Below, piece by piece: positions 1-64,000 of a stretch of 64,000 nucleotides of DNA. The stretch comes from a virus. Each line of letters begins with the position of its first letter. Positions within the stretch are counted from its first letter, which is position 1. Position numbers and translations under genes: made by a program. The notes beneath the pieces are model-generated. The model saw only the letters and a list, made by a program, of their open reading frames with translations, was not told the origin of the DNA and ran no database searches. The stretch lies in the IMG/VR virus record IMGVR_UViG_3300037205_000062, positions 64,001 to 128,000 of that record; one strand, written 5' to 3'.

Positions 1-7905: not shown

Positions 7906-10900
7906 GTGGCAAAAGGTATGAATTTAACTGGAACACCTAACAATATTATAATAAACAACATTTTAAGTGGTTATTATAGTGAAAATGTTATTGTGGGTAT
8001 TAAACCACATTTATTTGATTTTTCTAGCCCTACCTATTTAATTAATAATTTTCAAGCCCCGTACGATGCTAAATTAAATATATTTACAGGAAACCAAAAT
8101 TCTTTACAAGCAGTTGGTAGAAAGATACCAAATCCTACTACTCCTAGTTTTGACTCAAATCGTAGTGGAGTTTTATATTATAGTGATAATGCCACAATTT
8201 ATGGAGTATGTCATGGTTTTAGTGGAGATTCTTTAACATATTATCAAGGTTATAATTTCTATAATGCTCATTATGCACCTGGTTATTTTTCGCCACCATT
8301 TGGTGAAAACATATCTATTCTTAAATATGATACTAATGATGATGAAAGCGTATTAGGAGAAGGTGTATGCTCAGACTTAAATATAACAGAATATAATGAA
8401 ATATATGGTATCAATTCTTTTGTTTCTAGTGAAGCTAATATAACTTCTAATGATTTACAAGCTGGTAATTCAATGCTTTTATCTACTCCAAAAGCGGCTT
8501 GTCCAGAAGATGCTGTTTCTGATTTTTTTGATGAATGGGCACTATATCCAATTCAAGGTACTGTCACTGAATTAGGGGCTAATAATCTTTTTAATGGAAA
8601 TCCAATACCTACATCGTTAGATAATTATGAAATTAGATTATTAAGTCGTTATTCTACATTTGTATCTGGAGGTGGTTCAACTGGAATAACTTATCTAAAT
8701 TATAATAGTAGCGGACAACCAATAGCTTCTTATTTTCCTTCATCTCAACAGAATAAATTAAATAATACTCTTTGTGAAGCTCAAATTATTGAAACTTCAA
8801 CAGATTTTGGTATTGGAACTAATGGTCTTCAATTATTACTCGTACCTGACGCTGGAAATTCGGCAGTAGGAAGTCAAGCTAGTTTTATTGGCGTTGCCGA
8901 TCCTTGGAACATGTGGCAATTTAATTTTGAAGAAAATTCAGATTCTTTTCCATTTTCAGATGGATTTAGTGTGGAAGGGGGTGGGGTACATCAATTATTA
9001 GCTAGTGAAGGAACGGCTTTATTTAATTCGACATTAGCTGTAGAAGATAATTATTGGCAAAATAGACAATGTCCATCTACGGTTGATTATCTACCTTGGA
9101 CATTTGGCGCATCAATTTATGCGTGCCCTTCATATCATTTCGATATACCTTATTATGCAGCAATAAATAAGTTTGGATTTTATGGTATGAGGTTTATGAA
9201 TAATTGCGCTGGATTAAGTTTAACTTATCCTTATAGTGGAGTTCCAAACGCAATGGAAGTACAACAAAGTTTTACTCCACAACCTATTGGTGTTGGTAAG
9301 AATGAACCAGAAGGAATTGACGCTTTTGGTAGTCAAGGAAATTTTACTCAATATGATAATTTGTTATCAATAGCTAAAGCTGAATCATCTTATTCAAATA
9401 TGTATGCCTTGAATAAGGGATTTTTTATTTGGTCAAATAATCAATATATCAATACAACATCTCAATTTAATCAATTAAATCAAAAATATCCAGGTTTTAT
9501 TTATTTATATAGTGGTTTAATTAGCCCGTTTCAAAATATTTTTAGCGGTGGAATTACTGGATATTCTAAATTTGAACCAGATTTTATTAATAATAACGCT
9601 GGTAATATAATTAGTAGTAGTTGGATAGCTGATACCTTACTTACTAATAATGTATATAATACATTTATTCAAAATTTACCAAATATTTTAAGTGGTCAAG
9701 ATTATAATCTTTGGAATGAAATTGAAAATGCCTATGCCTATTATGTAACAAATGGTCAAGGAAGTGTTAATGAATCCTTTTATGAAAATCTTATTACTGG
9801 TAGAGATGCCAGATTATTGACTAGATATTTTAATAATTTAGTAACCGCAAATCCTATAGATTTATTTCCGTTAAATCAAGTTATATTTTCATATGATAAA
9901 GCTCAAGACTATTTAGAAAGTACTGGTTGGAATAGATTAACTACTTCATTTGGTTTAAATTCTCCTATACCGCAAATTAATAGAAGATATTTTGTTGGAG
10001 CTTATGGAAATGGTGGTGATATTTCTGGTGTGATCCAAGCTATGAATCAATTATCTCTTGTAAATGGAAGTTATTTCTATCCTGGGTTTTTTAATGATGT
10101 TAATATTAATAAAGATATGCCAGCATTAAAATATGAATCTGTTAATTCTGGAATTATATTAGACGAAAAATTAAGATCATTTTCTCCAAGTGGATGGTTG
10201 GCGCTAGGATATGGTGGAATTGGACAATTAGATAAGAATTTTTCTTGTTTTACTCCTATTTTTATTCAACAACCATTACAACAAGTTTATTGTAAGATAG
10301 GACAAGCTCCTACTTTAAGGTCTTTAGCCGTAGATTATCATACTATTCCAGAAGATAAAATTTCTTATCGTTATACAGAATTAGTTTATTGGTTACAAAA
10401 ATTAAAAATTGTAGATAATAGTTTTAATAATCTTTATCCATTACAATATAAATGGTATAGAGTGCCAAAAGGAAATTATTCTACTATGGTTCAACAAGGT
10501 AATTTCGCTTTAGCTACTCCTAGTTCTTCTACTGGAAATTGGGCATGTTTAGAAGGAGATGGACCAGATTGCACTGTAATCAATCCATTACTATCTTTAC
10601 CAACTGGAACATTAGGTTCGACAGACAATTATACATTTGTCAAAGGAATTACTTATGGAACTGATGATTCGTATTTTTACTTTTGTATGGTATCTGGAAG
10701 ATTTGGTATTAGAATGAGTGAAGCAAGCTCGTTAGTTGTCGAAAATTGGGCTAGATTTGATGTATCTTTTAAAAATGCTATTAATGCCAATGCTAGTCTT
10801 TCAATATCATTTATGATTAATGATGGATTAGGAAATAATCAACAAATTAATTTTCCAACTTCTAGTAGTTATCCTCCATATAATGGTTATCAACGTGATG

Positions 10901-12603
10901 AATATGCCGTAGTAGAAAATCAAGCAAGTCAAAAAATTCCACCACCAAATGCTGGTTATGGAGATGTATCAGCTTTAGCTCCAGTTGGACCAATTAAATA
11001 TATAGGAGCATTAAGAAGTTATACACCCTCAACAGTACGAGATACCAGAGGATTAAGAGAAGATTGGGGCAGATTTATAGATTATGGAACTTTAGTTCCA
11101 TTTTATAAAATTTTATCTCAAAACGAAGGGGATTGGTTATATGGATATAGTCATTTACCAATTTGTAATAATTATCAAATGAATAATGGACAAGCTGGTA
11201 TTCAAATTTCTCCAACTTTAAATGGAAATAAAATTTTACATTGGAGTTTAAGTCAAAGAGCAGTAGCGTCTTATCAACAAACTTGGGTTGGCGTACCTTG
11301 GGAACAACTTAATACTTTTGGAGCTTTATATCCTCCAATAACCCCATCTGATTATGAAGCTGGACAGGATTATGAATCGTTGGGTATTGGACAATGGCAA
11401 TGGTATAATAATTTTGGTGCTATTAAAAGATTTGGACATAATTCTACTTATCAAACTAATGATATTGTGTTAGTCGGTAATGGCTCTCCTAGTTCTAATG
11501 ATCAAGCTGGTTATAATACTCAAATAGCTTTAATTAAACAGAAATGGATTAAATCAACTGATTTAGCTGGATATAATTGTGGTTATACACCATTTGGTTT
11601 AGGACGTAATATGATTTTTTATATTGAAGCTTTTGATAGATTCTATATTTATTGTGATCCTCTAAAGAAAAAAAACGTTCAAGACCTTAATTATATGAAT
11701 CCTGGAATTAGATTAGGTAATTCATCTATTCAATATTTTTGGTTAGGCAAACCTAATAATACATATGTTGAACGTAGAGCAATGTATGGACCCTATGCTT
11801 ATCAATGGAGAGTGAGAAAACATAATAGAGATCGTAATGGTAATGGCATATCTCAAGGTTTTTATTCTATGGGATGGGAAGCTCCATATTCAGAAATGTA
11901 TGATGCTCCCGCTATTTATGGACTTTATTCTAAAGTAATGGATTCTCCACAATCTATGGCTAATATAAATAATATTACTCAATTAAGAAATACCGCTGGA
12001 TATTTAACGGAAATAGGATTAAGAGGAAATTGGTTTGGAACAACTAATGATGAAGGTACTTCTAATACTTATGGAAGTACTTGGCTAGGAGATTGTAGTA
12101 ATGGTGGAGCTGCTTGTAATTATTATAGTGCTTTTTCTGAATTAGCTGGCCAACCAGATTTTGAAAATTACGCCTGTACTCCATTAATGATTCAAAATAA
12201 ACAATGTTTTGACCCATGTTTAAGCATAAGATATGCCCAAGGGTTTTTTCCTGGAGGAAAGTCTCAAAATATGTTTAATTTGTATGGTTCTAATAAGAAT
12301 ATTAGATTAGTTCCAACAGCTAATAATGCTGGTAATTCTCCTATTTTATATGATGAACAATCACAGATTGATAAATCTACTTTTTTTAGAAGTCCAGTTA
12401 ATACACCACATGCTCAACTTATGAGAATATTGGGAAATACTATTGTAGGAATAAGTCCTTGCAAGGACGGAGGAAGTGATCATTGTAATTATATTACTCC
12501 CACTGTTCACTTAGGAACGAGTAGTTTTTTACAAGGACAAACAACATCATTTTTAGCATTAGTTAATCTAATGGAGTCAATTGTTGGAAACTATAGCGGA
12601 TAA
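7906..12603 (+). CDS. Large virion structural/tail-associated protein with an Ig-like domain
   Basis: 1565 aa, N/G/S/Y-rich; internal PIFIQQP...G..PTL...YKWY...D.YFYFCMVS...S..LVV Ig-like signature. Confidence 0.65.
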   Translation: MAKGMNLTGTPNNIIINNILSGYYSENVIVGIKPHLFDFSSPTYLINNFQAPYDAKLNIFTGNQNSLQAVGRKIPNPTTPSFDSNRSGVLYYSDNATIYGVCHGFSGDSLTYYQGYNFYNAHYAPGYFSPPFGENISILKYDTNDDESVLGEGVCSDLNITEYNEIYGINSFVSSEANITSNDLQAGNSMLLSTPKAACPEDAVSDFFDEWALYPIQGTVTELGANNLFNGNPIPTSLDNYEIRLLSRYSTFVSGGGSTGITYLNYNSSGQPIASYFPSSQQNKLNNTLCEAQIIETSTDFGIGTNGLQLLLVPDAGNSAVGSQASFIGVADPWNMWQFNFEENSDSFPFSDGFSVEGGGVHQLLASEGTALFNSTLAVEDNYWQNRQCPSTVDYLPWTFGASIYACPSYHFDIPYYAAINKFGFYGMRFMNNCAGLSLTYPYSGVPNAMEVQQSFTPQPIGVGKNEPEGIDAFGSQGNFTQYDNLLSIAKAESSYSNMYALNKGFFIWSNNQYINTTSQFNQLNQKYPGFIYLYSGLISPFQNIFSGGITGYSKFEPDFINNNAGNIISSSWIADTLLTNNVYNTFIQNLPNILSGQDYNLWNEIENAYAYYVTNGQGSVNESFYENLITGRDARLLTRYFNNLVTANPIDLFPLNQVIFSYDKAQDYLESTGWNRLTTSFGLNSPIPQINRRYFVGAYGNGGDISGVIQAMNQLSLVNGSYFYPGFFNDVNINKDMPALKYESVNSGIILDEKLRSFSPSGWLALGYGGIGQLDKNFSCFTPIFIQQPLQQVYCKIGQAPTLRSLAVDYHTIPEDKISYRYTELVYWLQKLKIVDNSFNNLYPLQYKWYRVPKGNYSTMVQQGNFALATPSSSTGNWACLEGDGPDCTVINPLLSLPTGTLGSTDNYTFVKGITYGTDDSYFYFCMVSGRFGIRMSEASSLVVENWARFDVSFKNAINANASLSISFMINDGLGNNQQINFPTSSSYPPYNGYQRDEYAVVENQASQKIPPPNAGYGDVSALAPVGPIKYIGALRSYTPSTVRDTRGLREDWGRFIDYGTLVPFYKILSQNEGDWLYGYSHLPICNNYQMNNGQAGIQISPTLNGNKILHWSLSQRAVASYQQTWVGVPWEQLNTFGALYPPITPSDYEAGQDYESLGIGQWQWYNNFGAIKRFGHNSTYQTNDIVLVGNGSPSSNDQAGYNTQIALIKQKWIKSTDLAGYNCGYTPFGLGRNMIFYIEAFDRFYIYCDPLKKKNVQDLNYMNPGIRLGNSSIQYFWLGKPNNTYVERRAMYGPYAYQWRVRKHNRDRNGNGISQGFYSMGWEAPYSEMYDAPAIYGLYSKVMDSPQSMANINNITQLRNTAGYLTEIGLRGNWFGTTNDEGTSNTYGSTWLGDCSNGGAACNYYSAFSELAGQPDFENYACTPLMIQNKQCFDPCLSIRYAQGFFPGGKSQNMFNLYGSNKNIRLVPTANNAGNSPILYDEQSQIDKSTFFRSPVNTPHAQLMRILGNTIVGISPCKDGGSDHCNYITPTVHLGTSSFLQGQTTSFLALVNLMESIVGNYSG

Positions 12604-12623
12604 ACAATATAATAAATAACAAT

Positions 12624-15600
12624 ATGATAACGTCTGTTAGTAATTTGTTTGGATTTTCTACCACCGTAGCTAATATAAGAGCTACAGTATTAGGTCAATC
12701 ACCCATAAGAGAAGGATTATGTAATTCATTTGTACAAGCATTTGATTTTTCTAGTTCTTATGGTGCTACTATTTATCAACAAGTAAAGAATAATTCTAAT
12801 ATTCAAAATACTCCAGGATTTAATATTGGAAGTACTTATGATTCTATAGAACAACAATTTTATAATATATTAAATACTTCTTTTCCAAATGAATCAATAC
12901 AAAACAAAAAGAATTTAGCATTAGCGGCCAATGCTTTAGTATTTGGATATTATGTTTACAATAATATAAATTTATCTGATTTCGTTAATCTTATGGGACA
13001 GTTAATGTATTATGTATCTACTGTTATTAATAATAGTCCTATCTTCGGAGTAAATAATAGTTCAAATGTAATTACTCCATTTACATCTTCAGTTATTCAA
13101 ACTTTATTAAATAGTAATTATACACAAGTTATAGAAAATATGTCAGGGGCACCTAGAAATTCCCCCATTGAAGTAGTTAATTATAATTGGTACGAAACTC
13201 AAAATATTTTTTCTAATCCCAATTTACAATTAATGAAAGATATAGAAAATCAATATTACTATATTTCTGGTCAATTAATATATCAAGGAGATGAGTCTAA
13301 TTTACCAAATTGTATTGAAATACCTTTAACAATTAATACATTAACAGGTACAATTAATTCAACATATTTTCTTAATCAACCCTGTGTAGATCAAACACAA
13401 TATATTGGGCCAGTTACAGGAGTATCGTTTTATAGAGAATTTAATGATGGTCCTTTTTCATCTGGTGATTTTACGGCTGATGTTCAACAACAATATATAG
13501 AATTTGATCAAAGTGTTTTATCTGGTTATCAATATCAAAGTAATGCTAAAATTTTATATTCATTTTTAACTGGTAGTGACAGTGGTTATCTTCCAGTAGC
13601 ATTTCCATATGTTTATACTGATGCTAATGGTATTTATAATTTAGATCAGGAATATATTAATATACCAGAGACTTATGAATGTTCTCAGGTATATAGTTCC
13701 ATGCATATAGGTAGTAATTGGCAGAGAATTAGATGTCAACGAGATATACATGGTAATTGTATTAATTGCGAAGAAACTAATTTAACTGGATTCAAATTCG
13801 CGACTTTAGAACTTGACTATCAAAATTGGTATAGAAAATATTCTTATGTTAAAACAAATCCACCGACATCTATTGATAGACTGTTGGCAAGGGCTTTGAA
13901 TATTTTGCCTTATTCATATATTTCGGAGCCAAATACGGATAATAACTTAATAACAGTAAATTCATCTATTAATCAACCATATTTAGGTTATCCTCAATTA
14001 ACTGGACAAAATGCCTTACCTACTATAGCATTTTTTCAAACTTTTAGTAGTCCTACCTTTAATGTAGAACCATCTTTAGCTATATATCCAGCTATAGGAA
14101 CTTCTTATAACGGTACTAATACTGGTTCAGATAGAACTTATGAAATTTCATCTAATTTGATTTTTTCTGGTATTTCATCAATTAATCCGCCAATAGGTTC
14201 TACTGGAGTCAAAGTATTACCATTTGGTGTAGTTATTACATCTTCTGGTAATACAGATGATATATCTAAACAATTTTTTGGTATGGGTGATAATTTAGGT
14301 AATCAATTTACCATTCTTGAAACATTAAATTATAATGCTGGATATGCTTATACTGGAATCGTATTAAGTGGCAGTGGAATATTAGAAAATATTATTTTAT
14401 ATAACAATAATACAGATACAGCTTATCCAATTTTAGGAAGTCAATATCAATATATTGATTTAATTAGTGGATATTCTAATGGTAATGGCAATCAATATGT
14501 TATTACGCAAATGTATGCTCAAGATAATTCTGGAAATTTAATATCATACTATTATCTTGATAATAGAAATTTACCATTAGATTTACAAGTATCAGAAAAT
14601 GAATTAGTTTCTTTTTGTCCATTGCCTGACGTATTTGAAAATAATCTTCAATATAATAGAATATCTGGTACTCAAATAGTTGAGAATTATTTACCACGTT
14701 TTAGTTCTGGGGCATACTCTTTAGAAACAGAAACATTTTTATATCCAAACGCGTCTTTAGCAGATTCATTATATAAAAGTAAAATAAATGGTTTTCCATT
14801 AAGAATTAAATTTGTATTAAATATTAGAGAAGAAACTGTTAGAGAATTATATTCAAAATTTTTTATTACATCTAATGGCTCAATATCTGATATACCATAT
14901 TATGTTAATGTTATTAGACCAAATTCAAATGGGCAAATAGATAACAATATTTTACCTACAATGAGAACAATTTTTGTTCCCGATAATTCTTATTATTCAT
15001 TTCAATATAATTTTAACAATTTTGGAATGGATACCAATAATGATTCGTTTCAATATACTGCCGATCTTTCTATGGTAGACAATAACTGGAGTCCATATAT
15101 TAGTAGATATTTTTATCAAAATATAGGAAATCCAACTTTATTTAAGCAATTTAATCAAACAAATTTTTCAGCTACAAATTATTTTACTCCTTCTGGAAGA
15201 AATTCAATTATATATAACAATGAAAATAATCCTTTTGATCAAGGGGTAAGATTAACTGGTAATGGAGGTAAACAAAGTGTTTGGTTTACTGGGACTGGTA
15301 ATAATAATTCATTTAATTTTTATCAAGAAATACCAATGGGTAATGGACTTTTTCATTATTATAAACCTCTTCAAATTACTGGATATTTATTATATACTCC
15401 ACCATATTTTGATCTTTCTTCTGGACAGGGATATATAAATAACGCTATCCAAGAAGCGTTTTCATTAATGGTTAATGAAAGTACAAATGCTGGACCGATG
15501 AACTGTAACGTTTCTAATGATGGAGGTTGCGCAGTAGTTGAGGGAGCATATTATCAAAATATTCATGGAATAACTGGATTTATTCCAGAAGGAGTTGACC

Positions 15601-17453
15601 CTATATTTTTGCAATATATGGGTGGAAGGAGTGGGGGTTATTTAGTTCAACAAGAAGGTGGTTATCATCCAGAGGGTATCATTGGTGATTTATGGAATAA
15701 TTTTTCATTTCAAAGATATGGTATGTTGGGTTGTTCTCAATTTTCTCCTTGTTGTCCGATTACAAGATGGGCGCATTATGATAATAGTTTGGTATTAATT
15801 AGTTCTAATCCGACTGCTACTAATTTATTTTTAAGAGCATTGTCATATAATCCTTTTATTATGCCAATTTCTGGATTTAATAAATTTATTGGTTCTGAAA
15901 CTTATGCTTATAATTTAGATAATAATAGTGGGCCTCTTAATTTAAAATTTTCTGGAGATTATGCTACTTTTGATTTAAAAACATATATGCCAATTAGAAA
16001 TATTTCTGGGGCATATTTTTATGATCCAACTGGTCTTATTATAGGTCCATTTGATAGAGATATGGAATTGGGTGTACTTGGTTCAAATCAAATATATACT
16101 AATGCTAATCTTTACTGTAATAATAATCAATTAACTGATCCAAGTGGTTTTGGGGGTTGTGATATTAATGCTCAAATTTATTCTCAAGGAGCATTGAATA
16201 GTGGTATAATTCCAAATAAAAATGGTAGAGATGCTAATTTTACAATTTTTGCTGTTATTCCTAAAGGTGGTTATGCTACGTTTAATTTATCTGGTTTAAA
16301 TAGTGGTCAAATTGGATTTGGTAATGTAACTGGAGTTAGTGGAATTCAACTTAATTATTCTTCAGTATCTTTAAGACCAAGAAAGTTAATTAATTTATCT
16401 TTATATGATCCTAATATTCATTATGGAGAAGAGGGATGGATTAATCCAAGATGTTTTATTAACAATGGAATGGAACAAAAATTTTCTTTTAATACAAGTC
16501 AATTTGAAGATTTAACATCTCAAATTTTTACATTTACAACTTATAGTCAATCAGGACAACTTTTTCCAATTCCAAATTTAGATTTTACTGGATTAGCAAA
16601 TGTTGATCAATACGGAAATTTTATTTATCCATCTACAGCCACGGTAGAACAATATTGGAAAAATTATGCCATTAAAAATAATCAAACAATTATAGTATCT
16701 GGGTGGAGAGAGGGAAGTAGAATGTCATTTCAATTTTCAGATATTGAAGTGGAATATGATCAAATGCCATATCAAATACATAGTCTTTATAATCCGTCTG
16801 GAAATTGTATTGTTACTGGAGAAATGGGGTATGTATGTCAAGCAGAAGCTTCTATTTTTTCTGCTGGAGTAATTATACAAGATAATACTCCTCCTATTCC
16901 TGATGGAATAAATACCTATAATCCTTCTTATTTTTCTGATATATTAACTAGATTACCATTTTTAACTGGTATTTCTGGAAATGCTATTATTCCTGTTTTG
17001 CCCGCTCCATCTACAATGATTCAGAGGCAAAACGTTCCTATGATTTCTGGCGGTCAAAGTTATAATAAATTATTGAATTATCCACCATATGATTATAATA
17101 AATATGATTGGCAAGCATATAGTGATTTAGAAACTTTAAATCCTGGAGAGACTTTAGAGGCACAATTACCAGATGATCCAATTTCATTTGTTAAATCGTC
17201 TTTGCAATTTAGCGCATCTCAAGGACAACCATTACCCAATGGAAAAAATAATCCTATTATAGATCAAATTTATGATGTATCAGGGGCGTACCAACTTTAC
17301 GATAGTATAGCTACCGATGCTCTTATTAACAGTGGTAAATGTATTACACAACTTCGTGGAGTAAAAGTTCGTATTCAACAAAGTCAAGACTTATCTGGAC
17401 TTTTAGCCCCATTGGGAACATCCTTAACCATGATTAAGAACGGAATTACTTAA
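12624..17453 (+). CDS. Large virion structural protein
   Basis: 1609 aa, N/S/G/Y-rich with many SG/TG dipeptides; co-oriented with the previous gene. Confidence 0.6.
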   Translation: MITSVSNLFGFSTTVANIRATVLGQSPIREGLCNSFVQAFDFSSSYGATIYQQVKNNSNIQNTPGFNIGSTYDSIEQQFYNILNTSFPNESIQNKKNLALAANALVFGYYVYNNINLSDFVNLMGQLMYYVSTVINNSPIFGVNNSSNVITPFTSSVIQTLLNSNYTQVIENMSGAPRNSPIEVVNYNWYETQNIFSNPNLQLMKDIENQYYYISGQLIYQGDESNLPNCIEIPLTINTLTGTINSTYFLNQPCVDQTQYIGPVTGVSFYREFNDGPFSSGDFTADVQQQYIEFDQSVLSGYQYQSNAKILYSFLTGSDSGYLPVAFPYVYTDANGIYNLDQEYINIPETYECSQVYSSMHIGSNWQRIRCQRDIHGNCINCEETNLTGFKFATLELDYQNWYRKYSYVKTNPPTSIDRLLARALNILPYSYISEPNTDNNLITVNSSINQPYLGYPQLTGQNALPTIAFFQTFSSPTFNVEPSLAIYPAIGTSYNGTNTGSDRTYEISSNLIFSGISSINPPIGSTGVKVLPFGVVITSSGNTDDISKQFFGMGDNLGNQFTILETLNYNAGYAYTGIVLSGSGILENIILYNNNTDTAYPILGSQYQYIDLISGYSNGNGNQYVITQMYAQDNSGNLISYYYLDNRNLPLDLQVSENELVSFCPLPDVFENNLQYNRISGTQIVENYLPRFSSGAYSLETETFLYPNASLADSLYKSKINGFPLRIKFVLNIREETVRELYSKFFITSNGSISDIPYYVNVIRPNSNGQIDNNILPTMRTIFVPDNSYYSFQYNFNNFGMDTNNDSFQYTADLSMVDNNWSPYISRYFYQNIGNPTLFKQFNQTNFSATNYFTPSGRNSIIYNNENNPFDQGVRLTGNGGKQSVWFTGTGNNNSFNFYQEIPMGNGLFHYYKPLQITGYLLYTPPYFDLSSGQGYINNAIQEAFSLMVNESTNAGPMNCNVSNDGGCAVVEGAYYQNIHGITGFIPEGVDPIFLQYMGGRSGGYLVQQEGGYHPEGIIGDLWNNFSFQRYGMLGCSQFSPCCPITRWAHYDNSLVLISSNPTATNLFLRALSYNPFIMPISGFNKFIGSETYAYNLDNNSGPLNLKFSGDYATFDLKTYMPIRNISGAYFYDPTGLIIGPFDRDMELGVLGSNQIYTNANLYCNNNQLTDPSGFGGCDINAQIYSQGALNSGIIPNKNGRDANFTIFAVIPKGGYATFNLSGLNSGQIGFGNVTGVSGIQLNYSSVSLRPRKLINLSLYDPNIHYGEEGWINPRCFINNGMEQKFSFNTSQFEDLTSQIFTFTTYSQSGQLFPIPNLDFTGLANVDQYGNFIYPSTATVEQYWKNYAIKNNQTIIVSGWREGSRMSFQFSDIEVEYDQMPYQIHSLYNPSGNCIVTGEMGYVCQAEASIFSAGVIIQDNTPPIPDGINTYNPSYFSDILTRLPFLTGISGNAIIPVLPAPSTMIQRQNVPMISGGQSYNKLLNYPPYDYNKYDWQAYSDLETLNPGETLEAQLPDDPISFVKSSLQFSASQGQPLPNGKNNPIIDQIYDVSGAYQLYDSIATDALINSGKCITQLRGVKVRIQQSQDLSGLLAPLGTSLTMIKNGIT

Positions 17454-17463
17454 GTAATATTTT

Positions 17464-18669
17464 TTATTCATTTCCAGAATCTTTAAGCTGAGCTAAAGAT
17501 ACATATATCTTATTTTGTTGTATAGATATACTTTTGGCAAATACGGTATTATCTTCTTTTTTTTGTCCCTTTATAATAACAATATCATTAGCTTTAGGAA
17601 GAGTACCATTAATCTCTTTACATTCTTGTAAACTGTCATTAAATATCATCACGTTCATAGTACCTGTTTCGTCAGAAATTGAATACTTAGCATATTGACT
17701 TCCATTAGGATTTTTTTCGCTCTTATTTTTTGATAATCCAAGTTTTGGATTATCATCAACTATACCAACAAAAATACAATTAGTTTTATCTAATTCTCCA
17801 CTTAAATCATTTACTGAAATTAAAGAAGGAACATCATTAATAAATATATCAATAAGTTTAGTTTTCGTAGAATATCCTAATAAGGTTTTCTCATACCACC
17901 AATTAGCAAAATCTTGACAAATTTTATTTTTTTCATAGATTTCTTTGTATTTTTCCATCTTTTTCTTTATAGTTTCAAAACGCGATTCTTTAATTAAAAA
18001 TTTACTTTTTTCATCTTTTAATTCTTTAACCATAGCATTAACTAAAATAGGTAACTTATATTCATATTTTTCAGCATATGACATGGCTAATCTTTTTTCT
18101 TTTTCAGTTAATACGTTCCATAATTGGGCTTCATAAACTAAAAATACTCTATTTTTACCAAATTGTTCTAATGTGCCCGCTTGAATTAATGCGGAAACTA
18201 CACCTATAGTTAGTCCAGCTTGTTTAGCTGATTCAAATAATTCAAATTTATTAGCATGTTTTCTTTTAAAATTATTAAGTTTTTCAATAGTTTTTTCACT
18301 AATACCTTTAATAGATGATAAACCGAATCTAATATTTTTTCCTTCAATAGTGAAATCCATTTCAGAAAGAGTTAAACTTGGTGGTAATAATTCAATATTA
18401 AAATACTGCATTTCTTTATGAATTTTAGATATTTCGCCAATTGGGTCTGGTTCGTGTCTTGTCATCCTCAATAATGAAAGATAAAATTCTTTAGGATGGT
18501 TAAATTTTAAAAATACAGAAATAGCACTTAACGCACTATAAGAAAAACTATGGCTATTAGATGTAACCATACCCTCCGCATAAAAGTTGTGGTCTGGATG
18601 ATTAACTTCTAAATCTATAGTAGGTTTTATACCTAAAGATTTAATTGATTTTATTTTTAAAAGTTGCAT
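17464..18669 (-). CDS. dnaE: DNA polymerase III alpha C-terminal part with N-terminal split intein C-half (IntC, 38 aa)
   Basis: MQLLKIKSIKSLGIKPTIDLEV...HNFYAEGMVTSN|SHSFSYS..., then HhH (IRFGLSSIKGI) and OB fold (ISDETG). Confidence 0.92.
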   Translation of the reverse strand: MQLLKIKSIKSLGIKPTIDLEVNHPDHNFYAEGMVTSNSHSFSYSALSAISVFLKFNHPKEFYLSLLRMTRHEPDPIGEISKIHKEMQYFNIELLPPSLTLSEMDFTIEGKNIRFGLSSIKGISEKTIEKLNNFKRKHANKFELFESAKQAGLTIGVVSALIQAGTLEQFGKNRVFLVYEAQLWNVLTEKEKRLAMSYAEKYEYKLPILVNAMVKELKDEKSKFLIKESRFETIKKKMEKYKEIYEKNKICQDFANWWYEKTLLGYSTKTKLIDIFINDVPSLISVNDLSGELDKTNCIFVGIVDDNPKLGLSKNKSEKNPNGSQYAKYSISDETGTMNVMIFNDSLQECKEINGTLPKANDIVIIKGQKKEDNTVFAKSISIQQNKIYVSLAQLKDSGNE

Positions 18670-18670
18670 A

Positions 18671-19246
18671 TTATAATTTAATAGAATTTTCTACTTGATT
18701 TCCAAATACATCCCATCCATTTGTTTGTTGACGTGCGAAAAGCTCCACCCTTGGAATATTACCACAAAGTTCAACAATTCTATTTCTTACTTCATCTGGT
18801 TTTTTACTATGTTGTTCTCTTGGGCTTTGAATTAAAGCTCTAACTTTACGATTTTTGACAAGTTTGGTAGCGTTTTTACCTTTAGTAGCCAACAAACATA
18901 ACTCTACTCCAGATTTAAGAGTATAAGTTCCCATAAAACATACTGGCTGATTTTTCTTGTTTAGCTTTTGCCAAACGAATCCAACGGTTTTGTAATCAAA
19001 TCCCCATTCTTTGATAACCTCGCAACACCTAGATAAATGGTAATCAGTTGTCTAGATAAATAGGATACAATCATCGTCAGCAATATTCTTAACTGGCAAC
19101 GCTTTAATATCTTCACTAGACATTACGGGATATGGCACTTTACGCATCAAACCTAGTCCAAAATGATTCTTTTCTGGAATAACAGTCATATCGTTATAAT
19201 ATGACCAAGGTGGGTCTGCATAAATTATATTATATTTTTTACTCAT
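18671..19246 (-). pseudogene. MT-A70-family adenine methyltransferase interrupted by one in-frame TAG (19052-19054)
   Basis: IIYADPPW...CILFI*TTDYHL...WGFDYKTVGFVWQK...ELCLLATKG...HSKKP...ELFAR is one continuous frame; the TAG sits at the conserved Trp. Confidence 0.85.
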
Positions 19247-19267
19247 ATTAAATTCAATTCCTATAGA

Positions 19268-19296
19268 ATAATATCACATCATTAGTTTACTGTCAA
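19268..19296 (-). promoter_or_regulatory. Sigma70-type promoter for methylase and dnaE C-half
   Basis: TTGACA-17-TATTAT. Confidence 0.7.
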
Positions 19297-21626
19297 GAGA
19301 TTTTGTATGTTTGATTTTTACAAATTCTAGCAATAGTTGAGATACTAACATTATAAAATTTAGCTATATTTGTAAAACTATCTCCACTTTTACTTCTTTG
19401 TCTAATATCAATAATTTCATTATCTTGAAATTTGGAAGCGTAATGTTCTGAACCATAATAAACTTTTAGGTTCAGTGATGGATGACTTAATCCAGTTTTT
19501 ACTGCATGTATATTATTTTGTTTAATAGTTACCCATTCTAAATTATCTATTCTATTGTCTGTTTTAATTCCATTTTTATGATTAATACAAGGTAAATTTT
19601 GTGGATTTGGTAAAAATGCTTGAGCGACTAATCTATGAATAAAATATTTTTTAATATTTTGTTTGTGTTTTATTTCTACCCTTAAATATCCATCTTTATC
19701 TAAATACGGAGTTAAAGTCTTACCCCCGTAAAATCTATTATTACCACATTTTCTAGGTAAACTAATAATAGTTCCTAGATTAGATATTTTGTATAATCCC
19801 TCAAAACCTAGAACGCCTCTGAATATTTCCTGTTTTTCATCGGTGACAATTTCTAAATTATTATCTAAAATTTCTTGAATAGATTTCATTTCCACATTAT
19901 TAGTAAGAAATTTGTGTTTAAGTGAACAAATAATTTCTCTATCATCTGATAAAATAATCTGAAATAACTCTTGTTCTCCGTATATTTTGTCTTTAACTTC
20001 TACTTGTATATTACATTGGTTAATAGCATCAAATGAAGTAATATTATCTCCAATATTGATTAAAGACAGTGGTTTATATCCATGTCGAGTAGTAATAATA
20101 GTGTCTGGATGCAAACATTTATTAAAAGAATAGTCCGCGCTGGCTATAAGAGCATCCCAATAAAATTTTGCAGATTTTGGTATTCCTAATTTTTGCCCTT
20201 GATTATAAATAATATCCTTATATTTATTCATATCATCAATTTTCTTTTTACCGCAAGCACGACGAATTTGTTCGGCATCATCCAGCGTTAATTCAAAAAC
20301 TTCTTTGGCGATTTGCATCAGTGTCTCTTGATACAAAATAATACCACCAGTTTCAGCCATAATTTTCTTTAATTTATCGCTTTCTATATCAAAATTAGGC
20401 ACTTCTCCACTATTAGTATAATGTGCATAATCGTCAATAAATGCCATACTTCCAGGGCGAGCTAAGGCCAGAATAGCACTTAGTTCATTAAAATTATGTG
20501 GTTTGACTTTTTGAGTAGTTTTGAAACCGAGATCAGCTTCAATTTGGAATAATCCATGAGGATATTTAAGATTTTGTAAATGTTCATACGTTGATTTATC
20601 AGCTACATCAATATCTTCGACATTGATTTTTAACATCTTACACACATCATCTACTACAGATACTCCTCTAAGTCCTAAAATATCTACTTTAAGAGAAAAT
20701 AAAGACACTTGGTTCATGTCATATGAAGAAACCAAGTCTTTATCAGACGATAATTCTACTGGACAAATATCTTCTAGTTTGTCGTAAGAAATCATAATAC
20801 CAGAAGGATGTACTCCCTTATTTTTAATAAGGTCTTTTAACTTCATGGCTATATCATAAGTTTCTTTATTCGCATTACACCAATCTCTAAATTCACTAAC
20901 ACTCGCATAAGCTTTGTCTAGGTCTTCAATTTGTCCGTGTATTTTTGGAATCATGCTCGTAACATGAGTCATTTCTTCTTCTGGTTTTGCGCCAAAGATT
21001 TTGCCGACTTCTTTAATAACTAACTTAGAAGATAAAGTATTAAATGTAAGAATTTTAGCGGTCTTACCTTGGTATTTGTCGTTGATGTATTTTAGAACTT
21101 CTTGACGGCGATAGTAATCCACGTCGCAGTCGATGTCGGGGCAGAGTGAACCATCAAGATAATCTACTCCATTAATGGTTGTTTTTCTTGCTCTAATTTT
21201 AGATATAAATCTCTCAAAATATAATCCATATTTTATAGGATTGATTTTTGTTATGCCTATAAAAAATACAACTAAACTACCAGCGGCAGACCCTCTCCCA
21301 AGTCCAGTTGGTATATTGTTTTTACTACAAAAATTAATAATATCCCAAACCAAGAGAAGATAATCAGTAAATCCTAATTCTTTAATAATTTCCAATTCAT
21401 ATTTTACTCTCTCTGAATATTCTTTATATTCATTTGAATTCTTTTGTAAATTTAATTTCTTAAAACCAATTAAACATAAATGTCTTAAAAAATCAAAATT
21501 AGACATGTCTTTTTCAATAGAGAATTGTTTTTTATATTCCTCGGTGACAATAAATTCTGGTAGTCTAACCCCAAGAATAGGTATTTTAATTGACTCAAAT
21601 TGCTCAATAAATTCAGTTGGTTTCAT
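19293..21626 (-). CDS. dnaE: DNA polymerase III alpha catalytic part + split intein N-half + in-frame NUMOD4-HNH endonuclease
   Basis: GRGSAAGSLV, PDIDCD, HPSG, KVDILGL; YSFNK|CLHPDT (intein start 20117); later EGLYKISNLG, IHRLVAQAF...INHKNGIKTDNRIDNLEW and a terminal HTH. Confidence 0.92.
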   Translation of the reverse strand: MKPTEFIEQFESIKIPILGVRLPEFIVTEEYKKQFSIEKDMSNFDFLRHLCLIGFKKLNLQKNSNEYKEYSERVKYELEIIKELGFTDYLLLVWDIINFCSKNNIPTGLGRGSAAGSLVVFFIGITKINPIKYGLYFERFISKIRARKTTINGVDYLDGSLCPDIDCDVDYYRRQEVLKYINDKYQGKTAKILTFNTLSSKLVIKEVGKIFGAKPEEEMTHVTSMIPKIHGQIEDLDKAYASVSEFRDWCNANKETYDIAMKLKDLIKNKGVHPSGIMISYDKLEDICPVELSSDKDLVSSYDMNQVSLFSLKVDILGLRGVSVVDDVCKMLKINVEDIDVADKSTYEHLQNLKYPHGLFQIEADLGFKTTQKVKPHNFNELSAILALARPGSMAFIDDYAHYTNSGEVPNFDIESDKLKKIMAETGGIILYQETLMQIAKEVFELTLDDAEQIRRACGKKKIDDMNKYKDIIYNQGQKLGIPKSAKFYWDALIASADYSFNKCLHPDTIITTRHGYKPLSLINIGDNITSFDAINQCNIQVEVKDKIYGEQELFQIILSDDREIICSLKHKFLTNNVEMKSIQEILDNNLEIVTDEKQEIFRGVLGFEGLYKISNLGTIISLPRKCGNNRFYGGKTLTPYLDKDGYLRVEIKHKQNIKKYFIHRLVAQAFLPNPQNLPCINHKNGIKTDNRIDNLEWVTIKQNNIHAVKTGLSHPSLNLKVYYGSEHYASKFQDNEIIDIRQRSKSGDSFTNIAKFYNVSISTIARICKNQTYKIS

Positions 21627-22434
21627 TTGCTTTTAATAATCTAAAAATTTCTTCAAATTTACCTTTTTTTCTTTTAAGGAAAATCGAAGCGTCATTATAA
21701 AGATAATAGTATATCTTTTGTATTTTGTCAATCTTATTCCCTCCAATACTTAAATAACATAATTTTTTATTATCCTGCTCCAAAGATAACTTTAAAAATG
21801 AAATTGATGATTCTATATTTTCCCCAAGTATGTTTTGGATAGATTGGTTGAACGGTATGGTGCTAATAAATGAAGTTCTCCATTTTATATAACCATATTT
21901 CTTATCTATACTATAATTAATAGAACCATCTCCATCAAAAAATCCCCTAATAAAATGTGGCAATAAATTTTTTGGAACCTGTTCTAAAGTTGGAAATTTT
22001 AATGTTAGACTTTTCTTATGCCCACATCCCTGCTTTAATAAATCATTATATAACTGTTTGTTATTGATACAAAATCTCATATAACCTCTATCATTTACGA
22101 ATGCATGGGCAGAACCTATTGCTTTTTTAAAATCTTTTAAAATATGAAAATCTTTTTTATGTAAAGTTAATTTCATAGAATTATGAGTAATTGACCCATC
22201 TGCATAAAGAAATCCAAGAAAATAAGCCTTTGCCTCGTTATCTATTTTAGAAAAAAAACTATAGTCACAATCTTTAACTATGTGAGATTTTGATAAATCT
22301 CTAATTGATATATTATTACGTCGAAACATAGTATGAATCCATGCTGAATTCCATCCATATTTTTTCCCTAATTGTTGTAAAGATAGACCTTTATTATAAT
22401 CTTCTTCTAAAATTTTAAGTTCTTGTTGTGTCAT
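21613..22434 (-). CDS. Free-standing LAGLIDADG homing endonuclease
   Basis: AYFLGFLYADGSI and HFIRGFFDGDGSI motifs. Confidence 0.9.
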   Translation of the reverse strand: MTQQELKILEEDYNKGLSLQQLGKKYGWNSAWIHTMFRRNNISIRDLSKSHIVKDCDYSFFSKIDNEAKAYFLGFLYADGSITHNSMKLTLHKKDFHILKDFKKAIGSAHAFVNDRGYMRFCINNKQLYNDLLKQGCGHKKSLTLKFPTLEQVPKNLLPHFIRGFFDGDGSINYSIDKKYGYIKWRTSFISTIPFNQSIQNILGENIESSISFLKLSLEQDNKKLCYLSIGGNKIDKIQKIYYYLYNDASIFLKRKKGKFEEIFRLLKANETN

Positions 22435-22469
22435 ATATTATATTACACTTATTTTGACCGAGACGTATG

Positions 22470-22703
22470 TTATTTGTTATTTCTTACTTCTACAAAATTA
22501 CTTGTTGTAAAATCATTCAATATATGATTATTTTTATCGAAAAGAGTCCATCTATTTCCATTAACTTGATAGTGGTCGCATTGATAAGTTATTAATTGTC
22601 CCCAATGGTGTTGCCAAACCGTATAATGGTTTTCATTCCCACATCCTAATATAACAAAAGATATAATTAAAAATATACAAATATATAAAATTTTATTTTT
22701 CAT
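22470..22703 (-). CDS. Small putative lipoprotein
   Basis: Basic N-terminus, hydrophobic helix, ILGC lipobox-like motif. Confidence 0.5.
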   Translation of the reverse strand: MKNKILYICIFLIISFVILGCGNENHYTVWQHHWGQLITYQCDHYQVNGNRWTLFDKNNHILNDFTTSNFVEVRNNK

Positions 22704-23347
22704 AGTTCAATCTGAAACTTGAGTTTATCCCATACCGCCTTATTTATCTCAAGGTCGTAAGTTGCATTATGTAATTTGCTTTCGTCTAAATCAATTCCAA
22801 ATTCTTTAGCTAAAGTTGATAAACTAGTTTTTATTCCTTTGACAACAGCATTACTATAACGATATTGATAATCAATAAAACTTCCTTGTTTTGAATTATA
22901 GGGAACTCCCATTTTAATACCTTGGGCAATAGCTTTAGTATCAATGATTTTTGGTAATATCCATTTCCAAGGAACTCCCATAAATTCAGCATAACCTTTT
23001 AATAAATATATATCAAATCTTAAAATATTATGCCCCATAATATAATCGCAATTTTTTAGATCATTCCAGAATATAGAAAAGGCTTCTTTGGGTTGAATAG
23101 CGATTCTTTTATGTTCTTCTTGATTAAAATGAGTAATTCGCGCAGCTTCAAATCCTATTTTTAAATTAGGTGCAACTTTACTCCAATCAATTCTAATATC
23201 TTTTTCACTTGTATTATTACCTTGAAAATTAAGAATACTTACTTGCCAAGGTCTATTAAATCTAAATGAAAGATTCAAATTAAATGTCTCCACGTCGCAC
23301 AAGCAGAACTTAACTTCTTTGTTATATCTAAGTAAATTACCATTCAT
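22700..23347 (-). CDS. DEDDh 3'-5' exonuclease (DnaQ/epsilon-like)
   Basis: CDVET, GHNILRFD, LHNATYD. Confidence 0.88.
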   Translation of the reverse strand: MNGNLLRYNKEVKFCLCDVETFNLNLSFRFNRPWQVSILNFQGNNTSEKDIRIDWSKVAPNLKIGFEAARITHFNQEEHKRIAIQPKEAFSIFWNDLKNCDYIMGHNILRFDIYLLKGYAEFMGVPWKWILPKIIDTKAIAQGIKMGVPYNSKQGSFIDYQYRYSNAVVKGIKTSLSTLAKEFGIDLDESKLHNATYDLEINKAVWDKLKFQIEL

Positions 23348-23349
23348 AA

Positions 23350-23673
23350 TTATTTAGCTGGAATAATAAGTTTTTTACCTTGGTCTGGATTTTGAGATTG
23401 CCCCTTAGATAAAACTGTAGCCGACGCTTTCAATAGATTAGTAATTATTTGTTCTGGGGTACCAGTAAAAACCGCATGACCCAATGGAATTGAGGAACCC
23501 TTTTCTCCATTTTGATTAATGGTCCAAAATGATGATTGTATAGCCATCTTGCCAATAGGAGCATTGACTATACTAACGATAAGATTATTATTATCTTTTA
23601 TATCAAACTGACTAATTGTTATTTCGACTGGATTTTGTTTTGTTACTGGTGTTGTATTATGTATATTTTCCAT
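23350..23673 (-). CDS. Hypothetical protein
   Basis: 107-aa ORF tightly packed in the operon. Confidence 0.6.
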   Translation of the reverse strand: MENIHNTTPVTKQNPVEITISQFDIKDNNNLIVSIVNAPIGKMAIQSSFWTINQNGEKGSSIPLGHAVFTGTPEQIITNLLKASATVLSKGQSQNPDQGKKLIIPAK

Positions 23674-23674
23674 A

Positions 23675-24445
23675 TTATTTTATTAATTTTTCAAAATTAA
23701 AAGTATCACTACATAGATGCGATAATTCAGGACGTTCACATGTAGATTTTTTTGCCGAACCTCTTGCGTGAATACATCGAAAAGTAAGATAAGCGGGAAA
23801 ATCTTCGGGCTTATTATAATAGACGCTTTGGGTATCAAGAGTTTCAAAATTATTTTTGGCGCAATAATCTTCTACTTTTTCTAATAAAATATCATCAAAA
23901 GGTATATCATTAGTTTCCTTAAAAAATATAGGTTTAGTAAATGTAAAATCTGGAATATGTTTATGACTTTCTAAATTATTAAGATGTAAAAAAGAATCAT
24001 AAAATGGCACAGTTAACATAAGATTTGCTGTCCATAAACGTTTTAAATTTTTGAAATCTATAATTGGATAATAATAAAAACCATCTTGTGCCGCAAATGT
24101 CCAAATTTTAATTAAATCTTTATATCCTTTTGTATTCTTGACGAAAATAATATATTTAGCTTGTTTTGCGTCACTATCATCGTTCTTAATTAAGACATCG
24201 TCTGTAATTGAGATACGAAGACCGAAAATTAATTTAATATTATTATTTGCGGCATTTTTACTAGCTTCAAGCAAAGAACTTACATTATCTTCGACAAGAG
24301 TAAGGGTTTTTTGATTATGTTTTTGTAAAATATAGAAAATAGAGTTTTCATTAGGTTTCTTTTCTTTATTAAAGGGGGTATCTAAATTAAAAATTGATTT
24401 TCCAATTGAATAATGCGATTTCCACAAAGCAAGGACTTTATCCAT
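23675..24445 (-). CDS. Stand-alone PHP domain of DNA polymerase III alpha
   Basis: KSHYSIGKS...KLIFGLRI...KNTKGYKDLIKI...GFYYYPIIDF. Confidence 0.85.
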   Translation of the reverse strand: MDKVLALWKSHYSIGKSIFNLDTPFNKEKKPNENSIFYILQKHNQKTLTLVEDNVSSLLEASKNAANNNIKLIFGLRISITDDVLIKNDDSDAKQAKYIIFVKNTKGYKDLIKIWTFAAQDGFYYYPIIDFKNLKRLWTANLMLTVPFYDSFLHLNNLESHKHIPDFTFTKPIFFKETNDIPFDDILLEKVEDYCAKNNFETLDTQSVYYNKPEDFPAYLTFRCIHARGSAKKSTCERPELSHLCSDTFNFEKLIK

Positions 24446-24466
24446 ATAAGAATAATACTATAAGTT

Positions 24467-24919
24467 TTACTTTTTGTCAATCATTAATTCTGGATTTTCA
24501 AATATATTACCAATAATTTCACAAGTAGCAAACCCACGAGATACACAATAATCTTCTTCCCAAGTAAAATTTTGTAAAGCTCTTTTATTACCATTTGTGT
24601 GTTCTGGATGCGGTTCTATAGTGGCTATACCATCAAAACTAATCATAACCTCTGAAATATGCGGTTCTTTAGTTTCCCATGTATGATGAAGTTTAACTAT
24701 ATCTCCATCATAAATTTCTTTCCCATTCTTATCTTTAAGACCCGTAAACTGCTGGACAATATAGTTGTATTGATTAATTGGCGCGATATATTGCCCACTT
24801 AAATGAATAATTTCTCCATTTGTGCCGACTGCCATACCCATATATCCATATCTTTCTGGCCCAAAGAATCGGTTAGAATCTTTCATCCATATTCTAAATT
24901 TTATTTCTCTATTTTTCAT
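24467..24919 (-). CDS. YopX family protein (second paralog)
   Basis: MKNREIKFRIW...QFTGLKDKNGKEIYDGDIV...IIGNIFENPEL; start reassigned to ATG 24919. Confidence 0.88.
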   Translation of the reverse strand: MKNREIKFRIWMKDSNRFFGPERYGYMGMAVGTNGEIIHLSGQYIAPINQYNYIVQQFTGLKDKNGKEIYDGDIVKLHHTWETKEPHISEVMISFDGIATIEPHPEHTNGNKRALQNFTWEEDYCVSRGFATCEIIGNIFENPELMIDKK

Positions 24920-24923
24920 AATT

Positions 24924-25970
24924 TTAAAAATCCCAAATAGGAGTTTTTTTAACTTCCTTCTTAACTTCTGGCAACATATCTTGTAGTGGTTGGCGGTAGC
25001 GCGGACAACCATCAAAATGTCTTATTTCAATTGTCTCGTCATCTTTAGGTAGTAATTCTTCTTTTGTTAAAGCAGTTTTTGTAACTATACCGTCTTTAAT
25101 AAGAATAAAATAATCATATGGCCAGCGATACGGACAAGCATACATTTTTGTTCCATCTTTTTTTAATTGATTTGGAAATTTGCCCATTCCGCAGATTAGT
25201 TTGCCGCTAAAAGTAGTAGTTCCATACGCTTTGTCAGCCGCCATATTAGACGTAGCATCTTCTTTTGTAAAAGAATTTATCTTTTTTTGAATAAAACCCA
25301 AATATTCTTGAAATCCACTTGCAATGTTTTCATTAAAGGGGGTTTCTATAATTGGGTCTTCTGGAAATTGTAAAAAAATAAAACGAACAATTGGTTTTAA
25401 TTTTGGCCATAGTTTTGTAGCTATTAAAGCATAAGAAAATGCCTGAATATTTGCCGTAATTTCTTCTCCTTCGTATTTTTTCTTTGATGATTTATAGTCG
25501 TGGATAAGAATATTTTTGCCTTTCTTATGAATTTTATCAAGAAATCCTTTAAGACGAAAGGGTGGATTTTCATTAACATAATCAAATGCGTGTTCTATTC
25601 CAATTAATTTACCTCCATCTACAAAAAAGTCGTGTTTTAAAGCAACTAAAACCATTTTATCTATATGATTAAATGATTCATTTAATTTATTTGGTAATTT
25701 TAATTTAACTATTGATTCTTCAATTAATTTTTTAATAACCTCGGAAGACGAAATAGAATTGGAGGCAATTATTTTATCATATTCATCTTTATTCTTTGGC
25801 TCTAATAGAAATTCAAGGACATCGTGGACGCAACTACCCTTATTCGCGCCATTATTTGATGACTGCGGCGCTTTTAAAATATAGTTTGAATAATATATAT
25901 ATGAACAATTTTCAAATGTTTTTATGCGCGAAGCTGATAATGGTATATGTTCTATTGATTTATTTTCCAT
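24924..25970 (-). CDS. PD-(D/E)XK exonuclease (RecB/Cas4-like)
   Basis: LSASRIKTFENC, G..VHDVLE, E...LKGFLDKI...IHDYKS, Q..SY. Confidence 0.85.
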   Translation of the reverse strand: MENKSIEHIPLSASRIKTFENCSYIYYSNYILKAPQSSNNGANKGSCVHDVLEFLLEPKNKDEYDKIIASNSISSSEVIKKLIEESIVKLKLPNKLNESFNHIDKMVLVALKHDFFVDGGKLIGIEHAFDYVNENPPFRLKGFLDKIHKKGKNILIHDYKSSKKKYEGEEITANIQAFSYALIATKLWPKLKPIVRFIFLQFPEDPIIETPFNENIASGFQEYLGFIQKKINSFTKEDATSNMAADKAYGTTTFSGKLICGMGKFPNQLKKDGTKMYACPYRWPYDYFILIKDGIVTKTALTKEELLPKDDETIEIRHFDGCPRYRQPLQDMLPEVKKEVKKTPIWDF

Positions 25971-26757
25971 ATTGATTTAAATATTGTTTTTTATAACTAA
26001 TAGCCTCTTTAAGAGTTTTGAATTGTCCTAAATATATTGTTTTTTTGTTTAAAGTAAGTCGGACTCTCCATGATAACCTTTTCTTACAAAAATAAATGTT
26101 ACGCTCATATTCAGGGACAAACTTATATAAAGAATTTATAGTTTTCTTAAATAAAAATTTATTTTGTATCCATTTATTTCTTTTTATTTCAAAATTAATT
26201 AACGCTCTATTTCCAAATAAAAATAAAGCTAATTTGTCATACATAATGGCTGCTTTAATTTCAGAATTAAATGTTTTAGTATATTTTTTTCCCATACAAC
26301 ATATTTCTGAATAGTATCTTTTCTGCCTAGATTTAAACACGCCAATATATTTTTTGTTTGAATTTCTTCTTGTTAATTGTTGGTGTTTGGAAGATTTTCT
26401 TTTAGATTTCGGGCTTCTTTCAAAGAATGGTTGATATAATTCTAAATTATATCCATTTGGAGATATACATTTATATTCTTTTATATAAAACGACTCCTTT
26501 TCGGCACAATTTAAATTAGTAACATTTTCATCAATAATAATAAAAGAAAAATTTTTATTACCATATTTTTTTATAGCATACTCTATTGGGGTTCGTGGCC
26601 CTTTGCGCGCCTTGCTTTTGTGTTCAGTCCATCTTCTTAATGGATTTTTTGCAGAGGTTCTTCCGATATAAATCTTGTTATTAATTTGATTGATTATTTT
26701 GTATATTACCATATCTTTAATTACACTTGAATTTACCTTTTTACGCTCCATTTTCAT
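25960..26757 (-). CDS. GIY-YIG homing endonuclease with AP2-like DNA-binding domains
   Basis: VIYKIINQINNKIYIGRT...RW..H...NGYN; YIGV...AAIMYDKLA. Confidence 0.88.
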   Translation of the reverse strand: MKMERKKVNSSVIKDMVIYKIINQINNKIYIGRTSAKNPLRRWTEHKSKARKGPRTPIEYAIKKYGNKNFSFIIIDENVTNLNCAEKESFYIKEYKCISPNGYNLELYQPFFERSPKSKRKSSKHQQLTRRNSNKKYIGVFKSRQKRYYSEICCMGKKYTKTFNSEIKAAIMYDKLALFLFGNRALINFEIKRNKWIQNKFLFKKTINSLYKFVPEYERNIYFCKKRLSWRVRLTLNKKTIYLGQFKTLKEAISYKKQYLNQYGK

Positions 26758-27668
26758 TTAAATTTTTGTAAAAAGTTTTCTAATCCAGCCCTATCATTCT
26801 TTAACCATTCGTTAAAGTCTTTATGCTCTGGCGTAGTAATGTCAATTTGATTCTCATCAAAATAATTACATAGCTTCTCTTTAATTTCGAGGGCAGCGTC
26901 GTTTCCAACCATACCGTTACCTTGGTCATCGTTTAAGGCAACCGTAATCTTTTGCATATCCATTTTTAATAGAAACTCAATCATTTTTTCGCTTAAATCA
27001 ACCCCAAATATAACTAACACATTCCTAACGCCACATTCAAAAAGAGCAAGCATATCCCCAATAGATTCAACTAATATAACGCTTTTCTTCTTGACAATAT
27101 CTTGTTTGTTAATATGTAATGGATATAACCAATGAGATTTCTGCCCAATTAACTTCCATTTAGGAAAATCTGGATTATCTTTGAGAAGTCTTCCAGCAAA
27201 TCCGACTAATTCATCTTTAGAATTAAAGATAGGGAAAACGTAACGATTAGTCATTGATCCATTAAAAGTGATACCACCCTTAAATTGTTCAAGGACATTT
27301 GATGATATTCCTCTCTTTATCCAATAATCATGTTGTTTTATTAATCTTAACAACATATTTTTGTCAAAAGTTGTTTGCATTGTAATAAAAGAAACGTATT
27401 TTGTATCTTTTTTTTCTAAATCAATAGAGTTTTCTAATAAAATTTTTTCCGCATCTTCACATGAAGTAAGCTTTAAAGTTCTTTTAACTAAATCTTTTAA
27501 GTTTCCACCAGTTCTATCAGCGAAATCATAATATAAGCCTGTTTTTTTTTGAATCGAAACTACACTATTATTATCCGATTCTCTATATAATGGCTTTGTT
27601 CTCCATTCGTTTCCCATATCCTTAAGGACATATCCAAGTTTTTCTAAAACTGTTTGTATGTTATTCAT
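26754..27668 (-). CDS. DNA primase (Toprim)
   Basis: VFPIFN...GFAGR, LVESIGD, ALNDD, KDFNE. Confidence 0.85.
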   Translation of the reverse strand: MNNIQTVLEKLGYVLKDMGNEWRTKPLYRESDNNSVVSIQKKTGLYYDFADRTGGNLKDLVKRTLKLTSCEDAEKILLENSIDLEKKDTKYVSFITMQTTFDKNMLLRLIKQHDYWIKRGISSNVLEQFKGGITFNGSMTNRYVFPIFNSKDELVGFAGRLLKDNPDFPKWKLIGQKSHWLYPLHINKQDIVKKKSVILVESIGDMLALFECGVRNVLVIFGVDLSEKMIEFLLKMDMQKITVALNDDQGNGMVGNDAALEIKEKLCNYFDENQIDITTPEHKDFNEWLKNDRAGLENFLQKFK

Positions 27669-27669
27669 T

Positions 27670-29154
27670 TTATTCTAAAATAGTATCTTCTTCCTTGTCG
27701 GCATCAATAATTTTAAATTGGGCGTTTTGTCTAATAATACTATCCTTTAAGCTACCCTTTTCTTCAACTCTAAAATTATCAAAATTTAAATTAATATAAT
27801 TTTTAACATATTTAGTTTTCTTATCTGGAAATTTTCTTAAAATTAAATCTTGATGGCCAGCAGCATCTCTGCCCTGCCAACGAGAAACAGCTTCAATTAA
27901 TTTATGAGTTCCGCTACTAGGAGTATCTAAAATAATTTCTTCTGATACTTTTCGACGTAAAATACCAACATAAGAAGCATACCATGTAATACGATCAGAA
28001 ATACCAATAGAGCTTTCGTCATCAACCAATTCTGATATTTCGCGATTATTGGTAATACCACTTCTATTAGATTGAACGGCGGTTAAAATTGGGCAATCTA
28101 GTTCTTCCGCTAATTTTTTAAGCGCATCAACTTTGTCACCCATTAACTGATATTCTTGTTGATTATATGATAATTTATCCATCATTTTAATATAGTCAAA
28201 GCAAATTAGGCATTTGCCACCACGCTTTACTTTTTTTAGATACCAACGTCTAGCAATGGCAATAACTTCTTCAATTTTCTTATTACCAATAAAATAATGG
28301 TCAACATTATACTCTTGGTCAATAGTTTTAAGTGCTTGTCTAACTTTTTCTGTAAATTCTTTATTTTTTCTCCAATTACCCGTTTCAATATACCATAAAC
28401 CAACTCCACTCTTCGCAGCAATAGTTCTAAACTGAATTTCTCTAGTTGACATTTCTGTATCTAAGATTAGAACTGGCATTTTATGAATACGACTCATTTC
28501 AGATGAAATTTCGCTCAACAAAGTACTTTTGCCCGCCTTGGCGCGTGAAGCAATAATATAAAGGTTCTTGGGGCGTAAACCTCCATAAAGGCGATTAAAC
28601 TCTGGAAATTGGGTTGAGATACCAACTTCCTCAATAGGGTTATTACCAAGTTCTTCTGCCAAATCAGATAAACCAGAGAAAAGATGCTGCTCTCCTATAT
28701 CAATTGAGTAGTTATTTAACTTATTCGCATAAATACCATCAATTTCTGTAATTGTTTTAGAAAGGTCTTGAGGAACTGATTTTTTAACGTGATTTTGAAT
28801 ATCTTGACAAACTAAATCAATATCTCTTAAAACTCTAAGTTTGACTAATTCTTGACAAGCTTGAATGGTGGCATCGGAAGTAATTGGGGTAAAAGAAATA
28901 GAATCAATATAATCAAAAATATTAATATCATCTTTAAATGATATACCTAAATTTTTAATCTCTTGAGCTAGTAATACTTTATCTATTTTTTTATTTTTTA
29001 ACGAAAAGGATTTGATACAAGAGAAAATAACATTATGAGGTTCAGCGGTAAAATCATATTCAGATACAAACCTTTCAATATCAGAAAAAACTTGTGGATT
29101 TTGAATTAATCCCCCTAACACATGTTTTTCCACCTGAATAGATTTTAATGACAT
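27670..29154 (-). CDS. dnaB: Replicative DNA helicase
   Basis: ASRAKAGKS Walker A, DTEM, FDYI, AVQSNR. Confidence 0.92.
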   Translation of the reverse strand: MSLKSIQVEKHVLGGLIQNPQVFSDIERFVSEYDFTAEPHNVIFSCIKSFSLKNKKIDKVLLAQEIKNLGISFKDDINIFDYIDSISFTPITSDATIQACQELVKLRVLRDIDLVCQDIQNHVKKSVPQDLSKTITEIDGIYANKLNNYSIDIGEQHLFSGLSDLAEELGNNPIEEVGISTQFPEFNRLYGGLRPKNLYIIASRAKAGKSTLLSEISSEMSRIHKMPVLILDTEMSTREIQFRTIAAKSGVGLWYIETGNWRKNKEFTEKVRQALKTIDQEYNVDHYFIGNKKIEEVIAIARRWYLKKVKRGGKCLICFDYIKMMDKLSYNQQEYQLMGDKVDALKKLAEELDCPILTAVQSNRSGITNNREISELVDDESSIGISDRITWYASYVGILRRKVSEEIILDTPSSGTHKLIEAVSRWQGRDAAGHQDLILRKFPDKKTKYVKNYINLNFDNFRVEEKGSLKDSIIRQNAQFKIIDADKEEDTILE

Positions 29155-29192
29155 ATCTTATGATAAGATATGCTTAATATTTTGTCAAGTTA

Positions 29193-29474
29193 TTATTCTT
29201 CTTCATTTGATTCATCAGATTCGTCAGGTGGATTTTGATAGGAATTTAATTGATTTTTAGCGTTTTCTATATTTAGTTGGCGTAAAGCATCAACACAGTT
29301 ATTTAAATAGTTTTGCATTGCTAATGAATGAACTGTTGTATCAAAACTCATAACATGTTCTGGGGAACCCTCTTTAGAATTAAAATAAAATAGAATAAAA
29401 CCCCCAACAGTATACTCATTAAGTTGATTTAACACCTCTATAGGCATCCTACCATTATTGGATTCTTGATCCAT
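29193..29474 (-). CDS. Hypothetical protein
   Basis: 93-aa ORF with acidic tail. Confidence 0.6.
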   Translation of the reverse strand: MDQESNNGRMPIEVLNQLNEYTVGGFILFYFNSKEGSPEHVMSFDTTVHSLAMQNYLNNCVDALRQLNIENAKNQLNSYQNPPDESDESNEEE

Positions 29475-29495
29475 ATATAGTTATTTACACTTATA

Positions 29496-29909
29496 TTATA
29501 ATGTAATATTGAATTTATTCTTAAAAAAATCACAACATATAGAACTTATTTCATAATCATAAATTTCTACAAGTTGAAAATTATTTTTTTCCAACCAATC
29601 TTGTTTTTTGAAGTCGTTTTTAATTGAAGCTATAAAATTAGCTTTTTTACCATTATGAAAGAAATGAAGTTGTTCGTGTTGGGGACCGTGAACTTCAATA
29701 GCAATTTTTAATGTAGCATTTAACAGGTCTACCTTTAATAAGGACCCATAAACTGGAAATTCTTCATACATTATCATGTTATGCCAATAAGGTTTCAAAA
29801 ATTGTTTAACTTGAAATTGAATATTGGAACGAGATTTACCATCCCAATTAATTACATAACTAGAGACGTTTTTATTTACTAACCTTCCATTTACATTATA
29901 TAATCTCAT
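29496..29909 (-). CDS. Vsr/DUF559-like endonuclease
   Basis: EF...VDL...IAIEVHGPQH...D..K..W. Confidence 0.7.
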   Translation of the reverse strand: MRLYNVNGRLVNKNVSSYVINWDGKSRSNIQFQVKQFLKPYWHNMIMYEEFPVYGSLLKVDLLNATLKIAIEVHGPQHEQLHFFHNGKKANFIASIKNDFKKQDWLEKNNFQLVEIYDYEISSICCDFFKNKFNITL

Positions 29910-31033
29910 TACTTTCCTAACACTTCTTTAAATCTATTAAATAAATATTCAGTAATATTTTGATTATCTTCTAAATATTTGCGAAGATTATCAATACCTT
30001 GATGTTGAGGTTCAATTGTAATACCAGAAGATTTAGCTTCTTCAATAAGAGTGGGCGAAAAATTAAGCCAAGCTCCAGCTTTCTTAAGAAGACTCCAACC
30101 TAATAAAATATCAATAATTTCATATTCAATCCAAATAGAATTACCACCTAAACGACCATGCTTAATAGGATACTTAACCTTAGTAAATTCATTTTCTTTA
30201 TCACTTTTTTTAATCGTGACAGTCGCCCAATGACCTACGATTTTATTTTTTTCAGGATCATATTTAGCTTTTGGGTCTTCCAATATGTTATCACCATTAT
30301 AACGAGCTTCAAATTCAAGAATATAATTAGCAAAATGAACTAATGCCCAACCTCCCCCACCAGAAGTCATCTTTGGAGCTTCTTTTGAATATGGATCAAT
30401 TTTGATATTACTAGATACTTGAGATAGACATATACAAACAACCCCATATTTTTGAAGAGGTAATGACATTTTAGACAAAAATCTTTTCATAAGTCCTGGA
30501 GCGCCAGCAACTTTCTCTTCTCCAAACCCTTTTTTTTCATCGGCTTTTAGTCTAAGACCATCTACGCTATCAATAACGACGAGTAACCTTTCCCCTTCCG
30601 TATAAGATTGTTTGACTATAGTTTCAAGTGTTTCGCAAATAAATTCCATTAAATTGGATTCAAGAACAAAACATGTTCCATAATTCCATTGTTTAGCATC
30701 GAAACAAAATTTAACGCCCGACCTTGCTTTAATATTGTCTGATAATCTACCCTCTGCCTTTACTAAAATAGCTTTACGTTTTTCATTTTTAATATCTAAA
30801 AAGTTCTTCATGATTAGAAGAGCTTCGGATGATTTTCCAGCACCACTATATCCAACGAATCTATGAATTCCTTCAGTTAAAACTATCTCTTGATCTAAGT
30901 TAAGAGAACCAGTTGATACTTTAACTGGGTGATTTTCAATAAAATTGAAATGATCATCCTTATATTTATTTAGGAGAGCATCGAGAGTTCCTTTGGTAGC
31001 TTCCCCATTATCTTGTTCTTTATTTTTTGACAT
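29909..31033 (-). CDS. RecA/UvsX-like recombinase
   Basis: STGSLNLD, GYSGAGKS, VIDSV, SQV, GGWALVHFA, GAW. Confidence 0.88.
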   Translation of the reverse strand: MSKNKEQDNGEATKGTLDALLNKYKDDHFNFIENHPVKVSTGSLNLDQEIVLTEGIHRFVGYSGAGKSSEALLIMKNFLDIKNEKRKAILVKAEGRLSDNIKARSGVKFCFDAKQWNYGTCFVLESNLMEFICETLETIVKQSYTEGERLLVVIDSVDGLRLKADEKKGFGEEKVAGAPGLMKRFLSKMSLPLQKYGVVCICLSQVSSNIKIDPYSKEAPKMTSGGGGWALVHFANYILEFEARYNGDNILEDPKAKYDPEKNKIVGHWATVTIKKSDKENEFTKVKYPIKHGRLGGNSIWIEYEIIDILLGWSLLKKAGAWLNFSPTLIEEAKSSGITIEPQHQGIDNLRKYLEDNQNITEYLFNRFKEVLGK

Positions 31034-31388
31034 ATAAATTTATAAAATCTATTAGAGTTTTTGGCTCTTTTTTTATTATTACATCTTTTCCAATTTTTTC
31101 TGTAAAAAGAGCAATTTGTTCTATTTTGGGAGATAAATCAGTTTTTTCTATTTTATATTGTAATAAATAAGAAGATAAATATCTTTTTCCAAGGTCATCC
31201 GATAACCAAAGCAGACTACTTATTTTCCTTTGATCTGGCAAAGGAACCCATAATAAAAAATCTATACCATATTCTTGTATTAGACGTTTAGCTAAAGTAC
31301 ATTCTCTACCAAAAAAATACTTATCTTTTACGTCTGATGGAGATATAAATTTTTCAATGATCTTTTGATTATCACTAATTTTTCTCAC
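31020..31388 (-). CDS. Hypothetical protein
   Basis: 122-aa ORF directly after a TTGACA-17-TATACT promoter. Confidence 0.6.
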   Translation of the reverse strand: MRKISDNQKIIEKFISPSDVKDKYFFGRECTLAKRLIQEYGIDFLLWVPLPDQRKISSLLWLSDDLGKRYLSSYLLQYKIEKTDLSPKIEQIALFTEKIGKDVIIKKEPKTLIDFINLYVKK

Positions 31389-31433
31389 TCAAATTAGTAT
31401 AATTTATATTTATGATTTTGTCAAGTAGGAATA

Positions 31434-32486
31434 TTAAGGATATAATTTGAAAACGTCAGGTCTTACTGGAATTTTTCCACTTTCAAGTTCTAGGTCAAAT
31501 TTACACATAAGTTTAATATGATCTTTAAATGGCATACGATTTGGACGCCATCCAAGTTCCTTTTGAGCCTTTGTTGAATCAGCAATAAGGCGCACAACTT
31601 CATTAGGACGTTTTAATGAATCATCAAATTTAACATATTTTTTCCAATCAAGATTAAAATAATTAAATGCCTCATTTACAAATTCCTCTCCCCAATGAGT
31701 AACTCCATTTCCTATAACAAAATTATCTGGTTTTTCTCTTTGTAATAGGGTCCACATCATTTCGCAACCAAAATCACTAAAATGTTCATCTCTAGCCCAC
31801 TCTAAATGTCCTAATTTTAATTCGTGTTCTTTACCCAAAGCAATTTTAGCGGCTGTATTAGTAATTTTTCTTGATACAAAGTCTTTGGAACGATAAGTAT
31901 TAGAATGATTAAATAAAATACCAAAACAACAATACATACCGCTATCTAATGAATCTCTATAAAAATTTATCCATCTTGCACCCAATGCTTTACCTATAGC
32001 ATAAGGAGAACGAGGATTCCAAACGAAATCTTCATTAAACATACCACTATCAATTCCTCCTACTAACTCACTTGTAGCGGCAAAATAAGTTCTAGTTTTT
32101 GGACTATAATTTTTTAAACATTCTAAAAAGTAATAAACACTTTGACCATTAACAATAATTGGAAGTTCTTTATTCTTAAATGATTCTCCGACGTGACTAT
32201 TAGCGGCTAATAAATATAATTCATCAATTCTACTATGTCTTTTAATAACCGATTTAATACATTCATTCACGCTATTTTGACAAGAAATATCGCATACTTC
32301 TAAATATAATTCAGAAAAGGGGTATTTAATTAAATCATCTTGAAATAATTCTTTAATTTTTTGTTCATCCCAAAAAGAATTTCTTCTATATGTTAAAATA
32401 ACTTTATAGTTTTTGCTCAATAGAAAGTGAGATAAAGTCTTCGCGTCCATGCCATTGGCTCCAGTAATTAAAGCGATATTATTCAT
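31434..32486 (-). CDS. gmd: GDP-mannose 4,6-dehydratase
   Basis: ALITGANGMD, LAANSHV, TSEL, PRSPYAIGK, GILFNH, FVSRKI, RPNEV. Confidence 0.88.
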   Translation of the reverse strand: MNNIALITGANGMDAKTLSHFLLSKNYKVILTYRRNSFWDEQKIKELFQDDLIKYPFSELYLEVCDISCQNSVNECIKSVIKRHSRIDELYLLAANSHVGESFKNKELPIIVNGQSVYYFLECLKNYSPKTRTYFAATSELVGGIDSGMFNEDFVWNPRSPYAIGKALGARWINFYRDSLDSGMYCCFGILFNHSNTYRSKDFVSRKITNTAAKIALGKEHELKLGHLEWARDEHFSDFGCEMMWTLLQREKPDNFVIGNGVTHWGEEFVNEAFNYFNLDWKKYVKFDDSLKRPNEVVRLIADSTKAQKELGWRPNRMPFKDHIKLMCKFDLELESGKIPVRPDVFKLYP

Positions 32487-32516
32487 TTTATTATAAATTA
32501 TTTTCTATGTTATTAA

Positions 32517-32945
32517 TTATACATAATTATAACAAAAATCACTACATATTCCAGTACATTCACTTATATTAGTATTATATAGCTCTGGTAAAACTGCAAT
32601 ACTATCTTTAATAACTTTGTTAGATGGAAAACTCCAAATATAACTTTTACTTGTTAAAGTTACTTTGTCATTTTCGTGCCAAAAACAGTGTATTTTATTA
32701 TTTTTTATCATTTTTTGAAGTGCTTGTATATTTTTAGCATGACACCACAATTTATTATGTTCTAAAAATTTTTCTTCTATTGAATAATTAGGAAAATCAT
32801 GTCCCAAGTAATATTTGTTATTTATATACCATATGTCAATTTCACATTCTAATCCTAAATATAATACTTTTAAAATCTGTAATGGAAAATTTTCCATTTT
32901 AGGATTTGGTCCATATAAATTACCTCTATGGCTTATTAGTATCAT
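32517..32945 (-). CDS. Small GDPD/PLC-like phosphodiesterase
   Basis: ISHRGN...EN...EIDIW...LGHD...HAKN...GICSD. Confidence 0.7.
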   Translation of the reverse strand: MILISHRGNLYGPNPKMENFPLQILKVLYLGLECEIDIWYINNKYYLGHDFPNYSIEEKFLEHNKLWCHAKNIQALQKMIKNNKIHCFWHENDKVTLTSKSYIWSFPSNKVIKDSIAVLPELYNTNISECTGICSDFCYNYV

Positions 32946-33517
32946 ATTTTAATAAAAACTGTATCGCTATTATCTTGACTATATTTTTGATAATTATTTT
33001 CTTTCATCCAATTCAATATTTCAGTAATAAATGGATTTATATAATTAGTTCCATGAGTTTCAACACATACAATTTTAGGACGACTTATCATATGTTTTAA
33101 TGTGAACCATTCTGAACCTTCAGTATCTATTGCAATTATATCAATATTATTGTCATCAAAATTATCAATAGTACATGCTTGTACTTCTATTAAATTATCT
33201 TGACTTCTTGAATAATTTGGTACCATTTTATCAGCAGTATTATATGGAACATCTTTAATACTTGTAGCATCAGTATAAAACCCTATTTTATCATTAGTAT
33301 TAGCTACAGCTAAATTATGAATTGTAAGATTTGATAATCCAGAATACCATTCTACTAACATTTTATAATATTTAGGATTAGGCTCAAACATTTGTATTTT
33401 AGGGCAGGAAAAGAAAAATTCTTTCACATGAGAATTCCAAGGTTCTGCTACTCCAACTTCAATAACGTGTTTAGGAGTAAATTTTATATTATTACAAATT
33501 TCAGATAAGTTAATCAT
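32942..33517 (-). CDS. FkbM-family methyltransferase
   Basis: IEVG, FEPNP, IDTEGSE. Confidence 0.8.
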   Translation of the reverse strand: MINLSEICNNIKFTPKHVIEVGVAEPWNSHVKEFFFSCPKIQMFEPNPKYYKMLVEWYSGLSNLTIHNLAVANTNDKIGFYTDATSIKDVPYNTADKMVPNYSRSQDNLIEVQACTIDNFDDNNIDIIAIDTEGSEWFTLKHMISRPKIVCVETHGTNYINPFITEILNWMKENNYQKYSQDNSDTVFIKI

Positions 33518-34719
33518 ATTAATTTACCCCATTTTTCAATAGCTGACTCGTATTCTTTATCATAATTTTTATTAATTGCTTGAGCCATTGCTTTTACTCC
33601 AGCTGATGTCCCCATAGGATGCGATGTAATAGCTCCTCCTACATTTGCCATCCAATCACAATGACCAAGAATATTTGTAATATAATCTATTAAACCTGGG
33701 TGCATTCCGCAACTTAATGCTGGAACACTACCAATTTCATTCAAATTTTTAATAATCGTTTTAAGTTCTTGAGTATCGTTATCCATATAACCACCAATCA
33801 TACCAACATGTAAAGTATCACAACCACTTAAAGCAGCTAATTGAAATAAAACAGAAGGTTCTATATGATACCTATGATCTGAACAATTAAGAATTTTATC
33901 TCCACTTTTTTGAAAATGCATTAAAAGTGGTAAATTCATTTCTCTTATAGATTTATAAATTCCCATACCGCAATGAAAATTGACATGGATACCGTTTCCA
34001 CCTAATTCAGAGACTTTTTTAGAATAATTTAATATTTTATGAGCATCTGCTTGAAGTGAAGCACAATAAAAAACTTTAGCATTTGTATTTCTGATATAAT
34101 TAGCTACTAAAGGTATTCTCTTTTCAATTGGACAAAATGCTTGATTAGATAAAATTTCATCTTCTTTAATAAAATTACAACCATTATCAATAAATTGTTT
34201 GACTAAATCTAAATGTTTTTCTGGAGAAAGTCCAACTTTAGGTTTCACAATACCACCAAATAAAACTTTATCTTTTGCTACATTACAAAATTTTCTCATA
34301 CCATCTATACCAAAATATGGACGTTTTAATTCTAATAACATAGATGGAGTAAATATGACCTGTTTAACTACGCATTTTGTAATTACATCAATATCACATT
34401 GGCCACCCATAATTTGAACAAGAAGTGAAGATATTCCGTCTTCTCTAAAGTTAATATTTTTTTCTGGAAACGCTATAAAAACATTACCTTTTTTAAGTTC
34501 GCTTAATTTATCAGGGTCTTCTAATATTAAACAAGAATGATCCTTAAATAATTCATCAGTTTCAAATTCAGAACGATTATGTGGATTGCCTACTGATTGA
34601 CCAATAGCTAAATTCCAAGCAGCATCTTTTAATGTAGTTTTACTTTCTAAATAATACCAAACTACATAATAATTTTTAAGAACATTTAGATTTACATTTT
34701 GATAGAATATGTTTATCAT
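33514..34719 (-). CDS. RuBisCO-like protein (form IV RLP)
   Basis: GGIVKPKVGLS, GCNFIKEDEIL, LSCGMHPG, VGGAITSHPMG..AGVKA. Confidence 0.92.
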   Translation of the reverse strand: MINIFYQNVNLNVLKNYYVVWYYLESKTTLKDAAWNLAIGQSVGNPHNRSEFETDELFKDHSCLILEDPDKLSELKKGNVFIAFPEKNINFREDGISSLLVQIMGGQCDIDVITKCVVKQVIFTPSMLLELKRPYFGIDGMRKFCNVAKDKVLFGGIVKPKVGLSPEKHLDLVKQFIDNGCNFIKEDEILSNQAFCPIEKRIPLVANYIRNTNAKVFYCASLQADAHKILNYSKKVSELGGNGIHVNFHCGMGIYKSIREMNLPLLMHFQKSGDKILNCSDHRYHIEPSVLFQLAALSGCDTLHVGMIGGYMDNDTQELKTIIKNLNEIGSVPALSCGMHPGLIDYITNILGHCDWMANVGGAITSHPMGTSAGVKAMAQAINKNYDKEYESAIEKWGKLI

Positions 34720-35036
34720 ACTTCATATTTGTCATTTTTAATACTAGGAGTCTTAATAACTATAAGTTCGCAATCTTTCAAAAATATAGGGTCAGCTATA
34801 TCTAAAGGTTTTAAAATAAACACGTCACCAGAATTTAGAGTCTGATTTTGTATTATCATTTTTCCCTTTATTAAATAATTAACCTCTGTAGCTATTTTAT
34901 GATAGTGTTTTGGCCAAATTTCACCTTTTTTATGTTTCTTAAAGCAAACTTCAAAATCATTAGAATGAAATGCGGTTTTTTTAAAAGAACCACAAAACCA
35001 ACCACCCTTCCATTTTTTTTGTCTAAAAATTTTCAT
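34716..35036 (-). CDS. Cupin-domain protein
   Basis: GWFCG, HYHKIATEVN...G.M...GDVF. Confidence 0.8.
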   Translation of the reverse strand: MKIFRQKKWKGGWFCGSFKKTAFHSNDFEVCFKKHKKGEIWPKHYHKIATEVNYLIKGKMIIQNQTLNSGDVFILKPLDIADPIFLKDCELIVIKTPSIKNDKYEV

Positions 35037-35788
35037 TATAGATTTCTAAGTTTTTTGTAATATTCATAATCAATTGGTGTTCCAATAGGATAATGCATGT
35101 TAAATGAAAATGGCAATACTTTCATACCCCTTTGGATCATATAATTATAAGATGGCGCTACATAATATTCTCCATTTACTGTATCTTCGTTTCTTTTCAT
35201 TTGATTAAATGATTCAATAAAATATAACCCTTTTTTCCACCAATGAAAACCATTTGTAGCAATATTACTGATAACTCGTTTTTCTTTAATATCTATTATT
35301 TCATTATTATCGCTTAATTTAATATAACTATTTTTTGGGCTACAAGAATGAAAAGTGCCTAATACTCCATCAGCATTATTAGTTTCGCAAAAATGTTCAA
35401 AAATATCATAATTCCAATCTTCTATAATTTGATCACAATTTGTTATTATAAGGGGAGATTCAATATCTGTTTTTATAGCACCAATTAATGCTGAATCTGC
35501 TGGTCCTTGAGGAAGGTAATCTATAGGTATTATTTGAAAAAAATCTCTTGGTAATTGTTTATTAATTACTTTGAAAATGTCATTTTCATTTAATTGTTTA
35601 ATATTAACGATAAAGGTAAAATAGAACGACTTATTAAACCCCATTTGCTTGTCAAATAAATTTTTTATAACGCATTCAATCATTGAATATTTTCCTAATG
35701 AAAGAAGGGGTTTGGGTAATGTATAACCACAATCGGAAAATCTTTTCCCAATTCCAGCCATAGGTATTACTATATTAATTTTATTCAT
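35036..35788 (-). CDS. Sugar-phosphate nucleotidyltransferase
   Basis: IVIPMAGIGKRF...PKPL, NCDQ, EK, GEYYVAP, IGTP; start reassigned to 35788. Confidence 0.85.
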   Translation of the reverse strand: MNKINIVIPMAGIGKRFSDCGYTLPKPLLSLGKYSMIECVIKNLFDKQMGFNKSFYFTFIVNIKQLNENDIFKVINKQLPRDFFQIIPIDYLPQGPADSALIGAIKTDIESPLIITNCDQIIEDWNYDIFEHFCETNNADGVLGTFHSCSPKNSYIKLSDNNEIIDIKEKRVISNIATNGFHWWKKGLYFIESFNQMKRNEDTVNGEYYVAPSYNYMIQRGMKVLPFSFNMHYPIGTPIDYEYYKKLRNL

Positions 35789-36407
35789 AAATTTTTGGTC
35801 GAACATCTGAACCAGCTCCATTTTTATAAAAATTAGATAATTGTAAATTCTTTTTAATCCAATATATATCAAATTCTTTAGTTAAATGATTAAAGAAATT
35901 AAAATTTTCAAAAGTTTCTTTGGATTTTTCTATATAATTATTAGTCAGTCTAGTTTCTGGTGGAGGATAATGATTATCTTTTGATTTATAATTCCAAAAT
36001 ATTTTTGAATTTTCTAAATTTCCAAAAGAAAACCAATCGCATACTTGACGGTAATTCATATACATACCATAATGTATAAAAGATAAAGTTTTGTTATTTT
36101 TACTAATTATTTCTAATAATTTATCAATATTATCAAATACCATATCACTTCGTGTTTTAAAAATAAATTGCGTATTAGATTGTTTAATCCCATTAAAAGA
36201 AGAGGTACATTGTAAATTTATATTAGAAGTCCCAACGTTATTAGGTTTAGACGTAATAATTAATGGTATTTCTTTACTAATCTGATTTAAATTTTCATCT
36301 GGTTCGTTATCCCATGTTGACCAAACATATTGTTGATTACTAGAGAGATTTTTTAAAACTTCTTTATAATAATTTGTTGGTCCTTGAATAACTATTGTTG
36401 TATCCAT
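35781..36407 (-). CDS. WavE-like polysaccharide biosynthesis protein
   Basis: IVIQGP, VWSTW, N.NLQ..S..GI, KTRSD. Confidence 0.65.
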   Translation of the reverse strand: MDTTIVIQGPTNYYKEVLKNLSSNQQYVWSTWDNEPDENLNQISKEIPLIITSKPNNVGTSNINLQCTSSFNGIKQSNTQFIFKTRSDMVFDNIDKLLEIISKNNKTLSFIHYGMYMNYRQVCDWFSFGNLENSKIFWNYKSKDNHYPPPETRLTNNYIEKSKETFENFNFFNHLTKEFDIYWIKKNLQLSNFYKNGAGSDVRPKIYE

Positions 36408-36408
36408 T

Positions 36409-37017
36409 TTATTTACCTAATAATAACTGACAACATGTTGGATGATAATAAATAGGTTTATATCCGCAAGCTAATAAAAAGGGTATACTATATTCGCTTT
36501 TACCTCCTTTAAATTCTGAATTTTTAATATCATCTAATAAAATTAATGAATTTTCATGTAAATTAAAAATGATATTTTGAATTTCTTTTAATTGATGTCT
36601 ACATGCTTCTTCTATTATATTTTTATTATAATCAGAAGTATCCATACTATCCAAATATAAAAAATCTACAGGTTTTTCAAAATTACGAAGATACGCTACG
36701 GAATCTTGCTCTATGTATTCTATATGATTAGAAAATTGTTTTGTAGAGTTTTTACAATCATTTATACTTTCAGAGTTAATATCAACTGTAATTAATTTTG
36801 AATTAGTTAATTCGCACCATTTTCCAAAAACTATTGTACTACCCCCTCCACCATTAATATCATTAATATTTTTACCCCTAGTTGTACCAGTTTCTAACAT
36901 TATAATAGGTTTATCTCCAAATCTTTTATAAATATTATCGAATAATTTAAGAAAGGATTCTGCTCTGCTTTGATATGGTAAATTTCTTATATAATTTTTA
37001 ATTTCATCTAATTTCAT
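36409..37017 (-). CDS. Class I SAM methyltransferase (Methyltransf_24-like)
   Basis: LETGT, VDIN, DSV, DFLYLDS, LLDD. Confidence 0.8.
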   Translation of the reverse strand: MKLDEIKNYIRNLPYQSRAESFLKLFDNIYKRFGDKPIIMLETGTTRGKNINDINGGGGSTIVFGKWCELTNSKLITVDINSESINDCKNSTKQFSNHIEYIEQDSVAYLRNFEKPVDFLYLDSMDTSDYNKNIIEEACRHQLKEIQNIIFNLHENSLILLDDIKNSEFKGGKSEYSIPFLLACGYKPIYYHPTCCQLLLGK

Positions 37018-37018
37018 A

Positions 37019-37681
37019 TTAAAGTTTAATTTTTGATGCTAAATAGTTACTATGGTGAAAATGTTCTACTGGATATTCAGCATATCTTAATACATCTTTT
37101 TCAACATTATATATATATCTCCCCTGTAACAAATCATACATATTTCCTAAAGTTTTACCAGCTAAAGGATACCTTTCTCCATATTCAAATTGTATAAATT
37201 CTATTTTATCTAAATAATCTTCTGAACTTTTAATTACTTCATATTCAAGACCTTCTACATCAATTTTAATAAAATCAATATTAGATATATTTCTTGAATC
37301 CATATACTTCTTAAGAGTAGTTAAAAATATAACGTCTTTTTGGTCTTTTCCATCGTGATTATAAATGGATTCTCCATTATAATAATAAGTAAAATATCCT
37401 TCTTTATCATTAATCCCAAAGAAATTTAAATGGATATTTGGATTATTAATTAAGTCATCGTTATTAATAAGTTCCTTAAAAGCAAATTTATTAGGTTCAA
37501 ATAGATGAACATCTTGGTCTTTGAAAATTTTACAAAAGTCAAAATCTTTTTGTGCTCCTACTGAAAAAATAGTTTTAACTCCAAATTTTTCTTGCATTAA
37601 TCTAGCTAGTTTATCTTCACCCTCTGACAATTCTTGAGCTACATGTAATCTAGGTCTTTGGTCGTAATAAATGATGTTCAT
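37019..37681 (-). CDS. FkbM-family methyltransferase
   Basis: SVGA, FEPN, IKIDVEGLE, IQFEYG. Confidence 0.85.
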   Translation of the reverse strand: MNIIYYDQRPRLHVAQELSEGEDKLARLMQEKFGVKTIFSVGAQKDFDFCKIFKDQDVHLFEPNKFAFKELINNDDLINNPNIHLNFFGINDKEGYFTYYYNGESIYNHDGKDQKDVIFLTTLKKYMDSRNISNIDFIKIDVEGLEYEVIKSSEDYLDKIEFIQFEYGERYPLAGKTLGNMYDLLQGRYIYNVEKDVLRYAEYPVEHFHHSNYLASKIKL

Positions 37682-37714
37682 AATTAATATATTATACTTT
37701 ATTGTATATGTTTA

Positions 37715-38419
37715 CTATAAATAGTCTATTTTAATTAATGTATCTTGCGGTTCATTAGGAAAATCTAATCCATTTATAGGATACTTAATTTTCAACGGAG
37801 AATGTCCTACTGTGTAGGTTCTATTTAAAAAAGTTATTTCTGGAGTATCAGGGAATTCAAAGCCATTATAATCTAAAGAAAATCTTGAAGTATTACCATG
37901 GACATGAATAATATCAAATATTTTTCTTAATTCTTTCAAAATGCTTAAAAATTCATTTAATCGAGTATTAATATTATGAAATTCTACAATCATACATCTT
38001 AATTCTAAAAGTTGAATTTGTTTACTATGATAAAAAAAATCATACTCCGCTCCCTCTGCATCAATTTTAAGAATAGTGTTTGATAAAAGTTTATTATCTT
38101 TGTTCTGTTTTATATGATTAAAAAAAGTATTTGTACAACGCCCTTGCTGACCAGATAATCCTTCTTGATGAAATTGAAAAGTATTTATTTGATTAGATAA
38201 TTGAATAGTATGGTCATAACCATGTATTTTAACATGTGGATTTAATCTCTTTAAATGTCGTTCAAAAGAAATTTCATTATCTATTCCATAACTATAACAT
38301 CTTTTACATTGATTAATAGTTTCTAGGTTAATGATATAACCACCATCACGCTTATGTCCTACGCGTATTAATTTATCTTTAGTTTTTACGGGTTGTGTTA
38401 GATTTTGTAAGATATTCAT
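37715..38419 (-). CDS. FkbM/Methyltransf_22-like methyltransferase
   Basis: RVG..DGGY, SYGI..SFE, LKIDAEGAE, EFH, HGN. Confidence 0.8.
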   Translation of the reverse strand: MNILQNLTQPVKTKDKLIRVGHKRDGGYIINLETINQCKRCYSYGIDNEISFERHLKRLNPHVKIHGYDHTIQLSNQINTFQFHQEGLSGQQGRCTNTFFNHIKQNKDNKLLSNTILKIDAEGAEYDFFYHSKQIQLLELRCMIVEFHNINTRLNEFLSILKELRKIFDIIHVHGNTSRFSLDYNGFEFPDTPEITFLNRTYTVGHSPLKIKYPINGLDFPNEPQDTLIKIDYL

Positions 38420-38422
38420 AAT

Positions 38423-39232
38423 TTAAATATTATCCAAACTATTAATAAAAAACTGAGGATATTTTTCTTTAGTAATACTGGTAGGTAAATATGGGTTAGT
38501 GATAAAAGTTACAGGATGGTCGGTATTATGGCGTATATTAAATTGCCCTTCTTTTAGACGTTTTTTTAATACTTCCCTTAAAACTTCTTCATTAGGAATT
38601 TCGGATTTATTTAACGTTTCTCCTGCATTTAAAAACTTATGTCTAATAGATTCTACACCACCCATGTAACTTAAATGCCAACCACCCATAGTTAATCTAG
38701 GTAATTGGTCTTTCCTAGTTCTAAAAAATTGTGGATTAAATTGATTTAATGTACTTTTTTTTACAGCTATTGTACCAGGAAAAGTATGAAATAATGAAAC
38801 TATATTCATCCAATAAACATGGTGAACGTGTGAAAAAGCTAAAGCATTTCCATGTTTAAAATGATTACTTAATAAGTACTCAAACCATTGATGGTGAGGA
38901 ATTTCATCCAAATCAGAAATTAATACAATATCATTTTCATATACATTATTTAATCCCTTAACTATAGAATTGCGTAAGTAATTATCAATAGTAAAAACGT
39001 CACCATTTAAAGGGGGACAATCCGTTACAACTACATGAATTATTTTATCAAGATAAGTAGAAAAACGATTTTTATTATCACTAAAATATAGTGGTTTTGG
39101 AACTGAACAATGATTGATTGTAGATTCTACAATAACGAACTTGTCGATATACGGAGAAAGGTATTCTAATCTAGCTTCTAATAAATCTAATTCATTAAAA
39201 AATTGAATACAATCGTAAATTTTAGGTTTCAT
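38423..39232 (-). CDS. Glycosyltransferase family 17
   Basis: IYDC..FFNELDLLE.R, VES, SDLDEIP, GGWHLSY. Confidence 0.88.
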   Translation of the reverse strand: MKPKIYDCIQFFNELDLLEARLEYLSPYIDKFVIVESTINHCSVPKPLYFSDNKNRFSTYLDKIIHVVVTDCPPLNGDVFTIDNYLRNSIVKGLNNVYENDIVLISDLDEIPHHQWFEYLLSNHFKHGNALAFSHVHHVYWMNIVSLFHTFPGTIAVKKSTLNQFNPQFFRTRKDQLPRLTMGGWHLSYMGGVESIRHKFLNAGETLNKSEIPNEEVLREVLKKRLKEGQFNIRHNTDHPVTFITNPYLPTSITKEKYPQFFINSLDNI

Positions 39233-39650
39233 AAATATTTTTCCTTATAATATCGTTATATATATAATCTATCGCTTCTTGAAAAGAAAAACATATATAA
39301 TAACAATGGTTATACAGCCATATATCAATATCCAAACTTCGAGGTACAACCATAATAACCTTCTTATTATTAAATGAACCATAAGCGGCTACCATAGCTG
39401 ACCTACAAGACCATTTAGAAAAATTAATTAAAATATAATCAGATGCTAAAATATCTTGTTTATCTTTATTAACGACTTCATTATATTTAGAATTTGATTT
39501 AATAATTGAATATTGTGAAGGTAATGAATCAAGTATGCTGGTTTTTAGATGTTTCTTTACCCATTCTCTCCAATCAATAGGATATGTATTTACACAACTT
39601 TTCTTAGGACCGAAAAGATAGGTTTTTATGGTAATTTTATTTTTTTTCAC
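39222..39650 (-). CDS. Degenerate nucleoside 2-deoxyribosyltransferase-like protein
   Basis: YL.GP, DWRE, D..DI..SD; catalytic GT..E motif is altered (RSAMV). Confidence 0.5.
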   Translation of the reverse strand: MKKNKITIKTYLFGPKKSCVNTYPIDWREWVKKHLKTSILDSLPSQYSIIKSNSKYNEVVNKDKQDILASDYILINFSKWSCRSAMVAAYGSFNNKKVIMVVPRSLDIDIWLYNHCYYICFSFQEAIDYIYNDIIRKNIYET

Positions 39651-39655
39651 TATAT

Positions 39656-40606
39656 TTATAATAGTATAGATTTAGGTAAAACTGTATAATTTCTTCTAAT
39701 AGCCTGATTATCAAAATGGGTTAATTGTGGTACTAAAATATAAGCTTTATTAGATAATACCTTTTTAACAAAATTAGCCATATATATACAATCATAATTT
39801 AAAGGAAAGCATGTTTCAGGAAATGGCATCCATCTTAATTGATGACTTGGAAAAGGTTGGAATGGCGCTGATACTTGGCGACTTAAACAAAGGGTAGGGA
39901 TTCCATAGGAATATCCAATCACACGTAACCCACTATCTATTGAAAACATTAATTTTGCGGCTGAAATAGCCAAACAAGCCTCTTTTAATCCAACTGCTAA
40001 AATTTCAACGTTTGGATAATTTTCAAATTTAGAATAAATATTTCTTATATCATTTGTACAAATAAGTTTACATTTTATAAATTTGCTAACTTCTTCTACT
40101 ATACGTTCTATATACCAACGTTCTAAACCGTGGTCATTTTTTGTATTAGACATAAGATGAAATGCCACATATTCCTCTTTTGTATCTAATTTTTGTAAAT
40201 CTGGCTTGGGAAAAAATCTATAATATCTTAACCAATCAAAATCATAATCTACCCATTTTAAAGAGTCTATATGACCATCATACCAAATATCATGAGATTC
40301 AATTTTTGCGCGCCATTCATCTGGAACATTTTCATAAACACCCATACTCTTTTCTTCTCCAAATTGAGAAGAAATATAACATTCTTTATATTTTTTATGA
40401 GGTATAACAATAACTTCTTTATAAAAAGAAGGATATAAAATTTCAATTAATTCTTTTTGAAAAGTTTTCCCTTCGCTATCGACATAAAGATAAATGTCAT
40501 AATCTGGATATTTTTCTTTAATAGCTGGTATAAAACGATTAAATAATAAAATATCACCCGCCCCACCTTCAGCTCTAATTCCTATAGTTTTATTTATACT
40601 TTCCAT
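39656..40606 (-). CDS. Glycosyltransferase family 9-like
   Basis: GGAGDILL...IKEKYPD; IDSGL...GIPTL. Confidence 0.75.
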   Translation of the reverse strand: MESINKTIGIRAEGGAGDILLFNRFIPAIKEKYPDYDIYLYVDSEGKTFQKELIEILYPSFYKEVIVIPHKKYKECYISSQFGEEKSMGVYENVPDEWRAKIESHDIWYDGHIDSLKWVDYDFDWLRYYRFFPKPDLQKLDTKEEYVAFHLMSNTKNDHGLERWYIERIVEEVSKFIKCKLICTNDIRNIYSKFENYPNVEILAVGLKEACLAISAAKLMFSIDSGLRVIGYSYGIPTLCLSRQVSAPFQPFPSHQLRWMPFPETCFPLNYDCIYMANFVKKVLSNKAYILVPQLTHFDNQAIRRNYTVLPKSILL

Positions 40607-40609
40607 TTT

Positions 40610-41851
40610 TTATATAATTTCTACAATAGGTAATGGGAAAATAAACTTAGTTCCATTTTTTATTGTTTCCTTTTCTCTTTCTAATATTTCTTTTTTAAAA
40701 TGATATGGACCAACTAAATAATAGTCTGGTTTCATTTTTCTGCTTTCTTCTTCTGAGATTAGTTTAATACCACTAATAGTTTTAGCACCAAATTTTTCTG
40801 GACTTCTTTCTGCTGCATATTCAATTAGTTCTGGTCCTATTTTACAATAACCTAAAATAGTATTAAGTTTAGTAGACGAACCATAAATATGAATTGTTTT
40901 TCCTGATTTTTTAATGTTATTTATTAATGATACTAGAGTAAATTTTTGCTCTAATACTGACATTCTAAATTTCTTATAGGTATCTTCATCATCTAGCGAC
41001 GCACAAAATTCTTCCATTCTTATATTTGATAAGTTTTTCTCAAATTCATTATTGTTATAATCAAAACACGATTTATGAGATACAAATACCATTAAACTAC
41101 CACCATTTGTATCAGTCTTTTGGGCATTAAAAATTTTTAACCCAATAGAATTTAACATTATCTCTAATGGGGCTAAATGATAATGAATAATATGTTCATT
41201 TACTATACTATCATACGCCAAATTATTTAACATAGAAGGCCAATATGCCACTTCAAATATCCATATTCCTTTATCTGTTAATATCTTTTTTATTTCTTCC
41301 GCAAATTTTGTTGGATTTTCAACATCATAATAGCACGCAATAGATGTAATAATATCAAACTGTTTTCCACATAATTTATTAGTTGGAAACAAATCATTTA
41401 TTACAATTATATCTTCATCTGTTTGTTTTGCTGATATGTCAGACGGATCAACTCCATATTTAATAAAGTTTTTTGGATAATTTCTTAATAATGTATTGTC
41501 GTTAGAAGCTATATCTAATACTGATCCAAGTTCTAATTGAGTTAACTTTAACGCATTATTTACAATAGATTTAAGATGTTCTCTCATTGTAAAACTTATA
41601 CCAGATTGATACCAATAATTTGTATAAAGAATTCTTGGCGGAATAGTATGTTTCGTTTGGATTAATCCACACGCATCTTCATATTTAGATGTATCGCATC
41701 TAACTACTAAATTTGGAGTTTTTCTGAGTGGTGGATTTGGAATTCCATCCTTTATAAAGGAACCTTGAAAATACTGTTCTCCTAAATCAATTACATCAGT
41801 TAAATTAGGATTTCCACAAATTCTACATGTTTGTTTATATTTTATATTCAC
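40610..41851 (-). CDS. NDP-sugar C-methyltransferase (Zn-binding, Methyltransf_13/14 type)
   Basis: CRICG..DLGEQ, LDIASND, YDSIVNEH, NGGSL, YGSSTK.NT. Confidence 0.88.
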   Translation of the reverse strand: MNIKYKQTCRICGNPNLTDVIDLGEQYFQGSFIKDGIPNPPLRKTPNLVVRCDTSKYEDACGLIQTKHTIPPRILYTNYWYQSGISFTMREHLKSIVNNALKLTQLELGSVLDIASNDNTLLRNYPKNFIKYGVDPSDISAKQTDEDIIVINDLFPTNKLCGKQFDIITSIACYYDVENPTKFAEEIKKILTDKGIWIFEVAYWPSMLNNLAYDSIVNEHIIHYHLAPLEIMLNSIGLKIFNAQKTDTNGGSLMVFVSHKSCFDYNNNEFEKNLSNIRMEEFCASLDDEDTYKKFRMSVLEQKFTLVSLINNIKKSGKTIHIYGSSTKLNTILGYCKIGPELIEYAAERSPEKFGAKTISGIKLISEEESRKMKPDYYLVGPYHFKKEILEREKETIKNGTKFIFPLPIVEII

Positions 41852-42186
41852 GTCTTAAATTCGGAAATTGAATTATGAAAGAATTTTTTTTGTAAAACTT
41901 GTTTAGCCCTATATCTTAATATATTATAATTATCTAATTCCTTCGCTGTAATTAAATTAAATTTAGCTTTATCCACTCCATTAAAAATTAATAAATTAGT
42001 TTCTTTTAAAGAAAGATATTCTTGAGATTTTAAAATAGAAGAAAATTTTACGTGCCCAATTTGTTTAGACAAGAACAGGTAACATTCTTTATAATGTTTT
42101 TCCTGTTCCTGAAACTTATCTTTTTTAATTTCTAATATAGATAAATAATCAAAAGCATATGATTCACTAACTAATAGATTAATCAT
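41848..42186 (-). CDS. Hypothetical protein (DUF6165-like)
   Basis: D.LSILEIK...N..R...K pattern. Confidence 0.5.
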   Translation of the reverse strand: MINLLVSESYAFDYLSILEIKKDKFQEQEKHYKECYLFLSKQIGHVKFSSILKSQEYLSLKETNLLIFNGVDKAKFNLITAKELDNYNILRYRAKQVLQKKFFHNSISEFKT

Positions 42187-42198
42187 ATATTTTAATAA

Positions 42199-42381
42199 TT
42201 ACTTATTAAATATAAATTTTACCTGTTCGGACTTGAAATCAATAAACTTTTGAGTTTTCTCGGACCAAACAATCACCTTAATATCTTCTGTTTTTGCGGC
42301 GATTCCTTGTTTTTGAAACAGTTCTGCAACAGTTCCCAAAACTTCAGAAGCATCCAATTCAGCATTTATTTGTATTTTCAT
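42199..42381 (-). CDS. Hypothetical protein
   Basis: 60 aa, downstream of a TTGACA-17-TATAAT promoter (42388-42416). Confidence 0.6.
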   Translation of the reverse strand: MKIQINAELDASEVLGTVAELFQKQGIAAKTEDIKVIVWSEKTQKFIDFKSEQVKFIFNK

Positions 42382-42418
42382 AATAGTATTATATATTAGT
42401 TTTATTTATATGTCAATA

Positions 42419-42775
42419 TTAAATTTCTATTACTTCACCACTAGTTTTAGATGGATGAAGTTTCTTTGTCTTTTTCTCGTAGTCGTCAATTACTTTTTGT
42501 TTTACTGGGTCTTGGCCAGATACTTTTGCCCTTTTATCGCTTAATTCAGAACTTATATCCCACATGTCGCCTATAGAATAGTTTTTATTTTTAGTGTGAT
42601 TGACAAAATCATTAGCGGAATTAGGATTAATTTTAGTATCTATAGAAGCTGTAGGTTTAGTAAAAATACGAAGCCATTTTGTTCCATTTTCGGAATATTC
42701 ATGAAGATCATTCATACCTTGAAATATTTCTTTAATTTCTTCTGTTTTTGGATGCTGGAAAAGATAAAGTGGCAT
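42419..42775 (-). CDS. FmdB-like protein (zinc-less ribbon)
   Basis: MPLYLFQHPKT.E..E.FQ.M N-terminus. Confidence 0.55.
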   Translation of the reverse strand: MPLYLFQHPKTEEIKEIFQGMNDLHEYSENGTKWLRIFTKPTASIDTKINPNSANDFVNHTKNKNYSIGDMWDISSELSDKRAKVSGQDPVKQKVIDDYEKKTKKLHPSKTSGEVIEI

Positions 42776-42779
42776 AATG

Positions 42780-43016
42780 TTATTTCGGATAAGAATTAGT
42801 GAGTTTATATTTTTCTTTTTGTCTTTCTAATTCTTTAGTAAAATCATCATGATTATCTGGGTGTTTTTGTTTGGCGAAAACTGCCGCTAATTGTCTTTGT
42901 AATTTCCACATAATTTGCTCTTCTGTTCCATCAATAAGAAAATGACCAATATCAACTGGATTTTTTCTAATATCAAAATCATCTTCGCATAAAAAAAGAC
43001 AAGTAGTTAATTTCAT
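42780..43016 (-). CDS. Hypothetical protein
   Basis: 78-aa ORF in operon. Confidence 0.55.
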   Translation of the reverse strand: MKLTTCLFLCEDDFDIRKNPVDIGHFLIDGTEEQIMWKLQRQLAAVFAKQKHPDNHDDFTKELERQKEKYKLTNSYPK

Positions 43017-43699
43017 ATATTATAATATTTTTCTATTTCACTTTTACTAAAAATAAAGAAAATTTTATTATCTTCTTCTTGAACTGATATAATATGAGAA
43101 TTAATGAATCCTTTATTTAACATTTCAGATTTGAAAGTGGGGATATGTTCTGGTTCAAGAACCGTTTCGCCGCAAATGCTTTGTACTTTACTTAGGTTAG
43201 CTTCTTTTAGGATGTCTCTTTCTTGGTATCCTATATTAATTTTTAATATATCAATACTAGTTTCTTTACCGCAATATACGTCTAAAATTTTTGAAAGAGT
43301 ATCACTTGGGCAAAAATATCCAAGTGTTTCGTTGGATGGGGCAACTGGTTGAAGATTTGAATAATTAATAAATGATTTTTCTGATTTTGGATGTCCTATT
43401 TTTAATCCAGAATTATCTTTAGAAATAGATATAAGGTGAGGAATAGCAAATGGATTTTCAGATAAATTTTTTATTAACATCTTAAAATTATCTAAATATG
43501 GTTCAAAAGAATAAACTCTTTTTGCGCCCAAAGCTAATGAAGTAATAGTAAAATAACCACAATGCGCCCCAATATCTACGACTATAGGACGTTCTTCTTC
43601 CTTTTTAAATCCTCTAACACGATACGAATTAGTATTAAATATCTTATCTAACCAATATTGATCGTCTGAAAAACTACGAATATGTATTACGGGAGTCAT
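43013..43699 (-). CDS. FkbM-family methyltransferase
   Basis: VVDIGAHCGYF, SFEP..NF..L..N. Confidence 0.85.
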   Translation of the reverse strand: MTPVIHIRSFSDDQYWLDKIFNTNSYRVRGFKKEEERPIVVDIGAHCGYFTITSLALGAKRVYSFEPYLDNFKMLIKNLSENPFAIPHLISISKDNSGLKIGHPKSEKSFINYSNLQPVAPSNETLGYFCPSDTLSKILDVYCGKETSIDILKINIGYQERDILKEANLSKVQSICGETVLEPEHIPTFKSEMLNKGFINSHIISVQEEDNKIFFIFSKSEIEKYYNI

Positions 43700-43710
43700 A
43701 AATAAATATA

Positions 43711-44811
43711 TTATCTAATAGAGGTTTCGATTATTCTATTAACAAAATCTTCTTTATTAAATTTAGTTTGAAGTTCTAATCCAAATTTATTAACTCGATC
43801 TTTTTCTACTCTAGTAATTGCTTTACGGCAAGCAAATATAAACTCTTCTTCATTCCAGTCAAAAATATTACCTTGATTAAACATATCACCTTTACGGAAA
43901 AATATGTTATCAACAGAATCTATTTTCCCACTAGGATTAATTAGAACAGAGTTATTACTATTAGCCCAACCTTTATAAGCATGAGCATCTAAAATAACAG
44001 CATGTTTTCCAATAGCTACTGATTGGAATTCTGGAAGTCCCCACCCCTCACCTCCAGAAACTCCCAAAACAATATCTCCACTATTAAGAAAATCATTATA
44101 AATATAATTTTCTTTAAAATTAGGAAAGAAGTTTACATTAAATGGTTTATCCCCTCCTAAAATTTGTTTAATAAATTCGTGATTTTGTTCGGGAGACAAA
44201 AAATGATTAAAAATAGCGCATTGTAAATGATAACGTCTATCGTTGCCAAAGGCTTTAATCCAAGATTGAATTACTTTTGCGTGATGCTTTCTTTTTTCTA
44301 ATTTTCCGCAAAGATTAAATACAATTCTACCATCTTGATGATATTGTTTATTTAATTTTGTAAAATTATAAGAGTCAAAAGCAAGAGGAACATAACTACA
44401 ATTAACTCCAAATAATTTAAAGACAGTACAAGCGTATTCACTACTAAGAATTAAATTATTATTTTTAGCTATATTAAGTTCAATTTTAGTTGGACTATCT
44501 AGTTCATAAAAACTTAATAATGATTGTTTATAACCATAAGATTCAAGACTTTGATTAAGATGCCATAATTTGAACACTGGAATATCTTTAGTATAGTTTT
44601 CTAATGTTTTAACTAATTTTGATTGAAGCCAAGCTTTAAAATCTTCTTCTATTTTTTGAGAAGAAAGGTCTATATTAGCAATAGCAAAAAGATATAAATC
44701 AATGTCACTTGTTCCATTCTTTTCTCTTTCAAAGAGAGTTTTTAAAATAAGAGTGGATACTTGGCCTAGTGAAACGCTATTAATTGGAAGATGTAAGGCT
44801 AATTTATTCAT
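43711..44811 (-). CDS. GT4 glycosyltransferase
   Basis: GKLEKRKH, SGGEGWGLPEFQSVAIGK. Confidence 0.85.
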   Translation of the reverse strand: MNKLALHLPINSVSLGQVSTLILKTLFEREKNGTSDIDLYLFAIANIDLSSQKIEEDFKAWLQSKLVKTLENYTKDIPVFKLWHLNQSLESYGYKQSLLSFYELDSPTKIELNIAKNNNLILSSEYACTVFKLFGVNCSYVPLAFDSYNFTKLNKQYHQDGRIVFNLCGKLEKRKHHAKVIQSWIKAFGNDRRYHLQCAIFNHFLSPEQNHEFIKQILGGDKPFNVNFFPNFKENYIYNDFLNSGDIVLGVSGGEGWGLPEFQSVAIGKHAVILDAHAYKGWANSNNSVLINPSGKIDSVDNIFFRKGDMFNQGNIFDWNEEEFIFACRKAITRVEKDRVNKFGLELQTKFNKEDFVNRIIETSIR

Positions 44812-44871
44812 TATTATGACTGTAAATAAAGAATATTCCATCTTTACTTACAGTTTTGACTATTCTAAATA

Positions 44872-45180
44872 TCAGAATACTTCACTATTATCTGTTTGTT
44901 CGGTAGGAACAACCTTAGTTTTAGTTTCTACTGATTGAGTAACTACTTGTTTAGTAGCTTCCCTTGATTCAGCGAAATAAACATTAATATCTGGCTGGGA
45001 ATCAGTTTTCTTATCCTTATTAGAAAAGGCGATAATGTCAACCTGTTGACCAGCTTTTACATCAAATGGGAATTTTAATCCACCCTTTAAGTAAGCATCA
45101 CCCTTTTGTGACTTGTTTTTCCATAGACCACCGAGACGGTTAGTTTTCCAATCGGTTTTAGTATTTGTATTTGTAGGCAT
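44872..45180 (-). CDS. DUF736-like / SSB-like protein
   Basis: GGLWK..S.KG..YL.G...F.N..K....PD; acidic C-terminus ending in F. Confidence 0.5.
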   Translation of the reverse strand: MPTNTNTKTDWKTNRLGGLWKNKSQKGDAYLKGGLKFPFDVKAGQQVDIIAFSNKDKKTDSQPDINVYFAESREATKQVVTQSVETKTKVVPTEQTDNSEVF

Positions 45181-45221
45181 AATTTGTTATATTATAATAG
45201 ACCTTAAATTTAAGTATTTAT

Positions 45222-45842
45222 TCAAACTATATCTGAAATATTTTTACTATTGATTTTACTTTTCACTAATTTAACGCCCTTGTCATGTAAATTTACTACA
45301 GTTTGCGTACTTAAATTCATTTTTTTAGCTACTTTACTCCAAATCATTTTTTTATCTCCGCAATATCTATATTTAAAAATATTACATATTCTATCATCTT
45401 TTAATTGATTTAGTATATTAAATATATAATGATAATTTTCTATATAATTTTTATTATTATTAGAGTAGTCAGTGGTTGCTTGTTTTTCTTCTATACGAGT
45501 TTTAATTTCGTCGCTATCCATTGGAAGAACTAATTTATCAGAATTCATTGTATTCAGACATAAATATCTAGTACAATTCCCTATCCAAGTTGATAATTTA
45601 GCATTCTTTTTAGACTTAAAAGAAAGAATACAACGGTAAATAACGTAATTTTTTTCATCAAAAATATCTTTAATATTAATACCACTAAGTAAGAGTGCTA
45701 AATTATACTTTTGACATATTTTATAAAAAATATTTTCATATCTTTTACAAATCTCATTAAATGAATCATTGTCACCGTATTTCTTAACTGAATTAATTAA
45801 TTGTAAATCAGTTTTTTGTTCTGGTAGTTTATTGTTTTTCAT
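45222..45842 (-). CDS. Phage sigma70-family factor (regions 2 and 4)
   Basis: KLSTWIGN..RY.CLN; RY...W.KVAKKMNLS.QTV.NLH.KG. Confidence 0.75.
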   Translation of the reverse strand: MKNNKLPEQKTDLQLINSVKKYGDNDSFNEICKRYENIFYKICQKYNLALLLSGINIKDIFDEKNYVIYRCILSFKSKKNAKLSTWIGNCTRYLCLNTMNSDKLVLPMDSDEIKTRIEEKQATTDYSNNNKNYIENYHYIFNILNQLKDDRICNIFKYRYCGDKKMIWSKVAKKMNLSTQTVVNLHDKGVKLVKSKINSKNISDIV

Positions 45843-46239
45843 TACAAAGTTTTTTAATAACTTCTATAGGTAAATCTTTAGGTAAATCATCTAATTCTTT
45901 TGGAAGTAGCCCTATTTCAATTCTTTTCTTTGTATCAATTAAACAGAGTAAATTCCAAGCCGCCGCAGTTAAATGAGGTTCATCATTTTGACCCCTCAAA
46001 GCTTTATTTAGATGACGTTTAGCTGAATCCGCATATCTTGAAAGAGGTTGGCCTTTTTCCCAATTTCTTTCGCCGTACTTAATCGCTCCACCTTCAAAAT
46101 GCTTTGCTATCTCTTCTTCCGCAAACATTGGTAGTAAATCAAATCTTCCTTTACCATCTCTAGTGTCTCTTCTCGAACCTGTATTAAATTCTTGTCTCTT
46201 ACCAGAATCTTTAATTACAGGAGTTATTTTAGTAGTCAT
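45829..46239 (-). CDS. dATP/dGTP diphosphohydrolase (DUF5664 family)
   Basis: F.TG..RD...GK.RFDLLP, GA.KYG.RNWEKG, S..RH, HL.AA.WN. Confidence 0.88.
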   Translation of the reverse strand: MTTKITPVIKDSGKRQEFNTGSRRDTRDGKGRFDLLPMFAEEEIAKHFEGGAIKYGERNWEKGQPLSRYADSAKRHLNKALRGQNDEPHLTAAAWNLLCLIDTKKRIEIGLLPKELDDLPKDLPIEVIKKLCNEKQ

Positions 46240-46349
46240 ATATTATAGACATTAAAAAGTACATGTTTATTCAATTTTTATCGGATAAAAATTAATCCTT
46301 TCAGGATTTTCTTAAACCACCTTTCATTATTTAATAATATGTAATATAT

Positions 46350-46715
46350 AACAGTGTGTTGACGCAGTTTCTCCCCTGAAAAGGTTTTTATAAAATATGT
46401 ATTGGTTCAAGATGCTGGTTGGCCTATCATCTTATGTATTTTATAACTATCCAACGGTCGTCACTTCCAGTTTAAGGTACTAACGTGACCCCATGTTTTT
46501 GACATGAAAAGACTAATTTGAATTAACGTTTTATGTTCCATTCAATGCTTTATCAGTTTGTTGTTTATTCAGTTCGGCACGCAAGTAATATGCGTAATAT
46601 CTGGCTCTCACCAACTTGATTCCGTCTAACTGATGTCCGTTTCTAACCAATTTTCGGACTATTACTCAACAAGTGGCCGATTTTATATATCTACGAGCAA
46701 TTTGTTGAATCGTCA
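46350..46715 (-). ncRNA. Candidate structured RNA in the divergent intergenic region
   Basis: No long ORF; higher GC than flanks; several hairpins including TGGT-GAGA-GCCA and GTCCG...CGGAC. Confidence 0.35.
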
Positions 46716-46792
46716 TATTTATTAAGACACAAAAATACATCTTTTTATTCAAACTCATTGAATATTTTTTTTCTATAACTGTCTATTTATAT

Positions 46793-47149
46793 ATGAACGA
46801 ATTAGAATTTTTAAGTTTTATTATAGTTATACTTTATGTTTTATTTGACACGGATGCTATACCAGAATATCTTGGATTAATTGATAAAAATTGGTTTAAA
46901 ATAAATGATTATAATAAATTTAAACAAATAGGTTCAATTCCTTTGAGTTATCTTGAATGGTTATCATCTTTGTTTCCTAATAATTTTTTTCTCAAATTGC
47001 TATCTTGTTCTACTTGTTTAATTCCTTGGTTAGTATTTTTATTTAATTTTTTGTGTAATCTTAATTGGAAAACGATAGGATATGAAATACTCATAGTTTG
47101 GGTAACTTATCCATTATTGAGAAGGATAATTAAGAAGTTATATGAATAG
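46793..47149 (+). CDS. Membrane protein (DUF1360-like)
   Basis: Hydrophobic segments and LLSCSTCL.PW. Confidence 0.55.
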   Translation: MNELEFLSFIIVILYVLFDTDAIPEYLGLIDKNWFKINDYNKFKQIGSIPLSYLEWLSSLFPNNFFLKLLSCSTCLIPWLVFLFNFLCNLNWKTIGYEILIVWVTYPLLRRIIKKLYE

Positions 47150-47600
47150 TATTATATTTAACAGGATACAGGAACAACAAAAACACAATTCAATTTCTAA
47201 ACCTAAAATTGTAACAAATAAACCAATTATTGAACCAATTAGTCCTGAAAAATTACAAAACGAATTAGAACATTTATTTCAAGTAGAACAAGTAAATAAT
47301 TCTATTATTGAAAAGAAAAATATTCAAGAATTTCCAGACTTATTTCATTTTGTAGAATGGTATTTAGGAAAAGAAAGTCTTTTTTTAGAAAAGCAAAATG
47401 AAGCACTAAAAACTTTAGTACAAGCAAGAGATTTAATTAATGTTGGTTGCGCTTGTAAGAGAACTCAAAGAATTGAAGCGGCGCATAATTATTTTAAGAT
47501 TTTTTGGGCTAATAACGCTAAAACTAATTTAGTATCATCAGTATTACAAGCATGTAAAACTGAATCTGTTTTATTTGGTAATTTTCTACATTATCCATAA
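47142..47600 (+). CDS. Hypothetical protein
   Basis: 152 aa, GCAC motif. Confidence 0.55.
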   Translation: MNSIIFNRIQEQQKHNSISKPKIVTNKPIIEPISPEKLQNELEHLFQVEQVNNSIIEKKNIQEFPDLFHFVEWYLGKESLFLEKQNEALKTLVQARDLINVGCACKRTQRIEAAHNYFKIFWANNAKTNLVSSVLQACKTESVLFGNFLHYP

Positions 47601-47680
47601 TACACATAAAAAGTTCATTTATAAATAAATGATTTTTTCCTTGCGTTTTAAGTAAAACTAATGTAATATAATTTTATCAT

Positions 47681-49828
47681 ATGACAATAAATAAAGAGGT
47701 TGAAAAGGTTGGGGTAGATTATTTGGAAGAAATATCAAATTTTATATTTTTAAGTAAATATAGTAGATATAACGAAAAATTAGGAAGACGTGAATCTTGG
47801 AATGAGGCAGTTTCTAGGGTAGAAAACATGCATTTGAAAAAGTATTACTTCTTATCTGATAAGGATAAACAAGAAATTAATCAATCTTTTGATTTAGTTA
47901 GAAGTAAGATGGTAGTTCCATCAATGCGTTCATTACAATTTGGTGGTAAAGCTATTGAAGCTAAAAATGAAAAAATTTATAATTGTTGCGTAAGACATAT
48001 TGATTCTATTCGTTCGTTCGCGGAGGTTCTTTATTTACTATTATGTGGTTGTGGTGTTGGATTAGGTATTTCAAAGTATTTTTTAAACAGACTTTCTTTT
48101 TTGGCAAATGAAAAAGATAAAACTGGTTCTATTTTAACTTATACAGTTACAGATAGTATAGAAGGATGGTCTGATTCAGTTGAAGTATTATTAATGTCCT
48201 TTTTTAAAAATACTCCATTAACAGGACGAAAAGTAGTATTTGATTATAGTAAAATTCGCGCCGAAGGAGAATCACTTAAAACTAGCGGAGGTAAAGCACC
48301 TGGATATAAAGGTTTGAAACAATGTCATAAAAAAATAAAGGAATTATTAGATCATGTTATTGAATATAAACATCAATCAAGACTTAAAACAATTGATGCT
48401 TATGATATTATCATGCATTGTGCTGATGCTACATTAAGTGGCGGAGTAAGACGTTCTGCTACTAGTGTTATATTTGATAAAAATGATGAAGATATGATTA
48501 ATGCTAAGGCTAAATTTAAGGTCGATAAGGTTTTTCATTTTAGTCATATTGGTGAGGAAACTGTTGGAGGGTTTACTAATAAAATTTACGAGGGCAAAAT
48601 TAATTTTGAAGGTTCAAGATATGAAATTCAAATTAAGGAATATGAACTTGAAGATTTAAAAAATAATTTGGTAAGTTGGAATCATTTATTTCCACAAAGA
48701 GCAAGATCAAATAATAGCGTTTTATTATTAAGGGACAAAACTACGCAAGAGGAATTTGCGAAAATTATTGAAAGGACTAAACAGTTTGGAGAGCCAGGTT
48801 TTGTATGGGGAAATCATCCTTGGCAACTTTTTAATCCATGTTTTGAGATTGGTTTTATTCCAGTTACCAAAGATGGAATTTGTGGTGTGCAATTTTGTAA
48901 TTTAACCTCACAAAATGGTAGAAAAATTACTTCTAAAGAAGAATTTAAGAAATCTGTTATATCTGCCACGATTATTGGAACTTTACAAGCTGGATATACT
49001 CATTTTCCATATCTTTCTAAGGTTTCGGAAGATTTAACGAAAGAAGAATCCCTTTTAGGAGTTAGCATAACTGGCATGATGGACAATCCTGATATTTTAT
49101 TAAATCCAGAATATCAAAAAGAAATGGCCGAATTATCTATAGAAGTTAATAAAATTTGGAGCCAAAAACTTCAAATAAATCAAGCGGCCAGAATTACTTG
49201 TGTTAAACCAGAAGGAACATCTAGTCTTATTTTGGGTACTGGTTCTGGTATTCACGCGCATCACGCTCGTAAATATTTTAGACGAGTACAAGTAAATAAG
49301 CTAGAAACCATTTATAAATATTTTAAGAAATTTAATCAACATTTATCTGAACCCTCTGTATGGTCCGCTAATAAAACTGATGATGTAATCTGTTTCCCAA
49401 TTGAAGTTTCGCCAAGAGCTATGATTAAAAAGGATTTGAGCGCTATTAAGCATTTAGATTATATTAAGTCTACTCAAGAGAATTGGGTCTTATCTGGCGT
49501 AACCAAAGCTAATCAAAAACCAATTGAACATAATGTAAGTTGTACTATTATTGTTAAAGATAATGAATGGAATGATGTAATCAAATATATATTTAATAAT
49601 AAAAATTATTTTGCCGCCATTTCATTTTTACCAGATGGTAGTGACAAAGTTTACCAACAGGCTCCAATGGAAGCTATTGTAGATGAAAAAGATGAATTAA
49701 ATTGGAAAAATATTATAAATAATTTCCATAGCGTTGATTACAAGCAACTTAAAGAAACCGATGATAATACTGCTCCAAGCCAAGAAATAGTTTGCGCTGG
49801 AGATAAATGTAGTATTGTAACTATATAA
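47681..49828 (+). CDS. nrdJ: Class II (B12-dependent) ribonucleotide reductase
   Basis: PSMRSLQFGG, YNC, GCGVG, SGGVRRSA, NPCFEI, FCNL, CVKPEGT, C-terminal CAGDKC. Confidence 0.93.
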   Translation: MTINKEVEKVGVDYLEEISNFIFLSKYSRYNEKLGRRESWNEAVSRVENMHLKKYYFLSDKDKQEINQSFDLVRSKMVVPSMRSLQFGGKAIEAKNEKIYNCCVRHIDSIRSFAEVLYLLLCGCGVGLGISKYFLNRLSFLANEKDKTGSILTYTVTDSIEGWSDSVEVLLMSFFKNTPLTGRKVVFDYSKIRAEGESLKTSGGKAPGYKGLKQCHKKIKELLDHVIEYKHQSRLKTIDAYDIIMHCADATLSGGVRRSATSVIFDKNDEDMINAKAKFKVDKVFHFSHIGEETVGGFTNKIYEGKINFEGSRYEIQIKEYELEDLKNNLVSWNHLFPQRARSNNSVLLLRDKTTQEEFAKIIERTKQFGEPGFVWGNHPWQLFNPCFEIGFIPVTKDGICGVQFCNLTSQNGRKITSKEEFKKSVISATIIGTLQAGYTHFPYLSKVSEDLTKEESLLGVSITGMMDNPDILLNPEYQKEMAELSIEVNKIWSQKLQINQAARITCVKPEGTSSLILGTGSGIHAHHARKYFRRVQVNKLETIYKYFKKFNQHLSEPSVWSANKTDDVICFPIEVSPRAMIKKDLSAIKHLDYIKSTQENWVLSGVTKANQKPIEHNVSCTIIVKDNEWNDVIKYIFNNKNYFAAISFLPDGSDKVYQQAPMEAIVDEKDELNWKNIINNFHSVDYKQLKETDDNTAPSQEIVCAGDKCSIVTI

Positions 49829-49868
49829 TTCTTGACAAATAAGTAAATTTGTGTAATACTTAAATATC

Positions 49869-50254
49869 GGGGATGAAAGGTTTCGATTAATAGTATTGAG
49901 ACTAAGTAGCACGCACTGGATTACTGTTGGCCAGTTAAAACATCAGTAAAAACATTAAATGCTAAATCAGCACTTAAATCACTTGTTAGCAAGAGCTTCC
50001 TAAAGCTTGCGCCTCAAGCTGAACTAGCAGTAGCCTAATTAAGACTACTCCATCAACCAAAAGATGCTCGATATTTTGGAAGATGAACTATGCGAGCAAA
50101 AAACCTTAGATTAATTGGGGTTTAGAATTCAATTAATATAATTGTATTTAATTTTGTTATTTTTAGAATACAATAAGAATTAAAAAATAAACAAGCGTGT
50201 AGAGCTAAATTGATATGTTATTAAGACCCGTCTTCAATGACGGCATCTCCACCA
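49869..50254 (+). ncRNA. ssrA: tmRNA; tag peptide AKSALKSLVSKSFLKLAPQAELAVA* (49961-50038)
   Basis: 5' GGGGATGAAAGGTTTCGA, 3' CCGTC-TTCAAT-GACGG-CATCTCC-ACCA with G3.U pair; resume codon GCT after TTAAAT; upstream TTGACA promoter. Confidence 0.93.
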
Positions 50255-50276
50255 TTGTAAGGCTAGGGATTATAAT

Positions 50277-50311
50277 AAACCCATTCTTTTTGAATAAGAT
50301 TGGGTTTTTTT
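50277..50311 (+). terminator. Rho-independent terminator after tmRNA
   Basis: AAACCCA...TGGGTTT hairpin followed by a T run. Confidence 0.65.
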
Positions 50312-50469
50312 GTGTCTATATATTATGGGCGAGCAATATAAATTAATAGCAATTAAACGAAAATATATTCCAGAATGGTTATTTTTTGTTATGTCAGTAC
50401 CAATTGATTTTATTAGTCCAAAATGGCTCCCATTTAGGTATTTATTTACTACTCCAATAGAATAAAAGT

Positions 50470-50745
50470 ATGCCCGAATCTGACTTACAAAAGGAAATGT
50501 TAAGAGAGGCTAATTTAATACTTGATAGTATAGATTGGTTAGAAAATCAAATAGATAAAAAAATAATTTTATTTGATAAGGCTATGGAAATTAGTGATTT
50601 TGAGGTATTAAAAAATGTTGAATTAGAAATAGAAACCTTATTATTAAAACTCCATAAAGAGGAAGAAAATATGGATAATTATATGATAAAATATAGAAAG
50701 CTAATTAAAGATGAAAAAGAAAAAATTCTACACAATCCTAAGTAA
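50470..50745 (+). CDS. Hypothetical coiled-coil protein
   Basis: 91-aa helical ORF. Confidence 0.55.
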   Translation: MPESDLQKEMLREANLILDSIDWLENQIDKKIILFDKAMEISDFEVLKNVELEIETLLLKLHKEEENMDNYMIKYRKLIKDEKEKILHNPK

Positions 50746-50856
50746 AATTACCAGACATATTTATGGAGCTTTTGAAAGAAACAAAGAGGGTTTGCTTCAA
50801 GCTAAAAAATATAAAGAAAAGCTGAAAAAAGAAACTAAAATAGATTTTATAATAAA

Positions 50857-51087
50857 ATGAGTAAAAATAATATAAATGCTTCATGTATTTGTGGTAGTTC
50901 AACTAAGACACTTGACATGGATAATATAAATAAAATAAATGAATTATTGAATGTTCTTATCGCTTTTGAATATCATAAAGATCAAGAGGAAAAGAAAAAT
51001 AACGTTAATTTAAGTGGTCAATCTTTTACTTTATTTCATTTAATACAACTTAAAGAACTTATTGATAAAGAGTATAATTTGAAATAA
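50857..51087 (+). CDS. Hypothetical protein
   Basis: ORF in co-directional run. Confidence 0.5.
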   Translation: MSKNNINASCICGSSTKTLDMDNINKINELLNVLIAFEYHKDQEEKKNNVNLSGQSFTLFHLIQLKELIDKEYNLK

Positions 51088-51092
51088 TACAT

Positions 51093-51368
51093 ATGATTAC
51101 TTTGAGCTTGATTAAAGAATTATTTTTTATTTCACTTTACATTAAAAAAATCGTAAGTGTGACGTTTAATATAAAATATAATCTTGATGTTAAAGTAACT
51201 CCAGATGGATTTTTGACTATTTATTATAATGGCAACTATATTTGGCGTGAATTAATAGAGGGGCCAACTTCAATGTTTGGCGTAGAATCATGCGACGCAA
51301 TTTCTCGTATTATTGCTTGTATTGATTCTAATGATTCTTCTTGGCCTAAATATAGGTTCATTCAATAA
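51093..51368 (+). CDS. Hypothetical protein
   Basis: ORF in co-directional run; start uncertain. Confidence 0.5.
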   Translation: MITLSLIKELFFISLYIKKIVSVTFNIKYNLDVKVTPDGFLTIYYNGNYIWRELIEGPTSMFGVESCDAISRIIACIDSNDSSWPKYRFIQ

Positions 51369-51407
51369 AATCTTGACATTTATATAAGAGTAATTTATAC
51401 TTCTTAT

Positions 51408-51947
51408 ATGTTAGGTACACTAAATAGAACAAGATGTTACTTGGTTGGTTCTATGGAATTCTCAAACGGCCAACCATGGAGAAATTATGTTAAAGAACAC
51501 TTAAAAGAGACTGGAATAATTTTTTTCGATCCTTATCATAAGCCATTTATCTCTTCTATTGAAGAAGATGATGAAGCGAGGAAAGATTTCAAAAACTGGA
51601 TGCAAGAGGAGCAATACGATAAAATGGCTAAATTTATGCGTATGATTCGTGCCGATGATCTTAGACTATGCGATTTAAGTGATTTTTTTATAGTTCAAAT
51701 TAATCCACAGGTAGCTTCATGGGGTTCAGCAGAAGAATTGACAACGATTAATAGACAAAAAAAACCTGTTTTTATTTTTATAGAAGGTGGCAAAAACAAA
51801 TGTCCAATATGGATTATGGGTATGATACCTCACAAATACATTTACAATAATGTTGATGAAATTTTAGAAGTTATAAACAATATTCATTCTGGAGCAAAAG
51901 AAATAGATAGTGATAGATGGCATCTTCTAAAAACAGAATATAGATAA
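51408..51947 (+). CDS. Nucleoside 2-deoxyribosyltransferase-like protein
   Basis: YLVGSM..WR...FDP...DL...D...SWGSAEE...KKP. Confidence 0.75.
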   Translation: MLGTLNRTRCYLVGSMEFSNGQPWRNYVKEHLKETGIIFFDPYHKPFISSIEEDDEARKDFKNWMQEEQYDKMAKFMRMIRADDLRLCDLSDFFIVQINPQVASWGSAEELTTINRQKKPVFIFIEGGKNKCPIWIMGMIPHKYIYNNVDEILEVINNIHSGAKEIDSDRWHLLKTEYR

Positions 51948-51948
51948 T

Positions 51949-52596
51949 ATGGAAAATACTAATAATAGTTTATTGATTGACAAAATCAAAAACGGTGATA
52001 TTCAGGCATTTCAAGAATTTTTAGAAGAAAACTTTAAAAAATCTAAATGTATTATTCAGAAACAATATAGATTATCTTATCACGACTTAGAAGATATTAT
52101 ACAAATAACTAGCTTAAAAGCTTGGAAATCTATAAGAAATCTTAAAAAAATTAATGAACCTTATAATTGGTTTTTTTCAATATTTAAAAATGAGACAATT
52201 AGATTTCTTGTTCATAAAAATGAAATAGAAAAAAATGAAATATCTGATTTAACTTTTTCGGAGGAAATTGATTTCTGTAAAAATGATAACATTTACCATC
52301 TTACGGTGTTAGACCAAATATTAAATGATACGGCCAAAACTTTTCTTGAAAAGAAAGAGGATATTGAAGAATATAAAAGGGTTATTCATTATATGATGAC
52401 TAAACTTAAAAAAAATCATAAGGAAATTATTGAATTAATTTTAGTTCAAGAAAAATCCTATAAAGAAGCTTCAGATATTTTGAAAATTCCGTTAGGATCA
52501 ATTATGAGTAGATTACATTATGCGAAGTTAGAAGCGCAAAAAATTATCAATGAATATTCAAAGAGTATTAACATCGAACTTGCTATCTTGGGATGA
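51949..52596 (+). CDS. ECF-type sigma factor
   Basis: GD..AF, EDIIQ...KAW, W...I..N, SYKEASDIL.IPLGSIMSRLHYAK. Confidence 0.88.
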   Translation: MENTNNSLLIDKIKNGDIQAFQEFLEENFKKSKCIIQKQYRLSYHDLEDIIQITSLKAWKSIRNLKKINEPYNWFFSIFKNETIRFLVHKNEIEKNEISDLTFSEEIDFCKNDNIYHLTVLDQILNDTAKTFLEKKEDIEEYKRVIHYMMTKLKKNHKEIIELILVQEKSYKEASDILKIPLGSIMSRLHYAKLEAQKIINEYSKSINIELAILG

Positions 52597-53125
52597 ACCT
52601 ATTGGGGTTCCTTTTCCAGAACATCTAAGACTTTTAGTAGAGTCTATAGATTGGAAATCTACTACTTGGCAATCATTTGGTTTGCCAGTTCATTTAGGTA
52701 AATATTCTATTGTGGGAAAACTACTATATTTAGATGAATTAGCTGATGGCACCCAGAAAGTTGTTAGAGAAGAAATAACTGGTACTATTTATGCTAGTGT
52801 TCTTTTAATGGATAATATAGATTTTGGAACATCACATTATGCTATTACTTTTTCTATTACCTTTGTTAAAGGAGAAATATTAGAAATTAAATTAGCTGAA
52901 TTACAATCATTAGATAAGGTTGAATATAATAAAAATATACAAAATTTTCAAAATAGTTTTAAGAAAAAACTAAAGTTTAAAAATTCTTGGTTTTATAAAA
53001 ACATTTATATTCCATATTATTTTATACTTAAGGCTATATTTTTTATTCCTTTATGGATTTTAATGTCTTTACAATATTTGGTTGTTGGATTATTTAAGTT
53101 ACTAACTTGGTCATGGAATGAATAA
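52550..53125 (+). CDS. Hypothetical protein with C-terminal membrane anchor
   Basis: Hydrophobic C-terminal helix. Confidence 0.5.
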   Translation: MNIQRVLTSNLLSWDEPIGVPFPEHLRLLVESIDWKSTTWQSFGLPVHLGKYSIVGKLLYLDELADGTQKVVREEITGTIYASVLLMDNIDFGTSHYAITFSITFVKGEILEIKLAELQSLDKVEYNKNIQNFQNSFKKKLKFKNSWFYKNIYIPYYFILKAIFFIPLWILMSLQYLVVGLFKLLTWSWNE

Positions 53126-53275
53126 AATTTATAAAATAAAAAAGCTACATGAATTACCCGAAGACCCATTGGGTGTCGATAAAAAGAAAAGAGATAAAAT
53201 TGAGGAAGCTATGGGCAAAAAGTTTACTGATGCGGAATGGATAAATTATAAATTAATGATTTTAGGATTAAAAAG

Positions 53276-54244
53276 ATGAAATATTTATCATATCAAGATG
53301 TATTATTAGTGGCTAATTATTCAGAATTAGAGACTAGGGATAACGCTGATGCTTCTGTAGAATTATGTGGATTTAAGTTTAAACTTCCAATAGTTCCATC
53401 GAATATGTTAGATGTAATAAATCCATTGTTAGCAAAATATTTATCAAATAATGGATATTTTTATATTTATCATAGATTTGGAAAAGGTTTTGATGTTAAT
53501 CTAACAGATAATTTGAATACTGTTTATTTTGTTAAAATTGCCAACAAAGAGAAATGGTCATTAATTAGTATTTCTACTGGTATTAACCAAGATTCTTTGA
53601 AAGAGTTAATGACTATTAAAGCTTTAAGGTTACGTGTTGATTTTATTACTATTGACGTTGCTCATGCTCATCATATTAAAGTAAAACAGCAAATAAAATG
53701 GATTAGAGAGAATTTACCAAATACTAAAATCATAGCTGGAAATGTAATGACTTCTCAAGCTTGTATTGATTTAAAAGAATGGGGGGCAGATGTTTTAAAG
53801 ATTGGCGTTGGGCAAGGTTCAATTTGTACGACACGTTTTCAAACTGGTTTTTCTATGCCTATGTTTAGTTGTATTCAAGAATGTAATTGTTGTGATTTTA
53901 ATGTTCTCCCTATTATTGCTGATGGCGGAATACAAACTATAGGTGATATATCTAAAGCTTTGGTGGCAGGGGCCAAGATGGTTATGAGTGGAAAACTATT
54001 TGCTTCATGTATTGACTCTCCAGCCCAAATACTTGATGGGAAGAAACAATATCGTGGTTCCACGTCATTTGCGGTTAAAAAACACAATAAACATATCGAG
54101 GGTAAAACTATTGATTTAGAAGCTGATATTACTTTTGCCGAACGTCTTCAAGAGATAAAAGAAGCGATTCAGTCATCAATTTCGTATGCGGGTGGGAAAA
54201 ATTTAGATTCATTTAAAAAAGTCAAATGGATTGAAATCACATGA
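53276..54244 (+). CDS. guaC: GMP reductase (IMPDH/GMPR family)
   Basis: IDVAHAH, IAGNV, GVGQGSICTT, IADGGI, IEG, QSSISYAGG; no CBS domains. Confidence 0.8.
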   Translation: MKYLSYQDVLLVANYSELETRDNADASVELCGFKFKLPIVPSNMLDVINPLLAKYLSNNGYFYIYHRFGKGFDVNLTDNLNTVYFVKIANKEKWSLISISTGINQDSLKELMTIKALRLRVDFITIDVAHAHHIKVKQQIKWIRENLPNTKIIAGNVMTSQACIDLKEWGADVLKIGVGQGSICTTRFQTGFSMPMFSCIQECNCCDFNVLPIIADGGIQTIGDISKALVAGAKMVMSGKLFASCIDSPAQILDGKKQYRGSTSFAVKKHNKHIEGKTIDLEADITFAERLQEIKEAIQSSISYAGGKNLDSFKKVKWIEIT

Positions 54245-54619
54245 AACATAATATTGAACAATTAGAGGCGAAAATTGACAATCTTATTTTAGAAGCACAA
54301 AATAAAATTAAAGATGTTGTATCTGGTAAATTACATACAGATAATGATATAGAATTAAATTTAATAGTTAATGAAGTAAAAAAAATTATTAAAAAACTTA
54401 AGAAATTAAAAAAGGAATTAATAGAATGGTAAATAAAATACTTTTACAAGAGAAAGAAGTTACTGATCATTTAATGAATGCTTGGGAACTTTTTTGCCAA
54501 TTAGAACAAACGCACCCTTGCCATGGACCAGATTTTTGCGATGGAATACATAAGTGTCAACAAATCATTATGTGGCGCGAATGTCAAAGAAATAATCCAG
54601 AAAAATATCCCATGAAAAT

Positions 54620-55108
54620 ATGAATCTTTTTGTATTGGATAGAATGCCAGATAAGGCTGCCCAGTATAATTGTGACAGTCATGTTAGAAAAATTATTTTG
54701 GAAGCTACCGAAATGATGGGTTGCGCTTATGATGATGGAGATTTTGCCCCTTGGCCTTGGGTATCTAAATCAAAATTTGTAAATCATCCAATGTCGTATT
54801 GGGTAAGAGAAAATCGTCATAATTTTTCTTGGACACTAGAACATGCTTATGCTCTTTGTAGTGAATTTGAATATCGTTTTGGAAAACCGCATAAATGTTT
54901 CCAATATTTAGATTGGATTTCTCATAATATTCCAATAAATAATTTATCTGATGATAAACAAAGTGATTGGCCAAGATGTTTTGGTTATTGGAAAGAAGAT
55001 ATTGAAATAACTAATGATGCCATACAAGATTATAGAAAATATTATCGCTTGGCAAAACGTCATTTAATGATTTATACGAAAAGAAATTTGCCAGAATGGT
55101 ATTATTAA
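54620..55108 (+). CDS. Pyrimidine-dimer DNA glycosylase (DenV-like)
   Basis: MNLFVLD..P..AA...CD.HV.K.ILE..M, NHP...W, E...RFGK.H. Confidence 0.8.
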   Translation: MNLFVLDRMPDKAAQYNCDSHVRKIILEATEMMGCAYDDGDFAPWPWVSKSKFVNHPMSYWVRENRHNFSWTLEHAYALCSEFEYRFGKPHKCFQYLDWISHNIPINNLSDDKQSDWPRCFGYWKEDIEITNDAIQDYRKYYRLAKRHLMIYTKRNLPEWYY

Positions 55109-55111
55109 TAC

Positions 55112-55140
55112 TTGACAAGAATATAAATAAATCTTATAAT
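55112..55140 (+). promoter_or_regulatory. Perfect sigma70 promoter TTGACA-17-TATAAT, leaderless ATG at 55146
   Basis: Exact consensus. Similar promoters at 49832, 51373, 55469, 57930, 58876, 61824, 62909 (+) and 24480, 29188, 31424, 42416 (-). Confidence 0.85.
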
Positions 55141-55145
55141 TAGAT

Positions 55146-55472
55146 ATGAAGTTACCTTTAATTAATGGTGAAGTTGACACTGATAAACTCAACGATAAAG
55201 ATGCGGCGATATATGAATCCATCATAAACTTCTATGATGTTTGTAAAAAATATAACGTTACTGGTTTCGCGAAACTAATTCTACAAGAAGAAAATGGACT
55301 AAGTATGTTACATATTCCAGATGAAAATGATGAAGTGCGAGCTAGAGAATATACCAAACTTATTACCTATCTTTCAGAATGGATTAATAAAACTAGCGGG
55401 GGGAGATTAATAGTTATTGATACTCAGAAGGATTCTGAATCACAAGAATCAGATGATGAAAAAAATACTTGA
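55146..55472 (+). CDS. Hypothetical protein
   Basis: 108-aa ORF after promoter. Confidence 0.6.
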   Translation: MKLPLINGEVDTDKLNDKDAAIYESIINFYDVCKKYNVTGFAKLILQEENGLSMLHIPDENDEVRAREYTKLITYLSEWINKTSGGRLIVIDTQKDSESQESDDEKNT

Positions 55473-55507
55473 CAAAAGTATAAATAAAATATATTGTTTT
55501 TTTGTAA

Positions 55508-56131
55508 ATGAATATACAAACAATAAAAGTAGAGCAATTTCCTTTAATTATTATTACTGATAGTCATTGTAATTTAGAAAATATAAGAAAATTACAAGAA
55601 TTATATCCAAAAAATGAGATTATCTCATTGGGAGACATTACTACTTTATGGAAACAGAGAGAAGAATTTAATAAATTTTCAATAGATTTTTTTATTAATA
55701 GTAAAATTTGTACTCTATTGGGAAACCATGAGGATTTTATTTTAGCGGTGGATAAAAATGATAGGAATATTATTAGTAATGTAACAAATAAAAATTTACA
55801 AAAATACAATTTAGAAAAATATCACATTGATTTTTTGTCGTCTTTACCTATTGGTTTTAAGTTAGATTTTCTTAATGGCAATTATTATTTAGCATTTCAT
55901 AATTTTCCTAATGATTTATGGGGTTTTAGCGATAACATTACTAAGGAAAAATTCTTAGATAGTTATTCTGTGGTATGTAGTAATTGTATCGGGGTTTTAG
56001 TTGGTCATAATCATAAAAGTTTTATAAAAACATTTGAGGGTATTTTTACTAAACTTATTGGAATTGGCGCGCTAAAGGACAAAGATTACGCCATACTGAA
56101 TGAAGGAGGGATACAATTTAAATCATTATGA
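55508..56131 (+). CDS. Calcineurin-like metallophosphoesterase
   Basis: DSH.N, LGD, GNHE, H, GHNH. Confidence 0.88.
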   Translation: MNIQTIKVEQFPLIIITDSHCNLENIRKLQELYPKNEIISLGDITTLWKQREEFNKFSIDFFINSKICTLLGNHEDFILAVDKNDRNIISNVTNKNLQKYNLEKYHIDFLSSLPIGFKLDFLNGNYYLAFHNFPNDLWGFSDNITKEKFLDSYSVVCSNCIGVLVGHNHKSFIKTFEGIFTKLIGIGALKDKDYAILNEGGIQFKSL

Positions 56132-56394
56132 TTTATTATGATACTATAAATAGTTTATTTGAAATTTCTGCTGGTTTTATTTTTTGGTTTAATATAGTCG
56201 AAATAACAATAGATAAACAAGTAAAAGGAATATCATTTTGTGCCTGTATATATTTTTTGATATGGGCATATTGGAATATTTATTATTATTTTAGCATAGG
56301 ACAAACTTATTCATTTTGGGGTGCTGTGTTTTTAGCTATGCCAAATACTATTTGGATATTGTTGGTAATGAAATATAAGAGAAAAAAATTATGA
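56128..56394 (+). CDS. PQ-loop/SemiSWEET-like 3-TM membrane protein
   Basis: Three hydrophobic helices, K.VKGIS. Confidence 0.55.
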   Translation: MIYYDTINSLFEISAGFIFWFNIVEITIDKQVKGISFCACIYFLIWAYWNIYYYFSIGQTYSFWGAVFLAMPNTIWILLVMKYKRKKL

Positions 56395-56918
56395 GTAAAT
56401 GTGTTTTACAAGATTGGGTGTTAGAATTACCTTTCATGCAACAGTCAGTTTTAATTTCGTCAATTCGTGGGGCAGATGGAGTTATTAAAGACCATCCATC
56501 GAAAAATTTAATGCGTTGGTTACGTAGGTGTGTTTTATTATCAGCATTTGATAAAAGGGTATTGGATAATCCATATGAAGAAGGAGGGGGTAGTTATACT
56601 GGACCAAGTTATCTGACTGAAAAAAAATTAACAGATGATCCTTTATACAAATGGGAAGATATGATGGACGTAGTAGTAAAAGATTTTATGAAATCTCAAG
56701 ACTCCTTACCTTTACATTTTTATTTACATGTAATTCATGCCTCTTCTATTTTAGGTTATCATCATTCCAATGAACGTATTCGTAATTGGTGGAATAAAAC
56801 GTACAATAGGTTGTGCCATGACATGCATTTACATCCAGAAACTCAAGAAGAATTAGATAATAGATTAAATGATAATGAAAAAGCATGGAGAGCAGATGAA
56901 AGTAGATTTAAAAAATAA
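56391..56918 (+). CDS. Conserved phage hypothetical protein
   Basis: VLQDWV..LP.MQQSVL...RG.DG; H.N/PE..E. Confidence 0.6.
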   Translation: MSKCVLQDWVLELPFMQQSVLISSIRGADGVIKDHPSKNLMRWLRRCVLLSAFDKRVLDNPYEEGGGSYTGPSYLTEKKLTDDPLYKWEDMMDVVVKDFMKSQDSLPLHFYLHVIHASSILGYHHSNERIRNWWNKTYNRLCHDMHLHPETQEELDNRLNDNEKAWRADESRFKK

Positions 56919-56919
56919 T

Positions 56920-57354
56920 ATGCCAAAAGCAATCAATATTAATGCCTATCAAGCGGGCGACATCATACAGCTTGCGCCAGATACAGTTATGGTTTCTATT
57001 AATAATGAACACGAACAATTATTTCCATTACTTTTAGATAGAAAATCCCCAAAGGTGCTAACTTTGCAATTTGCCGATATTCAAGATGATAAATATATGA
57101 ATGGAACGACTTATCATCCAATTCCAGAAGAACAAGCGTATTGGCTTTTGAAATTTATTGAAGAACATAAGGGTAAAAATTTCATTGTACATTGCGCTGC
57201 TGGTATTTCGAGGAGTGCGGCGGTTTGTCTATTTTTACATTTAATGCATGGTTACGATTTAAAAGAGAACTTCTGGAAAGTCTCGCACCCAAACAAATAT
57301 GTAGTTGGGGCATTAATGGTGTATTATGCCAAAAATAAAAATAACCTAATTTAA
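56920..57354 (+). CDS. Protein tyrosine/dual-specificity phosphatase
   Basis: VHCAAGISRS (CX5R) P-loop. Confidence 0.88.
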   Translation: MPKAININAYQAGDIIQLAPDTVMVSINNEHEQLFPLLLDRKSPKVLTLQFADIQDDKYMNGTTYHPIPEEQAYWLLKFIEEHKGKNFIVHCAAGISRSAAVCLFLHLMHGYDLKENFWKVSHPNKYVVGALMVYYAKNKNNLI

Positions 57355-57630
57355 GTATGAAGTCAAGGCAAGTTATTTTAAGAGATAAGAAAGTTTCTCC
57401 ACAAAAACTATTGTGTAGCAGATTTTATTTTTAAAAAATTAATATGAAATTACTAGGAATAATAGATGGTGTACCAATTTATGATTACAGTGATGGAGAA
57501 GATGAAGATGATGATTTTGATTATGGCGAAATGCCAGATATTCCTAAATGGCTGGTTATTTTAATGATTACTATAGGGATTGGAATAGTTGGTTATTGTT
57601 TATATGGCTTAATTTGTTTTATAAAATTAC

Positions 57631-57933
57631 ATGAAAGCTTATAAATTATTCAGATTAAAGAAAAATGAGGCAATTACTTCGCTTTTTATCAATAAAAGCA
57701 TAGAATTACCAATTGGACAATGGATGTTGGCCCATAATCATCCAACTAAAGGGTTTCAAGTTCGCAAGGGCTGGCATTCAATGAAAAAGAAATCTGCCCC
57801 TCATTTAAGTAAAAATGGTAGAGTATGGTGTGAAGTGGAAATTCTTGATTTTAAAGAGTTTAAGAGACCAAAAAGTCAAGGCGGTCAGTGGTATTTGTCA
57901 AATCGCCTAAAGATAAATTCAATTTTATCTTGA
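57631..57933 (+). CDS. Hypothetical protein
   Basis: 100-aa basic ORF. Confidence 0.6.
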   Translation: MKAYKLFRLKKNEAITSLFINKSIELPIGQWMLAHNHPTKGFQVRKGWHSMKKKSAPHLSKNGRVWCEVEILDFKEFKRPKSQGGQWYLSNRLKINSILS

Positions 57934-57964
57934 CAAACAAATAAATAAATGGCATACTTTAAAT

Positions 57965-58189
57965 ATGAATAAAACAAATAGTAATAAACGAGTGGTTTAC
58001 GGTGTTTCATACAAGAATCATGGTCGATGGACGACTCCATCAAATATGAGTATCTTTACGAAGACACAGGTAAAGCAATTGAGTGGACAGCCCAAGAATT
58101 CTCCTATGGAGAGGCATTTGGCGGCTTTTACTGAAATTGCCGCGTGGGATAGAAAGCAACCAGCGCGCATTGTCAAGTTTGCTGCTTAA
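57965..58189 (+). CDS. Hypothetical protein
   Basis: Follows promoter at 57930-57958. Confidence 0.6.
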   Translation: MNKTNSNKRVVYGVSYKNHGRWTTPSNMSIFTKTQVKQLSGQPKNSPMERHLAAFTEIAAWDRKQPARIVKFAA

Positions 58190-58818
58190 TTGGGGAAAAC
58201 CAGAAGAGCATTTCCTGTATTAATTTATTGGTAATGCTTCATTGCATATTTAATAAAATGAAATCAAGAAAAATTATTCCAAGAAATCGTACTGATATGG
58301 TGCCTTTATATTATGTATGCGATATTAATAAGACGGATCGTGTGGTATATCAGGGGACTAACGAGGAATGTCGAGATTATGCTATAACAGCTAATAAAAG
58401 TTGTGGGTATACGCTATATTGGTATAAAAATTCATATAAGGTTTTTAAAAAAAATTAATGATTTATGGATGAATATGATAAACAATTTATATATGGCATT
58501 GAACAGATTTTTAATACCTTTCTTGAATTAAATAAACAATCTGATATTAAAATAGGCAGCAAAGCCAGCGTTGATTTTACTAATAAAAAAAATAAATTAA
58601 CAATTGAATTAGAATTTGTTGAAAATAATTTAGAAAATAATTTCACAACGTCTATAATTAGATGTAAGTAAAGAAAATGAAAGTAAATTATATAGTTTCG
58701 CAATTGATTTCCCAAAAATGGGAATGCGCTACTATGCGCCCTAGTCTCTTTACAAAAGGTAATAGAGTTGCAATTTTAGATAGTATATAAGGTGGGAAAA
58801 GTTAAAGTTTCATAAGTA

Positions 58819-58845
58819 ACCCACCAAAAAATGGTGGGTTTTTTG
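58819..58845 (+). terminator. Rho-independent terminator
   Basis: ACCCACCA-AAAAA-TGGTGGGT-TTTTT. Confidence 0.8.
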
Positions 58846-59072
58846 TTTTAGACTTGGTTTTAAGTAAAAAAGTAGTTGACAAAGAAAAAAGTAGATGTTA
58901 GATTAGTGTTGTTGAAAGAATTTTAATGTTAGATTGGTTTAGACCCGTAGATGTACCATTAAACATCATGCTGAGTACAGCGTGCAAGACATCATTGTGC
59001 GAGTCTGTGCGACGTGTAACGTAAGTTACAAAAGTTTCAGTGGCCTTGAAGTCTATTAAAAACCACTTTTTT

Positions 59073-59146
59073 GCGGTATTAGCACAAAAGTAGTGCATTT
59101 GCTTGCCAAGCAAGATAAGTCGGAGCATTACCGACATACCGCTCCA
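59073..59146 (+). tRNA. tRNA-Gly(GCC)
   Basis: Cloverleaf with CCA; T-loop AGCATTA. Confidence 0.85.
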
Positions 59147-59490
59147 TTTTCGTGACTGAATTAAAACGATACTGTTATCGTTAAAGTTTTAAGCAGGTGA
59201 AGAATCTGTTTAAGTTGCCATGAAATCTTAGTAAATAAGGTAGTCAGAAACTTAGATTGGCCAATCGAAGTCTATGATGTAAGCTATTACTTATAGAACA
59301 TAACGGATAGCTTTTTGCTGCGACGGCGGCGAGTGACTGAAATAAAATTGAAAAGATGTAATGCTTGGGCGTAGAAAGGAATCGCCCCGATTTAATTTAT
59401 CTTTAGACGAGATAGGCAAATGTCCTATTTACGAAAAGTGCAGGGAAAGCTACCTAGAAAGCTTGACATGATGGAGAGACATCTTTTCAT

Positions 59491-59565
59491 TGTAAGGTAT
59501 CATAACAGTAATGAATTTGCCTGTTAAGCAAAATTATGCAGGGGCGGAACCTGCCCTTACAGCCA
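59491..59565 (+). tRNA. tRNA-Asn(GTT)
   Basis: Cloverleaf with CCA; T-loop GGCGGAA. Confidence 0.85.
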
Positions 59566-59684
59566 AATCATAAAGATAGTTATCCCTCTTATTTATAAGA
59601 TTACTCGAAAACGAGAAACAAAATAGGTGATGCTTGAGTGGGATTAAAATGGATAATATAGATTAATTTCTGTATTGTTCACTA

Positions 59685-59774
59685 TGCTGCGTGAAGGAAA
59701 ATAGCCTTGTCGCCCTCATAAGGCGAATACTGAAAATGCGTATAAGTGGATAAAGACCCGCCGTTCAGCAACCA
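59685..59774 (+). tRNA. Atypical tRNA(CAT), Met/Ile2
   Basis: TCGCC-CTCATAA-GGCGA arm, long variable arm, irregular T arm and acceptor, ACCA end. Confidence 0.6.
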
Positions 59775-59837
59775 TTTAGATAATCCTTGTGCCTTAATAA
59801 CTTATAGAAAAATCGGCAACGGCAAGAATTAAAAAAC

Positions 59838-64000: not shown

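Follow-up and report, generated by a model that had tools for sequence, protein, structure and literature searches.

How a large uncultured phage might obtain one polymerase from a dnaE gene that lies in pieces on its genome, and why the coding region of a nuclease should run on in frame from one of these pieces, are the questions raised by this locus. [quoted passage not shown] The two intein-bearing ORFs, 19293-21626(-) with 777 aa and 17464-18669(-) with 401 aa, are in different frames, separated by a 623-nt gap, and carry one extein each; the gene halves are adjacent and co-oriented, with the split intein at the break. Both ORFs, and the in-frame fusion of IntN to HNH, are as described in the original prediction, and we consider it likely, based on the sequence comparisons below, that the locus is a "fractured" dnaE whose halves are held by a naturally split class 1 intein. 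The prediction was silent on the PHP domain as a third, separate ORF (24445-23675); a separate PHP ORF is also found in two related loci (L002 and L075) and, among cultured phages, in Grayson and Wollypog. In L002, the region between the exonuclease gene and dnaE lacks a LAGLIDADG gene such as the one found in the window.

Table 1. Features of the split dnaE locus, in window coordinates (a slash in the text marks a splice site).
Feature	Position	Strand	Basis
PHP-domain ORF, 256 aa, no intein, first polymerase piece	23675..24445	(-)	Pfam PHP, E 5e-9
Free-standing gene for a LAGLIDADG endonuclease, immediately upstream of the middle dnaE piece	21613..22434	(-)	Pfam LAGLIDADG_1, LAGLIDADG_3
N-extein, residues 1-503 (palm, thumb and fingers of DnaE), with ..ADYSFNK at its end	20118..21626	(-)	DNA_pol3_alpha 4.5e-64, DNA_pol3_finger 1.5e-32
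IntN, 95 aa: Cys1 (block A), S-x-x-H (block B, S568, H571), net charge -7	19833..20117	(-)	Sequence and fold matches
NUMOD4-HNH-HTH module, in frame with IntN, native stop TGA 19295-19293	19293..19832	(-)	NUMOD4 1.8e-10, HNH_3 1.9e-9
MT-A70 (DPPW) adenine methyltransferase gene, full length, one in-frame TAG	18671..19246	(-)	Profile positions 1-172, 98 bits
IntC of 38 aa, with a basic strand at its N-terminus (+3 over 20 aa), block F ..DLEVNHPDHNFY.., block G ..TSN	18556..18669	(-)	Sequence comparison
C-extein: Ser+1 (SHSFSY..), DnaE HhH and OB C-terminal part, 363 aa and stop	17464..18555	(-)	Pfam HHH_6 1e-16, OB fold
TTGACA-17-TATTAT sigma-70-like promoter match, before the PHP ORF	24452..24480	(-)	Exact match
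TTGACA-17-TATTAT promoter match, before the 777-aa ORF	21703..21731	(-)	Exact match
TTGACA-17-TATTAT promoter match, before the MT-A70 and IntC-dnaE genes	19268..19296	(-)	Exact match

The case for a split intein of class 1, as had been proposed, is built on motifs and homology. Cys1 is residue 504 (20117-20115), directly after ..FNK, and together with S568 and H571 it is invariant in both of our alignments (A1 and A2). IntN matches the Npu and Ssp DnaE inteins and the gp41-1 intein in sequence (E 1.7e-5 to 4e-4), and in a predicted structure (pLDDT 87.8), where the fold comparison covers the IntN part, this part adopts a HINT fold and superposes on the Npu DnaE IntN chain (4qfq_A) with a TMt of 0.77 and an rmsd of 2.3. 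IntN stops at about 19833, some 27 aa past block B and at the same ..EIVTD point as in an unfused relative (P0002), and the break falls between blocks B and F, the canonical endonuclease-insertion region. On the other side, the 38 aa of IntC end in ..TSN, followed by SHS; IntC gives a weak match to the C-termini of mini-inteins, its blocks F and G are nearly identical to those of contiguous inteins at the same site, and the ..SN/SH ending is kept in all IntC examined, including those of L021, L053, L054, L075, L155 and L163. The locus carries Cys1, the block B S-x-x-H, blocks F and G, and the terminal Asn with Ser+1 that define a class 1 intein. Throughout the family, the penultimate intein residue is Ser instead of His, a feature that resembles the ..ASN ending of the Npu DnaE intein. 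When the exteins are joined computationally, an 866-aa product with an FNKSHS junction results, as the original prediction had anticipated for the FNKSH motif; intein-less alleles (L002-L047) read ..FNKSHS.. at the same point, and intein-less relatives measure 855-887 aa. We infer from this agreement that the two halves would be joined by trans-splicing.

The suggestion that relatives be searched for contiguous and intein-less alleles proved fruitful, as both kinds exist, and it is these relatives that take away the novelty originally claimed for the intein pair. The same insertion site holds contiguous mini-inteins (Rhodococcus phage Grayson gp103, P0004, P0006 and L077), IntC is found on 51 other DnaE C-halves, further split forms are present (L021, L053, L054, L155, L163 and L173), and fractured dnaE was published in 2009 (PMC2677866). 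Between the halves of these relatives lies a Vsr-like, an antisense HNH or a LAGLIDADG gene, or no endonuclease gene at all. Two of the loci, L021 and L036, are 95% identical except for a precise 1.3-kb cassette insertion at FNK/SH, a comparison that shows, at the sequence level, that such cassettes are precisely present in one allele and absent from another. The intein allele and its insertion site are, in fact, already known, and what differs in the window, judging from sequence, is the in-frame IntN-HNH fusion and a passenger MT-A70 gene with its promoter.

Pfam assigns DNA_pol3_alpha and DNA_pol3_finger to residues 46-479 of the N-half, NUMOD4 to residues 600-651 (41.4 bits, cut-off 23.4) and HNH_3 to residues 661-705 (37.4 bits, cut-off 24.8), with a weak HTH, and neither a stop nor a start codon separates IntN from HNH. 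The HNH part resembles I-HmuI (1u3e; phmmer E 1.6e-10, Foldseek 7.9e-8), and the catalytic NHK..N..N..H residues (N184, H185, N193, N206 and H209, as numbered in the 279-aa query) do not vary among 27 sequences. As free-standing HNH homologues share with the fused module both an N-terminal motif and the ..WKHI stop, the nuclease resembles a free-standing gene that has been captured. The same type of HNH gene lies out of frame within a contiguous terminase intein (L174). In the window, MT-A70 and not a homing endonuclease is the sole free-standing gene in the gap, and HNH is joined in frame to IntN but not to IntC, which lies on another ORF; the locus falls between a fractured gene proper and a bifunctional intein.

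The fusion is a recurrent family and not a one-off. It is found in seven other 50%-identity clusters (P0008, P0009, P0014, P0016, P0033, P0034 and P0011), whose exteins are 36-45% identical. In L075, the one other fused dnaE member for which genomic context was covered, the same IntN-HNH/IntC layout occurs without a methylase and with a 16-nt overlap between IntC and the HNH stop, and one terminase (L104) has the same architecture, also without a methylase. On the IntN tree the fused label needs two changes, a value as low as which was reached in 0 of 500 shuffles, and a single clade of fused forms is not rejected (p-AU 0.084); on the extein tree, which takes in two rows polluted by a second intein, the label requires at least four changes. 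As the IntN tree is devoid of strongly supported branches, the evidence for horizontal transfer is only suggestive.

A methylase gene with a promoter of its own had also been predicted between the halves. Both gene and promoter match are present, but the reading frame is broken by a TAG (19054-19052), not mentioned earlier, at a Trp conserved in three homologues. The DPPW motif and the full profile are retained, the codon is the stop of 10 of the 133 long ORFs, a suppressor tRNA was not found in the genome, and both MT-A70 fragments are present on five contigs; on its sequence, the methylase is now a nonsense pseudogene. Given the nonsense codon and the absence of the gene from L075, the closest full layout homologue, we treat MT-A70 as a passenger outside the mechanism. 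Its promoter probably still serves the C-half. The window has four exact matches to this promoter, where 0.08 would be expected; three lie immediately upstream of one dnaE piece each, where they would be used, and the TGA that ends the 777-aa ORF falls within the -35 hexamer of the third. If translation of MT-A70 ends at the TAG, the IntC gene would lose translational coupling; no Shine-Dalgarno sequence was found before its ATG, and the neighbouring genes are also without one.

Taken together, these data are compatible with the following scheme. The three promoters, all of one type, would drive PHP, DnaE-mid with IntN and HNH, and MT-A70 with IntC and DnaE-C, respectively. After translation, IntN, which is acidic, would pair with the basic N-terminal stretch of IntC into one HINT domain, a thioester would form at Cys504, Ser+1 would attack it, and Asn38 of IntC would cyclise, leaving the 866-aa polymerase with its FNKSH motif intact. 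The excised product would be a two-chain endonuclease, in which IntN-HNH (274 aa) is held to IntC (38 aa), and it would most likely nick or cut intein-less dnaE alleles of co-infecting relatives in an I-HmuI-like manner, whereupon repair of the cut allele is proposed to copy the whole cassette in. Homing would be coupled here to polymerase maturation, as originally suggested, even though this is true of any endonuclease-bearing intein. With regard to origin, the 5' end of a complete NUMOD4-HNH-HTH gene of the free-standing type may have been captured in frame by IntN with its own stop kept, a direction of evolution that we infer from sequence; in the model proposed by Dassa et al. 2009 (PMC2677866), the captured state would represent a half-way form of step IIIa, and MT-A70 with its promoter would have been inserted later, downstream of the HNH stop and ahead of the IntC start.

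The fused nuclease might alternatively have arisen by decay, if a frameshift or stop downstream of the nuclease domain broke up a contiguous HNH-containing intein, with no gene captured. In-frame HNH inteins do exist, one route stated for split inteins is a stop codon that appears within the endonuclease domain as it decays (10.1101/2025.01.02.630785), and the start of IntC in both L075 and L104 overlaps, in a different frame, the stop of HNH, as it would after one indel. Decay is nonetheless unlikely in our opinion, as the module retains the full N-terminal motif and native stop of its free-standing homologues, no contiguous IntN-HNH-IntC protein is among the best 150 of 1.84 billion representatives, four other kinds of free-standing endonuclease gene occupy the same site, and a gene of this HNH type also lies, out of frame, inside another intein. 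Rather improbable is that the intein is a splicing-dead relic, with IntN and IntC only holding the polymerase pieces together non-covalently, like the fragmented NrdA of phage Aeh1: according to PMC3045599, non-covalent assembly of halves split by a mobile element is documented, and the penultimate His is indeed absent, but Cys1, S-x-x-H in block B, Asp and His in block F, the terminal Asn and Ser+1 are all in place and do not vary across relatives that are only 36-45% identical, the IntN model superposes on an active Npu DnaE IntN, and the contiguous homologues at the same site must splice to give a one-piece polymerase.

The adjacency of HNH and MT-A70, the strong promoter match of the latter, and the two MT-A70 paralogues that adjoin dnaE in L053 could be taken to mean that nuclease and methylase form a restriction-modification-like or anti-defence module within the intein, where the methylase keeps the nuclease, or host restriction, from attacking phage DNA. 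We hold this to be very improbable in view of the nonsense TAG in place of a conserved Trp, for which the genome has no suppressor tRNA, the preservation of the IntN-HNH/IntC layout without a methylase in L075 and L104, and the I-HmuI-like homing type of the HNH. Although the record is derived from a metagenome, an assembly or sequencing error behind either the fusion or the TAG is scarcely conceivable, as the exact 777-, 401-, 64- and 87-aa products recur on four to five contigs (NCBI, JGI, Logan and ENA) and the fusion has the same end points in distant relatives; the concern that had accompanied the original prediction can be set aside for the fused protein, which is itself on four contigs.

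Returning to capture as the preferred reading, it is conceivable, and we propose this tentatively, that IntN-nuclease fusions are a stable, selected class of split intein and not a passing accident. If so, a nuclease gene of the free-standing type would forgo its start signals and ride on the expression of the host gene, and the nuclease would be freed only once both halves meet and splice. Such a class would recur in dnaE, in at least nine lineages, and in a terminase, and would fill a half-way step, predicted and so far unobserved, from fractured genes to inteins that bear an endonuclease. The cassette could also take up a passenger gene with its promoter, here MT-A70, to be carried along by homing.

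Fractured genes, three dnaE loci among them, were described in 2009 by Dassa, London, Stoddard, Schueler-Furman and Pietrokovski (PMC2677866), and the locus studied here resembles them in having its halves adjacent, ordered and on one strand, an intein break in the canonical endonuclease-insertion region, coding sequence for a homing endonuclease at that break, complementary IntN and IntC charges and an environmental phage source. The relatives L021 and L053, with a Vsr/NUMOD3 gene of 315-330 aa between the halves, fit the published type exactly. In the window, however, the endonuclease is HNH, a type predicted but not found in that study (PMC2677866), it is fused to IntN, and the free-standing gene is a methyltransferase pseudogene with a promoter; the comparison with the published dnaE loci is one of layout, not of insertion site. 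Actinobacteriophage inteins with non-canonical endonuclease architectures, reported by Gosselin, Arsenault and Gogarten (bioRxiv 10.1101/2025.01.02.630785), likewise have free-standing endonuclease genes invading the intein insertion region in frame, out of frame or antisense, and L174 is an out-of-frame example with the HNH gene type of the window. Their inteins are contiguous, whereas here the intein is split and the nuclease joined in frame at the 5' side only.

The closest solved relatives of IntN are the cyanobacterial DnaE split inteins (Ssp and Npu; PDB 1zd7, 4kl5 and 4qfq), which share with the window the host protein, the fingers region and FNKSH motif, an acidic IntN of about 100 aa, a basic IntC of about 36-38 aa and the lack of a penultimate His. 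In the window, in contrast, the first C-extein residue is Ser and not Cys, the halves are adjacent instead of at distant loci, and a nuclease is retained. The insertion sites also differ, as had been predicted, with K/S here and Y/CFNK, four residues upstream, in the cyanobacterial alleles. I-HmuI (PDB 1u3e), the NUMOD4-HNH nicking endonuclease of phage SPO1, has the same domain order, fold and catalytic His and Asn residues, but it is a separate protein encoded in a group I intron, and its counterpart here is the C-terminal part of a polymerase-intein precursor. Finally, the contiguous mini-inteins, including that of Grayson gp103 (MH153812.1), share the ..FNK/C ... N/SH.. site and have homologous blocks A, B, F and G, but each is made as one polypeptide with no endonuclease, and the Grayson intein ends in HN/S where the family of the window ends in SN/S.

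In the 162.9 kb record from which the window (bases 64001-128000; G+C 28-30%) derives, dnaE lies in pieces on the minus strand, and the middle piece carries a homing endonuclease in frame with the N-fragment of a split intein (IntN). The DnaE catalytic core occupies residues 46-479 of the 777-aa ORF (Pfam DNA_pol3_alpha, 4.5e-64; DNA_pol3_finger, 1.5e-32) and the sequence ..YSFNK is immediately followed by a cysteine, residue 504 (20117-20115). About 95 residues past Cys504, the same frame enters NUMOD4 (residues 600-651), then HNH_3 (661-705) and an HTH-like tail; neither a stop nor a start codon separates IntN from NUMOD4. The first 38 residues of the 401-aa ORF, the intein C-fragment (IntC), end in ..TSN and are followed by SHS and then by the DnaE HhH and OB regions. 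The coordinates of the original prediction are all correct.

Features of the dnaE neighbourhood and of the terminase intein of the same phage
Feature	Position	Strand	Remark
PHP-domain ORF, 256 aa	24445-23675	-	first of replication module
107-aa ORF		-	between PHP ORF and exonuclease gene
DnaQ-like exonuclease	23347-22700	-
77-aa ORF		-	between exonuclease and LAGLIDADG gene
Free-standing LAGLIDADG endonuclease gene	22434-21613	-	just upstream of middle dnaE piece
777-aa ORF	21626-19293	-
MT-A70 gene	19246-18671	-
401-aa ORF	18669-17464	-
Terminase intein	G000:C1 about 11360-14400		outside window; locus L164:415-3438

The PHP domain is encoded four genes apart from the remaining dnaE, with a promoter match of its own. 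The -10 hexamer of this match ends 6 nt upstream of the ATG (interval 24445-24480), so the PHP transcript could be leaderless; a clear Shine-Dalgarno sequence was absent from all seven genes checked. The related loci L002 and L075 likewise have a separate PHP ORF, as do the cultured Rhodococcus phage Grayson (gp102/gp103) and the cultured phage Wollypog (gp56/gp59).

Several lines of evidence identify the intein. In sequence, IntN resembles the solved inteins of Npu DnaE, Ssp DnaE and gp41-1 (E values between 1.7e-5 and 4e-4); the module after it matches I-HmuI (1.6e-10). When a confident AlphaFold model of IntN plus HNH (pLDDT 87.8) was searched with Foldseek, the hits included I-HmuI (E 7.9e-8) as well as 4qfq_A, the IntN chain from the native split intein of Npu DnaE (TMt 0.77, rmsd 2.3 A). 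IntC by itself matches mini-intein C-termini only weakly, and closely resembles the C-terminal stretch found in contiguous inteins at this very site (clusters P0004 and P0006, locus L077 and Grayson gp103). Among relatives with exteins just 36-45% identical, Cys1 never varies, nor do the Ser and His of block B, and all IntC examined end in ..SN followed by SH. IntN carries a net charge of -7, against +3 over the first 20 residues of IntC; this acidic-basic polarity is the one described for cyanobacterial and fractured-gene split inteins (PMC2677866). As for the prediction that splicing would restore FNKSH, it agrees with the uninterrupted ..FNKSHS.. of about forty related phage loci, and the joined exteins would measure 866 aa, within the 855-887 aa of intein-less relatives; the proposed comparison with related phages yielded contiguous as well as intein-less alleles. 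In Grayson gp103 (L169:710-3538, MH153812.1), the contiguous mini-intein is of about 150 aa (..YSFNK|C ... THN|SH..), and the GenBank record carries no intein annotation. Naturally split inteins are rare, and underlie widely used protein-ligation tools. For the Cys1/Ser+1 pair described here, of 95 and 38 aa, dozens of natural homologues are available, and contiguous, split, nuclease-free and nuclease-fused versions form a comparative series at one site.

The fusion itself is recurrent. An exhaustive search of 1.84 billion representatives gave, among the matches listed, at least seven further clusters (P0008, P0009, P0014, P0016, P0033, P0034 and P0011; 757-777 aa or partial) whose alignment extends unbroken from FNK across IntN and the whole HNH module. 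Genomic context for fused dnaE members outside the window comes from one metagenome locus, L075, where a 398-aa IntC-DnaE-C ORF shares 16 nt with a 782-aa DnaE-IntN-HNH ORF, with PHP and exonuclease synteny as in the window. The same IntN-NUMOD4-HNH-HTH arrangement, again with an overlapping IntC ORF, breaks the terminase large subunit at its P-loop in L104, and a search for further terminase fusions returned just the cluster of L104 itself. Each of the four products of the window is, in addition, found on 4-5 contigs from several sources. Given this recurrence, an assembly frameshift can be considered excluded for practical purposes as the origin of the fusion, and the claim that HNH is in frame with IntN holds. 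Synthesis of a separate HNH protein from an internal start was also rejected, as no ATG, GTG or TTG occurs from the end of IntN to the NUMOD4 motif, the closest in-frame ATG being inside IntN. Other apparent fusions were discarded: in Wollypog, C3PO and Lactobacillus P1, whose protein matches cover at least 80% of the 777-aa query, the HNH gene merely adjoins dnaE, and representative matches starting within the IntN range proved to be tandem HNH proteins. A DNA-level search of GenBank phages found no close relative, just HNH-gene similarity.

How the nuclease came to be joined to IntN can be approached from its boundaries. Free-standing HNH homologues have, a few residues at most from the start, a ..W/F-x-x-I/V-x-G-Y/F-E-G-x-Y motif, and end in ..WKHI followed by a stop. 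Because the fused module matches them at both ends, it keeps the gene complete between its first residues and its native stop, only the start signals being gone. Unfused IntN in P0002 stops at ..EIVTD, the exact point where the frame of the window continues. The partners found at this dnaE site are varied: L021 and L053 have a Vsr/NUMOD3 gene on the same strand, L054 has an antisense HNH gene, L173 a LAGLIDADG gene, and in L155 the halves are adjacent with nothing between them. In L174 (4911-6920; also L175), a contiguous terminase P-loop intein holds a complete 185-aa gene of the same NUMOD4-HNH-HTH type (5209-5766) nested in another frame, a layout of the type described by Gosselin et al. 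(bioRxiv 10.1101/2025.01.02.630785). Dassa et al. 2009 proposed that mini-inteins are invaded by free-standing endonuclease genes, that these split the host gene, and that the endonuclease may afterwards be taken up in frame (step IIIa); their paper predicted HNH-fractured genes without having observed any (PMC2677866). The range of partners and the L174 pattern fit such capture. The opposite route, by which a contiguous HNH intein would have decayed into the present layout, seems to us unlikely; among the best 150 of the 1.84 billion representatives, none continued into IntC and a C-extein. The conserved IntN-HNH fusion, standing beside free-standing, antisense and out-of-frame endonuclease genes at this or similar sites, provides direct material for the capture model of endonuclease gain by inteins.

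Mobility at the site is suggested by L021 and L036, which are 95% identical over flanks of 8.5 kb and 6 kb and differ by a precise 1.3-kb insertion (IntN, endonuclease gene, IntC) at FNK|SH. Mapped on the IntN tree, which is weakly resolved, fusion takes two changes, a number as low in none of 500 shuffles, and a single clade of fused members is not rejected (p-AU 0.084). On the extein tree it takes at least four changes, and the window clusters with unfused P0003, away from the other fused members. This pattern is no more than suggestive of element transfer or repeated nuclease loss, because the trees are short and two rows of the extein tree include a second intein. Two variants of the site were also recorded: in L173 (6804-9780), where the LAGLIDADG gene between the halves is free-standing, IntN begins with Ser rather than Cys (..FNF|S..), and in P0007, a metagenomic protein of 552 aa whose extein is near that of the window, the IntN-like sequence leaves the intein pattern about 50 residues past ..FNK|C for an unrelated end. 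The P0007 allele may have degraded or been invaded in a different way.

The FNK|SH site is empty in L002, the closest relative (70% identity; L002:7001-10807), which lacks the LAGLIDADG gene upstream of the middle dnaE piece. In L002 a second dnaE site (..EQIRR|C...HN|C.GKKK) is occupied by a full-length LAGLIDADG intein; the window has no intein there, and in L077 inteins occupy both sites. Because a contiguous LAGLIDADG intein interrupts the P-loop (..GRGMGK|C ... SHN|T..) of the large terminase subunit encoded by the phage of the window, two inteins of different types are present in this genome. Elsewhere in the window, a 24-bit HNH_3 match in a 66-aa open frame (61628-61681), flanked by tRNA genes, is probably a remnant of another HNH homing-endonuclease gene. 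For phage biology, the dnaE locus is a further example of replication genes staying functional under a heavy load of selfish elements.

The 623-nt gap from the HNH stop to the IntC start contains, as originally predicted, an MT-A70 gene with its own predicted promoter, a TTGACA-17-TATTAT match whose -35 hexamer includes the TGA stop of the 777-aa ORF; the MT-A70 stop lies 1 nt upstream of the IntC ATG. The gene spans the entire Pfam profile, with one TAG where three homologues have Trp. Recoding of this TAG was rejected: the genome has 13 tRNA genes with no suppressor among them, 10 of 133 long ORFs stop at TAG, and TAG joins no other ORF pair. The closest homologue, at 73% identity, is one of two intact tandem MT-A70 genes (L053:10939-12014; the other is 46% identical to that of the window) located just downstream of a split dnaE C-half in L053, which suggests that the methylase gene moves within the dnaE neighbourhood of such phages; L075 and L104 have no methylase. 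We read the MT-A70 gene as a passenger and by now a pseudogene. The exact promoter string occurs four times in the window (0.08 expected), and since three of these matches stand in front of the three dnaE pieces, the inserted promoter may now serve the C-half. A split-intein gap, then, can hold cargo.

As a kind of locus, a gene fractured by a split intein is already known (PMC2677866). The original prediction had called the pair new; this does not apply to split dnaE inteins in phage metagenomes, to the FNK|SH site or to Cys1 with Ser+1. As far as literature searches show, the new elements are an HNH endonuclease partner, in frame with IntN alone and conserved as a family, and a non-nuclease passenger gene within the cassette. 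A fractured gene, strictly defined, has a free-standing endonuclease gene between its halves, and a bifunctional intein is one polypeptide; the locus studied here corresponds to neither and falls between them.

What the first reader, a model, noticed from the sequence alone, without database searches (positions are those of the whole stretch)
32517..36407. Phage-encoded RuBisCO-like protein in a sugar-nucleotide operon
Seen: tightly coupled genes WavE-like, nucleotidyltransferase, cupin, RLP, FkbM methylase, GDPD-like, then gmd. The RLP keeps the KPK lysines and the carbamylation motif as KEDE but has no loop-6 lysine (GMIGGY). Known: form IV RLPs do not fix CO2; characterised ones act in methionine salvage or on branched sugar acids such as apionate. 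Inference: an undescribed biosynthetic pathway that makes an activated unusual (branched or polyol-phosphate) sugar for virion, DNA or host-surface glycosylation.
Basis: partly seen in the sequence, partly recalled or inferred. Interest (0 to 1): 0.78.

Follow-up and report, generated by a model that had tools for sequence, protein, structure and literature searches.

The report
Phage RuBisCO-like enzyme in sugar-activation cassette
A large low-GC phage carries a real RuBisCO relative that cannot fix CO2 and that travels, here and in dozens of other phage, SAR11, CPR and archaeal glycan loci, with (or fused to) a sugar-phosphate nucleotidyltransferase, a small cupin and a miniature phosphodiesterase, which points to an untested glycan-building job for the RuBisCO fold.

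Summary
Window 33514-34719 (-) encodes a 401-aa RuBisCO large-subunit homologue (Pfam 2e-33). It keeps K175/K177 and the K201-D203-E204 Mg/carbamate site. It has lost N123, E60, H294 and the loop-6 lysine, so it can probably enolise a keto-sugar phosphate but cannot carboxylate.

It sits in an overlapping-codon operon: WavE-like, nucleotidyltransferase, cupin, RLP, FkbM methyltransferase, a 142-aa stripped GDPD-fold protein, then a GMD-family dehydratase.

The RLP belongs to the 'Form IV-like' phage clade already reported by Jaffe et al. 2019, with function left open. It does not group with MtnW-like or OiaX sequences.

The linkage is conserved. In 38 other non-redundant loci the nucleotidyltransferase is nearby in 35, the mini-GDPD in 28 and the cupin in 22, in at least 8 gene orders. 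RLP-NTPtr, NTPtr-cupin and RLP-NTPtr-cupin fusions exist.

New here: the nucleotidyltransferase + mini-GDPD pair also occurs without the RLP in cultured cyanophages. There it is partnered with HAD, RibB (fused) or class II aldolase enzymes, so the RLP looks like one of several swappable ketose-phosphate 'feeder' enzymes.

The substrate, the product and the glycan target are not identified. This scan has found the same cassette before on other DNA.

The parts
33514..34719 (-). RuBisCO-like protein (401 aa, P0001), 'Form IV-like' clade; Mg/carbamate site kept, carboxylation residues lost
   Evidence: Pfam PF00016 at 2e-33. PDB RuBisCO/RLP hits down to 4e-29 with residue alignment. Twenty active-site positions are invariant over 120 homologues. 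Clade support.
35036..35788 (-). Sugar/polyol-phosphate nucleotidyltransferase (250 aa from the ATG at 35788; the listed ORF's TTG start at 35872 is probably spurious)
   Evidence: PF00483. The family profile matches PDB 4evw, an NDP-sugar pyrophosphorylase, at 3.6e-28. GxGxRF, K26, NCDQ and EK motifs are invariant. Adjacent to the RLP in 35 of 38 loci. Fused to the RLP in P0122, P0270 and P0271.
34716..35036 (-). Small metal-type cupin (106 aa) with GX5HXHX4EX6G motif (H44, H46, E51; also invariant H35, K33, K95)
   Evidence: Alignment A3. AF2 model pLDDT 87.7. VIA-align Z 11.6 to the T. kodakarensis small phosphomannose isomerase 7zvy, among many tied cupins. Fused to the NTPtr in L018 and in P0271.
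32517..32945 (-). Miniature GDPD-fold (PLC-like phosphodiesterase) protein, 142 aa, with most outer helices of the barrel missing
   Evidence: Invariant H6 R7, E18 N19, E35 D37, H49 D50, H69 K71. Profile hit to P. furiosus GDPD at E 0.006 over these motifs. AF2 pLDDT 95.9. The top 22 VIA-align hits are GDPD/PLD chains, Z 7-10, over all 142 residues. No Pfam family.
35781..36407 (-). WavE-like protein (208 aa), candidate glycosyltransferase, overlaps the NTPtr start by 8 nt
   Evidence: PF07507 at E 5e-4, below the cut-off. Clear PF07507 proteins flank the module in L019 and L020.
32942..33517 (-). FkbM-family methyltransferase inserted between the RLP and the mini-GDPD (not part of the conserved core elsewhere)
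   Evidence: PF05050 at 1.2e-15. In most other loci the mini-GDPD follows the RLP directly.
31434..32486 (-). GMD-family NDP-sugar 4,6-dehydratase (350 aa), downstream after a 30-nt spacer
   Evidence: PF16363 at 1.9e-65, but TIGR01472 gives 206 bits against a cut-off of 415. A relative lies within 6 kb of the RLP in 13 of 39 loci.
36409..44841 (-). Rest of the glycan island: Methyltransf_24, three or four FkbM methyltransferases, a GT17-like protein, a TylC3-type C-methyltransferase, a phage-type glycosyltransferase
   Evidence: Pfam and PHROG hits.

Best explanation
The RLP, the nucleotidyltransferase and the cupin form one biosynthetic unit. The mini-GDPD is a frequent fourth member. Together they turn a central ketose phosphate into a rearranged sugar phosphate and activate it as an NDP-sugar for glycan synthesis.

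Proposed steps (inferred unless marked shown):
1. The RLP uses its retained carbamylated-Lys/Mg site and K175 to enolise a 2-keto sugar (bis)phosphate, most likely a pentulose or other ketose phosphate. It releases an epimerised or carbonyl-shifted product. It cannot add CO2.
2. The metal cupin does an aldose-ketose or enol-keto step, as the cupin domain does in type II PMI-GMP enzymes.
3. The nucleotidyltransferase joins the product to an NMP. A conserved acidic residue at the base-recognition position is a recalled lead that favours G or C over U or T.
4. The mini-GDPD cuts or makes a phosphodiester on the nucleotidyltransferase's substrate or product. Candidates are a cyclic or distal phosphate, or transfer of the phospho-sugar.
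5. The GMD-like dehydratase, the C- and O-methyltransferases and the glycosyltransferases of the island tailor and transfer the sugar. The most probable acceptor is a host envelope glycan during infection.

Shown: homology, active-site pattern, conserved linkage, fusions, and glycan-locus context in cells. Inferred: every chemical step, the substrate, the nucleotide and the acceptor.
For: - The RuBisCO fold and the residue pattern are invariant over 120 homologues of 53-100% identity. Window versus L002 differs at 150 synonymous codons against 76 amino-acid changes.
- Linkage: the NTPtr lies within 7 kb in 35 of 38 non-redundant loci, the mini-GDPD in 28, the cupin in 22, and all four in 20, in at least 8 gene orders.
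- Rosetta-stone fusions: NTPtr-cupin (L018), RLP-NTPtr (P0122), RLP-NTPtr-cupin (P0270 and P0271).
- Cellular copies sit in surface-glycan loci. A 372-kb bacterial contig has WavE, RmlC, GT2 and Bac_transf next to the module. A complete Pelagibacter chromosome has it between heptose-pathway genes, GT9 and a KdsB-like gene.
- The NTPtr profile matches NDP-sugar pyrophosphorylases.
- The cupin is nearest to a small phosphomannose isomerase, among other cupins.
- The mini-GDPD fold is supported.
- The window's island carries a 4,6-dehydratase, a C-methyltransferase, O-methyltransferases and glycosyltransferases.
Against: - No substrate or product is known, and no kinase or mutase is present in the cassette.
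- The NTPtr + mini-GDPD pair also works with other partners and without the RLP. The RLP is therefore not essential to that pair, and its step could be optional tailoring.
- The cupin is missing in the SAR11 subclade.
- One locus with full flanks (L025) has the RLP alone by BLASTP.
- The GMD-like neighbour is present in only 13 of 39 loci.
- The cupin fold matches are tied over many functions.
Confidence: 0.6

Rival explanations
1. This is polyol/ketol-phosphate activation rather than a glycosyl donor. The RLP reshapes a pentulose phosphate, and the nucleotidyltransferase activates it through its primary (non-anomeric) phosphate, as in CDP-ribitol, CDP-glycerol or CDP-xylulose/arabinitol synthesis. 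The group is then put on a glycan as a phosphodiester. The mini-GDPD is the transferase or editing hydrolase for this glycerophosphodiester-like head group.
For: - A GDPD-fold partner fits substrates of the type R-O-P-O-CH2-CH(OH)-.
- Close relatives of this NTPtr are fused to RibB. RibB acts on ribulose-5-P and yields a ketol phosphate with no anomeric carbon. One search listed 120 protein clusters, nearly all full-length fusions and a few shorter pieces.
- One RibB-fused group nests inside the RLP-linked NTPtr clade.
- The NTPtr is small (about 240 aa) and also touches the IspD, LicC and inositol-phosphate cytidylyltransferase profiles.
- Precedent for nucleotidylyl transfer to a ketopentose 5-phosphate (S. 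pneumoniae CDP-arabinitol route) is recalled from memory and was not checked here.
Against: - The RibB cassette also holds a TAL/FSA aldolase, a small HAD and a 320-aa protein, so the NTPtr substrate there may be a longer sugar 1-phosphate.
- The best NTPtr matches are sugar-1-phosphate enzymes.
- The GMD-like, RmlC-like and TylC3-type neighbours act on NDP-hexoses.
Confidence: 0.22
2. The order is reversed. The nucleotidyltransferase acts first, and the RLP (with the cupin) isomerises an NDP-linked ketose, with the nucleotide sitting where RuBP's C1 phosphate would be.
For: - Fusions do not fix the order of steps.
- The P1-side residues are changed in a fixed way: T65N, W66P, K334Y and G380C.
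Against: No RuBisCO-family enzyme is known to take a nucleotide-linked substrate (established knowledge, not tested here). The backbone P1 glycines G381, G403 and G404 are kept.
Confidence: 0.08
3. This is a salvage role as in methionine or 5-deoxy-sugar salvage. The RLP would be the enolase or isomerase, the cupin an acireductone-dioxygenase-like enzyme, and the mini-GDPD the phosphoesterase.
For: RLP + phosphoesterase + metal cupin recalls the MtnW + MtnX + MtnD trio (established pathway knowledge). The cupin has an HxH..E metal motif.
Against: - MtnW models score 85-116 bits against cut-offs of 409-514.
- The clade is separate from the MtnW-nearest group.
- The MtnW base position (N123 equivalent) is Gly.
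- No MtnA, MtnB or MtnK homologue is nearby.
- The constant partner is a nucleotidyltransferase, in glycan loci.
Confidence: 0.03
4. It is a carbon-fixing or AMP-pathway RuBisCO used as an auxiliary metabolic gene.
For: Only the family membership and the retained K175, K177, K201, D203 and E204.
Against: K334Y, N123G, E60G, H294Q and T65N are invariant. It scores far below the form III, II and I cut-offs. No PRK, R15P isomerase or AMP phosphorylase is in the locus.
Confidence: 0.01

Closest known systems
'Form IV-like' RuBisCO-like proteins of phages and Beckwithbacteria (Jaffe, Castelle, Dupont & Banfield 2019, Mol Biol Evol; PMC6389311)
   Same: Phage-borne (large myovirus-type genomes) and divergent from all named RLP clades. 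Key residues are only partly kept. The window's clade also contains a Beckwithbacteria sequence, L035.
   Different: In the passages of that paper read here, function was left open and no gene neighbourhood was described. The cassette, the fusions and the cellular glycan-locus context come from this scan. Their sequences were not on hand for a direct comparison.
Type II phosphomannose isomerase / GDP-mannose pyrophosphorylase (NTP_transferase + cupin in one chain)
   Same: The same two folds in the same order occur in the fused form L018. A small archaeal PMI is among the best cupin matches. A GMD-family dehydratase lies downstream.
   Different: The cupin does not hit the MannoseP_isomer model. 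The NTPtr is only distantly related to ManC. An RLP and a GDPD-fold protein are added.
Phage UDP-D-arabinofuranose route (Ru5P isomerase, AfhE kinase/uridylyltransferase, AfhF HAD phosphatase; PMC13326640)
   Same: A phage-encoded route that diverts a pentose-phosphate-pathway ketose phosphate into an NDP-sugar by way of a small nucleotidyltransferase.
   Different: That route uses a SIS isomerase, an anomeric kinase and a HAD phosphatase, and it feeds DNA glycosylation. Here there is no kinase and no SIS domain. Instead there are an RLP, a cupin and a GDPD-fold protein, and the cellular homologous loci are envelope-glycan loci.
Characterised RLPs: MtnW (DK-MTP-1-P enolase), R. rubrum MTRu-1-P isomerase, OiaX (3-oxo-isoapionate-4-P decarboxylase)
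   Same: Same fold and Mg/carbamate core. Probably the same first chemical step, enolisation next to a phosphate-bearing carbon.
   Different: All of these are catabolic or salvage enzymes. The window protein misses their equivalog cut-offs by 300-600 bits and forms its own clade.
Glycerophosphodiester phosphodiesterases (GDPD, PF03009)
   Same: Catalytic motif HR..EN..ExD..HD and barrel topology.
   Different: It is 142 aa instead of about 240. Most outer helices are missing, there is no Pfam hit, and the third metal ligand Glu appears replaced by His69 (read by eye).

Membership tests
RuBisCO large-subunit superfamily (PF00016) | Catalytic-domain profile match above the curated cut-off | tested here: met
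   116.4 bits against a cut-off of 30.1; 99 PDB RuBisCO/RLP sequences match at E <= 1e-3.
RuBisCO large-subunit superfamily (PF00016) | Carbamylatable Lys plus Asp/Glu metal ligands (K201, D203, E204) and K175/K177 | tested here: met
   K185, D187, E188, K159 and K161 are invariant in 120 homologues.
Carboxylating RuBisCO (forms I-III) | Loop-6 K334, N123, E60, T65, H294, R295 | tested here: not met
   Y311, G106, G40, N45, Q270 and K271 occupy these positions. Form III, II and I models score 95-140 bits against cut-offs of 438-497.
MtnW / YkrW DK-MTP-1-P enolase | Equivalog model score, and clade membership | tested here: not met
   115.8 bits against 409 and 85.3 bits against 513.6. The clade is separate from the MtnW-nearest group at SH-aLRT 100 and 97. 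No bona fide MtnW reference sequence was in the tree.
OiaX 3-oxo-isoapionate-4-P decarboxylase | Equivalog model score; groups with an annotated OiaX | tested here: not met
   110.7 bits against a cut-off of 700. The annotated Rhizobium OiaX falls in another starred group.
'Form IV-like' phage RLP clade (Jaffe 2019) | Phage-borne, groups with Beckwithbacteria RLPs, outside the named form IV clades | tested here: met
   The window clade holds viral contigs and a Beckwithbacteria MAG sequence and excludes the other groups.
GDPD (PF03009), for the 142-aa protein | Profile match; catalytic His/Arg/Glu/Asp constellation; (beta/alpha)8 barrel | tested here: inconclusive
   No Pfam hit. The motifs are present and invariant. 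The profile matches a GDPD at E 0.006. The fold gives Z 8-10 to GDPDs over the full length, but the barrel is stripped.
Sugar-1-phosphate nucleotidyltransferases (PF00483) | GxGxR(L/F) NTP loop, catalytic Lys, EK motif, profile match | tested here: met
   27.6 bits against a cut-off of 21.2. Motifs are invariant. 4evw matches at 3.6e-28, and RmlA and HddC at about 1e-8 to 1e-9. Substrate class was not tested.
Type II PMI-GMP | NTP_transferase followed by a MannoseP_isomer cupin | tested here: not met
   The architecture is mimicked in L018, but there is no PF01050 match to the cupin.
GDP-mannose 4,6-dehydratase (TIGR01472), for 31434-32486 | Equivalog score | tested here: not met
   206 bits against a cut-off of 415. 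The Pfam family PF16363 is met.

The most novel reading that the evidence does not exclude
A conserved core of a small nucleotidyltransferase and a stripped GDPD-fold enzyme accepts interchangeable 'feeder' enzymes. All of these make metal-stabilised enediolates from ketose phosphates: the Form IV-like RLP (with a cupin), RibB (fused), or a class II aldolase/MtnB-like protein. HAD partners occur in other versions. This plug-in system would make a family of undescribed nucleotide-activated sugars or ketols for the surface glycans of marine and freshwater phages, SAR11, CPR bacteria and DPANN archaea. The RLP would then be the first RuBisCO-superfamily enzyme with an anabolic, glycan-building role.
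Probability: 0.35. Interest if true: 0.85.

Novelty: new variant of a known kind. Interest (0 to 1): 0.7.

Why it matters
Every characterised RuBisCO-superfamily enzyme either fixes CO2 or works in salvage or catabolism. A member wired into nucleotide-sugar synthesis would be a new functional class for one of the most studied protein folds.

The clade is large: more than 2,000 homologues at E <= 1e-3 and hundreds of clusters above 50% identity. It is found in uncultured large phages, and sporadically in SAR11 (2 of 201 species genomes searched), CPR bacteria and DPANN archaea.

Its product is probably a strain-variable surface sugar. That is the kind of structure that decides phage adsorption in the most abundant marine bacteria.

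The question is directly testable. The enzymes are small and soluble, a complete Pelagibacter genome carries the cassette, and cultured cyanophages carry the RLP-less core.

Tried and rejected
- tblastn of the RLP against 50,697 cultured-phage records found nothing. Megablast of 20 kb of the window also found nothing.
- The plasmid collection held only relatives below 30% identity (OiaX, form I and others). These were used as labelled tree references.
- Pfam Gp23 and Terminase_6N were not found in the record. The Gp23 control also rang nowhere. PHROG terminase and tail-fibre hits were used instead.
- An NCBIfam scan of ten distant RLP representatives named none of them above a cut-off, so most tree groups stay unlabelled.
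- Foldseek gave only weak E-values for the mini-GDPD. The VIA-align wide search was clearer.
- Literature searches for an RLP together with a nucleotidyltransferase, a cupin or a nucleotide sugar, and for 'Form IV-like' after 2019, found nothing relevant in the held library.
- DNA hypermodification reading: no PurZ was found, no ThyX, and the ThyA passes the thymidylate synthase equivalog cut-offs. There is therefore no positive sign of a modified-base pathway, but the record is only 79% complete.
- I considered the RLP + cupin as a replacement for a phosphomutase, through ketose-1-P to aldose-1-P isomerisation of a bisphosphate. It is attractive because no kinase or mutase is in the cassette and IMPase-like or HAD genes lie nearby in some loci. 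It cannot be tested here and is kept only as a sub-option.

Full report
WHAT IS THERE

The window is bases 64001-128000 of a 162.9-kb IMG/VR virus record, about 79% complete. GC content is 25-31% across the region.

The record encodes the following phage-type proteins:
- A terminase-like protein and collagen-type tail-fibre proteins outside the window.
- Inside the window, a split family-B DNA polymerase with an HNH insert, UvsX, DnaB, a primase, an RNR and seven tRNAs.

It is a large tailed phage. Pfam Gp23 and Terminase_6N were not found, so I do not call it T4-like.

From 36407 down to 31434 on the minus strand there are seven genes:
- WavE-like: weak, E 5e-4.
- NTP_transferase.
- A 106-aa cupin.
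- A 401-aa RuBisCO_large protein.
- An FkbM methyltransferase.
- A 142-aa protein with no Pfam family.
- After 30 nt, a GMD-family SDR. It scores 206 bits against the gmd equivalog cut-off of 415.

Start and stop codons overlap at five successive junctions: 8 nt, 1 nt, then three ATGA overlaps. The true nucleotidyltransferase start is the ATG at 35788, not the upstream TTG.

The operon lies in a 13-kb island that also holds O- and C-methyltransferases and glycosyltransferases.

THE RLP

Residue-level alignment to solved RuBisCOs gives, in spinach numbering:
- Kept: K175 and K177 (VKPK), K201/D203/E204 (KEDE), H327, S379, G381, G403, G404.
- Changed: E60G, T65N, W66P, N123G, T173I, H294Q, R295K, H298D, K334Y, G380C.

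All twenty positions are invariant or nearly so across the 120 best homologues, which are 53-100% identical. This is a functionally constrained signature, not decay. Window versus L002 shows 150 synonymous codon differences against 76 amino-acid changes.

The enolisation apparatus is retained. The residues that position CO2, stabilise the carboxylated intermediate and run hydration and cleavage are gone. That these residues are needed for carboxylation is established RuBisCO enzymology.

None of the NCBIfam equivalogs (form III, form II, MtnW, OiaX) is approached.

Two trees place the protein in its own clade:
- A FastTree of 120 sequences.
- An IQ-TREE (LG+C20, quick search) of 54 sequences.

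In the IQ-TREE the clade has 23 rows and SH-aLRT 100. It is separate from these three groups:
- The group holding an annotated OiaX.
- The group nearest to MtnW models.
- The group holding form I.

The clade includes viral contigs and sequences from Beckwithbacteria, Patescibacteria, Woesearchaeota, Saprospirales, Verrucomicrobiae and Pelagibacter.

This matches the 'Form IV-like' phage clade of Jaffe et al. 2019. That paper reported about 80 such phage proteins and left the function open. A phage RLP as such is therefore not new.

THE LINKAGE

I compared 38 non-redundant loci:
- 17 viral contigs.
- 23 loci from species-representative genomes.
- Extra contigs.

Homologue counts within 7 kb of the RLP:
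- Nucleotidyltransferase: 35 loci. Two of the three exceptions are truncated contigs.
- The 142-aa protein: 28 loci.
- Cupin: 22 loci, plus one fused form.
- All four genes: 20 loci.

Gene order is shuffled at least eight ways, which argues for selection on proximity rather than shared descent alone.

Three kinds of fusion exist:
- NTPtr-cupin in L018.
- RLP-NTPtr in P0122.
- RLP-NTPtr-cupin in P0270 and P0271, about 815 aa.

In cells the module sits in envelope-glycan loci:
- On a 372-kb bacterial contig: WavE, RmlC-like, IMPase-like, GT2 and Bac_transf.
- In a complete Pelagibacter chromosome: the ADP-heptose genes, GT9 and a KdsB-like gene.

It is sporadic in SAR11, found in 2 of 201 species genomes searched. 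That fits a strain-variable surface trait.

Several related phages keep the cassette next to the same UvsX-DnaB-primase block as in the window.

THE PARTNERS

The 142-aa protein:
- It has invariant H6-R7, E18-N19, E35-x-D37, H49-D50 and H69-x-K71.
- Its family profile aligns these motifs to the catalytic motifs of the P. furiosus GDPD (E 0.006).
- Its AF2 model (pLDDT 95.9) aligns over all 142 residues to 22 GDPD/PLD-type chains at Z 7-10.
- It is a GDPD barrel stripped of most outer helices. It has hundreds of mainly viral relatives and no Pfam family.

The cupin:
- It has a classic HxH..E metal motif.
- A small archaeal phosphomannose isomerase and KdgF are among its best matches, tied with many other cupins.

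The nucleotidyltransferase:
- It is closest to the uncharacterised PDB entry 4evw (3.6e-28).
- It is more distantly related to RmlA, HddC and ManC-type enzymes.

Cultured cyanophages have no RLP, yet they carry homologues of both the NTPtr (30-34% identity) and the mini-GDPD (32-40% identity) in glycan islands. Their partners differ:
- S-CAM9: a HAD-NTPtr fusion, a second HAD and the mini-GDPD.
- S-SM2: a tandem NTPtr, GT61, a class II aldolase/adducin-family protein, small HAD-like proteins, the mini-GDPD and a cupin.
- S-SKS1: an NTPtr-RibB fusion.

The NTPtr-RibB fusion is a large family. One search listed 120 clusters down to 38% identity, nearly all full-length fusions and a few shorter pieces. 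Its own fixed neighbours are a 320-aa protein, a small HAD and a TAL/FSA aldolase. Next to it in L061/L062 lies a HAD + NTPtr + mini-GDPD trio with no RLP.

On a tree of the nucleotidyltransferase domain, the RLP-linked, HAD-fused and RibB-fused forms interleave.

No RibB or class II aldolase occurs in any RLP locus held here.

RibB, MtnB/AraD-type class II aldolases and RLPs all work through metal-stabilised enediolates of ketose, mostly pentulose, phosphates. That is established enzymology.

My reading is that the NTPtr with the mini-GDPD is the conserved core, and the RLP (+cupin) is one plug-in feeder. The common starting material is probably a pentose-phosphate-pathway ketose phosphate. 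This is inference from a small sample.

MECHANISM AND ITS LIMITS

Best explanation (0.6): an RLP-driven enolisation and rearrangement, a cupin isomerisation, nucleotidyl activation, then tailoring and transfer to an envelope glycan.

Main rival (0.22): activation through a primary phosphate, CDP-ribitol-like, giving a phosphodiester-linked decoration. This would give the GDPD fold a natural role.

Weaker options: a reversed order of steps, salvage, and carboxylation.

Nothing here identifies the substrate, the nucleotide, the product or the acceptor.

For the phage, remodelling of host surface glycan during infection is favoured by the cellular contexts. Virion glycosylation is not excluded. 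DNA glycosylation has no positive support. The ThyA is an ordinary equivalog and there is no PurZ, but the record is incomplete.

The nearest characterised phage route is Ru5P to UDP-arabinofuranose via isomerase, kinase, HAD phosphatase and uridylyltransferase (PMC13326640). It uses different enzymes and feeds DNA.

EARLIER SCAN NOTES

The same cassette was reported before on other genomes, with the same reading (e1-874215, e1-5375527, e1-5375534). The RibB cassette was also reported (e1-5680065). I re-derived the linkage and the fusions independently. I add the RLP-less cyanophage versions and the interleaved NTPtr tree.

VERDICT

The protein is a new member of a published clade. Its apparent role in a nucleotide-sugar cassette is an undescribed variant of RLP function and was absent from the literature I could search.

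Noticed in passing
P0188 (from; not in the window): A 583-aa protein with an N-terminal TIR_2 domain fused to a full RuBisCO large subunit (N and catalytic domains). This is an odd architecture that might be a defence or signalling fusion.
   Followed up: no
P0160, P0190: IF-2B family (ribose-1,5-bisphosphate isomerase / MtnA-like) fused to a form III-type RuBisCO in one chain of 726-742 aa.
   Followed up: no
L058:5001-6428 (Synechococcus phage S-SKS1), L059-L062: A nucleotidyltransferase-RibB (DHBP synthase) fusion. One search listed 120 clusters, nearly all full-length fusions. Its fixed neighbours are a 320-aa protein, a small HAD and a TAL/FSA aldolase. It looks like a second undescribed phage sugar route. 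The scan has noted it before (e1-5680065).
   Followed up: partly
L057 (Synechococcus phage S-SM2) 4693-5004 and 6334-6663; L058 7377-7733: Genes annotated 'phosphoheptose isomerase' in cyanophage records. In Pfam, one tested copy gives only a weak HAD_PNKP hit and no SIS hit. All three resemble a 112-aa ORF beside the RLP locus of Pelagibacter. The annotation may be wrong.
   Followed up: partly
window 17464-18669 and 19293-21626 (-): The family-B DNA polymerase is split into two ORFs. The upstream part carries an HNH endonuclease segment (aa 561-775). This could be a homing-endonuclease or intein-like interruption.
   Followed up: no
window 45829-46239 (-): A 136-aa protein matches the N-terminal domain of dATP/dGTP diphosphohydrolase (PF18909, 2.5e-23). 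I recall this family from 2-aminoadenine (Z-base) phage gene sets. No PurZ (adenylosuccinate synthetase family) was found in the 79%-complete record.
   Followed up: partly
window 7906-12603 and 12624-17453 (+): Two adjacent giant ORFs (1565 and 1609 aa) with no Pfam match at all.
   Followed up: no
window 59073-63493: A cluster of seven tRNA genes (Gly x2, Arg, Leu, Pro, Ile, Lys) in a stretch with higher GC.
   Followed up: no
L025 (66-kb bacterial MAG contig): An RLP of the same clade (51% identity) with full 8-kb flanks, but no nucleotidyltransferase, cupin or mini-GDPD detectable by BLASTP. It is the only clear solitary case.
   Followed up: no
L020-L022 (marine viral contigs) 1406-3907: Next to the RLP module lies a second set: CTP_transf_like + Cupin_2 + PfkB kinase + epimerase. 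It resembles an ADP-heptose route with a cupin in place of the SIS isomerase.
   Followed up: no
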